NCBI RefSeq assembly: GCF_001447785.1
Contig: NW_015175358.1
Location: 885,546 to 949,545, forward strand
Source of the DNA: Gekko japonicus
Lineage: Eukaryota
Length of the DNA stretch: 64,000 nucleotides
Direction: 5' to 3'
Within the stretch, counting starts at the first letter, position 1; every line of letters starts with the position of its first letter. Below the pieces are notes generated by a model that ran no database searches, had not been told where the DNA came from, and saw only the letters and a program-made list of their open reading frames with translations. Positions 1 through 64,000 of this stretch are shown piece by piece. A program made the translations under genes and the position numbers.

Positions 1-136
1 CTGGAGCCCGTTTCGCCACAGTAGGCAACCAAGCTCGGTTCAGACAAAGGAAGGAAACCCTTCGCAGGCCTTTGTGAGGAAGTCATTGGGGCCAGTCCTA
101 ACTAGGGTAGCCAGCTCCAGGTAGGGAGATTCCTGG

Positions 137-516
137 NNNNNNNNNNNNNNNNNNNNNNNNNNNNNNNNNNNNNNNNNNNNNNNNNNNNNNNNNNNNNNNN
201 NNNNNNNNNNNNNNNNNNNNNNNNNNNNNNNNNNNNNNNNNNNNNNNNNNNNNNNNNNNNNNNNNNNNNNNNNNNNNNNNNNNNNNNNNNNNNNNNNNNN
301 NNNNNNNNNNNNNNNNNNNNNNNNNNNNNNNNNNNNNNNNNNNNNNNNNNNNNNNNNNNNNNNNNNNNNNNNNNNNNNNNNNNNNNNNNNNNNNNNNNNN
401 NNNNNNNNNNNNNNNNNNNNNNNNNNNNNNNNNNNNNNNNNNNNNNNNNNNNNNNNNNNNNNNNNNNNNNNNNNNNNNNNNNNNNNNNNNNNNNNNNNNN
501 NNNNNNNNNNNNNNNN
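137..516. other. Assembly gap (N run)
   Basis: Continuous n characters; interrupts a hAT MITE end starting at ~103. Confidence 0.99.
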
Positions 517-1254
517 GTAGGAGTCAGTGCTTCAGAGCAGGGTCTGCTAGATCCAGGTTCTTGCTGTAGAAGCTGAGTGGGTGATTTTGGACCAGTCACA
601 GACTTTCAGCCTAACCTACCTCACAGGATTGTTGTGCAAGTCAAAAGGGGGAGAGGAGAATGATGTAAGCTGCTTTAGGGATGCCCCCCCCCCCCCCCAT
701 GACAGCCAATGTGACATGGCTGTCAGGGCTTCAGAGCACAGTAGAGGCTACGGGGGGGAGAGAGAGGGAAAGCTGAACAGTGAGGGAGAAATAAAGGTAG
801 GTTGATGAGTGGCTGAGAAGTAGATAGGGTTGCCAACTCCAGGTGGGAAATTCCTGGAGATTTGAGGGATGGAACCTGGAGAGGGTGAGGTTTGAGGAGG
901 GGTTGGACCTCAGACAGGTACAATGCCATAGACTCCACCCTCCAAACCAGCCATTTCCTCCTGGGTAACAATTGTTGCCAATCTGCAGGTGAGGGCTGAA
1001 GATCACTCAAAATTACAACTGCTCTTCAGGTAGCAGAAATCAGTTCCTCTGGAGACATTATATCCTGCTGAGGTCGCCACAGCAAATTGACGCTGAGTGC
1101 CCAAGGCCAGGGCACTCTCCCAGAGCCTAGCCAGGAGGCCGCCCCCTGGACCCCCTCTTGCGGTCTCTTTATCAGCAATTTTTATGACATTCAACATGTT
1201 TTCATAACTTTTAAAAATGAACTCAAATCTATTAAAATTAATTCAAAAAGACAC

Positions 1255-1535
1255 TTATATTTTTGAATAGGGTTCATTTTCAAATTAGATTAATATTGTC
1301 AACGGATTTTTATGAAATTCAAAATGTTCACATAAGTCATTAAGACAAACTCAAATATATCAAAAGAAATCCAAAAATAGCCCTATATTTTTGAATGGGG
1401 AGGGCTCATTAGGCCTCATTTTCAAAATAAATTAATTGTCAACTGATTTTTACGAAATTCAGAATGTTCCCACAAGAAGTTATTAAGACAAGCTCAAATA
1501 TATCAAAAGAAATATTAAATTTTTGAATAGGGGGT
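1255..1535. repeat. Degenerate AT-rich tandem duplication
   Basis: ATTTTTGAAT.GG...ATTGTCAAC.GATTTTTA.GAAATTC...TTAAGACAA.CTCAAATATATCAAAAGAAAT repeated. Confidence 0.65.
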
Positions 1536-2930
1536 TTAATATAGTTTTACGTTTTTGAAAGGGAGGAAGACTTTTTGAATGGGGTATTTTTTGGGTGATC
1601 AGCTGGTATTTATTAATTGGATCTTCTGCGGGTTTCGGCCCTGGGATTGGGGCCTTCTTCAGTTGTACAGTTTTATGGAGCAAATTGGCTTTTTTGTAAT
1701 ATAAATTGTCATTTTGATGTTTTCTGGTAGTAGTGGGGCTACCATACATCATGCAAGAGATCACGGAACCAGATCTTCTGTTCAGTGATCTCATGATTGT
1801 ATGTATGATATAGGGTAGCCTTGTTATTGCTGGAGTGTGTTAGAATGACAATTTATATGACGGGGGGTTGATTTGCTTTATAAGGCTGTATGCCGGGGGG
1901 GGGGGCAATCTTGGGGTCAAGACATGTTGTAGAGTTGATTGATAAATTCTGGCTGATTGCACAGAAGAGATCTTGTTCAGGAAGTTTTTTCCTCTCTCAA
2001 AAACGTATTAATTTTTTATCTTTAATACCTAAATAATTTTTAATTAATTTTTTAAATCATTATTTAGAAAATGTTTGTAATCTCTTATTTTCTAGCATTT
2101 ACTTTTATTTTCCTATTTTAATTTAAAACGTTCTGTTCTATGAGCCTTATTTGTCATTTTAAAACCCTTTTATTACGTAATTATTCCTGTGATTTTGTAA
2201 ACACATCCTTTATTATTTTTTAATAAAAATTAAAAGACAATATATTTTCAAATATTAAAAAGGCGTATATATTTTAATTTTTTCTGAGACCAGCTGATGT
2301 AATTTAAAACAGTAGGGGGCCTCTGGGTTTCGTATAGCTTAGGGCCTCAGCAAGTCTAAATCTGGCCCTGGCCCCACCTACCTCATAGAGTATCTTTTGT
2401 GGGGAGGGGAAGGTAAAGGAGATTGTACGCTGCTCTGAGAGACTGATTGAAAGGTGGGGTATAAATCCTATTTGAAGGGTGGACTCTATGGCACTGAACC
2501 CCACTCTCAGGTCCCTATCTTCCCCAGACTCCATCCCCAAATCTCCAGGAATTTCCCAACCTGGATCTGGCAACCCTACTAATTTCAGCCACAGTTCACC
2601 AAAAGAAAAAAAAACAATGACTGCTCTTGCTGCTGCTTCATCTGGTACTGCAGCAGCTCTTTTGACAAGAGGTAGAACTGCTCATTCTGTAATCAAAATT
2701 ACCATTAAATATTGTGAGAGCAGGGAGCTATGGGGCTGGCCAGCAAGCACCCCTCTTGTACAATAAACACCTTGTCTTCTTCCCATCTTTACAAAAGTCC
2801 TGTAAGGTAGACCAATATCATTATCCCCCACATTACAGATACATAACTGAGAGACAGATCAAGATGGGTAGCCGATTTAGTCTGTCTGTAGCAGTAAAAA
2901 AGAGCAAAAAAAAAGTCCAGCAGCATCTTA

Positions 2931-3268
2931 AAAAGGTAAAGGTTCCCTTGCTCGAAAGCCAGTCGAGTCCGACTCTAGGGTTGCGGTGCTCATCTCCGTT
3001 TCCAAGCCGAATTGCCAGCGCTGTCCGAAGAAGTTTCCGTGGTCATGTGGCTGGCATGACTAAACACCACACGGAACGCTGTTACCTTCCCACCGAAGGG
3101 GTACCTGTTTATCTACTTGCAATTTCTTGCTTTCGAACTGCTAGGTTGGCAGGAGCTGGAACTAGAGACGGGAGCTCACTCCATCATGCGGCACACTCGG
3201 GTCTCGAACTGCTGACCTTCCACAGCCTGCAGTTCAGCGTCTTAACCACTTGAGCCACCGCAGCTCCT
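2931..3268 (-). mobile_element. Sauria SINE
   Basis: tRNA-like head, (ACCTTT)n tail, 15-bp TSD AGCAGCATCTTAAAA; nested in a Penelope-derived palindrome (~2860-3430). Confidence 0.85.
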
Positions 3269-3499
3269 AGCAGCATCTTAAAAGCTAACAAAATTTGTGG
3301 TTGGGTAGGAGCTTTCGTGAGTCACTGCTTACTTTTTCAGATCTGAAGTGAGCCGTGACTCACGGAAGCTCCTCCTACCCTGCCACACATTTTGTTAGTC
3401 TTTAAGGTGCTACTGGAGTCTTGCTTTTTTTCTATAACTGAGAGAGAATAACTTGCCTAAGACCACATTGGCAACGTTTACTGGCCGCTTGGGTCACTC

Positions 3500-4330
3500 A
3501 CAACTACGTATAATGTTTCTTGTCTAGACCGTCACCCAGCTGCGCCGCTTGAAAAAGTCCGCGGTCGGACCCCTTAAGCTTGCACACGGTTATGCGAGAG
3601 AAGTAAACAGGAAAGGATGCGCGAGAGTCATGGCTCCTGCTCGGGCTCAGCCCACCGACCCACCCCCTTGCCTCCCTTTCTCGAATCAGCAAGCAGCCCG
3701 CATCACAAACGCGGGACCGAAGGCCAGCCCCTCGAATCCCACCATTCCACTTCCGGCTTTTGCCTTTCGCTTCAATCACGTGGTGGGCGTCAGCTCGGCC
3801 TCACCCCGGCGAGCCACGGACAACCAATCGTAGCGCCGGCCTCGCGTCAGTCCCTCTAACCCCACTGTCCACCCCCCCCCACACACACACCCCAATTTCT
3901 CTTTCCCTGCGCGTCGGTGTTGCTACGAGCTTTGCAGAAGAATAAGGACGGCGGGAGAGCGCGCCACCGCGCGCCAGTGAGTATCTGTGGTAGGCGGGCA
4001 GGGGAGAGAGCGCGTTGCTAACCCCCGTCGTCGCCGAGGACTTAAAAAGTACCCGAGGGTAGCTGGTCCCCGGGGTTTGGGGGCGGGGCTAAAGCCTGAG
4101 GAGAAGGCCCCAGAACTCAGCCAATGGCGGCTAGGGCTGGGTTTCGAAGGAGGCCGTCTTGGGGTCCTTATGGGAACTCCCTCTTCCTCCTCCTCCGTTT
4201 CCCGCCTTCTTTCCCTTTCCAGACGCTAGGCGGCTTCTAGCTTTCCGGGGCCTTCGCCTTCTTCTCCGGTCCCTGCTCCTCTTCCGCGTCCAAAGCAGGC
4301 TAGGAAGAACTCCGGCCTCTTCCTTTCTCC
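3500..4330 (+). promoter_or_regulatory. TATDN2: TATDN2 CpG-island promoter with probable non-coding exon 1 ending at 3976
   Basis: CpG-dense; ETS-like CACTTCCGG (~3748), E-box CACGTG (~3777), CCAAT (3824), CCAAT/YY1-like CCAATGGCGG (~4121); donor CA|GTGAGT at 3977. Confidence 0.7.
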
Positions 4331-5238
4331 TTATGTGTGTCCTGGGAATTCTTGCGAACTGGATGGGGAGTGTTAAAGTGTAAGGTTTCAGACAGGTGTA
4401 TGTGGACATAAGAAGGCAAGAAGAGCCCTTCTGGACCAGACCAGTGGTCCGTCTAGTCCAGCATCCTGTCTCACATATAGATTTGCCAGCCTCCAGGGAG
4501 GCGGGGACTGGAGATCTCTCAAAGTTGCATTTGATCTCCAGGTGATGTAGATTAGTTCCCGTGGAGAAAATTGCTGCTTTGAAGGATGAACTCTATGGCA
4601 TTAGACCCTGCTGAGGTCCCTCCCCAGGCTCCACTCCCAAATCTCCAGGTTTTTCTCAAATGGGAGTTAGCAACCCTACATGACAGCGGCCGACCAGTTG
4701 CTCTGGAGGACAAACTACAAAGTATAGAGACGGAGGCCTTCCCCTGATCTTGCCTCTTGGCACTGATATTCAGAGGCTTGCTGCCTGTGAATGTGGAGAT
4801 TGTCTGTGATATGGGATGAGCAGGTATTGTACTTTTGTTCTTGTATAGGAATCTGCTTGCTGTTCCCATTTTTGTCCGATAGATTTATGTGTAAAGGTTA
4901 GAGTTGGCTATCCATTTTCTTAATTTTTCTTGCATGGTGTTTTCAGTGAAAGGGCCTGTGAGCTGTAGTGGTTAAGAGTGCTGGACTAGGGCTTGGGAGA
5001 CCCAGGTTTGAACCCACGCTGCTTTGGAAGCTGGCAGGTTGACCTTGGATTAGCCACACACTCTTAGCCTAACCTATTTTACCAGGTTGTTATAAAGATC
5101 AAATGGAAGAGAGGAGAATGAGGTAAGCCACTTTGGATCCCCATTGGAGAGAGTGTATTTGGAGTGGGGTGTGAATTCATTATGGAAATATGCTAAAATT
5201 CTAATTGTTTCCCTTACTATCCAGATAAGCCAGCATCA

Positions 5239-5607
5239 ATGCAGCCAAACAGGAGGCGCAAAATAGAATGGGACAGCTCATCTGTTGGCTCACCCACCAA
5301 ATATTTCAAGTCCACCAAAGGACTCCCTCATCCTTCCCCTAACAGCAGCTTGGCCAACGAGAGAGCTGTGTTAAGAAAGACTCCGATCTTGCACTCTCCA
5401 GAATCTTCTTATAAAGAGTTCTCAAGAACTTCATTTGCAGCAGAAGATTCTTCCTCTGATGACTTTGAAACGGATGATGAAATTGACAACGTGGTTAAGG
5501 AGACCCAGAGTTGTTCCTCTTCCAGAGGAGTGCATCTTGTAAACCGTTCTGTTTCTGAAATGTCCAAGAGAAGTGTGGTTTCCTCTCAGGAATCCTTGAA
5601 ACATGAG
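5239..5607 (+). CDS. TATDN2: TATDN2 coding exon 1 ([15 protein letters not shown]...)
   Basis: Acceptor ccag at 5221-5224, ATG 5239, donor GAG|GTATAG. Confidence 0.8.
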
Positions 5608-8600
5608 GTATAGAAGTGACAATAACTGACCATTTCTGCCTGACATGAGGCATGGGGTTTTGTTACTGTCTATTGTGCCATCTATTGTTTTATGGTTTTA
5701 TTGTTTCTCTTCTTTATGGGTTTTAGGTTGTAAGCCATCCTGAGCCTACTTGTGGGATAGGGTGGGGTATAAAATAAATAAAACAATGTAAGTGTGGTAG
5801 CTAGCTCAGAAACCTTTTAAAAATGACAAGAAGTTGTAAGTACTAGGGAAGCTTTGCCCTTTTTGGAGAACAGCTAAAATGCTATAGAATTTATTAATCT
5901 ATATCTGTTCATCTAGTGTGACTGGTACCTTCTACATTTTGTTCTTGGTAATTATATGAACTTTCAGTAGGTTTTGTTTCTGGGAAGAATGCCTGTTAGA
6001 TTTGAAAAGGCAGGCACTTCTCTTAGGACTACTTTGGAGGAATAGGAACCTTTAACTCAGTATACTAATGGCCAATTAAATATTATATCTGAGGACTAAA
6101 TGTGTCCATGTGCATTGCCATATCAGCTTACTAGAAAAATCACATAATGCTTCTTTAATGCCAAAAGATCCCATTATGTTGTAGCTTACTGTAGAAGTCT
6201 GCAGACTAAGTTACTAACTGCTCTTTTGTTTAATCGGTGCATGGAAGGGATTGTTAGCTGCTTAGCCAACCACACGGAGATCCTGTTTGTGTATATGCTT
6301 ACATTATTGTTTTCTGTTTAGGTTAAACAAGATGCTTGCAGTGATGCAGGCCGAAACCTTGCACGCAGCACTGAGAGCAAAGATGTATCAAAGGATGCAG
6401 GGCCTGAATATGGCCGTAAGAAAACAGAGAACCGGGGAGCTGCATTAATTTACCAAAAAGCTCTGCTAGGTGCATTAGGGAAAGCATTGTCAGCCAAACG
6501 AGATGCAGCATCTCCAAATGGAATTCACGTGAACAGCCTTCATCGCAGAAAAGAAGCTTCTGGACCAGGGGACAACTTGAGACGTCTGTCTGCAGGGGGA
6601 GAAGATCCCAGCTGTAGCAAAAGTACACAAAAAGAACAAATTAATATCTGTGTCCAGCAGGATAAAAAAGACTCTCATGGGTCAGATGGTAGCTCAAGAC
6701 GTGTATCTGTAGTTTCAAGATCAGAAAGAGAAGCGGAATTTAAACCAGAATCCAGTTTTCAGAAAGCTAGTGCAAAAGAAGAAAATGACAGTTCTAACCG
6801 CAGTGGAAAAGAGGATGCCAGACCAGGACGCAGCTCAAGGCATGCCCCTGGAACATTGAGACTTGAAGATGAACCAGAGCTTACACGAGAACTGAAAAAC
6901 CAGAGTAGTCCAGCAAGAGAGGACATTAATACCTCTGTTGGGCAAAATAAAAAAAAACTTCGTAGATTCAACAGCAGTTCTGAAGATGTGGCTAACTTCT
7001 CAAGACTTGAAGGGGAGCAAAAAGTATCACACAAACAGCAAAGTAAAATTGCTGGAGAAACTGATTGCGCCAGACTGAGTAAAAAAGAATCTTGGACACC
7101 TGAAAACAACTCAAGGCGTGTCTCTGAAGGCGCAAGACATGAAGGCGAAGAAGTGTTCAAGTCTGGGAGCAGCAATCAGAAGACTGCTGCAAAAGAATCT
7201 GGTGCTTCCACAAAGCAGAAAAATGTGACAAAAGAACAGTGCACTGCCCCCAGCTCAGTTGACATACACAGTGAAACAAAAATTAAGTTTGAGAATTTCC
7301 AGAGGACAGTTCTTGTTGAACCTTCTTCAAAACTTGTATTTGTGGATGAGCACGATTCAGAAGTAGACCAAAAGGTGAGGCATTGAGTTATGGTGTGTGT
7401 GTGTGTGTGTAGTGCTGTCAAGTCAATTTTGACTTAGTCACCCCTATTGATTTATGGCCTCCAAAATTAATGGCCACCTATTGTTTAACAGCCGTGCTCA
7501 GGTCTTGCAAACTGAGGGCTGTGGCTTCTTTTATTGCATCAATCCATCTCATGTTGGGCCTTCCTTTTTTCCTGCTGCCTTCAACTTTTCCTAGCAGTCT
7601 TTCCCAGTAACTCCTGGAGGTTTTCCAGCTCTTGTCTGCTGTTCTGCTACCTTTTTGATTCTAAGCCCTAGCAGCCGGGTTCCCTTTCAGGTCAAGCAAA
7701 GCCTGTCTCTGTTTCACAGATTTTGGCTCATCCCCGAAAGTTACCCTGTGCCTAAGAAATCTAAATTCCTCGCATCTCCACTTTCCTATCTGCACATCGA
7801 GTCCCCTAATGTCCACCATCCATGTGGAACTGGTAGCAATTCTGAGAGCTTGGCCTTGGAAGTTAACTGGAGATCTTTGTAATGCTTTTCTGAGTACAGT
7901 GTTAGATCAGCACTGTTGCTGTGCAGTCAAGGTAAAGCACAAAAAACAAAGATACTTCATTATTTCTGTCCTTCTGGAACAGAATTATGTTTCTTTGCAA
8001 TACATGTAAAATATGTTTGACTATATCAAACAGTGTACTACTTTACCTCATTAATTTTCATTCAAGGAGGACTAAGAACATAAGAAGAACATAAGAGACG
8101 CCAATGTTGGATCAGGCCAAATGCCCAGCCAGTCCAACACTCTGTCACACAGTGGCCAAAAATACCAGGTGCCATCATGAGGTCCACCAGTGGAGCCAGG
8201 ACATTAGAAGCCCTCCCACTGTTGACCCCCCCCCCCCAGCACCAAGAAGACAGAGCATCACTTGCCCCAGAGCCCCTATCTATACCTTGAGGCTAATAGC
8301 CACTGATGGACCTCTGCTCCATATGCTTATCTAATTTCCTCTTGAAGCCGTCCATCCTTGTATCCACCACCACCTCCTGTGACAGTGAATTCCATGTGTT
8401 AATCACTCTTTGGGTGAAGAAGTACTTCCTTTTATCCGTTCTAACCCGACCGCTCAGCAATTTCATGGAGTGCCCATGAGTTCTTGTATTGTGAGAAAGG
8501 GGAAAAAGTACCACTTTCCCTACCTGCTCTATCCCATGCATAATCTTATAAACCTCAATCATGTTCCCCTCAGTCGTTGTCTCTCCAAGCTAAAGAGCCC

Positions 8601-11600
8601 CAAGCGCTTTAACCTTTCCTCATAGGGAAAGTGTTCCAACCCTTTTATCATTCGAGTTGCACTTTCCAAAGCTATAATATCCTTTATAAGGTGTGGTGAC
8701 GAGAACTGCACACAGTATTCCAAATGAGGTCGCACCATTGATTTATGTAGGGGTATTATGATATTGGCTGATCTGTTTTCAATACCCTTCCTAATAATCC
8801 CACCAATAGCATTGGCCTTTTTTATTGCAGTCACACACTGTCTCGACATTTTCAGTGAGTTATCTACTACAACTTCAAGATCTCTCTCTTGTTCAGTCTC
8901 TGCCTGTTCAGACCCCATCAATGTGTATTTATACAGAAGGACTACCCCCTTCTGTACCATCCAGCCTGCTAGCTAAGCTACTTCTCACAAGACCTGCTGT
9001 CTGTGCTCCCACCAGCAGAGATGGGGCTTTTTTCAGTGGAGAAAACCTGTCTGTGAATGTCCTCCTTCTCAATGCTTGATTGGCATAAGAGTGCACTGTA
9101 AAGGGAATAATCCCCTAATGTCCTTAGAAGGATGCTTAAGATTGCAGTGTTAGGCACCAGGACAAAACATTTCTTTTTACCTAGGCTTTTAACTAAGGGG
9201 GTTGAGTTCTTAAAATTGTTCTTGAAATCTGTTTCTAGTCTGAGGATTGTTATAAGGATCATTTAGGCTGCTAAACATTTATTTATTTATTTATTCATTC
9301 ATTCATTCAATTTATTCCCCGCCAGAGCAGGCTGTGCTCTGAGTTTTTAATTGTTAATTTGAATTTTATCTTTTAATTTGTGAGTTGTCTCATGTAGGTC
9401 TTTGAAGGGGCAGTATATACATTTTCTAAATACGTATGGAATTTAAATACAGTGTTTTTCCACAAAGCATGCCGCCACCTCTTCCCCTCCGTTCTGTCCA
9501 TCTGTTCTCACATAAATTCTCCTAAGGAGAGAGCCACATGTGCCTCCCTGAGCAGCTTGGAGGAAGGACAGGATAGAAGTGTCATAGACATCAATTCTCT
9601 GAAGTCTACACATGCTAATAAAATGACTTTTAAAAAGCCCCCAAAACCTGTAATCAGGTGTTAGAAAAGCAAGTTGAACTAAGTCTCATCTCAAACTGTT
9701 TATGTCCTGCTTCTTGTATCTTGTTGCTGTGCAGCGTACAGAGCAAGAAAAAGAGCCTTTAGCGGGAAGTGACTGGTCTGATACGGAGGATGCAGAACCA
9801 TTGACTACCATCTCTCAAGAGGATTCTATCCCGGGTCACAATGCTTCTGGAACAAAAGACACTCCAGCATTGACCACAGAGGTCGTGATGTATCCTCCTC
9901 ACCTGTATGGTCATAAGATGAAAGACTATGCAAAATATTGGACAAAGACCCCCAAGCCAGAACATTGTAGTCCTTTTTCAAGCCCCTGTGAAGATACTCC
10001 ATTTGATAGTTCGTATTCTAGTCAGCTCTGTGACATTTCTTTAGATACCTCCGTTGCTATTTCATCGAATACCTCAAAGGATGAAGAATCGTCATTGGAA
10101 GAAGTGCGTCGTAGGCCACGTTCACTTGGTTCTTCACTGTTCTGTGAGAAGAAACATAGACGGCGAAGTATGGAAGCAGGACCATACATTCCTATTTTCT
10201 CCACACCAAGCAAATTGGATTCATCTGTTACTAACCCTGCAGGGCACAGTTTGCCTGATGACCTGCCCAGGTATTTAGAAGAAGGATTTATTGACACCCA
10301 CTGCCATCTGGACATGTTGTATTCAAAAATGGCTTTTAGGGGCACCTTTTCTAAATTTAGAATGGTTTATGATACCACCTTTCCTGAAGAATTTGAAGGC
10401 TGTATAGCTGACTTTTGTAATCCTCGTACCTTGAATGACTCCTTATGGGAAGATTTATTAAAGGAAGACAAGGTTTGGGGGGCATTTGGCTGTCATCCAC
10501 ACTTTGCACGCTATTACTCAGATCTTCATGAACGAAATCTCTTGCAGGCAATGAGGCACCCCAAAGCTATTGCCTTTGGAGAAATGGGACTGGATTACTC
10601 TTATAAATGTAGTACTGAAGTTCCAACTCAACACAAGGTAAAAGGCTTCTAGTTCTTTTGAGGCTGTTTTCTCTCTTGAATGTGAAACTTTCTTTTATTG
10701 TGGAAGAGATGCTGTAGCTTTGTAAAAAAAATTAGTTATGGAGCAGTCACATAGTTAGCCAGTTAGGATTATTAAATTTTATTTTGGAAAATACTTTGTC
10801 AAACTAGTGATCAATGTACAGGAAAAATGGATGGGTTGCTAAATAACTTTTGGGTGGTTATAAAATTTTGTTTTATATCCATATGATACTGTCTTGGGCA
10901 TTACCTCTGTTCCAACTGAAAACTACTTGTTAACAATACCTCAGCCTGATTTCATTGGTCTTCACAATTAGCTGTCCTCTAGTCCATTATAACCATTGAG
11001 CGGTGGCTCAAGTGGTTAAGACGCTGAACTGCAGGCTGTGGAAGGTCAGTAGTTCAGCAGTTCGTCCTGAGTTGCCGCATGACAGAGTGAGCTCCTGTCT
11101 CTAGTTCCAGCTCCTGCCAACCTAGCAGTTTGAAAGCAAGAAATTGCAAGTAGATAAATAGGTACCACTTCGGTGGGAAGGTAACAGCGTTCCGTGCGCC
11201 TTGGTGTTTAGTCATGCCGGCCACATGACCACGGAAATGTCTTTGAACTGCACTGGCTCTTTGGCTTTGAAACGGAGATGAGCACAGCAACTCTAGAGTT
11301 GGACTCGACTGGCTTTCGAGCAAGAGAACCTTTACCTTTACCTAGTCCATTATAAATTCTAGATGTCTGTTTAACACTTCTACTGCAAGTCCTGATTCAC
11401 TTATAAAACGTAAGTACAGCTGAGTGTCGCCAATGTTCTCATAGTTCCCTCTAAGCTGTGCTAGAGGGTGCTGACACACAAAATTTTAACAGGCAGTGCA
11501 GGGATTTCTGTTTCAGCTCACAGGGCATTTTTTCCCTCCATTGGAAACAATGGAAGACAGGAGCATCTCCTTTTGAGGATCATAGAATTGGACCCCCAGT

Positions 11601-14600
11601 CCAGTCTTTTTTAAACTGGGGGGGGGGTTAAGAAAAGGCACCAGCAGCTATGCTATAAATTTGGTACCTTTACCCCAAAAAACAGCCCCAGATCGATAAG
11701 AACCAGTTTGGTGTAGTGGTTAAGTGTGTGGACTCTAATCTGGGAGAACCGGGTTTGAGTCCCCACTCCTCCACTTGCACCTGCTGATGTGACCTTGGGT
11801 CAGTCACAAGCTCTGGCACAGCTGTCCTTGAAAAAGAACAGTTTGTGTCAGAGTTCTCTCAGCCCCACCCACCTCACAGGGTGTCTGTTGTGGGGAGGGG
11901 AAGGGAAAGGAGTTTGTAAGACGCTCTGAGACTCCAAGTGAAGGGCGGGGTATAAATCCAATCTCTCCTCTTCTTCTTCTCCACTATAGCCTATGGGGCC
12001 CATTGATTATAATGGTTTCCATATACTACAATGGAGCCGGAAAACATTTTTGTGTGTGTATGCACCCCTATTGTGCTTTTTAGTATAATTTGTAAGCTGC
12101 CTTGAGTCACAGAAAAAAGTAGGATATAAATATTTGAAAAAATAAGTAGTTTGGGCAGGCTGATAACATTTAAGTAACTTCCTGTTTGTTAGGTTAAACA
12201 GGGTTCTGACTGTGATTGTTCCTCCTCTGTTATACTTGACCTGTAATGCTGGTTGTCATATTTCACTAAAAAACCCAACAAAGTAGACTGCAAGAGTCCC
12301 CCTCTCCCCTAAGTGCTGGTATATTTTCTAAGGGACAGCACAAGGCAACAGTCCAAGCCAATGGCTACCAATATAGTGGAAAGGGGTGCGGAGTGGGTGA
12401 AATTTGACTTGATTCTGTTTTCTCTCATGTTTAAATTATTGTTAAAATATAATTTAAATATAAAAGAATTTATTCTGAGATTTTTTTCAAGGTTATGGAA
12501 GTAATCGCCTAATAAACTTATTTACACGATAGTCGAATGTAGACTTGCTCACAACCTTTGATGCTACTAGCTTTTTTCGCTCACGAGGTAGAATTTCTGC
12601 TCATAACACTTCGGCGCTTAGAGGGAACATTGGTTCTGACTCTCCATTTTAGTCCCAGAGTATGGATGAGAAGGACCCATGATAACAGCAGTCTTAGAGG
12701 TGCTATGTAAATATGAGTCCAGGTAATGCCTTCTGGGAATTCTGTGCGAGCTGTTTTGAATTCCATGACATAAGAAAAGTAGGAGATAAATGCAGTAAAC
12801 AAATCGCCAGACTATCACTTTACCTAGCAGTTTCATGTAGGTGCTGATATCATTGGGGGACAGTGCAGAACCATGTGGAATACCATAGCTCAAGTCCCCT
12901 ACCACCATTTTCTGGAATCCATCTGCTATTTTGGCCTGTGATTTCTGCCCACCCCCACCCCCCAGTCAAGCAGTCCAGAAGTGTCAAAGGTTGGAAGCTA
13001 AATTTTCTTGTGCAGCATCCTAGTGTTGGGTATAAAGCAAATGTGCTGAGAGTGGAACACTTGTTCTGCCTCTCCCATGTACGGTGCAGACCGGGCAGCT
13101 CAGTCAGTTTACTTCTTCAGTGCAACTGTTTTTGAAATAAATGCAATTTGTGCTGCTAGAGATCTTTTTGAGAATGGACTGTGTATAGCAGTGGTGTAAG
13201 TGGTAATCGCTGAACTTGGTGCTAGAATGACTGAAACACACGTCACCCCTCTGTTCTCAGGGCAGCTCTAATGGCATCTAAAGACATGCTTTCTTAATTC
13301 AGGTATTTGAAAGGCAGCTGAATCTAGCTGTATCCTTAAGGAAGCCATTGGTAATTCATTGCAGAGATGCTGATGATGATCTGCTGAAGATCATGAAAAA
13401 ATGTGTACCGAAAGACTACAAAATACACAGGTTAGTATACTAAATGCTAAGTTTTGTGCCTCTGTCATGGCTTTGTGACTGTGATTGCATCATTGCTTGT
13501 GTTTAGACTTGCATGGATACCAAGACTCTACAAGGGTGGGGGGATCTATTAAAATGATCTGCCCCTGGAGCCAGATGGATCCCAACAGCTTTCTGATGGC
13601 TCTACAGGATTTCCCTGTTGATATGGTTGGTGCCCTTGTTGATGCCCTGGTTGACCTCTGGAATGAGGAAATGAACCCAGCAGAACTCTGGGGGCCCTGC
13701 TTGGCAGTAAATGTAAGCAGATACAGAGGGAACATTAATCACTTAAGAGTTTTTAGGCCTTTAAAGAAGGTCACTTGCCTCCTGGTTCTTGAGCTTAGAG
13801 GAGCTTTTGTTTTGCTTCAGAATCATGTCTATGTGCCCTAGCAATGGATAGATAGCATGAAACAGCAAAGGTTGATCAGGTACGGTGCTATTAGTTTTCT
13901 CTGAGGCTTAATTTTTCTCTCATATTCTGAGAACGTTTTGCTAGTTTAAGATTAGTAATGAACTTTTGGACTAGGTGCAAGATAAGAAGAAGAAGAAGAG
14001 AAGAGATTGGATTTATACCCCGCCCTTCACTTGGAGTCTCAGAGCGGCTTACAAAGTCCTTTCCCTTCCCCTCCCCACAACAGACACCCTGTGAGGTGGG
14101 TGGGGCTGAGAGAACTCTGACACAAACTGTTCTTTTTCAAGGACAGCTGTGCCAGAGCTTGTGACTGACCCAAGGTCACAGCAGCAGGTGCAAGTGGAGG
14201 AGTGGGGACTCAAACCCGGTTCTCCCAGATTAGAGTCCACACACTTAACCACTACACCAAACTGGTGTAAAAGGAAGTAATAATATTTCAGAGAAGGATT
14301 GAAGAATCCAGTAATATTTATTGATACTGAATGACATTGAATTGATTCCCTAAAAACAACCAGTTTTAATTAAACCACCTACTTAATTTTTTACTGTAAT
14401 TCTAATTACTGTAATTTTACTGTAAAAATCAGCAATAACTGAAAGTTAATATATAGTATGAATGCTTGGAAAATCTCAGTGTCATCGAAGCCCGATTTTT
14501 AAATTCCGTATGTAAAGAGTTGAAATATAGTTTGCATTTCCTCATCTCCTTTTAGCCAGTCTCAGTTTTATACTGGGTATAAGTTTACAGGGGGGAAAAA

Positions 14601-16340
14601 AAACATAGGACAGCTATGTATTTACTTCTACCTTGCAGTATTGCCTTTAGCACAGCCTGCATTATTGCTTTTCTGCTGCTCACTGGTCTTATTATACTGC
14701 AGAATAACCATCACTTTCTCTTCTCCCTCAGGCATTGCTTTACTGGTAGATACAATGTAATAGAACCATTGCTGGACTACTTCCCAAACCTGACTGTAGG
14801 ATTCACTGCATTGCTGACTTATCCATCAGCAAATGAGGCTAGAGAAGCTGTTGAAAAAATTCCTTTAAGCAGAATAGTAGTAGAAACAGATGCACCTTAT
14901 TTCCTTCCCAGGCAGGTAAGATAGTTCTTGGGGTGTACCCCCACTTCTTTTTAGTTCTCGCTTTATTATGTTTGTTTTATCCTGCCCAAATAGAAGTCCT
15001 TTCCTTTTCTTGTGAAAGTTACCTCTTTAAGTCTTTGAAGGTTTTGGGATGGAATGGGTTGTATAATACTAGCAAATATAAAAATGCAACGGTCACACAA
15101 CTGACTTCTCTTATACACTTCTACTTATTTGAGTTTCATTGTCATGGGGTGTTCTGAGCATCTGGTTTAATGAGTCTGAAAAGGTTACATAAATTCATGG
15201 AGAATACTTTAAAACTAATAATACAGCTATACTCTGCACAGTGGCAGTGTTGTGCCATTTACTCTCGGCAGGTTGCACTCAGGTCTTTGTGTGTAACAGG
15301 TGTTCTAGAGAAGTGTCGAAAATAACATTTTTGGAGTGGTACAGGTATAGCAGTAAAGTGAGAACAACAGGGGAAACAGTTTGGTAACAATAATGGGGGA
15401 TGCTTCTTGGCACTGGGAAGTGGGACTATAGTGGCCGTGTAACCTTGATTAGAGCATGAAACCCTTTCGGTTGAATGAGAAATGGGGAAAGCTAAAGGCT
15501 TCAGGTAAGTGTAATATAATGAATTTAGGCCAATAGTTACCAGTTGCTTACTAGTCTCTTGATATAAAGAAGATGTTGGGGAAATGAGAGATAATACATC
15601 CTAGCTGCTTTTAAAAAGATTTCCTTGTAAGGAAAAGGGCAAATTAACCTACCCTGGCAAATTCTCCCCTCGCCCCTTTTCTCATAGAGGGTGAAAAAAA
15701 AATCTTGTTTATTAATGCATTTGCTTCACTAATCAAGAGATGATGAAATAACCATCAAGTTATTCTTGATTTTCTGAACGTCAGAAGCTGTGAGTAAATC
15801 AAAGAGGATCAATAAATCAGAGTTCAAGTCCAGTGGTACCTTCAAGACCAACAACGTTTTATTCTGGGTATAAGCTTTTGTGTATCTGAAGAAGTGTGCC
15901 ATGCACATGAAAACCTATACCCAGAATAAAACTTTGTTCTGTTAAAGGCGCCACTGGGCTCAAACTTGGTTCTGCTGCTTCAGACCAACACAGCTACCCA
16001 CCTGGATCGGTTAATCAGTTAGCAGTTGCTCTTTGTTTCATTTGTATTGTCTTCAGTGTGTCTGTTAAAATTGCCCACAATGTATGTAGTGCAAGGTGAG
16101 GGAAGTTTTTGTTATGTTAATTCTCAACCGTAGTTCTAATTCTGAATTGTACAGAATAAAGTAACTGATATTACTTCTAAGGCTTCTGGTTTTCTTTAGG
16201 TTCCGAAAAGTGTGTGTCAGTATTCACACCCAGGAGTTGCTCTGCACACAGTGAGAGAACTTGCCCGCCTCAAGGAAGTGCCATTATCCATTATGTTGGC
16301 TGCTCTAAGACGAAACACCAAAAAAATATATGACTTGTAA
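5239..16340 (+). CDS. TATDN2: TatD DNase domain-containing protein 2, spliced CDS 2778 nt / 925 aa
   Basis: Exons 5239-5607, 6322-7374, 9735-10637, 13303-13430, 14732-14915, 16200-16340; all GT-AG with consistent phase. TatD motifs [40 protein letters not shown]; long Ser/charged N-terminus; neighbours GHRL and SEC13 as in other amniotes. Confidence 0.95.
6322..7374 (+). CDS. TATDN2: TATDN2 coding exon 2 (gene exon 3; disordered, repeat-containing)
   Basis: Acceptor tttag, open 351 codons incl. [14 protein letters not shown], donor AAG|GTGAGG. Confidence 0.85.
8073..8932 (-). mobile_element. CR1 LINE 3' fragment
   Basis: [37 protein letters not shown] motifs; (TTCTTATG)n tail. Confidence 0.92.
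9735..10637 (+). CDS. TATDN2: TATDN2 coding exon 3 (start of TatD domain)
   Basis: gcag acceptor; [34 protein letters not shown]; donor AAG|GTAAAA. Confidence 0.95.
10999..11343 (+). mobile_element. Sauria SINE
   Basis: Same family as 2931; TSD TAGTCCATTATAA; ACCTTT tail. Confidence 0.85.
11701..11981 (+). mobile_element. tRNA-derived SINE with L2-like 3' end
   Basis: A box TGGTGTAGTGG, B-box-like GGTTTGAGTCCC, (TCT)n tail; repeated at 13985, 54459, 59065. Confidence 0.85.
13303..13430 (+). CDS. TATDN2: TATDN2 coding exon 4 ([27 protein letters not shown]...)
   Basis: ttcag acceptor, donor AG|GTTAGT, TatD motif PLVIHCR. Confidence 0.95.
13985..14265 (-). mobile_element. tRNA-derived SINE, inverted near-identical copy of 11701
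   Basis: About 4 mismatches over ~280 nt by manual comparison. Confidence 0.85.
14732..14915 (+). CDS. TATDN2: TATDN2 coding exon 5 (HCFTG...[11 protein letters not shown])
   Basis: Polypyrimidine+cag acceptor, donor CAG|GTAAGA. Confidence 0.95.
15818..16008. repeat. Penelope-derived palindromic repeat with decayed hammerhead core
   Basis: Inverted arms TTTTATTCTGGGTATA / TATACCCAGAATAAAA around CTGAAGA-A-GTGTGC..GCACAT-GAAA; relatives at ~2860-3430, ~22550-22690, ~41612-41740. Confidence 0.65.
16200..16340 (+). CDS. TATDN2: TATDN2 last coding exon ([12 protein letters not shown]...NTKKIYDL*)
   Basis: tttctttag acceptor; TAA 16338-16340; candidate AATAAA at ~17534. Confidence 0.93.
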   Translation, partial: VPKSVCQYSHPGVALHTVRELARLKEVPLSIMLAALRRNTKKIYDL

Positions 16341-18183
16341 GAAAGTGCAAGAACGCCTAGAAGAGAGGTGCTGCATAAATGCCGGTTTGAAGTAACAGCC
16401 TCTTAAAGTGATTATTCTGTAATGCAGATGGATAGTTGGGGTTCACAGTGCTGTGGATAAGCCTGGGTCTACTGAGATGTCTGACAGGAGTAAGGTATCA
16501 AGCGCTTAGAAGAAAAAGGTCACACATTGATCTCGTTTGTTGTCTTAAGGTGCCTTATTGTTGATTTTAGTCAGAAGTGACTTTCCTTTTAATTTACCCA
16601 TCCTTGGAGGCAGCAAAGAACACAGTATTGGCTTTTTAATTTTTGTTTCAATTTTATGACAGAACGTTTTATAAGGTCAACTTCCAATTGCATAGGACAG
16701 GCCTAGGTGTAGTTGATGTAGAGAGTAGCGGCTTAGCCTCTTCACAAAAGGAATGGTGCTTTCAAATCATAAAGGCCATATTGGAGTGTTGCTCTTAGAA
16801 CAGACCACCAGGTCATTGCCATAGCGTGCCTCCTTTGTCGTTCACCATAGTTAAAACACTTTTTCACCTGCTAGTGTGTGTGTGTAGCAGTATCCTTAAT
16901 GGAGTAATGAAGTGCATTTCCTGTGTATGATAGCTGAAATTCTTTACATCTGTGTAAGCACAATGATCTTCTCAAGCACTGGTTGAACACCGTGTGGCAA
17001 AAATTACTTTTTAAAGAGAACTGAGACTGTGCATACTGTTTAATGAGCTAATGGTGGAAGACACTGTGACGGGGAAAGCCAGATGCATGGAAAAATAAGT
17101 GAAAATAGAAATCTCAAGATTTTCATGTAAAACAATGGCTAAAATTTTAGTTTCTTTTTATTAGTTTTAGCCTCTTCAATTGACTTATTTGATAAGGGGA
17201 AATTATTCCATTTTATATAATTGATTTTAAATATTATTTGGCCTTTAAAGAGTTTATTTGTAAATGTATTTTTATATAAATAATTGTACACTTTGTTTAT
17301 ATAATTGACTCCTGTCAGTGAGGCAACTAATTAAAACCTTGTAGTCATTAACATTGAAAACAAGTGGTGGTTCTCCATCTTTCTGTTGCCTTCAGTCCAG
17401 GAATTCCATGTTATATGCAAAAGTTCTTCCTGTAAGTACCTTTATTCCCATTGTTAAAAGTATTTTCCAGTGTTTGTGGAAATGGAAATAGCATTTCAGG
17501 AAACTTTTTTCTTTGTGTATATGCAGGAATGACAATAAAACCATGCTCCATATGTTTAGATAGAGCCAGTTGTCAGTTTTGTACTCTTAGAGAAACTCAA
17601 GAAAAAGCCAAGACATTTCATGCTAATAAGCTTAGCTCTCCAATAGCAGAAGTGGGTGTTATCTTGTCTTTCTAAATAACAATTTTTTTCTGTTCTATTG
17701 CCCGTGATCCTGTCTATAGCGAAAAGTGAAAAGCTCCCTCTGCTTATGTAGTACCTATTTGTTGTATTACAGTAGTTGTCTTCCTCAGCATCCACATGTT
17801 TTTTGCTTTTAAAAGGAATGTGTGCACACATTCACACCTCACTACTTCATTATAAACTTCGCTTGCATCTAGTTTTCACATACTCTCTAACATGCAGTGC
17901 TAAGCTAGCACAAAATCTGCAGTCTTTTTCTTGTGAAACTAGAGCATTCAGCAAAAATGATTTTTTTAAAAACTTCCAGGCTCCAAGATCTTTTTGGCCA
18001 GATGACCATTCCCCCTTCCCCTTTAAAAAAAGTATTATGAATATAATGCACAACATATTTTAATAAGTTAACAATACATTTCTTGCATTCTGAAATTGGG
18101 GCATTTATTAGGTTACACTGCAAGATCTGAAGCAGTTTAATTTGGCTTGTGAAAATTTAAGTTGGGGTGGGGCATCTTGATTT

Positions 18184-18203
18184 TCACTTTTTTTCTTGGC
18201 TTT
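18184..18203 (-). CDS. GHRL: GHRL terminal coding exon (ESQEKK*)
   Basis: Acceptor ctcttgaccttttcag, phase 1 matches the exon 4 donor, TGA, then AATAAA at 18109-18104. Confidence 0.8.
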
Positions 18204-20507
18204 CTGAAAAGGTCAAGAGGAAAGTAGTTAGTTTTTGTTTCATATTCATATATCCAAGGAAGTTAGTGTGCTGTTTCTGTAAACATTTTGAATAGTTTTG
18301 CTTGTTAAAAGCACAAATACTGTAATACAGAGAACAAAGTAGAAGCTATCTTTATTTTCAGTTATATAGATGTGGTGCCTAACTATAGGAACTGTAGCAT
18401 CAAAGAGGCTAGATAAGTTCTGTCAGTACAGAATTTAGACCTGAAATTGGTTCTTAATTTTCCTTTTAAAAGTTTCTATAACTTATCCCGACAGATTCCC
18501 AGATGTTTTAAGACATAGGCAGTTTTGGGAAGCATATTAATAGGAGAAAGAATGAGCTTAATGTTTGCATTCAGTCCTCATATTTTCAGGTTTACAGCCC
18601 TATCATAAACAATTGCTGGAAGCACTGAGTTGGATCTGTCCATCAGCAGAAATCATGGATGATCATCGGTCTTAACTGGCTCTCCTTTCTCTCCACCAGC
18701 CATTTCTGCCTCTGGGTTGGGAGGCTGCAATGGGGATAGAAATAATGTCCCTCCCTATTGCAGCCCCAGCTTGTGTGGCTATTACTTCATGTGGGTCCTT
18801 GGAGTATTCCCCAAAATAAACTTTCCCAGGGCTGGACTTGGCAGGACTGGAGAGCCTGATCTGCAAGGTCGTTGTGAAGGATCCAACACACTGATGTCAC
18901 GAAGTGCTTACTTTCTATAATGGATTCTACAGTGTAGTCAGATGCCATGCAGGTTTACTTAGAAGCAAGTTTTCCTGAGTTTGGTTGGATTTACATGGGA
19001 ATATAAGCATGCCTGGAATTATTCAATTTCTCTTTCAGGGCTAGAAATTACGGTAGCTAAGTGTCTTTATAGGAGCCTGCCTACACTAAAGGCAACATAA
19101 AAGTAAATTTGTCTTGAATAATGTTCATATGTTACTTCAGCTGGGTTTTTTGTTGCTGGAAGCATTCCCCTGCCTGAAAGATCTATTTTTTTTTCTTTTC
19201 TTTTTTTTAAAATTTTAATACTACATCAAAAATACCCAAATCAAGCAGAGTATAAATACCAAACAATAAACACTGAAAGAGATCTATTAAGGGCCTCACT
19301 TCCAAAATACATTAAGGTGGACATGCAGAAGGTACAATTGGAAATTTTGCTTCAAGTGCCTGTGATTCAGGTAAGTTCTTAGACCTCTTAGCCTAGACTA
19401 ATAAAAGTTTATTTATTTACTTATTTCTAACTTTCGATTTCTGTCCCACTCTTCCCTGCACTGCAGGGCTCAGGGTGGGTTACATCATAATAAAATAGTT
19501 AAAATATAACTTTACAATAATAACTATAACAATTAACATGATAGTGCATAAAAACCAGTACATTATATTACAAAATATTACCTTTAGTGTCCTCAGTAAG
19601 TATGTCCTCCAGAAACTGTTCCAGTATTTGCCCATATTTGCCATACTGTTCTTCTGAGACTTTAATGCATTTTCAGTCACAGTGGAATGAGGAGAGACAA
19701 AGAGGTTCTGTTCCATTTCCTCGCGCTATTTTCACATTTAGTTGGTTGTTTCTATTTTTTTAAGGGTCAGTGCTATTTGGACATCATAATGTGCATTTCT
19801 TAAATATTAAGAATTGTGAGTGGGAGGGAGAAGAGAGAAGTTCCATCTGAACAAAATTCCGCAGGAAGAAGAAAATAAATTATGCTTTAAAGTGGTAGAT
19901 TATTGAAGAAAAAGATTATTACAGTTGAAACTTACATCCAGAAATAGATTAACAATAAACAGTGTTCCTATTTTATTTCTAGGAGTCTTTTTATATAAAG
20001 AATCTATTGGTTCAGAACAAATGTTTGTGTCTGCTCTCATAGTGCTTCAAAAGTTGGGGAAGACACGGTAGCTGTATTTAATTAAATGTAAATCTAGCTG
20101 TATAAGTTAACTTTGGTTCAAGTTTATTACACACAACACCATGGTACGAAAGATCTTTATGATCTTAAGGGATTGCATGGGGGGAAAAACCTTTATTTGT
20201 ATTTCATCAGTGTCTCCTTCAGTCCTGTGCACGTCCAAAACTGCTCCCGCATCTCGGCGGTGGAGTTTTGTTGCAGGCTTTGGGGGAGGCTTTCGTTGCT
20301 GGAAGGAAATCAGACGTAATGTTACAGACCAGCATTCAAATAGTCCTTTCCCTAAATAAAGTTATATCATGCAGTAATGGTGGTACCAGCACTATTTACC
20401 TGTGCCTTAGGTTGTTCAGGGCTTAAAAAACTGGAGCCAGCTACAGTGGTCTCTGGCCAGAGCAAGAAGACAAGAAGCATCACAAGCACTGTGGTTCTGA
20501 GAAACAT
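18184..20507 (-). CDS. GHRL: Preproghrelin (ghrelin/obestatin prepropeptide); obestatin exon degenerate at its 5' end
   Basis: Minus-strand exons 20507-20400 (MFLRTTVLVMLLVFLLWPETTVA-GSSFLSPEQPKAQ), 20298-20191 (QRKPPPKPATKLH-RR-DAGAVLDVHRTEGDTDEIQIK), ~19666-19582 (IKVSEEQYGKYGQILEQFLEDILTEDTK), 18203-18184 (ESQEKK*). GSSFLSP N-terminus after a 23-aa signal peptide; located between TATDN2 and SEC13. Confidence 0.95.
19582..19666 (-). CDS. GHRL: GHRL exon 4 remnant (C-terminal part of the obestatin region and C-ghrelin); true acceptor uncertain
   Basis: IKVSEEQYGKYGQILEQFLEDILTEDTK resembles avian VKITEREYQEYGQALEKMLQDIL (recalled); intact donor G|GTAATA; upstream FNVPFEIG-like segment absent, in-frame TGA at 19675-19673. 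Confidence 0.75.
20191..20298 (-). CDS. GHRL: GHRL exon 3: ghrelin residues 14-26, RR cleavage site, start of C-ghrelin
   Basis: Acceptor ttccttccag, 108 nt open, ends ...QIK as in the avian exon boundary; weak donor AAG|GTTTTT. Confidence 0.9.
20400..20507 (-). CDS. GHRL: GHRL exon 2: signal peptide + ghrelin residues 1-13
   Basis: 108 nt, ATG at 20507, GGC TCC AGT TTT TTA AGC CCT = GSSFLSP, donor CAG|GTAAAT; probable acceptor cacag at ~20549. Confidence 0.97.
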
Positions 20508-20824
20508 GATTGTCTTGAAAGGCGCTTCCACTATAGACTATAATCAACCTGTGCATGTTAACAGAAATGAAAAATGACAATAACTGGCAGAGGTTGGAAG
20601 TAGTATTAAATACTCAACGATTTGTTCTAAAGTCAAAGATAAACTATATCCTGTTCATCTGTCAGATAAAACTGCCAAAAGGAAGTTTCTTTCATTATAT
20701 TCATTTAATAATAATAATAGTGCTTATGTCCATCTGGGGTCCTGGCAGAAAATATTATTTCTTCCTTTGAGTGAAAAAAGTAAAGCTAAGCAAGGAATGG
20801 GGAAACAACAGAAAGGTTTCTTAC

Positions 20825-20890
20825 CTAGTACCTCTTGAATGAAGTGGTGGAGGGTGGTGTTTAAGGCTTTTATATAGCTGCTGATAATAT
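20825..20890 (-). promoter_or_regulatory. GHRL: GHRL TATA box and ~21-nt non-coding exon 1
   Basis: TATATAAAA at 20876-20868, GATA site at ~20882-20887, Inr-like CACTTC ~30 nt downstream, donor TAG|GTAAGA at 20824; matches the ~20-nt first exon behind TATATAA known in mammalian ghrelin genes. Confidence 0.75.
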
Positions 20891-21867
20891 TTGTTTTGTG
20901 TGGATATTAACTCCTTGCAGTTGGTGGTATTAGGCATTCCTTAGAAACATAATCAGTAATGTAATATAAATGGCGTGTGAGGCGGATTAGCTTTAGAAGT
21001 CTAATGCAGATTTTAAAAAAACAAACAATCGGTGAATTGCCTCACTAGCATTTTTCAAACAATGCTTGCATGGTGATTATAGGATAACAAATATTTCTGA
21101 ATGGAAAATTACACATGGAAGCTTAAGTTAATTTCTCACTGATGCCTGCTCATGATGGCATCCTTTGTGCCCAAATAATTACTTCATCAGCCCTGAGGGG
21201 CCTTCATTTTTAGGCAGGTGTCGACTGCTCTTCTCTCATTACCTTTACTGATTGGATGCAGTCCCAGAAATTGGAAGCTGGGCAGGTTGGCCACCTTGGC
21301 TACCCCAGTGGCCATTTGATGCCCTGATCAGCAGAGGGGACAGGTGTGGCTTGTCATTGCCTCCCAGATCTGTGCCGCTGCTAGCTGAAAGCAAAGGTGG
21401 GCTGCTGAAATGGGAGCCCACCTTGGACCCCATGAGGGGGCATAGGTGGAGGTGTACATCCCATCTACTCATGATTTTGCTGTCTGGGTCCACTTGGTCT
21501 GCAGAGGTATTGATGCTATGTGCTCCTTGGACCCAGCCAGAACAGTACTGGAGCAGGGCTTTTGGGGTGGCAAAATGTCCCCAAGTACAAGAAAAGGTAT
21601 TGTGAGGGAAAATCACAAAGTACTAGAGATTTGTGCTAGAGTTAGTGGGGGTGAGGTAGGGACTGTCAGCCATCTTGATTTTGCTAGCCTTTGGTATGCC
21701 CTTGCACCTTAAGCCAATCAGGGGAGGTAGTAGGGAAGAGTCCACTAGCAGTAACTTGAGTATAATCTGAGCTATCTTTGTTTTTTCCTCTCTGTGCATG
21801 GGTATGGACAGAGAGTGGTATGAGCTAGAAGGAATGAACAAAAGAGTTCTTAGCTCTTGGCTTGCAG

Positions 21868-22126
21868 TAGGGTTGCCAACACTGGGTTGGAAAATTCCTG
21901 GAGATCGGGCGGGGGGATTCTGGCAGAGGATGGAGTTTGGGGAGGGGATAGAGTTCAGCAGGGATGTTGTCACTTTAGGATTTCCATTTCTCCTAGACAC
22001 TATGGTATATCACAGAGTCCACCCTCTGAAGATGCCATTTCCTCCAAGAGAACAGATATATGTCGTCTTGAGGTCACTTGTAGTTCCTGCAGATCACCAG
22101 GCCCCACCTGGAGGTTGGCAACCCTA
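21868..22126. mobile_element. hAT MITE (TIR TAGGGTTGCCA) upstream of GHRL
   Basis: TIRs at both ends; flanking GGCTTGCA duplication. Confidence 0.85.
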
Positions 22127-25100
22127 GGCTTGCAACCTGAAGCCTATGCTAGCCAGCCTTGTTTGTCTTGTTGATTTATATAGTTTGGTCATCTTATACA
22201 TTTCTGTAAGGTGTACTTCACATACTTTGGGGGAGAAAAGTAACGTAGAAATATCAAACAGATAAAATAGGAATTGGCTCAGAACTCTGAGCCACAGGAA
22301 GCTACCATTAACTCTAACATAGTTTGTTGCACAATATTATTAACATAAAGAGCAAAACTGATGGTTCCCACTTTTTGCTTGCATAGAGCAGCTCTCTGTG
22401 CCCAAAAGAGAAACCAAACTCCTGTTCATTATTGCTCTCGAATATCCATTTCGTTAAATCAGTGGGGCTGAATAATGTTTATTTCTGTGCAAATGCATAC
22501 TGTGATAGTGTTGATTTAGACAGGGGTGAACTGGCCATTTAATTGAACAAAGTCAGAGTCCAGTGGCACCTTTAAGACCAACAAAGTTTTGTTCAAGGTA
22601 TGAGATTTTGTGTGCATGCACACTACTTCAGACCCAATGACTTTAAGACCTGACTTTGTTCTGCTGCTACAGACCAACACGGCTGCCCAGCTGGCCACTT
22701 AACTGACCACCAAAGATCCTGGTAGTACATTGCCCTGGAGAGCTACTGGCAGACAAAAGCCAGTGGAGCCACTGGTGAGGCCTAAGTGGCCCCCACTAGA
22801 GCATGAAGACTGCTCAGCTCCTAGGCCATTTTAACTTCTCAAATCCCCCCTCCCCATTTAATAGATACTTTCCCAGAATGATTTAATAATGAGGTATGGC
22901 CATAGCAGTTGCAAAAATATGCCTTTTTGCTTAGTGTTTTCCCAACAATAAAAGTATTTTGTGTTGTTTGTAGTGTGAACTGTTTTTCTTCTTATCATAC
23001 CTGAAAAGGATAGACATATGGCTGGGCGGACAGAATTCTGCGCTTATGATGGAAACTGGACTGAAAGGTCATGAGTAAACCTGACCCTAATATTTCCTAT
23101 TGTGCTGGTGGTGATTGTGTTGTTAGACATAAAACTCTCTTGAGTAAATGGAGGCTGGTTAGCTGAAAGAATCCTCCTTTGCTATGGTACATATGTATGG
23201 CAAACAACAATCTAAAAATGTTCCAGGGAGTACTGATGATTGAGATAATAGTCCTTGTTTTTATATCCTTATTGACTGTAGAATGTTAGGCTTTTGTGAC
23301 ATCATTTGTGTTTGATATATATAAAGCAAACCAGGCTGATACGAACTTACAATACTGCTTCATACCACTCAGATAAGCGGTCCACCTCACCCAGTAATGT
23401 TTACTCTTAATGGCAGGGGCTTTCCGAGCTGTCACACAAAAATAGTCATCCCCCCAATATTTGGGATCTAAAACCAATTAACAAGATGCCAGGGATTGAG
23501 CCTCCCACCTTCTGCACAAGAAATGCAAGTTCTGTCACTGAGTTGCAGCCCGTCACTCAATTCCTACGTAGGTCTCAGTCCCCACTCTGCCATGGAAGCC
23601 TGCTGGGTGACCTTAGGCCAGTTGCATACACTCATCCTAGCCTACCTCACAGAGCTGTTGTGAGAATAAACAGGAGAGGAGAACCATGTAAGGTGCTTTG
23701 GGTCCCCATTGCATAGAAAGACAGGATATAAGTAAAGTAAAATATAAGGTACAAATAATATGCTAATAGGGTATTTACATTATTTTGAGCACTTCCAAGT
23801 ACCTTGTCATTTCTACAACAGGCCCCTGTTCACCCTGCATTGTAACAGAGGGGGTGCTTAAATTTCCTGATGGTAGTTTTCTTACCTTTTTAAAATAAGT
23901 TTACAGGTTGTTTTTGCTTTAAAACCATTTTATAGAGTGTTACAAGCTACCTTTGTGACCATAATGGTAGAAAGGCAGGATATTCAGAAAAAATTATGGA
24001 TCACTAGCTCTCAAATGTAGAATTCTCATCCTTCCCCAGTGTTGAACCAAGTCCACTGGAACCACAGATGGAGGGCACTAGCCTTCATCAGACATGACAG
24101 TGAGTGATTCAGTAGGGACAGTATCCAATTGTTATATGCAAGCTAGGGATGCTGCAAACTGCACAGTGGGCAAGCACCCTGTGCTCTGCTGTTGCAGCCT
24201 CCTATAGGCCAGATCTCCGCACCTTCCCTCGAACAGCTGTAGAAGGGGGAGCCTGCACAGCCAGACAAGAGGTGTACAGGACACCCAAATGGAGTGTCAG
24301 CAGAGGGGAATCTGACAACCTTGCAGGGAGGTAGGTGCAGCTACCACAGCTGGCCCAAATACCTTCCCAGGCCACAATGGTGGGTCTGGGGGAGGCATGG
24401 GGTTTTTTTTTGCCAGGGCCTTCACTGGCAGCCAAACACCACTTTGAGGAGTTGGCTTCCTGCTTATGACTGGTGAACAGGCTGTAAGCCAACCTGGAAG
24501 GGGTCTCTCAGGTAAATTAAAAACCATTCCATTCTGAGGACAAGTATTCTAAGGCATAGCCACCACCCATCTTTAGCCCCTATCACTGACAAGTGTATCA
24601 GGGTAGCATGGGACACCTATTCAACTTGTCTTTTTTTGGAACTCTGACACTCTTCACTACCTTATCCCCAACTTCCTTGGCTTTGTGGCAGCTCTTGTTC
24701 TTACCACTAGTAATGCTGCCAGTCTGTGACCCATGTGCTCTTTGTAACACCCAGCCTGAACATGGAGTACAAATTAGGGAAAAAATTCCTCCCTTTATCC
24801 TCCCTCCCCCCAACCCCAGAACTCTTATGCTTTATTGTGCTATGGTCGTGAAGGTGAGAGGCTGGCCAGGAAAAAGGAAGAGTTTCCTGCCTGAACACAT
24901 CAGCTCTCCAGCGTCTCAGGCAGACATCTTCCACATCTTTTTAACTGGATACACCGGGGACTGAACCCAGAACCTTTTGCATGACAAGAACATGTTCTCC
25001 CACTAAGCCACAGCTCTCTCCCCTGACCTTATTCCTGTCCCTATACGTCACCTGTTTCATCAGACTTGAGGATCCTAGTGCATACTGGAAAATGAAGTTC

Positions 25101-26080
25101 CTAGCTATTCTAAGAATGATATTTCTGAATATGCACCTAGTATAATGGGAAATCTAATTCGACTGAGCCAGCTGACCTGCTGACTGCATCAAAGCATGAG
25201 GGTAAATTGGGTTGGAGACACTGGGAACTTCTGCTGATATCACTTGGAATGTCATGGGGTTCTGAGCAAAGCCCCCATTACCCTGTGACTCACATTTACT
25301 GGGTCTAGAAGAGAGGGCCACAGCGGTCAGCGGAACGAGAGGAGGCCAAAACGTGATCTCCCACTGCATCAATAACTTTTTTGCCTTCTGTTTTTCTTCA
25401 CATATACTGTGAAAATTTACAGAATAAACACTTCACCCTTCATTCCAAATTGTTCAACCAAGACTTTTAAAGGATTCAGTGCAATTTTCATTTAAACCAA
25501 GAACTGTACACAACAGTGGCTTAACAAGTTTATTAACTTTGGAGGTCTGATTTTGCATTTATATTTTCAACCATGCACATAAAAGGAAGCTCAAGACAAA
25601 AGGTAGCCTCCTTTATGGACAGCCTCCATCTCACCTTCTTAGTCTCACATTATTTTCTATTAAATATTAGAATGTAGTGGTTTCCTTTTTTGCTGAATGG
25701 AAAAATGTGACTAGGCTTTAAATGTCAGACACTGTATAAAGAAAAGCAAATCATTCTGAAGAAGTATCGAGCCACAGGATTTTAACTTCTCTGAACCTGG
25801 AGGAGTTAAAGACACTGAATTAAAATGAAAATATTCTCACTCAAAGGAATGATACACCAAGCATTGCTTTTGGTGCCATTTGCCTTTAATTTTACAAAAT
25901 GTCAAGGCTAAGGATGAATACCAAGGCATATAATTTTACCAAAAAGAGCTACAGAATGTTCAACATAACATACATTTTTATTATTATTCCAGGTTTACTC
26001 AACTGCTTTAATAAGAAAAGTAGTAAAAATCATGTTTATTTTCTTGTATGGATAATTCCAGGGTGTTGTTAACCAGCTTG

Positions 26081-26191
26081 TCACTGTTCATTCTGTTGTC
26101 CCTCTGTAATAGCAGATACTGCTCCTTGGCCCTTGTTAACATCGCTGATGCATGCCCACTGTCCATCTACAGATTCCTTCCACAATGTTAC
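26081..26191 (-). CDS. SEC13: SEC13 exon 9 ([12 protein letters not shown]...EGQQNEQ*)
   Basis: 111 nt, cag acceptor, TGA at 26083-26081; AATAAA candidates at ~26040 and ~25534. Confidence 0.96.
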   Translation of the reverse strand, partial: VTLWKESVDGQWACISDVNKGQGAVSAITEGQQNEQ

Positions 26192-29100
26192 CTGGAAGAA
26201 ACGAAGACAGAATGGGAATGTTTAGTTTTGCCTAGGTTCCTTCCTGTTGGAATCCACTGTACACAGCAACAGAGATCTTCATCTAGAAAAGCCTTCCTTG
26301 ATAACAGTTTTGAATACTAGAGCCCCAGGTTTCCTAGAGCAGCAACTACACTTCAGTAAACACAGTGGGTTTGATCCAGATTAAACTTTATGCTAACCAA
26401 AAGAACCACTCTGTCTCCTTCTTGTTGCCCCACTGATTTTCTCAAAAGGCTGTTTCTGGGCAATAGGGAACCCTCAGGAATGGTATAAGGGGCAAATTGG
26501 AAGGAGCAATTGGTGGAAATCACTCCTCCCCTTCAATTAGTGGCATTCTGACTTTACTGTCCATTAATTTCATTTGATTACATCAGTCTTTCATATCCTA
26601 AAGTACATTTGACGAGGCAGATTTGCAACGGTCCTTTTTGCCTCAGTTCCGGTTCTGTCTGGTTCCCCTCACTCCACTAACTTCACTTCTCTCTGCCCTG
26701 CTGGTGTCTTTGGTTGCTATAGCAACCCGACATGCTTCCTGAATTCCAGGTTCATTTTTTCATGATGTCATGCACAACCATCACTGGGTCCATTTTGGGG
26801 AGGGGTTCCCCCCCCCATTTATTAAAAAAAAAATTCTAATACATTTTCCTGCAAACCTTGGGGTTCCCCAGGGTTTGCAGAAACCTCTATCTCAGTTTTG
26901 TGCGGCCAGGTGGGCAGATTTTTAAAATCTTCATGGGAGTTACTCATCACTATTAGACATGCAGGTGTTAAATGACTTTCCTCATTTATTTAACCTAAAA
27001 CCATAAGTTTCTAGTCTTGCTTGCTGAATGATTTATAGGATGTCAAAAACTTTGGGGCAAGCATTCAGAGCCTATTACAATGGCTGCTTGCGTCAAGAAG
27101 ATGACAAGATGTATTGTATGCTGAAGACCAATTATTCTAGAGATGGTGAAAGTATAAGTTGAGACACAGTTCCTGCACAACCATGAAACTTAGAAGCTGC
27201 TACTAGCAGGCTTAGTCAGGAAAGATGCCCCTCTCCACTTCTGCACCATGCCTTAATTTAAAGATGGCTTGACCAATACACATTTTTGTATGCTAGCCAA
27301 TAGAGAGTATTTTTGGTAATTACTGTGCTTTGTAATTACAAGTGTTGCAAGCTACCTGCAAGCTCATGTAGACATTCTCAGGCTGGTTTGCACACTTTTC
27401 CAGGTCTCTGATACACTTTTACACACACTAGAGACAACAGCTCAACCTTTGTGAGAAGAGAGGTGTCTATTCTCAGAAACTGTAGTCTTAATTTGATAGC
27501 AGGGAAGTCTTGTTCAATGAATACCAGTGAACTTGTTCCAGCCGAAATATTCGGAACAAGATAATCAATTAACAGCCTCTTCCACCTGTCAGCTTAACAA
27601 ATAGCCACCTGACTGAAAAAGTAAGATTTAAACTGCCTGGATACTCACTTTGTTGTCTCCTCCTGACACTGCTAGGATATTTGCAGTGATCGACCAGCTA
27701 ACATGCCAAACGACATCATTGAACTTATGCAGCAATTTGGGTGACCATGAGTTTCCAGAGGCATCGTCACACATCCAGATAAACACTCTGCCATCCTAGG
27801 ACAAAGCAAGCAAAACTTCAAGGACAAACAGAAACTCACACGTTTAGGACCACGTGAGGCAAGAAGATGATCTTGCTGGTTCCTTACAAGGGAATTCTGG
27901 CGCAATATCTCAAGACACACATGGAACCAATTCAGACGGTTATTTCAAGCCAGCACTTCCTGATACATAAGCACTCTGTATATGCTTCTAGGAGGCAAAT
28001 TAGGCATAATTGCTAGACCAGAGTGTTTTGCACTACAAGTGCTGAGATCACATCTGAAGGCACCCCCACTCCAAAGATTCCCTGAACACGGATAGTTAGT
28101 ACATCATGGAGAAGGCTAAGGTTAAAACCTTATCTTCAATATGTTTGCTCTCCACATGCAGGGGGATCCTGATACATCACAGAGTATTCAAATTAGCAAC
28201 ATGCACTGCATTCTGGTGGCAGAGATCATGTGGTATTTCTGTAGGTTTCAGTTGCACTTAAACAAAATACAGTGCCAAGCTGCTGAAAACTAGCTTGCTG
28301 AAAGCACACAGTGTTACAATTGTGCTAGGGCCAGTACTAAGGCAGAAAACTGGATCATATGTTCACTTATGGTTACTGTTTAGCGATCCAGATATTTGGT
28401 TATACATTTTAAGAAGTGGTCTGACAGAGATGGGTTTGGGCTACCCCTGAACACTTTTTAAAAATGTTTCTGCAAAAACAGAATGCTGCTGCTCACCTGC
28501 TCAATATCAGTACGCCAATATTCAGTCCACCTGTGGCTGCTGCCCTAGCTACCTGTTGGTTTTCACGAACAATTCAAAACTAACTCGATCCCTTTGTGGC
28601 TGACGCCATGCAAATCTCAGAGCCAGACTTTACTGACATAAGCCGCTAAGACAGACTCCAGAGATTCTGTTCAAAGCCCCTTTGCTAAAGAGATCAGGAC
28701 TGAATAAAGTCCTTATCATGATGGCCTGGAAATATTCAGAAAACCACATAAAGATATCTGTTGAGGTACCTTAAAATGGGAACATTTTGGAATGAATACT
28801 TTTAGGGTATTGAGATTTTTTGTACCAGTACGATGTTTTGATTTCTAAGCTTCCTCGAATTTTCACAGCTATAGCAGGGTACACATATTCCAATATATAT
28901 ACGAAATCTGATGAAAATAAATGGCATTTAATTGTTTCAATTGCATGTGTTTAAACATGAGTTAAACATTAAGCGTTGAACCTTACCTGGGAGCAGCTGG
29001 CAATAGTGCTTGTTGGCAAGCCTATGGAGGGGGCCCAGGCGACATCTCTGACCCAGTCACTGTGAGCTTCTAGTTTTTGTTCTTCTTTCCACTGGCCATC

Positions 29101-32100
29101 CTCTTCTCTGACAAGATCGGGGGGGGGGGAGAATGCAAATTGAGATATTGCAACACAAACAAAAGCATCTGTCCACACAGTGGGATTTCCCCAGAGTTCA
29201 TCTCCAACTTTCTCAAACCGGAGTGTACCGTTTGGTGATCCTGCAAAGAGTCTTTACAGAGCGAGCAGACTAAGCTCAGGGTAGAGCTGGGAGCATGGAA
29301 GTGGCACTACAAAGAACATGTGCATATTTATTCATTGAGCTTTTCTCCTGCTTTGATGCTGAAAGTAACTCACGGCAGTTCATGAGACACGGAAAGCCAT
29401 AAAAGACAACGACCACCAACTAAAATCATCTGCGATGGCAGCACGTGAAAGCTTCTGTAAAAGCTCATGCTTCGCCACCAGCCTCTTAAAAAGTGGAGTA
29501 GAAATGCAAGCCTCTAAAGCAGGGGTGTCAAACATAAGGCCCGGGAGCCAGATTGTGCCGGCTTCAGCAAGGCAGAACAACCTTGCCTGCAGCAGTCAAG
29601 CATCGTGGGAGCATCTGCCCAGCACTGCACTGCTGCCTCTCCGGTCTGCCTATATGGGTTTTCCTCTGCACCCCCAGCCCGTGGGGCCTGCAGGGAGGAC
29701 ACACTAAATCGCCGCTTACCATCTGCTGTGCTTTATACAGTTGCTCTCTCTGGTACCTGGCATTACATTTTATGGCACACATGGCCCGGCCTGACAAAGT
29801 GACATTTATGTCAGATCCTGTCCTCGTAACAAGTGAGTTTGATACCTCTGCTCTAAAGGGAACTTTACAGTATTGGAGTGACTACTGAAAAGGCCTTGCA
29901 CATGCCAATTTAAGTGAGGCCTCAGACAGATGTAAAGAGATGGGAGAGTCTGTATAGGAGTAGATGATTCTCAACGTACTCTGGTCCCAGACTCTTTAGG
30001 ACATTAAAGGTCAAACCAATATCTATGAACAGAACAACCACGGTGTTGTGGTTAGAGCACTGGACTAAGATCTAGGTGACCCAGGACTGAATCGCCTTTC
30101 TCCAGTGGAAGCTCACTGGGTGACCCTGGGCTAGTCACTTGCTCTTAGCCTAATCTACCTCACAGATTGTGATGGATATAACGGAGAAGGGGGAAAAATT
30201 ACTTTAGGGTTCCCATTGTGGAGAAAAGTAGGGTAGGTATAAATATATAAATAAATAAATCCAGAAACTTATCAGAAAATAACATTTTTGGAGTACAGAA
30301 GTTATGTGCACTCTTCTGCTCATGCTCGAAAACAGAAGGGAAGCAGCATTTTAAAGTAACTGAAAAGTTTCCACAGTTACTCATTTGGCCCACCCTTCTG
30401 CTGGGAGCTCAGTTTGGCATAACATCTGTTTTATGTAAGCTGCCCTGAGCCGGCTCTGGCAGGGAGGGCGGGGTAAAAAAAAGTGCAAATAAATAAATAA
30501 ATAACATATTCTGAAGTGGCTTGGAGGAGTCTCCGAACACAACAGAAAGGCAGGGCACTATGCAGGGGATTAGAGGCGTGGATGTCAACCAGTGTTCCCT
30601 CTAAGGTGAGTTAGTGTGAGCTAGCTCACAGCTTTTTAGCCTCCAGTTCACAGATTCTTGCCTTAGCTCAGGAGGGGATGGCTCCAGAACAAAGTAGTTT
30701 ACGCTGTAGCCAAATGACTCGCTCACAACTTTAATGCCAGTAGCTCACAAAGCAGAATTTTTGCTCACAAGACTTCACAGTTTAGAGGGAACATTGATGT
30801 TAACTGCATGCATCACTTGGCCACGATCATAATGGGGGGGAAAGATGAAGGATGGAGAAAATAAGACCAAGTACGGAAAAATCAACTGATAGTTTCTAAA
30901 AATGACCTGATAATTCTGAGGGTGAAAGGTTGAAAATGAGATAAGCACAGAAATATTCTCATCTGTTTTACAAGAAGTTGTCAGTTCCAAGACAACTTAC
31001 TTCCAAATCTTGATAAGGTTGTCACAGCCTCCTGATGCAAAGCGTTTGATGTAGTTTGGCTTCTGGCCTGATGGTTGCTCTAGAAGGCTTCCTGGTACAA
31101 CTGCGGGGGCCCAGCTAACAGCATTGCAACCAATCTATTAAAGGTGAGAAATTTATACTATTTCCTTCAATTCACAGCCAAAGCAACCACACAAGCATCA
31201 TGCCCATCCATTGAAACAGCTGCCTGAAAACTGTTTTTTCCTCTGAATGGTCTCTTAATCCAAAACAGCAGCATACATTTATATAGTACATATCATGGAT
31301 AACCACAAAGGCTGGAGAAAATGTTATTTGTTAAGAACAGCAGAGAAAATCCTGAGCCCCTGAGCACTTGTCCTGATCCTTTAAAGCTAGGATGCCCGGG
31401 TCATTCCATGCTGCTCTTGCAGTCACAGTTAGGGAGCCTTTAACAACAGGGAAGAGTGAGAGAACGCATACAGCTGTCATAGCTCTGCACAGCTGCAAAC
31501 TACAGAAATACCCAAGGTGCCACCTAGTTTTCTGGTTTTAAAGGACATAACAGATAAGCACACCCTTGACTGGCTTGTGCCACTTTATGCGTGGTACACA
31601 TCCACACGTAATTTCTGCCCTCCTGGAGGTATTTTGTTAACAGTAGGCTTGAAGTCAGATAACACTTGCATGCAGAGACATACCTGAGAGTAATTAAGGC
31701 TCTAAATCAACAAATCTAAGATGTCCATGTTATTTTCTGTGAACATATGAAATTGCCTTACACTGCATCACTAGTGATCTACTGAACCTGGTTCTGCATT
31801 CTCTGGCTGGCAATGCCTCTCCATGGTCTCTCAGTCTTATAATCCCCCTTATGCAGAGATGCTGGGGACTGAACACAGAACCTTACACATGCAAAAGTGC
31901 ATGTCCCAGAACTAAACTACGTAGCCTCCTAATATAGTGGCCAACATATTCTGTTCTTGGATCTTAGAGCCCATAGCTACTATGCATGACACTCAGGCAG
32001 CTTTCTGCCTTAACTCTGGACTTTAGATTAGCAAAATCAGCATGGAATCTCTCCCTTATAATAAAGCTGTAAGACGCAAACTCACGCAAACTCACACCAA

Positions 32101-35100
32101 CAGTGTTTGGACGGCTCGGCTGCCCGTCACCGGCTCGCCCACCTCCCATTGGCCACGCCGTCTGGATCCCACCCCAGACGCAGCGTCACGTTCCCGGGGG
32201 CTGGAGGCGACCGGCCTAAGAGCGGCGCCTGCGGAGGATGGTCCCGGGGGCTGGAGGTGACGGGCGCCTGCACCGGCCGGTGGCCTCAGACCGGCGGCGT
32301 CACGGCTGAGAGGGAAGCACACAGAGAGGGAGGAGCCGAGCGCCCGCCGCGGCACAGGCAAGTCCCGCGAGTGGCTGGGTCCGCCGGAGGGGGCAAGGAG
32401 ACCGCGCGGGAACAGTGACGGGCGCAGGCCGCCTGCGTCACGGTGAGAGGGGAAGGAGGCGAGACGGGAAGCAGGCAGGGGGGGGCGCCTAGCCGCCCGT
32501 TGCATTGCCCTCCGCAATGGGCCTTCCTCCCTAGTGTCCATATACTTACTGTGTGTGCATTGCCAATTTTTTTCACTTCCCACTGTCCATCACCAGTGTA
32601 GTTCAACAGAGAGATGGCCCCATCCGAGCTTCCACAAGCCAGGATCAATCCGTAGTCTTGTGGTGCCCAACACACAGAATTGACTGCCAGACAATAAAGA
32701 AATGGAATGATTATACAGATCAGTTGGAAATCCAGGGGGGAAACAAGTGCTCCCTGGTCTTATAGATATGTGTGAATGTGACAAATGTAGCCAAAAATGG
32801 CATATGGGGCTCTGCAAAACAGGACAAACACTGTCCAGTTATGCTGCCTGGCCACTGAAAAGCTATTTTAAAAGACTTTGCAGAAAGAACCCACAAGTGT
32901 GTGTGTGAGATGACCCATACACTTTTATGGCAGTATACAGTTTGTTATCTTCAGTGCTGCTTTATCATGAGCAGCTGATTCATGTGATACCACTATTCTG
33001 CATCTGCAAACACCAGTGGTGAAGGCAACATAGTTGGCTTGAAACAGCAAGGAAACATCACAGAGGGTAAACTCAAAGTGGTGGTGCAGCCACTTGGGGA
33101 AAAGGCAGAAGGTGATTTGATGCCAAGTGCAACTGTTATGAAAAAATCACTCTACCTAGATTTCCAATCCTGTCTACCTGCTTGAGTCACTCCAGTCTTC
33201 CTGAAGCAGTTATTTGTTTACACAGCGATTAGGATTAGATGTGCAATAAAGGAAATGAAAGAAGGACTGTGGGTGTTCCCCATGCTAGGTAAAAGCTTTA
33301 TTTTTAACAGGAACAGAGTTTTCTGTACCAGTTTCAGGCTGCAGGTGGGGGGGAAAGAACTCTGAACTAAGTTTTTGGCTGGCCAGGATAAAACCCCTTT
33401 CACATATTTATCTCTCACAGAATCATGCCACATAAGACTTCAGAATGGCCACAGAACTGGATACTGGAAACTCCACTCCTTTCATACGTTGTTAAACTAC
33501 ACTATACTACGGAATGGGAAAGCGGTACTAAGTTCAGCTATTTCTGAAAGAATAACCTTGAGGAACATGAAATAGCTTGTGCAACAGAGAAGGGTCTAGA
33601 AAGAGAAAGTAGTTATGTATTTACCCCCCCTCAAACCATATTGTGACCAGGTAGACCCCTAATGACTACATGGCCTGTAGTTGAGATGTGGGCCATGGCA
33701 GGGGAGTAAACCTGGAGGTGAAGACATACACTGTTACATACACAGGGAAGTGCAGGAACCAAACCAAAATTCAAGAGCCTAACAATAAGATCTACAATCA
33801 GAACAGTTCAAGCAAGGTGCAGCCTAGCATTAAACGTAAAAGGACACAGGGGTCACGCGACAGAAACCCAGTATGCTCATTAAAGAACCTGAAAGCTTGT
33901 GACCACTACAGCTGCATAAATTTTAAATCAGCTTGTAATTATTACAAGCTCAGTCTACAGAGAAGTGTAATACTGTGGTCCCAGTATTACAAGAAGAACA
34001 TCCATACCTGAAGAATCATGCCCTGTGTATTCATATGTCTTTTCCCAGGTACCATTTTCTTCCTTCCAGATGATAACCTTCCGGTCATAGGAACAGGAGG
34101 CCAGGATGTTTCCATACATGGGATGAGCCCAGGCAACCTGCCACACTGGCCCTTCATGCCTACAATAAATAAATAATGCAGGTTTTAAGAAAGAACGTAT
34201 TTGCATGCCAAGATGTTTCATTTTTGGTTATTATATGTCATAGCATTTTGAAGCTGTTGACAACTGTACAAATATTTAAGGCTATAGATACAAACAAATC
34301 TCAATGAGAAAGCCCAGGAGCAACAGACAGTACCCATGTTGCAGTGGCAGACACTTGCCCCCTGAACAGACTTGCTAGTATATTTATTTTGACTGATGGC
34401 CCACCCTTCAGATCAGATACTCATTAAGTACAAATTAAAGAGACAGATTTTTTTTTTTAATCCACACACGACAACAAAGGACAGCATGCACAGACTTACA
34501 AAATTATCAACCGGATAAATCAAAGCCAGCCCCCACACTCAAAAGATGGATGTCCCATCTGGTCTCTTCTAGAGCTCTGCATTCTACAGTCAGGGAACCT
34601 TTGCTCCTTGTGGCTACAGTTCCACAGTGAGTGACTACACAATGGAGGACTAACCAACAGGGGTCACTTCCTGCAGGAGCGCACAGGAGCGGAGCTCCGG
34701 CAGTGAAGAACCCGGGGGCGGGCACATGCAACAAGCTCCACCCCCTGCTCCCAGCAGCCATCAGTCAGAGCAAGAAGCAGCCAGGTAAGCTGCAGAGCCT
34801 CCCCCGGCCCAAAACAGTCCAGTGGCACCTTTCAGAAGAAGTTTTATTCAGGTACAAGCTCTCCCTCCTCTGGGAGGACAGATCTGCACATCCCCCCCCC
34901 CATAGCTAGCAATCCAAAACAGTCCAGTGGAGACTGAGTGCTGGGTGTTGGTGTCTGACACACTTCCGGTAATGTCAGGGGGTGTGGCATATACAAATAA
35001 GTTATGCTAATGAGTTATGCTAATGAGCTCCTGCACCTCTTTTTCTACGAAATGACCCCTGCTAACCAATATGCAATTTCTAGGCACACTCATAAGGCAA

Positions 35101-38100
35101 AGTACATGGGGAAAGAGGATAAAGAAAATCTAGAGAAAGCTCCTTAAAAAATCCCTCCCATCTATTTCAGTTCCCATCTATTTCATCTATTTCTCAGCCA
35201 AGTGCTTTAGTTTTCCCTTTTCCCTTTTCCCCTTTCTCATCAGTTCCTTTGTGGAACCACTGTTCCTTGAAAGATGAAGGTGCTATCACCTCTGCCATCT
35301 AAATCTTCATCTGCATTTCATCCTGAATTTGCATTTATTTTATTTATTTATTTAATTAATTTTATTTATACCCCGCCCTCCCCGCGAACGGGCTCAGGGT
35401 GGCTTACAGACGGCACAACAGTGCATATAATATATAAATTAGATAAAACAGGTAAAATTCAATATTATCAGATACAAGATAAAACTCCCCTATCTCTTAC
35501 AAGCAGAAGGGGAGGACTAGGGCCGTAGATGGATGTTACCTGGCCCTCCGGCGGTATCGCTCTTGTGCTGGAGCAGTGGTGGTAGTGGTAGTGGCAGTGG
35601 CGGCTCCTACTCGAAGGCCTGGCGGAAGAGCTCCATCTTACAGGCCCTGCGGAACTGCATGAGGTCCCGCAGGGCCCTGATCTCCTCTGGGAGCTCATTC
35701 CACCAGATAGGAGCCGCCACTGAAAAGGACTTGGCCCTCGTTGCCGCAAGCCTGGCCTCCTTGGGGCCCGGGGTCACCAGCCGGTGTTGTGACCCTGACC
35801 GAAGTGCTCTTTGGGGAATATGTGGGGAAATGCGGTCCCTCAGGTATGTTGGACCCTGGCCATGTAGGGCTTTAAAGGTAAGCACCAGCACTTTGCAGCG
35901 AATCCGGTATGCTATAGGGAGCCAGTGCTGCGCTTTCAGTACAGGTCGGGTGTGCTCCCACCTAGGGGCGCCCACCAGCAGCCTGGCCGCAGCATTCTGC
36001 ACCAGCTGTAGCTTCCGGATTTGCGACAGAGGCAGCCCCATGTAGAGAGCGTTACAGTAGTCTAACCTCGAGGTGACCGTCGCATGGATCACTGTGGCCA
36101 TGTCGTTGCGGTCGAGGAAAGGTACCAAATGCCATACCAGCCGAAGATGATAAAAGGCTGATCTGGCAGTGGCTGCCACCTGGGCCTCCATTGTTAAGGA
36201 GGGGTCCAGGAGCACTCCTAAACTCCTAACCTCCGAACCTGACACCAAAGGCGCCCCATCTAAGGTCGGAAGCAGGAGCCCTAACCTCGATCCGGTCCGA
36301 CTAAAGCACAGGACCTCTGTCTTCGCCGGGTTTAATTTCAGCCTGCTCTGTCTGAGCCACCCAGCCACGGCATGTAAAGCCCGGTGCAGATCTTCTGGGT
36401 TGGAGTCCGACTGGCCACCCAACATCAAATAGAGCTGGGTGTCATCTGCATATTGATGACACCCTAGCCCATACCTCCAGGCAATCTGGGCGAGGGGGCG
36501 CATATATATGTTAAACAGCATTGGGGAAAGCACCGCCCCCTGAGGCACCCCACATTCCAGTGGGTGCCTCTGGGACTAGCACTACCCTCTGTCCCCGACC
36601 TTGGAGAAATGAGGCAAGCCATTGAAGGGCAAGCTCCTGGATCCCCACGTTGACGAGGCGGCGGGACAGCAGCTGATGGTCAACCGTATCAAAAGCGGCC
36701 GACAGATCTAACAACAACAGCGCCGCCACACTGCCTCGATCCAGATACCTACGGAGGTCATCAGTCATGGCAACCAGTGCTGTCTCCGTCCCATATCCCG
36801 GGCGAAAACCAGACTGGAATGGGTCAAGGACAGAAGCGTCATCCAGATAGCCCTGCAGCTGAATCGCCACCCACTAGTCGCCACCCACTAGTGCCCTCAG
36901 TGCAAACAACATTCAATGAGTTGCAAAACCTACAGATCGCTTTTAAGCTTCCTTTACTCAGACAGAAAACATACACAAGGTTCCATTTAAGGCATCTTCG
37001 ATAAATAGCTTCCACGGAACTGATACTTGGGTACAGAACAAAATTGTAAATAAAACCAAAACAAAGTGTAACAGCAGTGCCAACTGAGCCTTCAACAACA
37101 TATTAAGCTAGTTATTGTGTGGATAACCAAAAACTGAAAGTGGGGGATACAGCAAAGGATCTTCTTGCCTTGAATTCACTCACCCTCTTAAGTCAGCTAT
37201 CAGAATTTGCCCTCCATTCCTGACATCAAATATTTTCACTGATCTGTCCGAGGAGCAGGTTGCCAACCGAGTGCCGTAATAATCCATCTGCGCATCATGC
37301 TGGAAAGTAGTTACAAAGCTTTCATGATTCCCTGTTAACTCTCATTTCACTCATACTAAGGGTTTTTTAAAAAAATCCTGATGTGTCAAATGACACCAGC
37401 TACAGTAGGATGGCAAAGGGTGGTTCATTAAAATAGATTATAGTTATTATTGCTATTATCATATGGCAGTGTGTGTAGGAAATCCTAAGATTGTCTGGCA
37501 GCCAGAAGTTCTAGCTCTTTTAGTGTTATGCACTACTAGGTGTCGAGCTAGACTTGTTTTTAAGGCAAAAGACATTCCAGAGGTGGTTTGCCACTGCCTG
37601 CCTCTACGTCACGACCCTGGTATTCCTTGGAGGTCACCCTTCCAAATATTATCCAAGGCCCACCCTGCTTAACTTCCGAGATCTGACGAGGTCAGGATAG
37701 CCTGTACTATCCAGGTCAGGGCATTGTTTATAGTATTTTATGGTAGAAGAATCTATAGGCTACACTACACTATGATGACAATCAGTACTGTAGCAGACTG
37801 TCCCACAAGACAAAATCTTAAGTAGGGATGACAACTGGGAAGACAAGCAAAACCAGGCTAGGGCCCCCAACTATCCTATCACCCCGTCTCCCATGGTCAG
37901 GGAGGGGGGTGTACTTGAAATTTGAAGTATTTTAGAATTATTACTGAGGAAATAATGTTTAATTCCCCCTTGTTGCTAGTTTTTAAAAAAACCACTGCAT
38001 TAGATACTATTTTGGTGGGGCATGGCCAGGCAGACAGCAGTAATGTAGAATACAGTGTAGAATCCGATAGTTTGCAGATAGACTGATGGTCAGAACAACC

Positions 38101-41100
38101 AAGCTACTCAGCAGTTATCCAGAAGGCACATATTGCTTGTTCTGACACCAGCTCATTACATGATATAAACACAGTGCTAAAGAACATCACTTATACAAGT
38201 CCAATTGATGCAAAGGACAACTCAGACCACAAATGCCAGTTATTTCAGTGCAGATGTTTCAAGTGGATTATGCCTTCTAGGTTTTTTTTAAAAAAAAAAT
38301 TATTTCCCCCACTATTTGAGTCAGCCCGGCTATTGTTATTCTTATACAGCAACAAGAAAGTCCAGTGACAATTTAAAGACTAACAAAAATTTATTCTAGC
38401 ATTAACTGGATAACTCAGCAGTTATCCAGAAGGCACATATCGCTTGTTCTGACACCAGCTCATTACATGATATAAACACAGTGCTAAAGAACATCACTTA
38501 TACAAGTCCAATTGATGCAAAGGACAACTCAGACCACAAATGCCAGTTATTTCAGTGCAGATGTTTCAAGTGGATTATGCCTTCTAGGTTTTAAAAATAA
38601 AATAAAATATTTCCCCCACTATTTGAGTCAGCCCGGCTATTGTTATTCTTATACAGCAACAAGAAAGTCCAGTGACAATTTAAAGACTAACAAAAATTTA
38701 TTCTAGCATTAGCATTTGTGTGTCAGAGTTTACTTCATCAGATGCCTGGAGGGTATATCCATAGCAGCAGTTAATAGTTTAATTCTCCTCCTCCAACATG
38801 CTCCTGGTTTATAAGAAATGGAGAAAAGTTACTAGAGCCCGTCCCAGATCTTTAAACAGTTCTGGCTTATAGATGCAAAAAAAATTCAAAGAGGCAGAAA
38901 ACCTCTGAATAGCAGTGGCAGGAGAAAACATTAGGCCTCTCCTTTTGTTCTTAAATACATAGAGATCCAAAGCCCCCTAGTAGACAATGGATGGCTCTAA
39001 GGGTGCTCATCAATTCACACTCTGCTTCTTAGAATCAACCAAGACATCCCTCCCTCTGAAAACACACACAGCACCACTGCTATTTCTCCTCTCTTCCTTC
39101 ATAGTGGCAAGGAGTACTTGGCAGACAGGTATTTTAAGGGTCATACACATTATAAATTCCACACTTTTAAGGGAGAAAAAATTCTTATGGGGGGGGGACA
39201 TATATCGGATACTTACTATCATGTCCTCATGGGAGGTATCCACTGTATTAATCACAGACACCTAATAATAAAATACTTTGTTAGAAATTGTGAAATCAGT
39301 TAACAGACTCCACACCAGTGTTCCCTCTAAGATGAGTTAGTGTAAGCTAGTTCAGTTTTTTAGCCTCTGGCTCTCACATTTTTGTTTTAGCTCGGGAAGG
39401 ATGGCTCCACGGCAAACTAATTTATGCAGTAGCCAAACGCTCTCTCACAACTTTAATGCCAGTAGCTCACAAAGTAGAATTTTTGCTCACAAGACTCCAC
39501 AGTTTAGAGGGAACATTGCTCCACACCAAGATTTTAATCTAGTGGTAAATTGAGTCATCATATTTTGTTTAAAAACTTTACATATGGCACCTGACTGTGA
39601 GGGAAAGAAAGATGTTAAAGTTGGTACATCTTTGATCAGATCTAGTATTATCTTCATGTTTTTATTCTGCTGCTGCTACAGTTCTTAATTCTAGATCTTC
39701 CTCATTTACCATTACTTCTGGCATCCCAGTAATAATGCCACTCGTTCTAAATGTAAATTATACCATCTGTAATATCTTTAATCAAAAGAACACATATCTT
39801 CTTTGCTTTGCAAATCAGTACAGGACAAGCTATCCCAGGGCAAATGCAGGCAGCAGAGAAGACACCTCAGTAGTGCATAAGGGGCAAGAGACCACTCAAT
39901 GATCCTTAGTGCAAGCAGCAGGGGTCGTTTCGTAGAAAAAGAGCTAGGGGAACTCATTAGCATAACTTATTAGCATATGCTACACCCCCTGGCATCACCG
40001 GAAGTGTGTCATAAGGCCACACCCCTGACATCACCGGAAGTGTGTCATAAGGCCACACACCCCGCCCCCAACAGTCCCGGCCGCCGCCGGCCTTGCAGCT
40101 CCACTGCCGAGCCCCATGAGGGGCCCGGCGGTGGACCTGCAAGGCCGGCGGGAGTGCAAGGAAGCCCCGCAAAGGCCCTCCCTGGCCCCAGGCAGGCAGG
40201 GGTGGGGAGAGGCAGGGAGGAAGCAACTTACCCTCCCTCTTCTCCTGCCTCCTCCTGGCTGAATGAGGGCCGGAAGCGGGGCGGCCGGAACCAGGGGACG
40301 GGGCTTCGTCATGTGCCCCGCCCCACGTACCTCACCCAGGGGAACTCCCCCGCGATCCCCCCCGAAATGACCTCTGGCAAGCAGAGCTGCTTATCTTCCA
40401 CCTGCCATGCTGGCTTGTTTGAAACAGTTAATATTAACAAACTGTAGAGCATTATATTTTCCCACAATATATCTTTAAACATCCTGCACTGTTTTAAAGG
40501 CAGATGGATAAAGTCTTTAGTTATTTGTAACTGGGAGGAGTGAATACAGAGAATCCTTGGTATATGAGGAACATTTTCATCTATTGACCAGTGAAGAGAA
40601 AGCAGGGTTGCCAGCTGTTGTTTGGGAAATTCCTGGAAACTTTGGGGGTGGAGCCTAGGGAGGGAAGTTTTGGTGAAGGGGAGGGACTTCAGTGGAGTGT
40701 AATGCCATAGAGTCTACCTTCCAAAGCAGCCATTTTCTCCAGGAGAAATTATTTCTGTTACCTGGAGACCAGTTGTAATTCTGAGAAACCTCCAGCCACC
40801 ACCTGGAGACTGGCAACCCTAAGAGAACGAGATAGAGGTACAAGAGCATTCCTGTCTTCACTTGTGAAATGTTGGAGAGGGCATGTTGACGTGGCTATGC
40901 TGGCCAGGTTTAGGAAAAGGGCAGAGGTTGGAAATGGGCATGCATGGAGAATTTGCAACTATGGGGGGGGGGGGAGTAATCCAGTCCCCTTTACAGAGAA
41001 TTAATGTGCAGATTGCAGAAACAGGCAGCTGAAGCTTTTGATGGCCTGGAGGTTGGTAACCTCATCTGGTAAATACGATCTTATTACGCCTCTATTAAAG

Positions 41101-41373
41101 GAGCTGGACATTTTTCCCCTCTCCGGGCTCCTGGCAACCCTACTTGCTTTGATCCAGCCAAGGAACGCTTATGTGGTTAGGAGGACCCTTGCCGACTAGA
41201 TAGCCCCAGGAAAAGGGGTGTGAGAATCTGCGTCGCCGGGAGCAGCCCTACAAGGTAGGTAAAGTGCTACGCGAAAAGTTTCCGCCCCCGGGGACTCCCT
41301 CATCTAGATACCCGAACAAGCTGTACGCATTTCAATAATGGCCCTTCCCAGCCTCCCCCCCCGTTCTCACCAT
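26081..41373 (-). CDS. SEC13: Protein SEC13 homolog (WD40; COPII / Nup107-160 / GATOR2), spliced CDS 963 nt / 320 aa
   Basis: Exons 41373-41371, 39261-39217, 37299-37184, 34159-34008, 32683-32550, 31134-31001, 29107-28987, 27795-27649, 26191-26081; [40 protein letters not shown]...ITEGQQNEQ*; all GT-AG and in phase. Confidence 0.98.
27649..27795 (-). CDS. SEC13: SEC13 exon 8 ([11 protein letters not shown]...SGGDNK)
   Basis: 147 nt, tag / gtgagt. Confidence 0.97.
28987..29107 (-). CDS. SEC13: SEC13 exon 7 ([26 protein letters not shown]...SCSQ)
   Basis: 121 nt, cag / gtaagg. Confidence 0.96.
29520..29850. mobile_element. hAT (Charlie-like) MITE
   Basis: TIR CAGGGGTGTCAAAC / GTTTGATACCTCTG; perfect TSD CTCTAAAG. 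Confidence 0.88.
30590..30796. mobile_element. hAT MITE (TIR CAGTGTTCCCTCTAA)
   Basis: TSD ATGTCAAC/ATGTTAAC; second copy at 39316-39518; longer relative at ~11430-12632. Confidence 0.85.
31001..31134 (-). CDS. SEC13: SEC13 exon 6 ([15 protein letters not shown]...[11 protein letters not shown])
   Basis: 134 nt, tag / gtaagt. Confidence 0.97.
32048..32534 (+). mobile_element. Non-autonomous Helitron
   Basis: A|TC...TATAATAAAG 5' end; subterminal hairpin GCCCGTTGC...GCAATGGGC (32495-32522); CTAG|T 3' end; no TSD; GC-rich interior. Confidence 0.75.
32550..32683 (-). CDS. SEC13: SEC13 exon 5 ([22 protein letters not shown]...AHT)
   Basis: 134 nt, cag / gtaagt. Confidence 0.97.
34008..34159 (-). 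CDS. SEC13: SEC13 exon 4 ([16 protein letters not shown]...HDSS)
   Basis: 152 nt, tag / gtatgg. Confidence 0.97.
34658..35061. mobile_element. hAT non-autonomous element (TIR CAGGGGTC), cargo type B
   Basis: Perfect TSD CTAACCAA; right ~100 nt shared with the 39919/48656 elements, interior different. Confidence 0.85.
35333..36870 (-). mobile_element. L2-clade LINE, 5'-truncated RT region
   Basis: [60 protein letters not shown]; (TAAA)n tail. Confidence 0.93.
37184..37299 (-). CDS. SEC13: SEC13 exon 3 ([39 protein letters not shown])
   Basis: 116 nt, cag / gtgagt. Confidence 0.97.
37520..37722 (-). mobile_element. 5S rRNA-derived SINE
   Basis: Minus strand GATCTCGGAAGTTAAGCAGGGTGGGCCTTGG...GGAATACC resembles the 5S internal control region, followed by an RTE/BovB-type tail GGCAAACCACCTCTG. 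Confidence 0.7.
38106..38711. repeat. Tandem duplication of a ~300-bp unit (period 307)
   Basis: ACTCAGCAGTTATCCAG...TTATTCTAGCATTA occurs at 38106 and 38413 with few differences. Confidence 0.93.
39217..39261 (-). CDS. SEC13: SEC13 exon 2 ([15 protein letters not shown])
   Basis: 45 nt, tag / gtaagt. Confidence 0.97.
39316..39518. mobile_element. hAT MITE (TIR CAGTGTTCCCTCTAA)
   Basis: Perfect TSD CTCCACAC. Confidence 0.88.
39919..40376 (-). mobile_element. hAT non-autonomous element with CpG-rich cargo (SEC13 intron 1)
   Basis: TIR CAGGGGTCGTTTCG / CGAAATGACCTCTG; perfect TSD GCAAGCAG. Confidence 0.88.
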
Positions 41374-41830
41374 GGCGACCACAGATTGTTCTCGGCGGCA
41401 CCGACCCCAGTTGCACGAGCTGGTCTCCCGGCTATTCTCAGACGTGGCAAATCGCCTTAGAGCTCCGCGTACTACAGCGAAATTTTCCCGGCCGGCATTA
41501 TACCAATGCAGAAAGGTTCCGCGTGCTGCTCGGGCCCGGTTTTTTCCGTGAGGTGTCTCAAGGCCTCTCGCTCCTGTCACCAGTTGCTTTGCTCCAGCGT
41601 AACTTCGATCCCTATCTGGAAAAGTGTGCCTTGCACACGAAAGCTCGTACCTTGGATAAACCTTTGTTGGTCTTAAAGGTGCCGCTGGACTCTAAATTTG
41701 TTCTACTGCTTCAGACCAACACGGCCGACCACCTGGATCTTCGATCCCTACTGTTATCACAGGATTACAGGCCACTGAATTGATTCGCTCTTCAGCCCAG
41801 CTCCTGCGCGGATATTGTGGCGCTGACGGG
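41200..41830 (-). promoter_or_regulatory. SEC13: SEC13 CpG-island promoter
   Basis: CpG-rich stretch around the ATG exon; CCAAT ~41503, E2F-like TTTTCCCGG ~41483. Confidence 0.65.
41371..41373 (-). CDS. SEC13: SEC13 exon 1 (ATG only)
   Basis: GTCGCCATG|GTGAGA in a CpG island. Confidence 0.85.
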
Positions 41831-42329
41831 TTTCTGTAAGCTTGGTGTGCTAATGGCTCTTCAGTCAAAACTTTGAGCTCTTCTGCCTCAGTCTCACTTT
41901 TTATTTTGTAAAATTAAAATATTTGTATGTCACACTTCTAGATCAGCCTTGCTCCAAAGAACTGGAGCAAGGACTTCACAGTAATACACATGGGTTTGCT
42001 GCCCTTTGACCTGCAAAAAGTTTGAAATAAGTGGATTGCCGAAAGGCAAGTTGATGGTCTTAATAAAAACGAATGTTTTTGCAGCCTCCACCACTGTTTT
42101 GGTTTATGGGTCATTTTTGGAACAAGCCTAAACAGGTCTACTCAGAAAAAAATCCCGTTTTAGTCAATGAGGCTTACTCTGAGAAACGTGCTCTTTGGAT
42201 TGCAGCCTTAGAGAAGTAACCACTTATTTCTCCTCCTCCTATAGTGTAAAGTTATTGTTAAAGCTGGTAAACATAATCACAACTACTGATGAAAGTTAAA
42301 GAAGAAAGTGTCAAAGCAGGATTACAGCT

Positions 42330-43015
42330 GAACATAAAAAAGACAAATTTAACGACCGCTGGGGAATTATACAATTTTTAAGACTGACAATGAAGAAATT
42401 GAAATTGTTAAAAGATTTTCTGTTCCCTGGCTCTTTCATTGACCAAAGGGGACACTGCAACCAAGAAACTAGAAGGTGATTAAGACTGAGGAGGGCAGCC
42501 ATGACGGAGCTAGAAAAGATCCTTAAATGTAAGGATGTATCGCTGGCAACCAAGATCAAGATAATTCATATTATGGTATTCCCCATTACAATTTATGGGT
42601 GTGAAAATTGAACAGTGAAGAAAGTTTATAGGTTAGAGAGTTGATTCCTTTGAAATGCAATGTTGGAAGAGAATTGTATGGATTCCATGGATCAGCAAAA
42701 AGACAAATAAAAGGGTTCTAGATCAAATGAAGCTTGAATTATCCTAAGAAGCTAAAATAACCAAACTGTGGCTATTGTACTTTGGGCATATTATCAGAAG
42801 ACAAGAGTCACTGGAAAAAACAATGCTAGCAAAAATGGAAGGCAGCAGGAAAAGAGGGAGACCCAACATGCCATGGATTGACTCAGTCAAGAAAGCCACA
42901 GCTCTCAGTTTGCAAGACCTGAGCAAGAAAGTCAAGGATAAGACATTTGGAGGTCTTTAATTCATAGGGTTGCCATAAGTAGGAACTGAAGCGACCTGAT
43001 AGCACTTAACACATA
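42330..43015 (+). mobile_element. RTE/BovB-like LINE 3' fragment
   Basis: YFGHIIRRQESLEKT and EGSRKRGRP..WIDS motifs; related fragments at ~7395-7610 and ~53650-53970 (minus). Confidence 0.8.
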
Positions 43016-43586
43016 CACAGGAACAGTTGTGTAAAAAAAGTGATTTGATACTTTTCCTTAATGCTTCAAAATTTGTTTTTTTGTTCTTTTCCATTATTAT
43101 TTTTATTTGTATCTTTTTCTTTGCCTTGTGTCACATTTAACTAAAAAACTCAAATATCATCATAGAAGCAGCAGCTTATATTTCATCGTTTAATTGGATG
43201 GACTGAACTGTACTCAGATAACCCTCTATAACCCTTTTTTCAAATTCAGAATAAATGACTCCGTAATGCTTTCCAAACTCTTATTAAATATTTTCTTATT
43301 GAGTCAATTTGCTACCAAAGTTCACCCAAACAACTTTAATGTTACTGCTAAAGATATCTTTGTATGTAACAAGGTTTTATACTGTAGATACTTGGTCTTG
43401 TTGTGTGTGAGTGGTATTGAGTCTGTAAATCAGATGTCAGATGGTTGTTGCTTATCCTATCCCTACCCAAGGAATAGGATGGCTGGAGCTGTTGTTTGCA
43501 GTCTTTAACTGTTCCTGGTTTGGCAGTTTTAAATTTCAATGACAGCGAAATCCTGTAGTGCCACTGTTAAATACATGTCATACTGA

Positions 43587-43805
43587 TAGGGTTGCCAAGT
43601 CTGGGTTGGAAAATACCTGGAGACTTTGGGGGTGGAGCCAGGAGAGGGCGTGGTTTGGGGAGGAGAGAGGCCTCAACATAATACAATGCCATAGAGTCCA
43701 CCCTTCAAAGTATCAATTTTCTCCAGGGGAGCTAATCTCTGTCGGCTGGGGATCAGTTGTAAAAGCGGGAGATCCCCAGGCCCCACCTGGAGGCTGGCAA
43801 CCCTA
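43587..43805. mobile_element. hAT MITE (TIR TAGGGTTGCCA)
   Basis: Perfect 8-bp TSD CATACTGA; family also at ~825, ~4480-4678, 21868-22126, ~40604-40821, ~46361-46558, 47366-47573. Confidence 0.88.
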
Positions 43806-44609
43806 CATACTGAAGAGGTAGTAGAATCCACTGACTTGTTCTGCCTCAGAAAAGTTTCTTAAAGAGCTATTATAAGGAAGTCTACTCAGAGTCATACTGA
43901 AGTCTACTCAGTGGGGCTTATTTCCAGGAAAGTGCTTTTAGGATTGCACTCTCTCTTTTCTGTTTGCACAATGGGGATAATGGTACTCTACAAAGAAAGG
44001 CTCTGGGTAAGGACAAAAGAACTTAACAGTGCTTCCCAAATGCCCGTTTAACAGCTTGTTCCTGTTAGATGCTGAGGCGTTTGTCACTCTTCAAAATCTG
44101 GTTGCAAAGTCTTTTTGAGCCAATTTCTTATAGAAATGTAAATGTGCGCTAAAACAAGGTCAGCTTTACTCCTGCAGTGACCCCAGTTAAGTTAAAAGTG
44201 CTACAAACAATGTAGCAACAATCACTCTTATCTTTTTTGGAAATCGTTATTAAAGATAAAAATTCCAGAGGGTTAGCGGTGTGTGACTGTTGCAGCAAAA
44301 GTTAGCAGTTCTTTTGAGGTATCCTAAAAACTAACAAAATTGTATTCCAGAACAAGACTTCTGTTTGTTCGCTATACAGACAAATCCCAATGACCCTCTA
44401 AACCTAGTTTTCATTCCAAATGGTCTCAGCATTAAAAGTGTTTTTATGCCGGTGCCTTTTTGTTTTTTAGATGATCATCCCTTGATTGCAGTGTGTGTTT
44501 GCAAGCACCTGCAGTTGTACTGCCGCAATAGCAAGGTAAGCCTCTGGGATGGAGTTAGAAGCACAATTGCTTCCTTCTCTTCCCTCGCCTGTAATTTGAG
44601 AGGCTGCAG

Positions 44610-44912
44610 ATGTCTGTCAGTAGGTGGCGCCCTTAGCTCGGCTCTAGCTCCGACCATAGGCTATATATATCCAATGATAACAGTACAGGGGCTCAGCTTT
44701 TCCAGCGACTTCTAACGGGGAGGGGGTGGGGGAGGGGGGAAAACACTACCCCTGTCTCACTGTGTCCCTCCTGTCGCCATATTCTCCATGCAGATCCCCA
44801 GCAGACAGAACCCCTGCTTAGGGCAGCAAGAAACTTCAGCTCTCCCATTGTTATTTTTTTAAGAAAGCAAGACAGTAGAGAAGAGATCGTCTTCCAGAAC
44901 CAGCTGTCCAAG
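44610..44912 (+). promoter_or_regulatory. CAND2: CAND2 proximal promoter / 5' UTR with CTCF-like site and TATA/MEF2-like AT element
   Basis: TGTCAGTAGGTGGCGCCC (44615-44632) fits the CTCF core; CTATATATAT (44661-44670); E-box CAGCTG at 44901. Confidence 0.5.
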
Positions 44913-44980
44913 ATGACTAACATATCCTATCACATTTCCAACCTCCTGGAGAAGATGACATCCACCGACAAAGATTTTAG
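44913..44980 (+). CDS. CAND2: CAND2 exon 1
   Basis: 68 nt, [23 protein letters not shown], donor AG|GTAGGA. Confidence 0.93.
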
Positions 44981-47900
44981 GTAGGATCTACACTTCCCTT
45001 GGGTTGGGGTGTGGGTGTGGGGTGAATTGCAGAACCATGTTTGGAGATTTAGGGGATGCCCCCATCGGTGAATTGCACACGTGTGTGATTCACAAGCCTT
45101 TGGGATGTTGGGAGATTTATGGAGGACGAGGGGGGAGATTTTTTTTTTATAGCTGCAGCAAAACAACAACAATCACCTGGATCCAGCCAAAACCCCTGTA
45201 ATGAAGAAGAGAAGGCTAACCAAGGAGGATCACTAGCTATAGTCTATACAAAATCTCACCTCCCCCTGCAGGAGATGTTATACAGAGCCAACAAGCCAGA
45301 TATGTAATGTACTGCAAGCTTCCGGGGCGGGAAGGAGAATACTACATCCTACAGTTTCTCTTGCGGCCCCTCAATAGCTAACATTCTGATATCCTTTTAT
45401 GTCCCTCCTCCGAGACTGAGATAGAGATGCACTGCTAGACAGCTGCAGTTGGGGGGGGGGGAGGAATCTTCCTAATCAGCTGTTATTGGCTGGGAGATGA
45501 TTGGCTGCCTTCACTGTCTTGTCTGAAGAAAAACAAATGTGATCTCCAGTCTCCTTAGAGTACCGCACAGCTGGGGAGTAATAGTCACTTGTCCACTGGC
45601 TTGTTTGTGCTGTCAAGTGAACCAAATTGGAGTTTAACTGTTGCTGAACAAAGATGCGTTTTACATAATTCTCTGAAGTGACAAGCAAAAATGAGCCGCA
45701 GATTAAATATGGGGGGCGTGTTTTGATGGTGTGACCAAACAAAAGAGGAAAAAATCAGCCACCAAATAAGTGAAAGTGGATTTGTGGGTCAGTTAACAGA
45801 ACATTTAAAACAGAGTACATAGCATACATAGTACACATAGGAGCTGCGGTGGCTCAAGTGGTTAAGATGCTGAACTGCAGGCTGTGGAAGGTCAGTAGTT
45901 CAGCAGTTCGAGACCCGAGTGTGCCGCATGATGGAGTGAGCTCCCATCTCTAGTTCCAGCTCCTGCCAACCTAGCAGTTTGAAAGCAAGAAATTGCAAGT
46001 AGATAAATAGGTACCACTTCGGTGGGAAGGTAACAGCGTTTCGTGCGCCTTGGTGTTTAGTCATGCCGGCCACATGACTATGGAAACGTCTTCGGACAGC
46101 ACTGGCTCTTCGGCTTTGAAACGGAGATGAGCACCGCAACCCTAGAGTTGGACTCGACTGGCTTTCGAGCAAGGGAACCTTTACCTTTACATAGCATTGC
46201 TGGAACCAGCTGAGTTGGCATCCCAGCATGTTAAGGGGACGGAAATCAGGTTAATTTCAGTAAAAGATGAGGCCTAAACTGGCTTAAACGGAGGCAACTG
46301 GGACTTTAGCTTATTTATGTTTATGGAATGGACTGTTACCAGATCATATAGTTGATAACTGGTAAGGAAATTCCTGGAGATTTGGGGGGTGGAGCCTGTG
46401 GAGGGCAGAATTTGGGGAAGGGAGAGAGCTCGGCAGCAATGTGATGCCAGTCCAACATCCAAAGCTGTCATTTTCTCCAGAAGAAGGGATCTCTGTGGTC
46501 TGGAGCTCAGTCATAATTCTGGGAGAACTCCAGGCCCCACCTGGAGATTGACAACCCTGCAGGAGACCCAAAATATAGTTCTGCATCTGGGAGTTAGTTA
46601 TGCTGCAGATATCAGTAGGGCTGTAAAAGAATTTGTTTTGGGCTGTGAATTTGGGAATGTTTAATATGGAGCAAAAATATTTATACCCCACCTTAACCTC
46701 TTGGCTCAAGGCAGCTTACAGGTAATGATAGAAAACAAAATAAAAATCCCAAATACCACCTCCCCCTCTGCAAGATGCCTCCTTGTTCATACCCCATCAG
46801 AAGCCCTGGCAAACAAATAAGCCTTGCAGTGTTTCCTGAACATCTCAAATAAGGGGGCGCCCCCTCATCTCTTTAGGGAGCCCATTCCAGAGTGGGGTCA
46901 TGATGCAAAAGGCCCACGCTCTGGTTAGAGTTGGGAAATACCTGGAGATTTGGGGGGTGGATCCTGAGGAGGGTGGGGTTTGGGAAGGGGGCAGGGACTT
47001 CAATGGGGTCTAATGCCATAGAGTCCACCTTCCAAAGTGGCCATTTTCTCCAAGTGAACTGATCTCTGTCACCTGGATATCAGTTTTTAATAGTGGGAAA
47101 TCTCCAGCTACCACCCATAGGTTGGCATCCCTAGCTGTGGTTCATGCCAGGCTGGCCACCCTAAGTGAGGAGACAGCCAGTAGGTGACAGCCTGAGTTGG
47201 CACTCAGGACCACATGGGAGGACATGGTCCTTCAGATGTGTGGGCCCTAGGCCATGAAGGGCTTTAAAGGTCGTAACCAGCACCTTGAATTGATGGAAAT
47301 AAAATGGCAGCAATGTAGATGTTTCAAGATGGGCAAGGTACATTCCCATTGGCTAGGCCCCTGACTAAGGTTGCCAGCTCTGGGCTTGAAAATACTTGGA
47401 CATTTGGAGGGTGGAGGTGAATCCTGGGGAGGGCAGGGACTGGGAAGGGGAGGGGCCTCAGCAGGTTATATTGTCATAGAGTTCATCCTCCAAAGCAACC
47501 ATTTTCTCCAAATAAACTGATCTGTCATAATGGTGGGAAATCTCCAGCCACCAATTTGAGATTGGTAACCCTAGTCCTGACAGTAATCACACTGCCGCAT
47601 TCTGGACCAGCTACCGTTTCTGGGTTGGTTCCGAGGGCAGCTCAACACAGAGCACATAACAGTAACCCAACTGTGAATTTACAGAAGTGTGGATTGGCAT
47701 AGCCAGATCAGCCGAGTCCAAGAAAGGAGAGAACCGGTGAACCAGAAGGCGCTCTTGGCCACTGCACGTGTAGTGCTTTTTAAACAGCAAGTCCTAGGGT
47801 TGCCAGGTCATGCCTGGAAATCAGTGGGAGCTTTGGGTGCAGGGAGCTTTGGGGGCACAGTGCAGTGTGTGCCTCACATTAGTTCTGGGGGAAACCTAGA

Positions 47901-50900
47901 GGTGACGCTGGGTAGCTCTAGGATATGCCAGTGATTCCTGCAGCAATCCAATGTCACTTTCGGGTTTCCCCTGGCAGTGATGTCATAGCACATGCAATGC
48001 CAACCAATTTTTAAAAAATCTCTCTGTGGCAAGCTATGAGGGCTGCTGGTGGGAACATAAACATGCCCAGGCTCTTAACCTGCTCTGCAAAAGCCAGTTC
48101 TGCTCCATTCAGGATATGCTGCTGGAGCTATGTTTTTTTGTGATTTTATTGTCTTCCCTTTGCCTGTTGCCATTTTCTTAGCTACTTTTCTCCATTTGAA
48201 GCAAGACAGGAAGTGGATGAAAGTGCCACTGCACATTAGAACAGTACGGTTGAAATTATGCAGAGTTAAAATTTTGGTTAGCTTGCCCTGCTCCCTATGC
48301 AGTTATTTTATTTTACATTGTTCATCTAGATGCCTTACTATAACTAATTCCCCCCTAACCAAGTAGAATATTCTGTCCCAACCCTTCAGGCTAACATTAA
48401 CCCTTAGCTGGAAGCTCTGGATTCCTTAGCATCTGAGTTCGCTATCTATTAGCAACTCTCCTCCCCCTCCTCACTCTGAATCATATGCTAGTCATACTAA
48501 ACAAAGATAAACAGTGTATTAAAAGCTGCTCTCTGGAAGCATAATATCCCTAGTGGGGTTAGAAATGATGCAGCTTGGGAGTTGCTGTTCTGTGTACAGC
48601 AGTGAACTGTAGAATGATACATATTGATGTTACATTGGCCCTGATAAGGTGATTGCAGAGGTCATTTCGGGGGGGATCGCAGTCCCCCCGGGTGAGGTAC
48701 GGGGGCGGGGCACATGACGAAGCCCCGCCCCCTGCTTCCGGCCGCCCCGCTTCCGGCCCTCATTCAGCCAGGAGGAGGCAGGAGAAGAGGGAAGGTAAGT
48801 TGCTTCCTCCCTGCCTCTCCCCACCCCTGCCTGCCTGGGGCCAGGGAGGGCCTTTGCGGGGCTTCCTTGCACTCCCGCCGGCCTTGCAGGTCCACCGCCA
48901 GGCCCCTCATGGGGCTCGGCAGTGGAGCTCCAAGGCCGGCAGCGGCGGCCGGGACCGTTGGGGGCGGGGTGTGTGGCCTTATGACACACTTCCGGTGATG
49001 TCAGGGGGTGTGACATATGCTAATGAGTTATGCTAATGAGTTCCCCTAGCTCTTTTTCTATGAAACGACCCCATGGTGATTGTACTTGTGTAATCTTAGG
49101 ACCTAAACTGGAAGGTACATATTGGCAATATTACTTTCTCCAATATATGTAACTGCCACTGACACAAGGCCAGGTACATTTGTGGCCTCACGTATCTTTT
49201 TGTGCCATTCAATTCCAGATTGGAACATTCCTGTTTGGGTCCTATATCAATTGTTCACTGCCTCACAAGTGTAATAGGGGCTTTGTTGTATGTTATATTC
49301 TGTACTATTTGACCTCTGAAGACGGCTGGTTTGGGCCGAAACATGTCAGGTCATATATGATTCCTGTTGTGTCTGTTGTGGGGAGGGAAAGGGAAAGGAG
49401 ATTGTAAGCTGCTCTTGAGACTCCTTTGTGTAGTGAAGGGCAGGGTATAAATCCAATCTCTTCTCTTCTTCATTTCCGTACACCCTGTATTTAATCTCTG
49501 TATTAAAGGGTTACTCTTTACTCATTTAGCTGCTGGACAATTTATGAATTGGTTAGTGTCAGTGAAGATTTGTTGCTTTTTACATTCTGGAGCTATGAAT
49601 TTTCATCTTCTGTGTGGCTGCCAGTGGCTGTAATTTGAATTTCTGAGCCCAGCCTATTGTTGGCATTCATTCCTTCTTCTCAGGTTTATGGCTACCAATG
49701 ACCTGATGATGGAACTGCAGAAGGATTCCATAAAGTTAGATGAAGACAGTGAGAAAAAAGTTGTGAAAATGCTGCTGAAGTTGCTGGAGGACAAAAACGG
49801 GGAGGTGCAGAACCTGGCTGTCAAATGGTAAGGCTTCCCCTGCATCAATCATAATGCTTAATAATGGAGACAAATCTTTAAAGTATCCGAAAGTGGGGCT
49901 TCCGATGCTGGGCCCTGACTGTTTTCTTTCTCGTGAGCTTCTTCTGTTTCACACACTACAAAGTCAATGTGTAGGTTATGACTTTTGTCTTCTGGCTTAA
50001 TCGACAGGCAGAATTCTTTGGTGGGGGTGGCTAGTGGAGGATGATTACAAACCGTGATGGAAGTTTGTGTGTGTGTATGTTCACATGTGCATTTATGTGC
50101 CTGCATGTTCATCCAATAGGGCCCTCGTGTTTGTCGCATACAGCCAGGAAGGAGCCACATGGAAAATGAAGGAAAAATATTTGACTCTGGAGATAGCATT
50201 GGAAACTGTTTAGATTCCCCTTTGTAGCTCAGCCGACATGCTATTGCAAAGCAATAGACAGTGGGAAGTGTGTATACCCACTCCGTTTACTTGATCTGTT
50301 ATCTCACAAGGCTTCCTCTTGGCTGAGACAACTAAAGGTCTAGTCATACCTCAAACATTGATGTATTATGACTGTTTGCGAACTAGAACTCCCATGAAGT
50401 ACCTGGTACAAGCCAGAATGAAGAGTAACTGGAAGAGAAAGGGGTTTCTGCAAATTTCCTTCATTACTGCTATCTACCAGGCTCTGCCAAGGAAAGTTGC
50501 TGTGAAATAGTTTTTCCTTTATGTGTAACTTTTGCTTCTTGCAGCTTGGGCCCTTTGGTGAGCAAAGTGAAAGAATATCAGGTGGAAACCATTGTTGATA
50601 CGCTATGTACAAACATGCTATCCGATAAGGAACAGCTCCGGGACATCTCCAGTATTGGGCTGAAGACAGTGATTTCAGAGCTGCCGCCTCCATCCACTGG
50701 TAAAAAAGTAACCCTCTTTGTTTACATAATGAAGAGGAATTCCAGAACCAAAGCCATGTAGTACCTTTTATGAGGACTGGTCAAATTATCATAAAATACT
50801 GTGAAAGCCTTCATATTCTCTAGAATTTTTCGTCAGGCTGGATATTTGGAGGATGGGGTGGGGCGGGGGGAAGGAAAAACCCGCTTTTCCCCATGTGTGA

Positions 50901-53900
50901 TAGAAAAAGCTCTAGTCTGTAGCCTGTAATATGGAGTACAAGATGTGTTGCAGACTGAATCAGTTAAGTCTGTTGTAACTCATTTCAGGTTGTACCAAGC
51001 CTTTGGAGGTAAAGATGGAAAGAAAAGCAGCCTCCATTTGAGCAACCAGTAGTTGATCAAATGTCTTTCTGCCAAATGGAATACACAGGTCCCTTAGAAG
51101 GGTGATACTACAGGAAAAACCTGGTAGCCCTTATAGTAACAAAACTGGAGATTAATTTTGATGCTAAAGGTAAAGCCAGTCAAATCCAACTCTACGGGGT
51201 GGTGCTCATCTCCGTTTCCAAGCCAAAGAGCCAGCACTATCCGTAGACGTTTCTATGGTCACGTGGCCAGCATGATTAAATGGCGACGTTCACGGAACGC
51301 TGTTACCTTCCCACCGAAGCGGTACCTATCTACTTGCAGTTTCTTGCTTCCAAACGGCTAGGTTTGCTAGGTTCAGAGATGGGAGCTCACGCTGTCACGT
51401 GGCACTTACTGACCTCCTGGTCTGCAGCTCAGCGTCTTAACCCCTGAGCCACCACAGCCCCTGTATTGATGCTACAATAGGTAATTTTACTTAGTTTGCC
51501 TATAGGCAATAGTGTGTGGAGGCCGGGTAAAATCCATAAACACAGTCCCATCCCAGATCGTTTTCCTCCCACTGAAGAATCCCTCCACAGCAGACATCAT
51601 AGCCTGCAACATCTTTTTCTTTTCCTCCCCCTTTTTTTATGGGACATCCATCCTGATGAACTGTTCTGGAGAACCAGAAAGCTTGCACACTGTTTTGTGA
51701 TATTTTAGTTGGTTCTAAGGAAAGTTCTGGATTATCTGCAATGCATGGCCTGAATCCTGCCTATATTTTCTGCTGGGCGAAGGCATTTCCACTAACTGAA
51801 AAGATGGGGACAATTTTTTACAGCCCCCCCCACCGGGTAGCCAAACTTTGCCCCCACAAGCTGTTCTCTGAGGTCCACTGACCTCTGCAGGGCCCAGTTT
51901 CAGGAAGCACAGCAGCCTGTAACGTTTTGTTTCCTGAAGTGCCACTCTGCTGATGCAAAACAGGATCTATGCCATTGACTAAAAATTCCTTTTGCTGGCC
52001 TTTACAAGACACAGGGTAACATACAGAGCCTGTGGTATTGTGAAATTCCTTTTCCAGATGTGATCAGCAATCAGAAATGTATTTTTAAAAATCATGTTCT
52101 GAGTTAACCTCAAGATGAAGTGATTCATGCTTGGATCTGATACAAATTTCCTCACTCTCTCAAGGTTACTAAAGTAGAAATCTTTTAAATGAAATCCAAA
52201 TTTTGCAAATATATGTTGGTTATGCTTTCCAAAAAATACACTGGGTTGAACTGCTTTACCAATTATGTGCTTCATGTTTCACAGTTAGGATATTCCCGAC
52301 GTCTGTTATCTCTGCCAGGTTTGCGTGTTTTATCCAGCTTTTAGAGACATGGGACTAGAAAGCAGATTCAATAAGCAAGTGTAGAGTAGAAGAGCAGTAG
52401 AGCAAGCCCGTGCTCAGGTCCCTATTCTGCCATGAAAGGGTGAGTTTGGGCCAGGTACTGTCTCTCAGCTTAATCTGTTCAACAGGATTGTTGTTGTGAT
52501 AAAACGGGGAAGAGAGACCCATGTATGCTGTCCTGTGCCACGCAGAGGAAGGGCAAGGTAACAAACAGACTAGGTGGGCAGACAGAAATTTGGTGAGGTG
52601 CCCAAGAAGCACCTGATCTGATGCATATGGCTTTTGTCTGCAGACGTTTACACGGCAAAGCCACACAGGGATTTTTCCCCACATGGAAACTGGGAAGCCA
52701 CCTATGTTTAAGGGTCATGTCCACGCAACTTGTTTGATTATTTATTTGTTAGATTTTTTTTTTAGTCTCTGCTCTCCCGAAGGGTCTCGTGGCAACTTAC
52801 AGCATTAAAACCAATCAGGTAAAATGACATAAAACCAAATAGCAACTATAGAATATTAACATTAAAATATTAAGTTATTAAAATACATGACTATCAACAT
52901 ACCACTATTAAACAGCCCAAATATGTGGTTACCTGCCAAAGACCAATGTAAACAATTCAGCCTTGCATGCCCTGCAGAAACTAAACAAGTCTGCCAGGGG
53001 GCATGGGTGGCATCCAAGAGCGCATTCCACAGGGTAGGGGCCACAACTGAGAAGGACCTTCCCCTGGTGACAGCTAACCGAGCCATCCTGGGGCCAGGCC
53101 CCCAGATGATGACCAAAGGGAACATGGGGCGGCGGGGGGGGGGGTCATGTTCCTGGGACTTTCCTCTTTAAACTAGGTAGCATTCCCTCCTGTTCTCACC
53201 CTGCTTGCTGGTGCTGCTATGGCAAGGGCGTATCCTGGCATCCCTGTCTTCATGCAGCAAAACAATAAGCAGCTTCTGAGGTGCAGTTTCTTTTAGTCTT
53301 TTTGTTACAAGATTGCTTCTTAGGTGATTAGCTCATGAGGGCAGTATGATCCGAAAAGACCTGTGGTACAGTTGTAGCAGTGTCTATTATGTACAGGCTG
53401 TAACTTCCCAAATCATAGATACTTCCGCAGCTGCTGCATGTTAACTGCCAGGCATGCCTGCTCAGGAAAATATGCCACTTGCATGGGGAGGGAGGCAAGA
53501 TGCATGCAGAAAGCAGCATATGATGCAGTCTGAACACAGCAGTTCTTCAGGCATTATCTTCCATGAAGATCCAGAGAAGCCAGTCATGAGTGTAAGCAGT
53601 GTCTGGAGGCTGTAATGGACTGGATGAGAGTGGACAAATTGAACTTTTTTGTTTTGTTGTTAGCCATTCAGTTGTGTTCGACTCTTGGCGATTCCATGGG
53701 CCAGCTCTCTCCACGTTTTCCAGTCTTGTAGTGTTTCTTTAAGCCACGCTCAGGCTGGTGTCGGCTTTTATGGTGTCTAGCCACCGTGTTCTTTGGCAGC
53801 CCGGTTTCCTTTTGCTGCTAACCAATCCAAGCGTAATTGCTTTTTTTAGTGAGTTCTTCCACATGACATAGCCCAAATAAGCAAGTCACAGTTTTGTGAT

Positions 53901-56900
53901 TTTTTCCCCTTCCATTGACATGTCTGGTTTTATGCGCTCCAGTACTTGTTTGTTTGTCACCTTTGCTGTTCAAGGGGCTGTTAGTAGGGTCAGGTTCCCA
54001 ATAGGCTAGTAGGAAAGAAAGAACTAGAAGCGGTTCAGAAACGATGTGAGTAATCATTCGAGTGTCAGACTGGGACCTGGATTCAAATCCCTAGTTAGTC
54101 ACAAAGCTTACTGGGTAACCTTGGGACATTCCTCTGTCTTAGCTTGTCTCAGAGGGCTATGATGGAAAAATGAAGGAGGCAAGAACACTATGTATACCTA
54201 CTTATCTTGTCCTCTCTCCAAGGAGCTTGGGGCAGCATACATAGATCTCTTCCCACCTCTTTTGTCCTCCCAGCACCTTTGTGAGATAGGTAAGGTAATA
54301 TGACTAGCCCAAGGTCCCCAGTGAGCTTTATGGCTGAGTACGGACTTAAAGCCAAGCATCTGTGGCCTTAGTCCAGCACTCTAAACACTATACCACACTG
54401 GCTCACCATGGATACTATCCTGAACTCCTCAGAGAAAAAGTGGAATGAAAATGTGATAGCCAGTTTGGTGTAGTGGTTAAGTGCGCGGACTCTAATCTGA
54501 GAGAACCGGGTTTGATTCCCCACTCCTCCACTTGCACCTGGGTGGATTACCTTGGGCAAGCCATAATTCTGGCACAGCTGTTCTTGAAAAAGAGCAGTTT
54601 CTGTCAAGAGCTCTCTCATCCCCACCTACCTCACAGGGTGTCTGTTGTGGGGAGGGGAAGGGAAAGGAGTTTGTAAGCCGCTCCGAGACTCCTTCGGGTA
54701 GTGAAGGGCGGGGTAGAAATCCAGTCTCCTCCTCCTAGATGGATAAACAACATTCTCAGGCCACTGGAAGTTCTGCCCACTATTTTTTTCTGAGTCTCCA
54801 GCAACCATTGTCAATGTGTTTTATTTATTTATTTGGGAGACTCTTATACTACCTCTCCAGAATCCTGCTGGAGACAGCTTATAAATAATATCATCATAAA
54901 TTATCAATATAAACAAGCCACCAATATAAGCAAGCCATTAAAACCAGTTTTCCGTATGTTTTGAAACCGCAAGGCCCAATCTTCATGTTGTGTCCAGAAA
55001 TGCCCAGTTACCACCCACTGTGAATAATCTTCATCTTGCGCCATCACCAGCTGGAGTTGCTTGTTTTTTCCCTGATAATCACTGGAAGGCAAATCTTTGC
55101 CTAACCTTTGTTCCTGCCCATAGGCTCCACCATGACAGCCAATGTGTGCAAAAAGATCACAGCCCAGCTGACTGGAGCCGTTGGGAAGCAAGAAGATGTG
55201 TCTGTGCAGCTGGAGGCTCTTGACATCTTGTCAGATATTTTGAGCAGGTACCAAAAGAGTGCTGTGAAACAGATTGCGTGAGCGGCTTAGCAGACCAAAC
55301 TTCGTTTTACTTTTAGAGTCATCATTCTGCATTGTTTCTGCACAACCCAAGATGAATCACTCATACTAAATATCTGAACCTCTCAGAAGAATATTAATGG
55401 ATTGCTTTTAATAACCTTAGAGGCAAATTATATGTTGTAGGTTTGACCTGTGGTCGCCAAGGTCATTTTACAGAAGAAGTTGGGGGGAAATGCTTCAAGG
55501 AGGGCCCACAGCACAGGGGACCAGGAAATTCTCCCCCTCCTATGCACCCTTTCAAATGCTGAAACAGCCTGTTTGGGTAGTTGAAAAGGTACAGGGGGGG
55601 GCAAGTTTGCCTGGTCCCCTTTGCTGTGGGCCCACATTGCGGTATTTTTTCAGTGCTCAAATTCTTCTGTAAAATGGTGGTGGCAGCCATGATTCAAAAC
55701 TGTGGCCACTGGACATAAGAACATAAGAGACGCCAATGTTGGATCAGGCCAAAGGCCCATCCAGTCCAACACTCTGTCACACAGTGGCCAAAGATATCAG
55801 GTGCCATCAGGAGGTCCACCAGTGGGGCCAGGACATTAGAAGTCCTCCCACTGTTGCCCCCCCCCAAGCACCAAGAAGACAGAGCATCACTTGCCCCAGA
55901 GCCTCTATCTATACCTTGTGGCTAATAGCCACCGATGGACCTCTGCTCCATATGTTTATCTAATTCCCTTTTGAAGCCATCCATGCTTGTAGCCGCCACC
56001 ACTTCCTGTGGCAGTGAATTCCATGTGTTAATCACTCTTTGGGTGAAGAAGTACTTCCTTTTATCTGTTCTAACCCGACCGCTCAGCAATTTCATGGAGT
56101 GCCCACGAGTTCTTGTATTGTGAGAAAGGGAGAAAAGTACCTCTTTCTCTACCTGCTCTTTCCCATGCATAATCTTATAAACCTCAATCATGTCACCCCT
56201 CAGTCGTCTTTTCTCCAAGCTAAAGAGCCCTAAGCGCTTTAACCTTTCCTCATAGGGAAAGTGTTCCAACCCTTTTATCGTTAGAGTTGCCCTTTTCTGC
56301 ACTTTTTCCAAAGCTGTAATATCCTTTTTAAGGTGTGGTGACCAGAACTGCACACAGTATTCCAAATGAGGTCGCACCATTGATTTATATAAGGGCATTA
56401 TGATATTGGCTGATCTGTTTTCAATACCCTTCCTAATAATCCCCAGCATAGCATTCGCCTTCTTTATTGCAGTCACACACTGTCTCGACATTTTCAGTGA
56501 GTTATCTACGACAACTCCAAGATCTCTCTCTTGATCAGTCTCTGCCAGTTCAGACCCCATCAACGTGTGTTTATATTTAGGATTTTTGGCTCCAATATGC
56601 ATCGCCTTGCACTTGGCCACATTGAACCCCATTTGCCATGTTGACGCCCACTCGCCCATCCTTGACAGATCCCTTTGGAGTGCCTCACAATCCTCACTGG
56701 TTTTCACCACCCTGAACAACTTCGTATCATCCGCAAATTTAGCCACTTCACTGCCTACTCCCAACTCCAAATCATTAATGAACAAGTTAAAAAGCAGTGC
56801 TCCAAGTACTGTAAACATGTAGTTTGGCCCTTATTCTTAAAATCTGCATTGCTAGAAGATGTGTAAACTAAGAACACAAAAGCCCTGCTGGATGAGACTA

Positions 56901-59900
56901 GTGGTCCATCTGCATTTTTGTGTCTGTGCAGAGAGTTGGAGGCATATGCCAGTAATATGACATTCTTCATGGAGTTTCTCTAGAGTGCAGCATAACATTA
57001 TCTCCATTTGGAAAACCTTTTCGGTGATGGAAGTTTCTCTTGTGTCTCTCGCCCATGGCTGCAGGTTAGGGGGGACTCTGTACTCCTTCCATTCCTCCAT
57101 CTTGAACTGCCTCCTTCCACAGCTCACAAGTCCCAGGTTGGCTGTGCGCAAAAGGGCCATCATTGCCTTGGGTCACCTGGTCTTGACTTGCAACGGGAAT
57201 ATCTTTGCAGAGCTTATGGAGCACCTGTTAGCAGAGCTGAAGAGGAACAACTCCACTTCAACCACAAGGACGTATATCCAGTGCATTGCCGGCATCAGCA
57301 GGCAGGCCGGGCACCGCATAGGTAGGTCTCTCATCATTGGGACTGAACGCACCATATACGTGTTCAGCTTCAATCATTCAGTTACATTTTTATCCACCCT
57401 CTCCTACGAGGAGCTCAGGATGGCATATGTGCTTTGCCCCTTCTGTGTTTTATCCTTGCAACAACACTGTGAGATGGGTTTTGGAGAGAGAGACAGTGTG
57501 GGATGAGTCCATTGTCACACACAGAGCTCCATGGCTGAGGCCCAAACTACACAAGATGTTTGTCCATAAAGTCAGGTCAGGGTTCCGCCGACCTGACTTG
57601 CATTCCCAACAGCTGCCATCTGGCTGCAGGGAACGTGTTTCCCTGTGCACTGCAGGCCCTGATTCAGGTTGGGAGTGACCACAGCAAGGGAGGAGCAGGG
57701 TCTTCATCCTGGGGCATTTTCTTGACCTGAAAGGAGCCTTGGGAGATGCTTTCTGTCCTGTTGGGGAGCTGCATGTGCACGGAATCCTGTGCAGCTCCCC
57801 CCCCCTCGAACAGAAAGCACCCCCAGGATCATTTTGGGTTGGGAAAACAGTGTTGCAGGGAGGGTGAATCCCTTTCTCCTCCTGTCCAGCAATCCTAACG
57901 TGAATTGTGCACTAGGGTGCTTGGGGAAATAAGGTCCTCACAGCCAGAAAGCAGCTGAGGGAAATGCAAGTTGGGTCAGCAGAATCCCAACCCAGTTTGT
58001 GGACAAATGTCTTGTATACTTTGGGCTTGGGTGGGGTCTTGAACCCGATTCTTCCTGGCCCTAGTATTAACACTTTAACCATCCTACCACACTGCTCTGA
58101 ACATACAACTGCTGTTGTCATAGCTGGTGCTCTTTTCTATTCCAGTCTCATATCTCATATCTCTAGATTTAAATTTTCTACCCAGCCGTGTTCCATTTTA
58201 TTTATCCTGTAACTATTCTGCTCAAGAGGCAACTATCTGGAGCCTCATTGTGCTGCTGTAGCATCTTTTCAGTTCATTGGGACAGAAGCAGCCGCCAGGG
58301 ACAGGTTTTATTGCTTCTGTAAGTGATGAGCCTTTGTTGAATCAGTAGGGCTGGAAGGAGCCCAACTCTTTGACCTAAGGTAGAATCCTCCATGGATGCA
58401 ATGCTCTTGCAAAATGTGCACAGTTTTTATTCTACCGGGCCCAATCAGAAAATAGGATTTACTAAGTTATTCTATACCAAAGAAGCATCAGTCCAGATGA
58501 ATGAAATAAGCTAAGCTATAAGAGAGACTGTGGCTCAGACCAATTGCTAGTCAGAGTAAACAGTGCTGAACTAGATGGACCATTGGTCTGACTTGGTGTG
58601 AGGTGGCTGTGTGTGTGCATATCTAAGAGAGAAAAATTTCATAATGTTTCGAAGAGACCATGCCCCGGAGAGGAAGGGACAGTGGCATGGAGGGACATAC
58701 GGAGGGATGCTGGCACATGCCTTGCAAGCAGAACTCCCTAGATTTAATTCCCAGCATTGCCAGTCAAAGGATCAGGCAGAACATAACATGAAAGTCTGTG
58801 ACATCGGAGAACAGCTGTCAATCAGAGTATACAATACTTAGGCCGATGTCTGACTTGGTATAAGGCAGCTTTGTGTGTGTCCGTGTGAATATCGGTAGGA
58901 ATGAACAGCTTAATCTGGTGACTTAAAACGGGAATGAAGACATCCTATTTGTTGCTGCAAGGTCTTGGAGCTCAAAGCCTCTCTGCACTCCAGTTTGATA
59001 GATCAGGATATGAGCTCCTTTTATGTGTGAGAGTTGAACACATTGAGGTACTCCCTGTACTGTGAGCCAGTTTGGTGTAGTGGTTAGGTGCGTGGACTCT
59101 AATCTGGGAGAACCGGGTGTGATTTCCCACTCCTCCGCTTGCACCTGGTTGGATGACCTTGGGCAAGCCGTAGTTCTGATAAGAGCTGTTCTTGAAAAAG
59201 AGCAGTTTCTGTCAAGAGCTCTCTCAGCCCCACCTACCTCACAGGGTGTCTGTTGTGGGGAGGGGAAGGGAAAGGCGTTTGTAAGCCGCTCTGAGACTCC
59301 TTTGGGTAGTGAACGGCGGGGTATAAATCCAGTCTCCTCCTCCTCCCAGTGTGAAGCCAGCCTAATGAGCCTTCTCTGACGGAAGAGGACCTTTCTCCAT
59401 CAGAAAAGCCCCTTAAATTGGAGGAAGGCTCCTTTGGCTGGAGGAAGGCTTCGAAGTTTGCTGAGTGGAACGGTAGGAAGTATGCCACTGTAGGATATAT
59501 GCCACACAGGCATAGTAACATGCATCTAATTTAACCAAACGACCCAAAGTGGGAAGACATTCTTCTTTTTAAAAACAGAAGTATTTATCATATCTTGCTC
59601 TTCCATGGGGGTTCTCTAAAGCTAAAGGGACTGATCAAAGTGACGCCCATTCTCCTCAGCAGGCTGCAACAGCGGGAGCTCCCAGACAGCTAACTAAGCT
59701 GGGCAAGGGGTTTTCTTGATGATGCTCTTTCACTGTTTTCCAGGAGACTATCTGGAGAAGATGATCCCATTAATTGTGCAGTACTGCAATGTTGAGGATG
59801 ATGAACTGAGGGAATACTGCTTTCAGGCCTTTGAATCTTTTGTGAGAAGGTTGGTGCCCTTTTCTTGGGAAATACTGGGTTGTTTTGCAGAGCTACTGTT

Positions 59901-62900
59901 TTTAGGTGGAAATTACCAGTGAAATGTCTGTCCTGATTATCCATGTCACAGACCATGGTTGAGGGGAGGTGCCTCTTAGCATCCCTCTGGTGATCTGTCC
60001 TAGGTGGCTGGCTGTGATACCACTAAACTGGGGAACTACCTACGATGCCACATTCATCGGCTCTGGAATTCTACAATTAGAAACATAGATACTAAAGGGA
60101 GAGAAGCACATTCCACTATTGGAATTCTTTGAGGTAATTTGGATAGATGGGAAAACAGTTTTTCAGGATCTTAACAGAAAAGGGTTTTTTAAAGAGATGA
60201 TTTTAGCTTTTTTTTAATGCCAAGGCCAATGGTACACAGAGAGAAGTAGTGAGAGAGTGTCTTTAAGATGGGTAAGGACACGGTAGGATGGCCTGATTCA
60301 GTGTGCACAGGAAGAAAGCTATCTGGTGAAGCTGCTCCTTTAATACTGTAGCAGTCATGCAGTGTTTCCAGGCTCACATCATGATTTCATTCAGCTCCGG
60401 TTCTCTGATGTATTTCAACAGAAGGATCCAAATGTCACTTAGAGTTCTTTGTGAACCTAAAATCTGGCCCTTTATTTGAAATGAATGGGAAGCACTGCAT
60501 TGCATTTCAGACCCCCGTGCATGTAAACAGTCACTGGATCACAACAAATATATGATTTTATTTATGGAAATACTGCTTATGGAATTGTTGTTGTTCTATG
60601 TTACTCTGGAGTTCTTTTTCTGTTTCCAAAGATGCCCGAAAGAAATCGGTCCTCATCTTCATAATGTGACAGGATTGTGCCTCAAATATATCACTTACGA
60701 TCCAAACTACAACTACGACAATGAGGAAGAGGATGAAGAAGAAATGATGGAAACTGAGAATGGGGAGGAGGAAGAACAAGGTGCTGTGCGTTAGGGATTG
60801 TCAAGGCTGGTCTCCTCTGCCAGTTGTTCAGACTGCCTATTCCCATTGCCTTTCCTTAGCTCTCCATCCAGGAAGCTGATGTGGAGATGCTTATTTTCCA
60901 TGGCTAGCAGGTCACAGAAAATGATACAGTTGTCACATCTTTGCATGAAATTAAACATAGCCCTCTAAAATACTTTCCCTTGTTGAATTTGGGGAATAAC
61001 ATTGATAATTTAAGCTAAGTACTGTTCTTAGTCAACAGAAGAGGCAATGAATTGGCTTGGCAGTGATCAGCTGCCCGTTGTCTACTTTCCTTCTAGAATA
61101 ATGTCAATTAATGGCTGTTTGACTCTGCAGATGTCTAAAGGTGATGCAGGGACAACAAGCCTCTTCAGCCTACCACCAAGCTTGCACAGCAGGGTCCATT
61201 AGAAGTCAGCCTTCCCCTTCACTGAGCAGAAAGAACAAAAGAACATAAAAGAGCCCTGCTGGATTGTACCAGTGGTCCTGTCTCACACAGTGGCCAACCA
61301 GGTCCTCTGGAAGTGCCAACAGAAGGGCATAGAGGCCAAGACCTTCCCCTGATGTTGCATCCTGACTGTGGTATTCAGAGGTTTACTGTCTCTGAATCTG
61401 GAGGTTCCCTTTGGTCATCATGGCCACTCACAAACATATTCTCCATGAATATGTCTAATCCCATTTTAAAGCCATCTATGCCTGTGGCCATCACTACATC
61501 TTCTAGTGAATTCCACATAGTAATCACTCTCTGTGTAAAGAAGTATTTCCCTTTGACCATCCTGAATTTACTGTCCCATCAGCTTCATTGGATGCCCTTG
61601 AGTTCTAGTACTTTAGGAGAAGGAGAAAAAGTTCTCTTTGTCAACTCTCTCCACCCCATGCATAATTTTAGAAGCCTCTATCTTGTCCCCCCTTAGTTTT
61701 CTCTTTTTAAAATGGAAGAATCCCAGACTCTTCAGCCTTTCCTCACAGAGAAGATGCTTCAGCCCCTTAATTATCTTGGTTGCCCTCCTTTGTACTTTCT
61801 TCAGCTCTGCAGTGTCCTTTTTGAGGTATGGTGACCAGAACGGCACACAGTATTCCAAATGAGGCCACACCATAGATCTACAGAGGGGCATTATAAAATC
61901 AGTTTTATTCTCAATCCCTTTCCTAATAATCCCCAACATAGTTTGCCTTTTTTACCACTGCAGCCCTCTAGGTTGACACTTCCATAGAGCTATCCACTAT
62001 GACCCCAAGATCTTTTTATCTCTCAGTCCCAGCAAGTTCAGACCCTATTAGCCTATACTTGAAGTTGGGATTTTTTTTTGTTCCAATGTGCATCACCTTA
62101 CAGTTACCCACATTGAACTTCATCTGCCGCAGTGTTGCCCAGTTTGTGGAGATCCTCCTGGATCTCTTCACAGTCATCCTTGGTTGTCACCATCCTGAAT
62201 GATTTTCTGTCATCCGCAAACTTGCCCACTGTGCTGCTCACCCCTAGTTCCATATCATTTATGAAAAAAATTAAATAGCATTGGCCCCAGTACAGATCCT
62301 TGTGTGTCCCTCTTGCTTACTTCCCTCTGTTGTAAGAACTGTCCATTTCTCCCTACTTTTTGCTTCTTGTCATTTAACCAATTTTTAATCCATAAGAGAA
62401 TCTGCCCTCTTATCCCATGACTGCCAAGTAACTTGGGAGAAAGAGAGAGCAGTGCCTGTTCCAATGGACCAAGTTCCACTGCTCTTTCTTTCTTTTCTTT
62501 CTTCTAGTATAGAATTGTGTCCAATGTCGCCCCTTCATCTCATGACCCTATAGTTCAAACTGTCCAGAATGCTAGAGAAATATCCTCATTGACTGTAGGG
62601 TTATGTGAGGATTTTTTTAAATCAACTTTTTATTAACTTTTCAGATAGTACAAAGTTGAGTGATATATCTGTAACAATAAATTCAAGTATTATGGATTGT
62701 ACAACACGGTAATTAAGCAGGATATACAGTTAATAACATCAGAACAGGATGTGAACTGTATATCAAGTAGTGATGTGTGAGTCTAGAAGGTAGTGTACGC
62801 TCTTTATAATTGCTGCTTCGTTTGGATTCCCAAAATGCCACAACTAGACATTGTGGAGGGTAAACTAAGCATGAGTTAAGTATTCATGCCAGAGGAGTAT

Positions 62901-64000
62901 CAAGAATAGAGTCTATTTAGGTAGATAGAGTTGTGAGGTTGGAGGTCATTAGTTGTGACATGTTCTAGGAAAGGGAACCATTTCTCTACAAAGTTGGATT
63001 GTTTGGGGTAGATTTCTCACTGCTGGAGATGATCCATGATTTTTTCCATGATGAAATGGTCCCAGACCTTGTTATACCAGTTCATGTAGGGGCTAGATGA
63101 GATTTCCATTTGGAAGCGATCGGCGTCTTGGCTGCTACCAGGAGATTAGTTATTAATGCTCGCCTGATCCTTGGCCAAATATCTAAGAAAATCAGTTCTG
63201 GTGAGAAGGGAATCGTGTATCCCATGATAGTTCGTATTTGTGAAAGTACATCATGCCAAAAGTTTTCTATAAGTTTGCAGTGCCACCAGCAGTGTGCAAA
63301 GGAGCCATTCTCCCCACATTTCTTCCAGCATAAGGGGGAGTGAGAGGATGACATCAAAGCTTGTTTTTCAGGAGTAAGTTACCATTGGGTAATTATTTTG
63401 TAAGATTGAAGTTTTGTACTAATGACGGGTGATGTTAGCAACGTAGAAGACCAGATTTGGTTCAATTGCACTTCTGTAAGGTTGGTTTCCCAGTAATGTT
63501 GCCTTTTGTGTTGATAGCTTAGCGGTTTGTCACTGTCTAGGTGGATTAGTATTTCAAATGTTTTGGTAATGTGAGGATTTGATGGTGATCATATGTGATG
63601 CTTATTGTGTTAGCTGCCGTATGTGAGTGTGTGTGTGCGCGTTTCTGGGGAACAGAATAGTGGGGGAATATATACTTATTTAACCAGCTGTGTCCTTGAG
63701 TCCTCTGTTTCTGCTTTTATGAACATGGAGTCTGTCTTCTTGTCCTCAGAAAGCGATGATGAGTATAGTGACGATGATGACATCAGCTGGAAGGTCCGCA
63801 GGTCTGCAGCCAAGTGCCTTGAGGCTATTGTCAGTACTCGGCACGATCTTCTCCGGGAGTTCTACAAAACCCTCTCACCCGCCTTAATCAGCAGGTTCAA
63901 GGAAAGAGAGGAGAATGTGAAGGCGGACATTTTCTGTGCTTATATATCTTTGCTGAAGCAAACCCTGCCCATTCAGAGCTGGCTGCATGCTTCAGATGAG
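44913..64000 (+). CDS. CAND2: Cullin-associated NEDD8-dissociated protein 2 (TIP120B), exons 1-8, runs off the window
   Basis: Exons 44913-44980, 49684-49827, 50545-50699, 55124-55247, 57065-57321, 59744-59849, 60632-60780, 63750-64000+; [46 protein letters not shown]...; HEAT-repeat CAND family. CAND2 preferred over CAND1 by linkage to SEC13/GHRL/TATDN2 (human 3p25 genes). Confidence 0.9.
45840..46189 (+). mobile_element. Sauria SINE
   Basis: Near-identical to the 10999 copy; ACCTTT tail. Confidence 0.85.
46670..47770 (-). mobile_element. Old L2 LINE fragment interrupted by two hAT MITEs
   Basis: [19 protein letters not shown] similar to the 35333 element; MITEs at ~46926-47133 and 47366-47573. 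Confidence 0.7.
48656..49074 (+). mobile_element. hAT non-autonomous element with CpG-rich cargo (CAND2 intron 1), inverted copy of 39919
   Basis: TSD GGTGATTG; near-identical interior. Confidence 0.88.
49306..49357 (+). ncRNA. Minimal type I hammerhead ribozyme motif (Penelope-like)
   Basis: TGACCT-CTGAAGA-C-GGCT/GGTTTG/GGCC-GAAA-CAT-GTC-AGGTCA: stem I TGACCT/AGGTCA, full CUGAnGA and GAAA core, palindromic stem III ACATGT, GUC cleavage triplet. Confidence 0.75.
49684..49827 (+). CDS. CAND2: CAND2 exon 2
   Basis: 144 nt, [14 protein letters not shown]...EVQNLAVKC. Confidence 0.95.
50545..50699 (+). CDS. CAND2: CAND2 exon 3
   Basis: 155 nt, [21 protein letters not shown]...ELPPPST. Confidence 0.95.
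51165..51461 (-). mobile_element. Sauria SINE (more diverged)
   Basis: Homologous to the copies above; TTGATGCTA flanking duplication. Confidence 0.75.
54459..54735 (+). mobile_element. tRNA-derived SINE
   Basis: Same family as 11701, different diagnostic variants. Confidence 0.8.
55124..55247 (+). CDS. CAND2: CAND2 exon 4
   Basis: 124 nt, [15 protein letters not shown]...[14 protein letters not shown]. Confidence 0.95.
55714..56806 (-). mobile_element. CR1 LINE 3' fragment with open 298-aa RT C-terminus
   Basis: [28 protein letters not shown]; highly similar to the 8073 copy. Confidence 0.95.
57065..57321 (+). CDS. CAND2: CAND2 exon 5
   Basis: 257 nt, [30 protein letters not shown]...RQAGHRI. 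Confidence 0.95.
59065..59346 (+). mobile_element. tRNA-derived SINE
   Basis: Shares diagnostic variants with the 54459 copy. Confidence 0.8.
59744..59849 (+). CDS. CAND2: CAND2 exon 6
   Basis: 106 nt, [35 protein letters not shown]. Confidence 0.95.
60632..60780 (+). CDS. CAND2: CAND2 exon 7
   Basis: 149 nt, CPKEIGPHL...[28 protein letters not shown]. Confidence 0.94.
61231..62430 (-). mobile_element. Older CR1 LINE fragment
   Basis: [36 protein letters not shown] with frameshifts. Confidence 0.88.
62620..63560 (-). mobile_element. L1/Tx1-like LINE ORF2 C-terminal fragment
   Basis: [29 protein letters not shown] zinc-knuckle motif typical of the L1 ORF2 C-terminus. Confidence 0.7.
63750..64000 (+). 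CDS. CAND2: CAND2 exon 8 (partial)
   Basis: [34 protein letters not shown]...[13 protein letters not shown]. Confidence 0.95.

Follow-up and report, generated by a model that had tools for sequence, protein, structure and literature searches.

A mirror-image pair of hAT-type MITEs with promoter-like motifs and strong splice donors in the divergent genes SEC13 and CAND2: probably ordinary, silent insertions

Introduction

Mobile elements can supply genes with new 5' ends, as described for bat Helitrons and plant Pack-MULEs in the reports cited here. The bat element HelibatN3 carries the promoter, first exon and donor of NUBPL (PMC4778049, PMC4224331), and among cut-and-paste elements maize Ds1/Ds2 are described as about 400 bp long with 11-bp TIRs, an 8-bp TSD and subterminal repeats (PMC3260210, PMC5395267), features that the gecko elements analysed here have in common with them. 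No case of a new 5' end from a reptile hAT element was found in the literature searched, and the supplement of the Pack-TIR survey (PMC8277862) could list squamate cases.

We analysed a 64-kb stretch of Gekko japonicus DNA (the window) in which two near-identical elements, A and B, lie in the divergent genes SEC13 and CAND2. We propose, with a probability of about 0.62, that A and B are ordinary non-autonomous hAT MITEs whose latent promoter and splice signals are native to the element and probably silent.

Results

Host genes

Gene-identity searches confirmed the labels SEC13 and CAND2 orthologue for the two genes, of which the relevant features are:

41077-41896, CpG island at the SEC13 start, a true island with o/e 0.79
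41371-41373, minus strand, SEC13 coding exon 1, the ATG alone
39217-39261, minus strand, SEC13 exon 2, 45 nt, starting in phase 0
44913-44980, plus strand, first coding exon of CAND2 (CAND1-like), 68 coding nt, ending in phase 2
49684-49827, plus strand, CAND2 exon 2, containing Met25, Met31 and Met32

The CAND2 start is without a CpG island (o/e 0.30 over 44500-45400). The gene may have an upstream non-coding exon, and hence the initial placement of both elements in intron 1 stands for A in SEC13, while the intron that holds B is better called the first coding intron. The possibility that the gene is a true CAND1, raised by its exon 5 (131 bits against solved CAND1, 93 bits against CAND2), was rejected in favour of a CAND2 orthologue on orthologue labels and neighbours. 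Among named orthologues from reptiles and birds (91-100%) the prevailing labels are CAND1-like, CAND1 and CAND2 (putative), and the neighbours in the window are TATDN2, GHRL (with a ghrelin match below the Pfam cut-off) and SEC13, in keeping with the CAND2 chromosome segment.

Three members of one hAT-type family

The family is represented in the window by three copies, with these parts:

39919-40376, minus strand, element A, 458-bp non-autonomous hAT-type MITE, sense within intron 1 of SEC13
48656-49074, plus strand, element B, 419 bp, sense to CAND2 (CAND1-like) within its first coding intron
34658-35061, plus strand, element C, a further copy of the family, antisense within intron 3 of SEC13, with TSD CTAACCAA
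48982-49074, plus strand, right arm common to A, B and C, with an ETS-like motif and a 13-bp subterminal tandem repeat
39986-40058, 36-bp duplication in the right arm of A
48874-48941 (B, plus strand) and 40084-40151 (A), 68-nt palindrome, the subfamily-specific middle, absent from C

That A and B are near-identical hAT-type elements inserted independently is upheld by 402 identical positions among 416 aligned and by their differing 8-bp TSDs (GCAAGCAG at 39911-18 and 40377-84 around A, GGTGATTG at 48648-55 and 49075-82 around B); the two copies differ further by the 36-bp duplication in A and by three small indels. Their inverted orientation around the divergent SEC13/CAND2 promoter region was likewise confirmed, with 8,279 bp between the inner ends. 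A single composite transposon reaching from A to B is ruled out by the different TSDs of the outer flanks.

Exact 8-mers, each different, surround A, B and C, as in hAT insertions. The terminal consensus of hAT TIRs starts with CAG(A/G)G, and short TIRs of this type are present in A (11 bp, 9/11 matching, 2 mismatches) and C (10/11 positions). The 3' TIR of B is damaged, its final two bases being mutated, which is why a scan for TIRs with TSDs missed this copy; in an alternative parse B has a 7-bp TSD with a 1-nt insertion in the TIR. All three copies have the 13-bp tandem unit close to their right end; they are non-coding and 404-458 bp long, the 114-aa open frame of A being without a Pfam match. 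No autonomous hAT with matching ends was found in the 64-kb window. The Helitron signature (TC...CTRR ends, no TSD) does not apply, as A, B and C have TIRs and 8-bp TSDs.

Element C, which was absent from the initial annotation's account of the family, lies 4.9 kb from A, is 65-66% identical to A and B and has its own strong donor at 34785. It retains both the left and the right arm of A/B (0/500 shuffles reach the alignment score in either case) and has an unrelated middle (399/500); for the donor region alone the score is reached by 7/500 shuffles, and the register of the donor alignment is ambiguous. C is not palindromic (folding z = +1.8). Part of its middle resembles another repeat (E = 5e-4), which indicates that the interiors of these elements do get exchanged.

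The left-arm module and its donors

The promoter-like motifs and donors are contained in the following segments:

48693-48794, plus strand, left-arm module of B, with two GC boxes, an ATG at 48714, two ETS-like sites, a 27-nt stretch and the donor
40232-40334, minus strand, left-arm module of A, with an ATG at 40312 and with the loss of one of the two ETS sites and of a GC box
48795-48889, plus strand, possible 95-nt internal intron of B, from the donor at 48795 to the best internal acceptor at 48889, with an equivalent in A

The annotated order of promoter-like motifs followed by a strong donor is present. The two GC boxes of B are the arms of one hairpin enclosing the ATG, a 15-bp tandem repeat creates both ETS-like sites (48730-48758), and the 27-nt stretch (48768-48794) is purine-rich and bounded by an AG and the donor. 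The module starts no more than about 40 nt from the TIR, inside the left arm common to C and outside the variable middle. The interiors of A and B fold into nested palindromes (z = -9.1 and -5.2), as against z values of -0.75 to +1.9 for four segments from the window's two real CpG-island promoters, and the exon side of the element donor is paired in a hairpin.

Coordinates bear out that the donors (40231, minus strand, in A; 48795, plus strand, in B) are sense to each host and upstream of exon 2. With a hand-entered donor matrix and 19 real donors as the reference (4.2-11.5), the donors score 10.4 in A and 12.8 in B, the latter above all 19, and each is the sole sense-strand intronic site scoring at least 10.4 in its gene (14,170 nt of intron in SEC13, 14,745 nt in CAND2). 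A donor at the level of A arises in 6-8% of 2,000 shuffles and one at the level of B in 0.25-0.3%; donors of at least 10.3 are also present in 2/13 other elements.

CpG content and decay

CpG islands are defined by a length of at least 200 bp, a GC content of at least 50% and a CpG o/e of at least 0.6. By this measure the description of the cargo as CpG-island-like is marginal: the left module of about 140 bp reaches 0.64-0.65, while the whole element has only 0.53-0.54 (GC 65%) in A and B, and merged sub-windows give 0.55-0.62, as for SINEs. The real CpG islands of the window have values of 0.79-0.82, and unrelated repeats in the window equal or exceed the CpG richness of the elements (0.59-0.86).

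Between A and B, 4/22 CpGs show decay, a rate 5.4-fold that of non-CpG transitions (p = 0.016), in a two-copy comparison of 10 transitions that records lineage history and not present methylation; CpG accounts for 11% of the bases and for 4/10 transitions (p = 0.018 relative to an expectation of no excess, small numbers). Among eight control pairs, four informative repeat pairs gave ratios of 4.4-15.9, with three pooled at 6.8, a value with which the A/B decay is compatible; the other four, with 2-4 CpGs each, were uninformative and included ratios of 1.1 and 0. Germline hypomethylation of an unmethylated island would leave no CpG hypermutability, and what is seen is decay like that of neighbouring repeats. 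None of the four decayed CpGs falls in the GC-box/ETS/donor core, where the CpGs are preserved in A as well as in B.

Orientation and position

The sense orientation of A and B is not supported as a signal: 2/3 family copies are sense, C being antisense, two out of two has p = 0.25, and the mirror-image arrangement arises automatically because both are sense and the host genes are divergent. Eleven of 15 other hAT-type MITE copies lie no more than 3 kb from four start sites (34% of the window; p = 0.002), in a test for which the MITE list and the start sites were chosen by hand. TcBuster is reported to favour start sites and CpG islands (PMC3499496). The promoters of SEC13 and CAND2 are also crowded by unrelated MITEs.

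Discussion

We propose that A and B each arose by its own insertion from a single young subfamily of a Ds1/Ds2-like MITE, probably moved in trans by a transposase whose gene lies elsewhere. Their positions near promoters would reflect the preference of hAT elements for the open chromatin of such sites, and one of the two may have arisen from the other by a local hop. Both copies would happen to be sense to their hosts, the divergence of the genes making them mirror images. The GC-box/ATG/donor module belongs to the left arm that the family conserves and is most plausibly left over from the parent's own promoter and 5' splice site, not a captured host exon; small fold-back and tandem duplications have presumably reshaped it. 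The copies are probably germline-methylated like the neighbouring repeats and mostly silent, and a lone donor without an active start site would be tolerated, with rare cryptic products at most. The unusually strong donors, the intact core CpGs, the ambiguous donor register of C and its non-palindromic structure are points against this explanation. As most likely read, the locus contains an ordinary MITE pair and illustrates that hAT insertions close to the promoters of divergent genes can look designed.

That one or both elements act as an alternative promoter and first exon, regardless of the origin of the module, is unlikely. With transcription starting before the element ATG, SEC13 would acquire an in-frame leader of 27 codons replacing Met1, since this ATG (40312) precedes the donor by 81 nt and shares the frame of exon 2, and at CAND2 the ATG would open an out-of-frame upstream ORF overlapping the exon-2 ATG; a start downstream of the ATG would leave CAND2 a non-coding exon and translation from Met25. 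The motif order, the very strong donors, the intact core CpGs and the HelibatN3 precedent (PMC4778049) point to such activity, and solved structures include a 368-residue SEC13 chain, partly labelled 'Isoform 3', with 46 extra residues before exon 2, so that an N-terminal extension may be tolerated. Activity is opposed by CpG decay resembling that of neighbouring repeats, by the ETS site and GC box lost in A, by the pairing of the donor's exon side and by a competing internal acceptor 95 nt downstream. The N-terminus lost on starting at Met25 belongs to the CUL1-gripping arch, and helix-1-less CAND1 leaves CUL1 faster while helix-1-less CAND2 yielded no viable protein (PMC11865535); the useful N-truncated CAND2 that had been suggested is not supported in view of this loss and the out-of-frame upstream ORF. 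Met25-start models make up 4/120 CAND hits, every one from a snake or bird, and would need no such element. Protein searches returned no matching protein: one 35%-identity, ten-stretch low-complexity hit to the 114-aa frame of A among 1.84 billion representatives, 0/370 candidates in a search for longer proteins, none of four element-frame words in 121 stored proteins and no Pfam family. These negatives are weak, since cluster representatives mask isoforms. No structured RNA gene reached the Rfam gathering score in 34500-49500, and a plasmid collection, uninformative for a vertebrate element, gave no match. An alternative that the initial annotation did not consider is a 27-nt cassette micro-exon, in which the AG 27 nt before the donor would add nine codons to host transcripts. 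Such an exon would be frame-preserving and stop-free in both SEC13 and CAND2, with a purine-rich body and a very strong donor, and Ds1 donors and acceptors are described as serving exonisation (PMC5395267), but we consider it very unlikely: its acceptor score of 6.1 falls short of the median for 20 real acceptors (about 7.6) and slightly short of the value that marks off the top 5% of 1,990 intronic decoys (6.35), an adjacent AG (6.3) would give a 23-nt exon and a frameshift, the exon is very short, and the nine-codon insert was not found among the 120 CAND hits.

A Pack-hAT, in which the left module was taken from a host housekeeping promoter, first exon and intron start and then amplified, would be compatible with silence and would suit the GC-rich, promoter-like content of the module. 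Multicopy Pack-TIRs are reported to favour GC-rich captures, and 291 bp of the CAPSL 5' UTR were captured by hAT-N8_XT (PMC8277862); the repeat-like piece in the middle of C also fits. Capture, which the initial annotation had inferred, is nevertheless quite unlikely. The search for a source locus that it called for found none within the 64-kb window, where blastn at word size 7 returned A, B, C and self-palindromes only; a captured piece would be expected as internal filler distinct from the common ends, but the GC-box/donor block sits close to the TIR in an arm common to a divergent subfamily and the variable middle is a palindrome, the nested palindromes are unlike the real promoters of the window, and the ETS pair is a local duplication. 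The further idea that A and B matter as an inversion substrate for the 8.3-kb promoter block, exchanging the two promoters, is highly improbable. Opposite-oriented TEs can recombine and invert the intervening segment (PMC8225341), and A and B, with a 245-nt core that is 98% complementary, could in principle do so, but the reading frames of SEC13 and CAND2 are broken at the new junctions, leading to early stops. Since SEC13 is an essential protein of COPII and the nuclear pore, such an allele should be purged. The homology is also short, the outer terminus of B is damaged and similar inverted pairs are common: of 13 long near-identical repeat pairs in the window 6 are inverted, including a pair with 98.6% identity at a distance of 2 kb.

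Decidedly unlikely, too, is an abundant squamate hAT MITE family whose conserved left arm carries a complete portable promoter-exon-donor unit, with some copies active and preferentially retained sense in first introns. If true, CAND2 would gain a new 5' end and SEC13 the in-frame leader of 27 codons, or the two genes would share one 9-residue micro-exon, and both gains would stem from two insertions flanking one divergent promoter; the unit would be a cut-and-paste counterpart of HelibatN3 on a genome scale. If part of the family is transcribed and spliced, squamates would own a DNA-transposon source of new 5' ends.

Comparison with known systems

If active, A and B would resemble bat HelibatN3, with which they have the idea in common of a mobile promoter and donor, sense in an intron and splicing to the next acceptor to give N-truncated products; HelibatN3, however, is a Helitron whose parental gene is known and whose transcripts are reported as demonstrated, 3 of them initiating in the element (PMC4778049, PMC4224331). 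Like the Pack-TIRs described for hAT-N8_XT/CAPSL in Xenopus and for rice Pack-MULEs, the gecko elements have a GC-rich interior, TIRs, multiple copies and distinct TSDs, and lie near gene 5' ends (PMC8277862, PMC5861414). Pack-TIRs are defined in these reports by a parental copy of at least 90%, whereas A and B have none in the 64-kb window and carry their motif block in a common arm. The domesticated hAT MITE enhancers of Xenopus tropicalis are similar in being vertebrate elements with transcription-factor motifs near genes, but are reported as distal enhancers with ATAC-seq enrichment (PMC12676858). The likeness to maize Ds1/Ds2 extends to common ends, exchangeable filler and cryptic splice sites, the last described as exonisable in Ds (PMC3260210, PMC5395267); the squamate copies differ in their GC-rich palindromic interior and in splice signals that are predicted.

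Elements in the SEC13 and CAND introns

The window carries TATDN2 (+), ghrelin (-), SEC13 (-) and a CAND gene (+); with exons joined by coordinates, SEC13 is complete at 322 residues and the CAND reading frame is open across seven exons. The DNA is squamate: in protein database matches, the named sequences nearest to the CAND exon are lizard orthologues (99-100%). The repeats, too, resemble gecko types. The gene is the paralogue labelled CAND1-like, CAND1 or CAND2 (putative). Its exon 5 is nearer to solved CAND1 than to CAND2, so the biology of mammalian CAND2, muscle-enriched according to reference titles in PMC11865535, carries over by assumption only. A candidate non-coding exon (44471-44535, +), with an acceptor of 9.2 and a donor of 11.0, lies upstream of the first coding exon of CAND; the acceptor that follows, at 44864, scores 8.1. 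It would shift the CAND2 start farther upstream, possibly to the CpG island of SEC13 acting as a bidirectional promoter; the intron holding element B would then not be intron 1. The window has a 380-base assembly gap at 137-516. Three hAT-type MITE copies of one family concern us here:

39919-40376, minus strand: element A, SEC13 intron 1, own target-site duplication (TSD) of 8 bp
48656-49074, plus strand: element B, first coding intron of CAND, own 8-bp TSD, 3' terminal inverted repeat (TIR) damaged
34658-35061, antisense in SEC13 intron 3: element C, TSD CTAACCAA

We propose that A and B are ordinary insertions, silent but with latent signals (probability about 0.6). The initial annotation rightly described them as a near-identical inverted pair (opposite strands, 8,279 bp apart, 402/416 aligned bases identical), inserted independently, as the separate TSDs indicate, and each bearing a strong donor sense to its host gene, at 40231 (A) and 48795 (B). 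On a donor matrix these sites score 10.4 and 12.8, respectively, against 4.2-11.5 for 19 real donors, and are the sole sense-strand decoys of such strength in ~29 kb of intron; among 2,000 shuffles, 6-8% reached the strength of A and 0.25-0.3% that of B. Element C, the antisense family member that had been overlooked, shares its left ~140 bp and right ~100 bp with A and B (each 0/500 shuffles), and its middle is unrelated to theirs (399/500). It has a strong donor at a similar TIR distance, the donor region alone giving 7/500 with ambiguous register. Part of its middle (34816-34860) is similar (E = 5e-4) to a stretch, at 22557-22600, of a different short repeat, as a nested insertion or filler.

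Origin and state of the left-arm module

The left arm of A and B holds GC boxes, an ATG, ETS-like sites, a purine-rich stretch and the donor, which had been read as a captured promoter and first exon. Since the left ~140 bp with the donor is common to C, this "first exon" belongs to the family arm, and the exchangeable part lies downstream of the donor; as there is also no parental locus within the 64-kb window, capture from the host is improbable. The module is plausibly native to the transposon, as the 5' promoters of hAT elements described in PMC6446368, that of hobo being weak, would allow. The interior folds into a series of hairpins (A z = -9.1, B z = -5.2), compared with -0.75 to +1.9 for four real-promoter segments, +1.8 for C, -1.5 to -4.3 for three other MITEs and -3.4 for a LINE piece (25 shuffles each). 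A single hairpin has the two main GC boxes as its arms, the purine-rich "exon" pairs with a pyrimidine run 3' of the donor, the ETS pair is a tandem duplication of 15 bp, and the right arm also has an ETS-like motif in all three copies. The elements show the hAT MITE features tested and lack some Pack-TIR features; a literature search at listing level found no published description of the family.

As to the supposed CpG-island character, the whole elements have a GC content of 65%, but a CpG observed/expected of 0.53-0.54, against 0.79-0.82 in real islands, 0.59-0.72 in SINEs and 0.86 in one unrelated intronic repeat of the window. Between A and B, 4/22 CpGs have decayed, a 5.4-fold excess over transitions outside CpGs (p = 0.016; a small sample of ten transitions), within the 4.4-15.9 of four informative repeat pairs, four further pairs being too CpG-poor to compare. 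Decayed CpGs inside the GC-box/ETS/donor core number 0/4, which counts against silence and favours an active alternative promoter; an internal acceptor (7.2) 95 nt downstream competes for the donor, and we consider such activity unlikely, if the least so of the alternatives. An element at 32048-32535 (+; GC 70%, CpG observed/expected 0.86) is more island-like than A and B; it starts with TC, has a small 3' hairpin, ends in CTAG at ~15 nt from the donor of SEC13 exon 5, and is presumably Helitron-like.

Predicted products and genomic setting

The element ATG lies 81 nt 5' of the donor in a weak context. Spliced onto exon 2 of SEC13, it would keep the frame and lengthen SEC13 rather than truncate it; joined to CAND exon 2 it would open an out-of-frame ORF that runs over the Met25 codon to a stop within the exon. 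As for the proposed N-truncated CAND2 from the exon 2 ATG, a start at Met25 would delete part of the N-terminal arch by which CUL1 is gripped (PMC10156175). Models starting at Met25 are already annotated (4/120 CAND matches, from a snake and birds). Without helix 1, CAND1 is reported to dissociate faster and CAND2 gave no viable protein (PMC11865535). Protein database and Pfam searches found no element-derived protein, a weak negative. An AG 27 nt 5' of the donor would make a cassette exon that keeps frame in both genes; its acceptor score of 6.1 falls below the decoy 95th percentile (6.35) and the real median (~7.6), and we doubt this reading strongly. Inversion between A and B, invoked for the promoter block, would exchange the promoters and frameshift both SEC13 and CAND, so its relevance is very remote.

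Nor is the mirror-image arrangement informative: sense copies are 2/3 once C is counted, one sense copy in each of two divergent genes must give an inverted pair, and of the window's long near-identical repeat pairs 6/13 are likewise inverted. With four start sites placed by hand, 11/15 other hAT-type MITE copies lie within 3 kb of one, on 34% of the sequence (p = 0.002), and 12/15 within 5 kb (p = 0.019); B lies within 5 kb, yet beyond 3 kb. Given this clustering and the preference of TcBuster for start sites (PMC3499496), the location of A and B is as expected.

Other repeats were seen alongside. An older ~220-bp hAT-type MITE family crowds the SEC13/CAND promoter block (40603-47795; seven copies or fragments, hand-counted), with further copies near the TATDN2 and ghrelin starts. 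Another 8-bp-TSD MITE family forms an 86% pair: the copy at 30590-30796 has a donor that is strong (11.9) but runs antisense to SEC13, and the one at 39316-39518, in SEC13 intron 1, has lost that donor. A SINE-like inverted pair (11702-11980 and 13988-14266; 279 nt, 98.6% identical, 2.0 kb apart) flanks a TATDN2 exon, and SEC13 intron 2 has a 307-bp head-to-tail duplication (38106-38711, 97%), real or an assembly artefact.

Comparison with known systems

In their common ends and exchangeable middle, the three elements are like Ds2, described as having shared ends with filler between (PMC3260210). Exonisation has been reported for Ds1 (PMC5395267) and enhancers for frog MITEs (PMC12676858). The behaviour proposed for A and B by the initial annotation is already shown by HelibatN3 (PMC4778049, PMC4224331), and the Pack-hAT and Pack-MULE captures described in PMC8277862 and PMC5861414 are likewise precedents for it.

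Follow-up and report, generated by a model that had tools for sequence, protein, structure and literature searches.

The window, by which we mean the whole 64-kb stretch of DNA analysed (64,000 nucleotides), contains two exons of a CAND-family gene and the intron between them.

44913..44980, + strand, coding part of exon 1 of CAND (likely CAND2), 68 nt; intron 1 starts with GT at 44981
44981..49683, + strand, CAND intron 1, GT..AG
49684..49827, + strand, CAND exon 2, 144 nt, RNA depth about 5-6

Amniote CAND1 is nearly invariant. The exons in the window carry many changes relative to it, and a TatD-domain gene lies upstream; CAND2 was judged the likely family member for these two reasons. The upstream gene is presumably TATDN2, which we take to share one human chromosome band with CAND2. 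A preliminary description of this DNA had named the site as CAND2 intron 1. The CAND family and intron 1 stood, whereas CAND2 is likely only, as both tested exons scored higher against human CAND1 than against human CAND2 (73.8 vs 71.2 bits for one, 136.4 vs 95.2 bits for the other).

Exons encoding the TatD DNase domain were located at 9678-10652 and 14583-14924 (+). Two full SINE copies, inverted and 2 kb apart in the region of this gene (11702-11980 and 13988-14266), are 99% identical, compared with 82-91% for other SINE copies, which suggests a recent conversion or the end of an inversion. The window also holds two LINE-type reverse transcriptase fragments (35607-36873 and 55922-56830, - strand) and a head-to-tail duplication of about 300 nt (97%; 38106-38404 and 38413-38711).

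Sequence inspection and a pair-by-pair check identified a type I hammerhead motif at 49310-49353, in sense orientation within CAND intron 1. Its parts are as follows.

49310..49315, + strand, stem I, 5' strand, reaching 49306 across one mismatch
49316..49322, + strand, core C3 to A9, CUGAAGA (CTGAAGA)
49323, + strand, extra nucleotide between A9 and G10.1, a C
49324..49337, + strand, stem II with a 6-nt loop; GGCT/GGCC at 49324-27/49334-37, 4 bp (three G-C, one U-G)
49338..49341, + strand, core G12 A13 A14 A15.1 (GAAA)
49341..49346, + strand, palindromic stem III ACAUGU (ACATGT); no stable closure in a single molecule, 6 bp when two molecules pair
49347, + strand, C17, with cleavage predicted 3' of it from the sequence and the established hammerhead numbering
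49348..49353, + strand, stem I, 3' strand, reaching 49357

Six Watson-Crick pairs (49310-15/49348-53) form stem I, and three A-U pairs (49306-08/49355-57) follow beyond a U-U mismatch. The ends of the hammerhead meet in this stem (6 + 3 pairs), which defines the type I topology. The G10.1-C11.1 pair is present as G49324-C49337. By established convention C17 is the cleavage-site base, and the predicted cut site at 49347 lies 336 nt upstream of the exon 2 acceptor. The preliminary description had listed stem I, CTGAAGA, the extra nucleotide, stem II and its loop, GAAA, ACATGT and GUC, and all of them were found at the positions given there. It had also placed the motif in sense orientation in intron 1, about 330 nt upstream of the acceptor, in agreement with the exon/intron borders, and its claim that all catalytic bases are retained was confirmed by the complete core. 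The term "intact", used there for the whole motif, fits the core but not the remainder, in which one stem II pair is lost and 4 of 44 positions are off the family majority.

We evaluated whether the motif exceeds chance. A structure-aware descriptor matched once on both strands of the 64-kb window, at 49310-49353. Descriptor matches occurred in 4 of 300 dinucleotide shuffles when at least four stem I and three stem II pairs were demanded, in 2 of 300 at minima of five and three, and in 0 of 300 at minima of six and four, the last being the level of the motif itself. The match frequency thus differs from that in shuffled sequence, the comparison that the preliminary description had set as a possible refutation. 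Descriptor and Infernal-type searches, also proposed there, gave this single strict match on the one hand, but no Rfam hammerhead match on the other.

A chance look-alike within ordinary intron DNA would agree with three null results. A sequence-only hammerhead pattern was not enriched in the window (18 matches vs 11.0 expected; 11 of 100 shuffles reached 18), the folding energy of the hammerhead region was unremarkable (z -0.18), and Rfam returned no hammerhead match for the motif at the gathering score or up to E 10. These nulls probably arise because the motif has almost no stem III. Against chance, no shuffle at matched stringency contained a match, and genomic read depth places the motif in a multi-copy repeat family. 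In addition, among 59 distinct flank pairs of metagenome loci with the same core, 28 form a stem I of at least four pairs, compared with 6.9 (maximum 16) in 5000 partner shuffles, none of which reached 28, the loci being counted irrespective of their relatedness. Chance was accordingly refuted by the shuffle counts, the metagenome flank pairing and the multi-copy read depth, and we assign it practically no probability. The hammerhead motif is beyond chance and genuine in structure.

We placed reads and contigs of four runs on 49040-49880 at 80% likeness. The motif was found to belong to a dispersed repeat enclosed by two other insertions.

48656..49074, strand not assigned, DNA-transposon-like insertion, GC-rich and non-autonomous, bounded by terminal inverted repeats; read depth near 17,000 over 49040-49068
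49089..49365 (ends approximate), + strand, dispersed repeat with the hammerhead at its 3' end, from genomic read depth
49369..49475, + strand, 5'-truncated 3' tail of a tRNA-derived SINE, abutting the repeat; five other copies in the window, 79-89%

Genomic read depth was 131-282 over 49098-49358, compared with 0-1 in unique intron. The copy-number check suggested in the preliminary description therefore revealed a multi-copy family, with roughly 100-365 copies as a lower bound calculated from read depth for an assumed genome of 1.5-2.5 Gb. In organisms B and C, the listed contig pieces begin at 49089, extend to 49358-49376 and differ in 10-17% of letters. The hammerhead thus lies at the 3' end of a dispersed repeat about 280 nt long (49089 to about 49365), which is likely a Penelope pseudo-LTR or retrozyme-type remnant. 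Within it, a 20-nt inverted repeat (85%; 49097-49116 and 49225-49244) could be a stem of the RNA of the repeat family.

The 3' flank of the hammerhead repeat is cut off by the SINE tail. Read depth over the tail was 65,000-105,000, loose read ends before 49369 ran on into the SINE body, and the DNA 3' of the tail is unique. The tail is likely Squam3B-type, judged by the description in PMC7983390, and by the same description the SINEs indicate a squamate host, likely a gecko. The orthologous contigs from organism B (49448-49880, 27 other letters) and organism C (49459-49880, 21 other letters) both stop inside the SINE tail, so the tail is likely common to them. In thousands of reads, the end of the tail is joined to its beginning (49464 to 49369 in about 4,500 DNA reads). 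The SINE 3' part forms tandem arrays elsewhere in the genome, comparable to the Squam3-derived gecko satellites described in PMC10702118.

On the other side of the repeat, the DNA-transposon-like insertion is flanked by an 8-nt direct repeat (48648-48655 and 49075-49082). An inverted copy lies at about 39921-40324, and the pair is 94-98% identical. We take this insertion (48656-49074) to be hAT-like. The hammerhead repeat may continue upstream beyond it.

To describe the drift of this copy, we compared it with the majority of its family. Among the 40 of 142 differences listed, four fall within the 44 positions of 49310-49353, all outside the core, and the core, the palindrome and stem I are unchanged. 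At 49323 this copy has C, where A stands in 248 of 255 DNA reads and 250 of 255 RNA reads. The family majority is C at 49328 (151/181 reads), T at 49329 (152/181) and G at 49331 (137/181). By eye, the family C at 49328 extends stem II to five pairs and shortens its loop to 4 nt, and the fifth pair is lost here. At 6-10% divergence from the family majority, an estimate from the cleanest reads, the 13-base core would be expected to survive by chance alone in 25-45% of copies, and a set of 37 chosen positions to be wholly unchanged in 2-10%. The intact core is no sign of selection, because the family has hundreds of copies and an intact one was picked by the reader.

The extra C at 49323 is predicted by the folding model to pair with G12 (49338; P 0.86-0.97), and C at this position is described as strongly detrimental in a viroid hammerhead (PMC3705267). 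The published Penelope-type consensus allows C there (H; PMC4209133), and C occurs in element-associated rows from Drosophila virilis and lamprey in the supplement alignment of the same paper. G12 pairing of the extra base is predicted for U variants as well (median 0.72, n=107). As U variants pair too and C is found in element-associated rows, the C-G12 pair was rejected as sole proof of inactivity.

We then compared the motif with the published minimal hammerhead of Penelope-like elements (CUGANGAH, G10.1-C11.1, GAAA, palindromic stem III, UH; Cervera and de la Pena 2014, PMC4209133). It has the traits of this type, namely the core CUGANGA/GAAA/UH, an H at the extra position, G10.1-C11.1, a short palindrome, type I topology and membership in a multi-copy family. 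It also shares the U-rich 5' flank and the dispersed solo copies within a repeat family, and such pseudo-LTR hammerheads, including small-palindrome variants (Lunse et al. 2016, as cited in PMC6765202), are known in reptiles. The palindrome here has 6 nt, as in the D. virilis variant, whereas most vertebrate rows have 4 nt. Further differences from the Penelope type are the 4-bp stem II, the lack of an adjoining RT/GIY-YIG frame and the 3' flank cut by the SINE tail. Poseidon of Anolis carolinensis (PMC11167929) has a like layout, a squamate type I hammerhead of the form CCU-CUGA.GA-N-G...C-GAAAC..GUC-AGG. As described there, its palindrome has 4 nt and the hammerhead overlaps the start codon of an intact frame, whereas the gecko copy is solo, non-coding and of another family.

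Searches for coding remnants of the source element were carried out in the window and at metagenome loci. Neither tblastn with 120 proteins nor an HMM built from 28 of them detected a Penelope-type RT or GIY-YIG remnant in the window, or any match near 49 kb, the queries being distant, insect-type relatives. At least 106 metagenome stretches contain the core pattern, viral contigs gave 0 matches to it, and AATAAA or ATTAAA lay within 40 nt downstream in 51 of 110 metagenome matches. A clear Penelope-type frame was present in one of the 106 loci (L002, the source of the query), whose relatives carry RT and PF26215 domains. The 11 other tblastn-positive loci (of 12 among the 106) were discounted, as most of their matches were to end pieces of P0038/P0041 and the HMM of 28 confirmed L002 only. 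Pfam detected no RT or GIY-YIG family in 82 of the 169 same-strand frames of 85 aa or more from these loci, and in blastn of 49073-49370 against them the core matched and nothing else. The case for a Penelope origin therefore depends on agreement with the published consensus, as the window has no coding remnant and a single metagenome locus carries such a frame. The source is likely a Penelope-like retroelement or its non-coding derivative, judged from sequence. Of the Penelope pseudo-LTR remnant proposed in the preliminary description, the consensus fit, the palindromic stem III and a dispersed repeat of pseudo-LTR size were upheld; no coding remnant was found in the window, and the pseudo-LTR identity is putative.

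Seven metagenome loci (L012, L022, L028, L058, L071, L097 and L105) each contain two or three hammerheads of the same family, spaced by 60-500 nt and including at least one in opposite orientation. Closely spaced hammerheads with an opposite-strand copy are described for Penelope insertions (PMC4209133).

The repeat might instead be a monomer from a family of non-coding non-LTR retrozymes and not a truncated autonomous Penelope, a reading that concerns origin only and is compatible with a silent remnant. Animal non-LTR retrozymes (PMC7229834; bioRxiv 10.64898/2026.07.22.740005) are likewise non-coding, a few hundred bases long and dispersed as monomers with one type I hammerhead, many of them intronic, which agrees with the length of about 280 nt and with the missing coding remnant in the window. 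According to the preprint (bioRxiv 10.64898/2026.07.22.740005), they occur in 4 of 5 reptiles as dispersed monomers, and 42-44% of the Xenopus copies lie in introns. However, retrozymes form tandem arrays; here the hammerhead is solo, no tandem unit is present in the window, and no end-to-start joint of the repeat appeared among the 15 of 176 joints listed, from a library unsuited to circular RNA. The preprint derives retrozymes from pseudo-LTRs in any case. We regard a retrozyme monomer as a close alternative origin, though the less likely one.

Cleavage prospects were estimated from folding calculations, whose nearest-neighbour energies take no account of Mg2+, tertiary contacts or proteins. 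The window contains no second copy of the hammerhead, and the ACAUGU palindrome occurs once in intron 1. In the monomer, forcing the A15.1-U16.1 pair costs 5.3 kcal/mol (-12.0 to -6.7). In five wider contexts the folding model gave stem I a pairing probability of 0.01-0.38, and stem I lost to a hairpin covering the cut site. For a homodimer, energy evaluation gave -30.0 kcal/mol for the cutting form, -29.0 for two monomers and -40.3 for a misfolded dimer, and the cutting dimer is thus predicted to be barely stable. According to PMC4209133, a single Penelope-type motif showed no detectable cleavage and dimers little. The anole Poseidon hammerhead is reported not to cleave without the protein of the element, with no RNA-seq reads ending at the site (PMC11167929), and slow intronic ribozymes are described as having no effect on splicing (PMC10919898, citing Fong 2009). 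The preliminary description had suggested that the pre-mRNA could be cut if the hammerhead dimerises. This suggestion found no support: there is no partner copy in the window, the cutting dimer is predicted to gain only about 1 kcal/mol over two monomers and to be about 10 kcal/mol less stable than the misfolded form, four changes have accumulated outside the core, and chance accounts for an intact core in a quarter to nearly half of all copies.

RNA evidence came from one run, of which 3% was read. Depth was about 5-6 on exon 2 and 0 on unique intron. No pile-up of read ends was detected at any place in 49040-49880, a weak test in unstranded, fragmented cDNA. RNA reads on the repeat carry the family alleles (250/255 at 49323), so they derive from other loci. 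The RNA/DNA depth ratio was 0.25-1.06 over the repeat, compared with 0.07-0.17 on the SINE and DNA-transposon bins, in RNA and DNA runs of different samples and read lengths. These data suggest that the repeat family is transcribed from other loci. RNA reads were more uniform for family-majority letters than DNA reads (84/87 vs 116/181 at 49136), as if the transcribed subfamily were homogeneous, perhaps young.

We conclude that the locus very probably holds a single dispersed-repeat copy that has drifted; it carries a type I hammerhead, is likely of Penelope-like source and is likely silent in CAND intron 1. Silence is expected because stem III forms only when two copies pair, and none is nearby. 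In the parent element, a single transcript is described to carry two copies that swap strands; six pairs then form between the palindromes, and cleavage occurs at both cores (PMC4209133, PMC6765202). The two pseudo-LTR hammerheads of its transcript would pair through ACAUGU (6 bp), each core cutting after GUC. A truncated copy would have been inserted in CAND intron 1, the SINE tail and the DNA transposon would have inserted beside or into it, and the hammerhead copy would then have drifted neutrally. Most Penelope-type motifs are single, probably truncated copies, with thousands of solo copies per genome (PMC4209133). In the CAND pre-mRNA, the sense transcript would stay an open monomer or adopt a competing hairpin, and the polymerase would reach exon 2 within seconds, after which the intron would be spliced out.

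Two functional readings were weighed against a silent copy. Transcripts of the family, or a protein of the element, might occasionally activate the hammerhead in trans, a small share of CAND pre-mRNA being cut when the element is expressed. The apparent transcription of the family elsewhere (RNA/DNA ratio and family alleles in RNA, as above) speaks for this, as do the palindrome, with no majority change among the 40 of 142 differences listed, and the protein-assisted cleavage known for the anole element (PMC11167929). However, the palindrome duplex is calculated at only -4.6 kcal/mol and the homodimer, the dimer form covered by the calculation, is barely favoured; the intron is short-lived, with exon 2 depth about 5-6 and no pile-up of ends in the weak RNA test; and the RNA and DNA depths come from different samples and read lengths. 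We consider such activation unlikely. That an expressed Penelope-type family might switch on scattered solo hammerheads in trans, as a network of conditional intronic cut sites in host pre-mRNAs, is a highly speculative extension of it. The other functional reading is domestication to regulate the splicing or the level of CAND, comparable to the amniote intronic hammerheads and the CPEB3 ribozyme. The hammerheads of RECK, C10orf118 and DTNB (PMC6155905, PMC10761166) are likewise type I and lie in gene introns, and the sense orientation, the 336 nt to the acceptor, the intact core and published precedents (PMC6155905, PMC10919898) would be in keeping with such a role. Those hammerheads are described as conserved across large clades and cleaving; the gecko one is a copy of a multi-copy repeat with no stable stem III and no Rfam family match. 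Its drift weakens stem II instead of strengthening the monomer, and the acceptor is transcribed about 5-6 s after the site at 3.5-4.1 kb/min, a mammalian figure. Domestication is thus very improbable, and a silent, drifted copy is retained as our explanation.

As it stands, the locus matters little, since this kind of motif is very abundant: about 4,000 are described in coelacanth and 9,000 in Xenopus, and fish, amphibians and reptiles hold thousands (PMC4209133). Many Penelope-type motifs lie in introns. Our literature search found no paper combining CAND2 with a ribozyme and one that brings Penelope, squamates and hammerheads together; the CAND-intron locus is likely unreported, and the repeat family perhaps so, whereas the kind of hammerhead is well known. 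If solo copies can be activated in trans, each copy lying sense in an intron would become a site of conditional cutting. The apparent transcription of the family opens this idea to testing, for which the drifted gecko copy is a poor test case.

A decayed second hammerhead-like motif, of another family, was observed at 1620-1662 (- strand). It has CTGAAGA, an extra A, a 5-bp G-C stem II, GAAAC and AATAAA soon after, while its stem I and UH site are broken. A looser descriptor, written after the motif had been seen, matched it once in the window and matched 0 of 300 mononucleotide shuffles.
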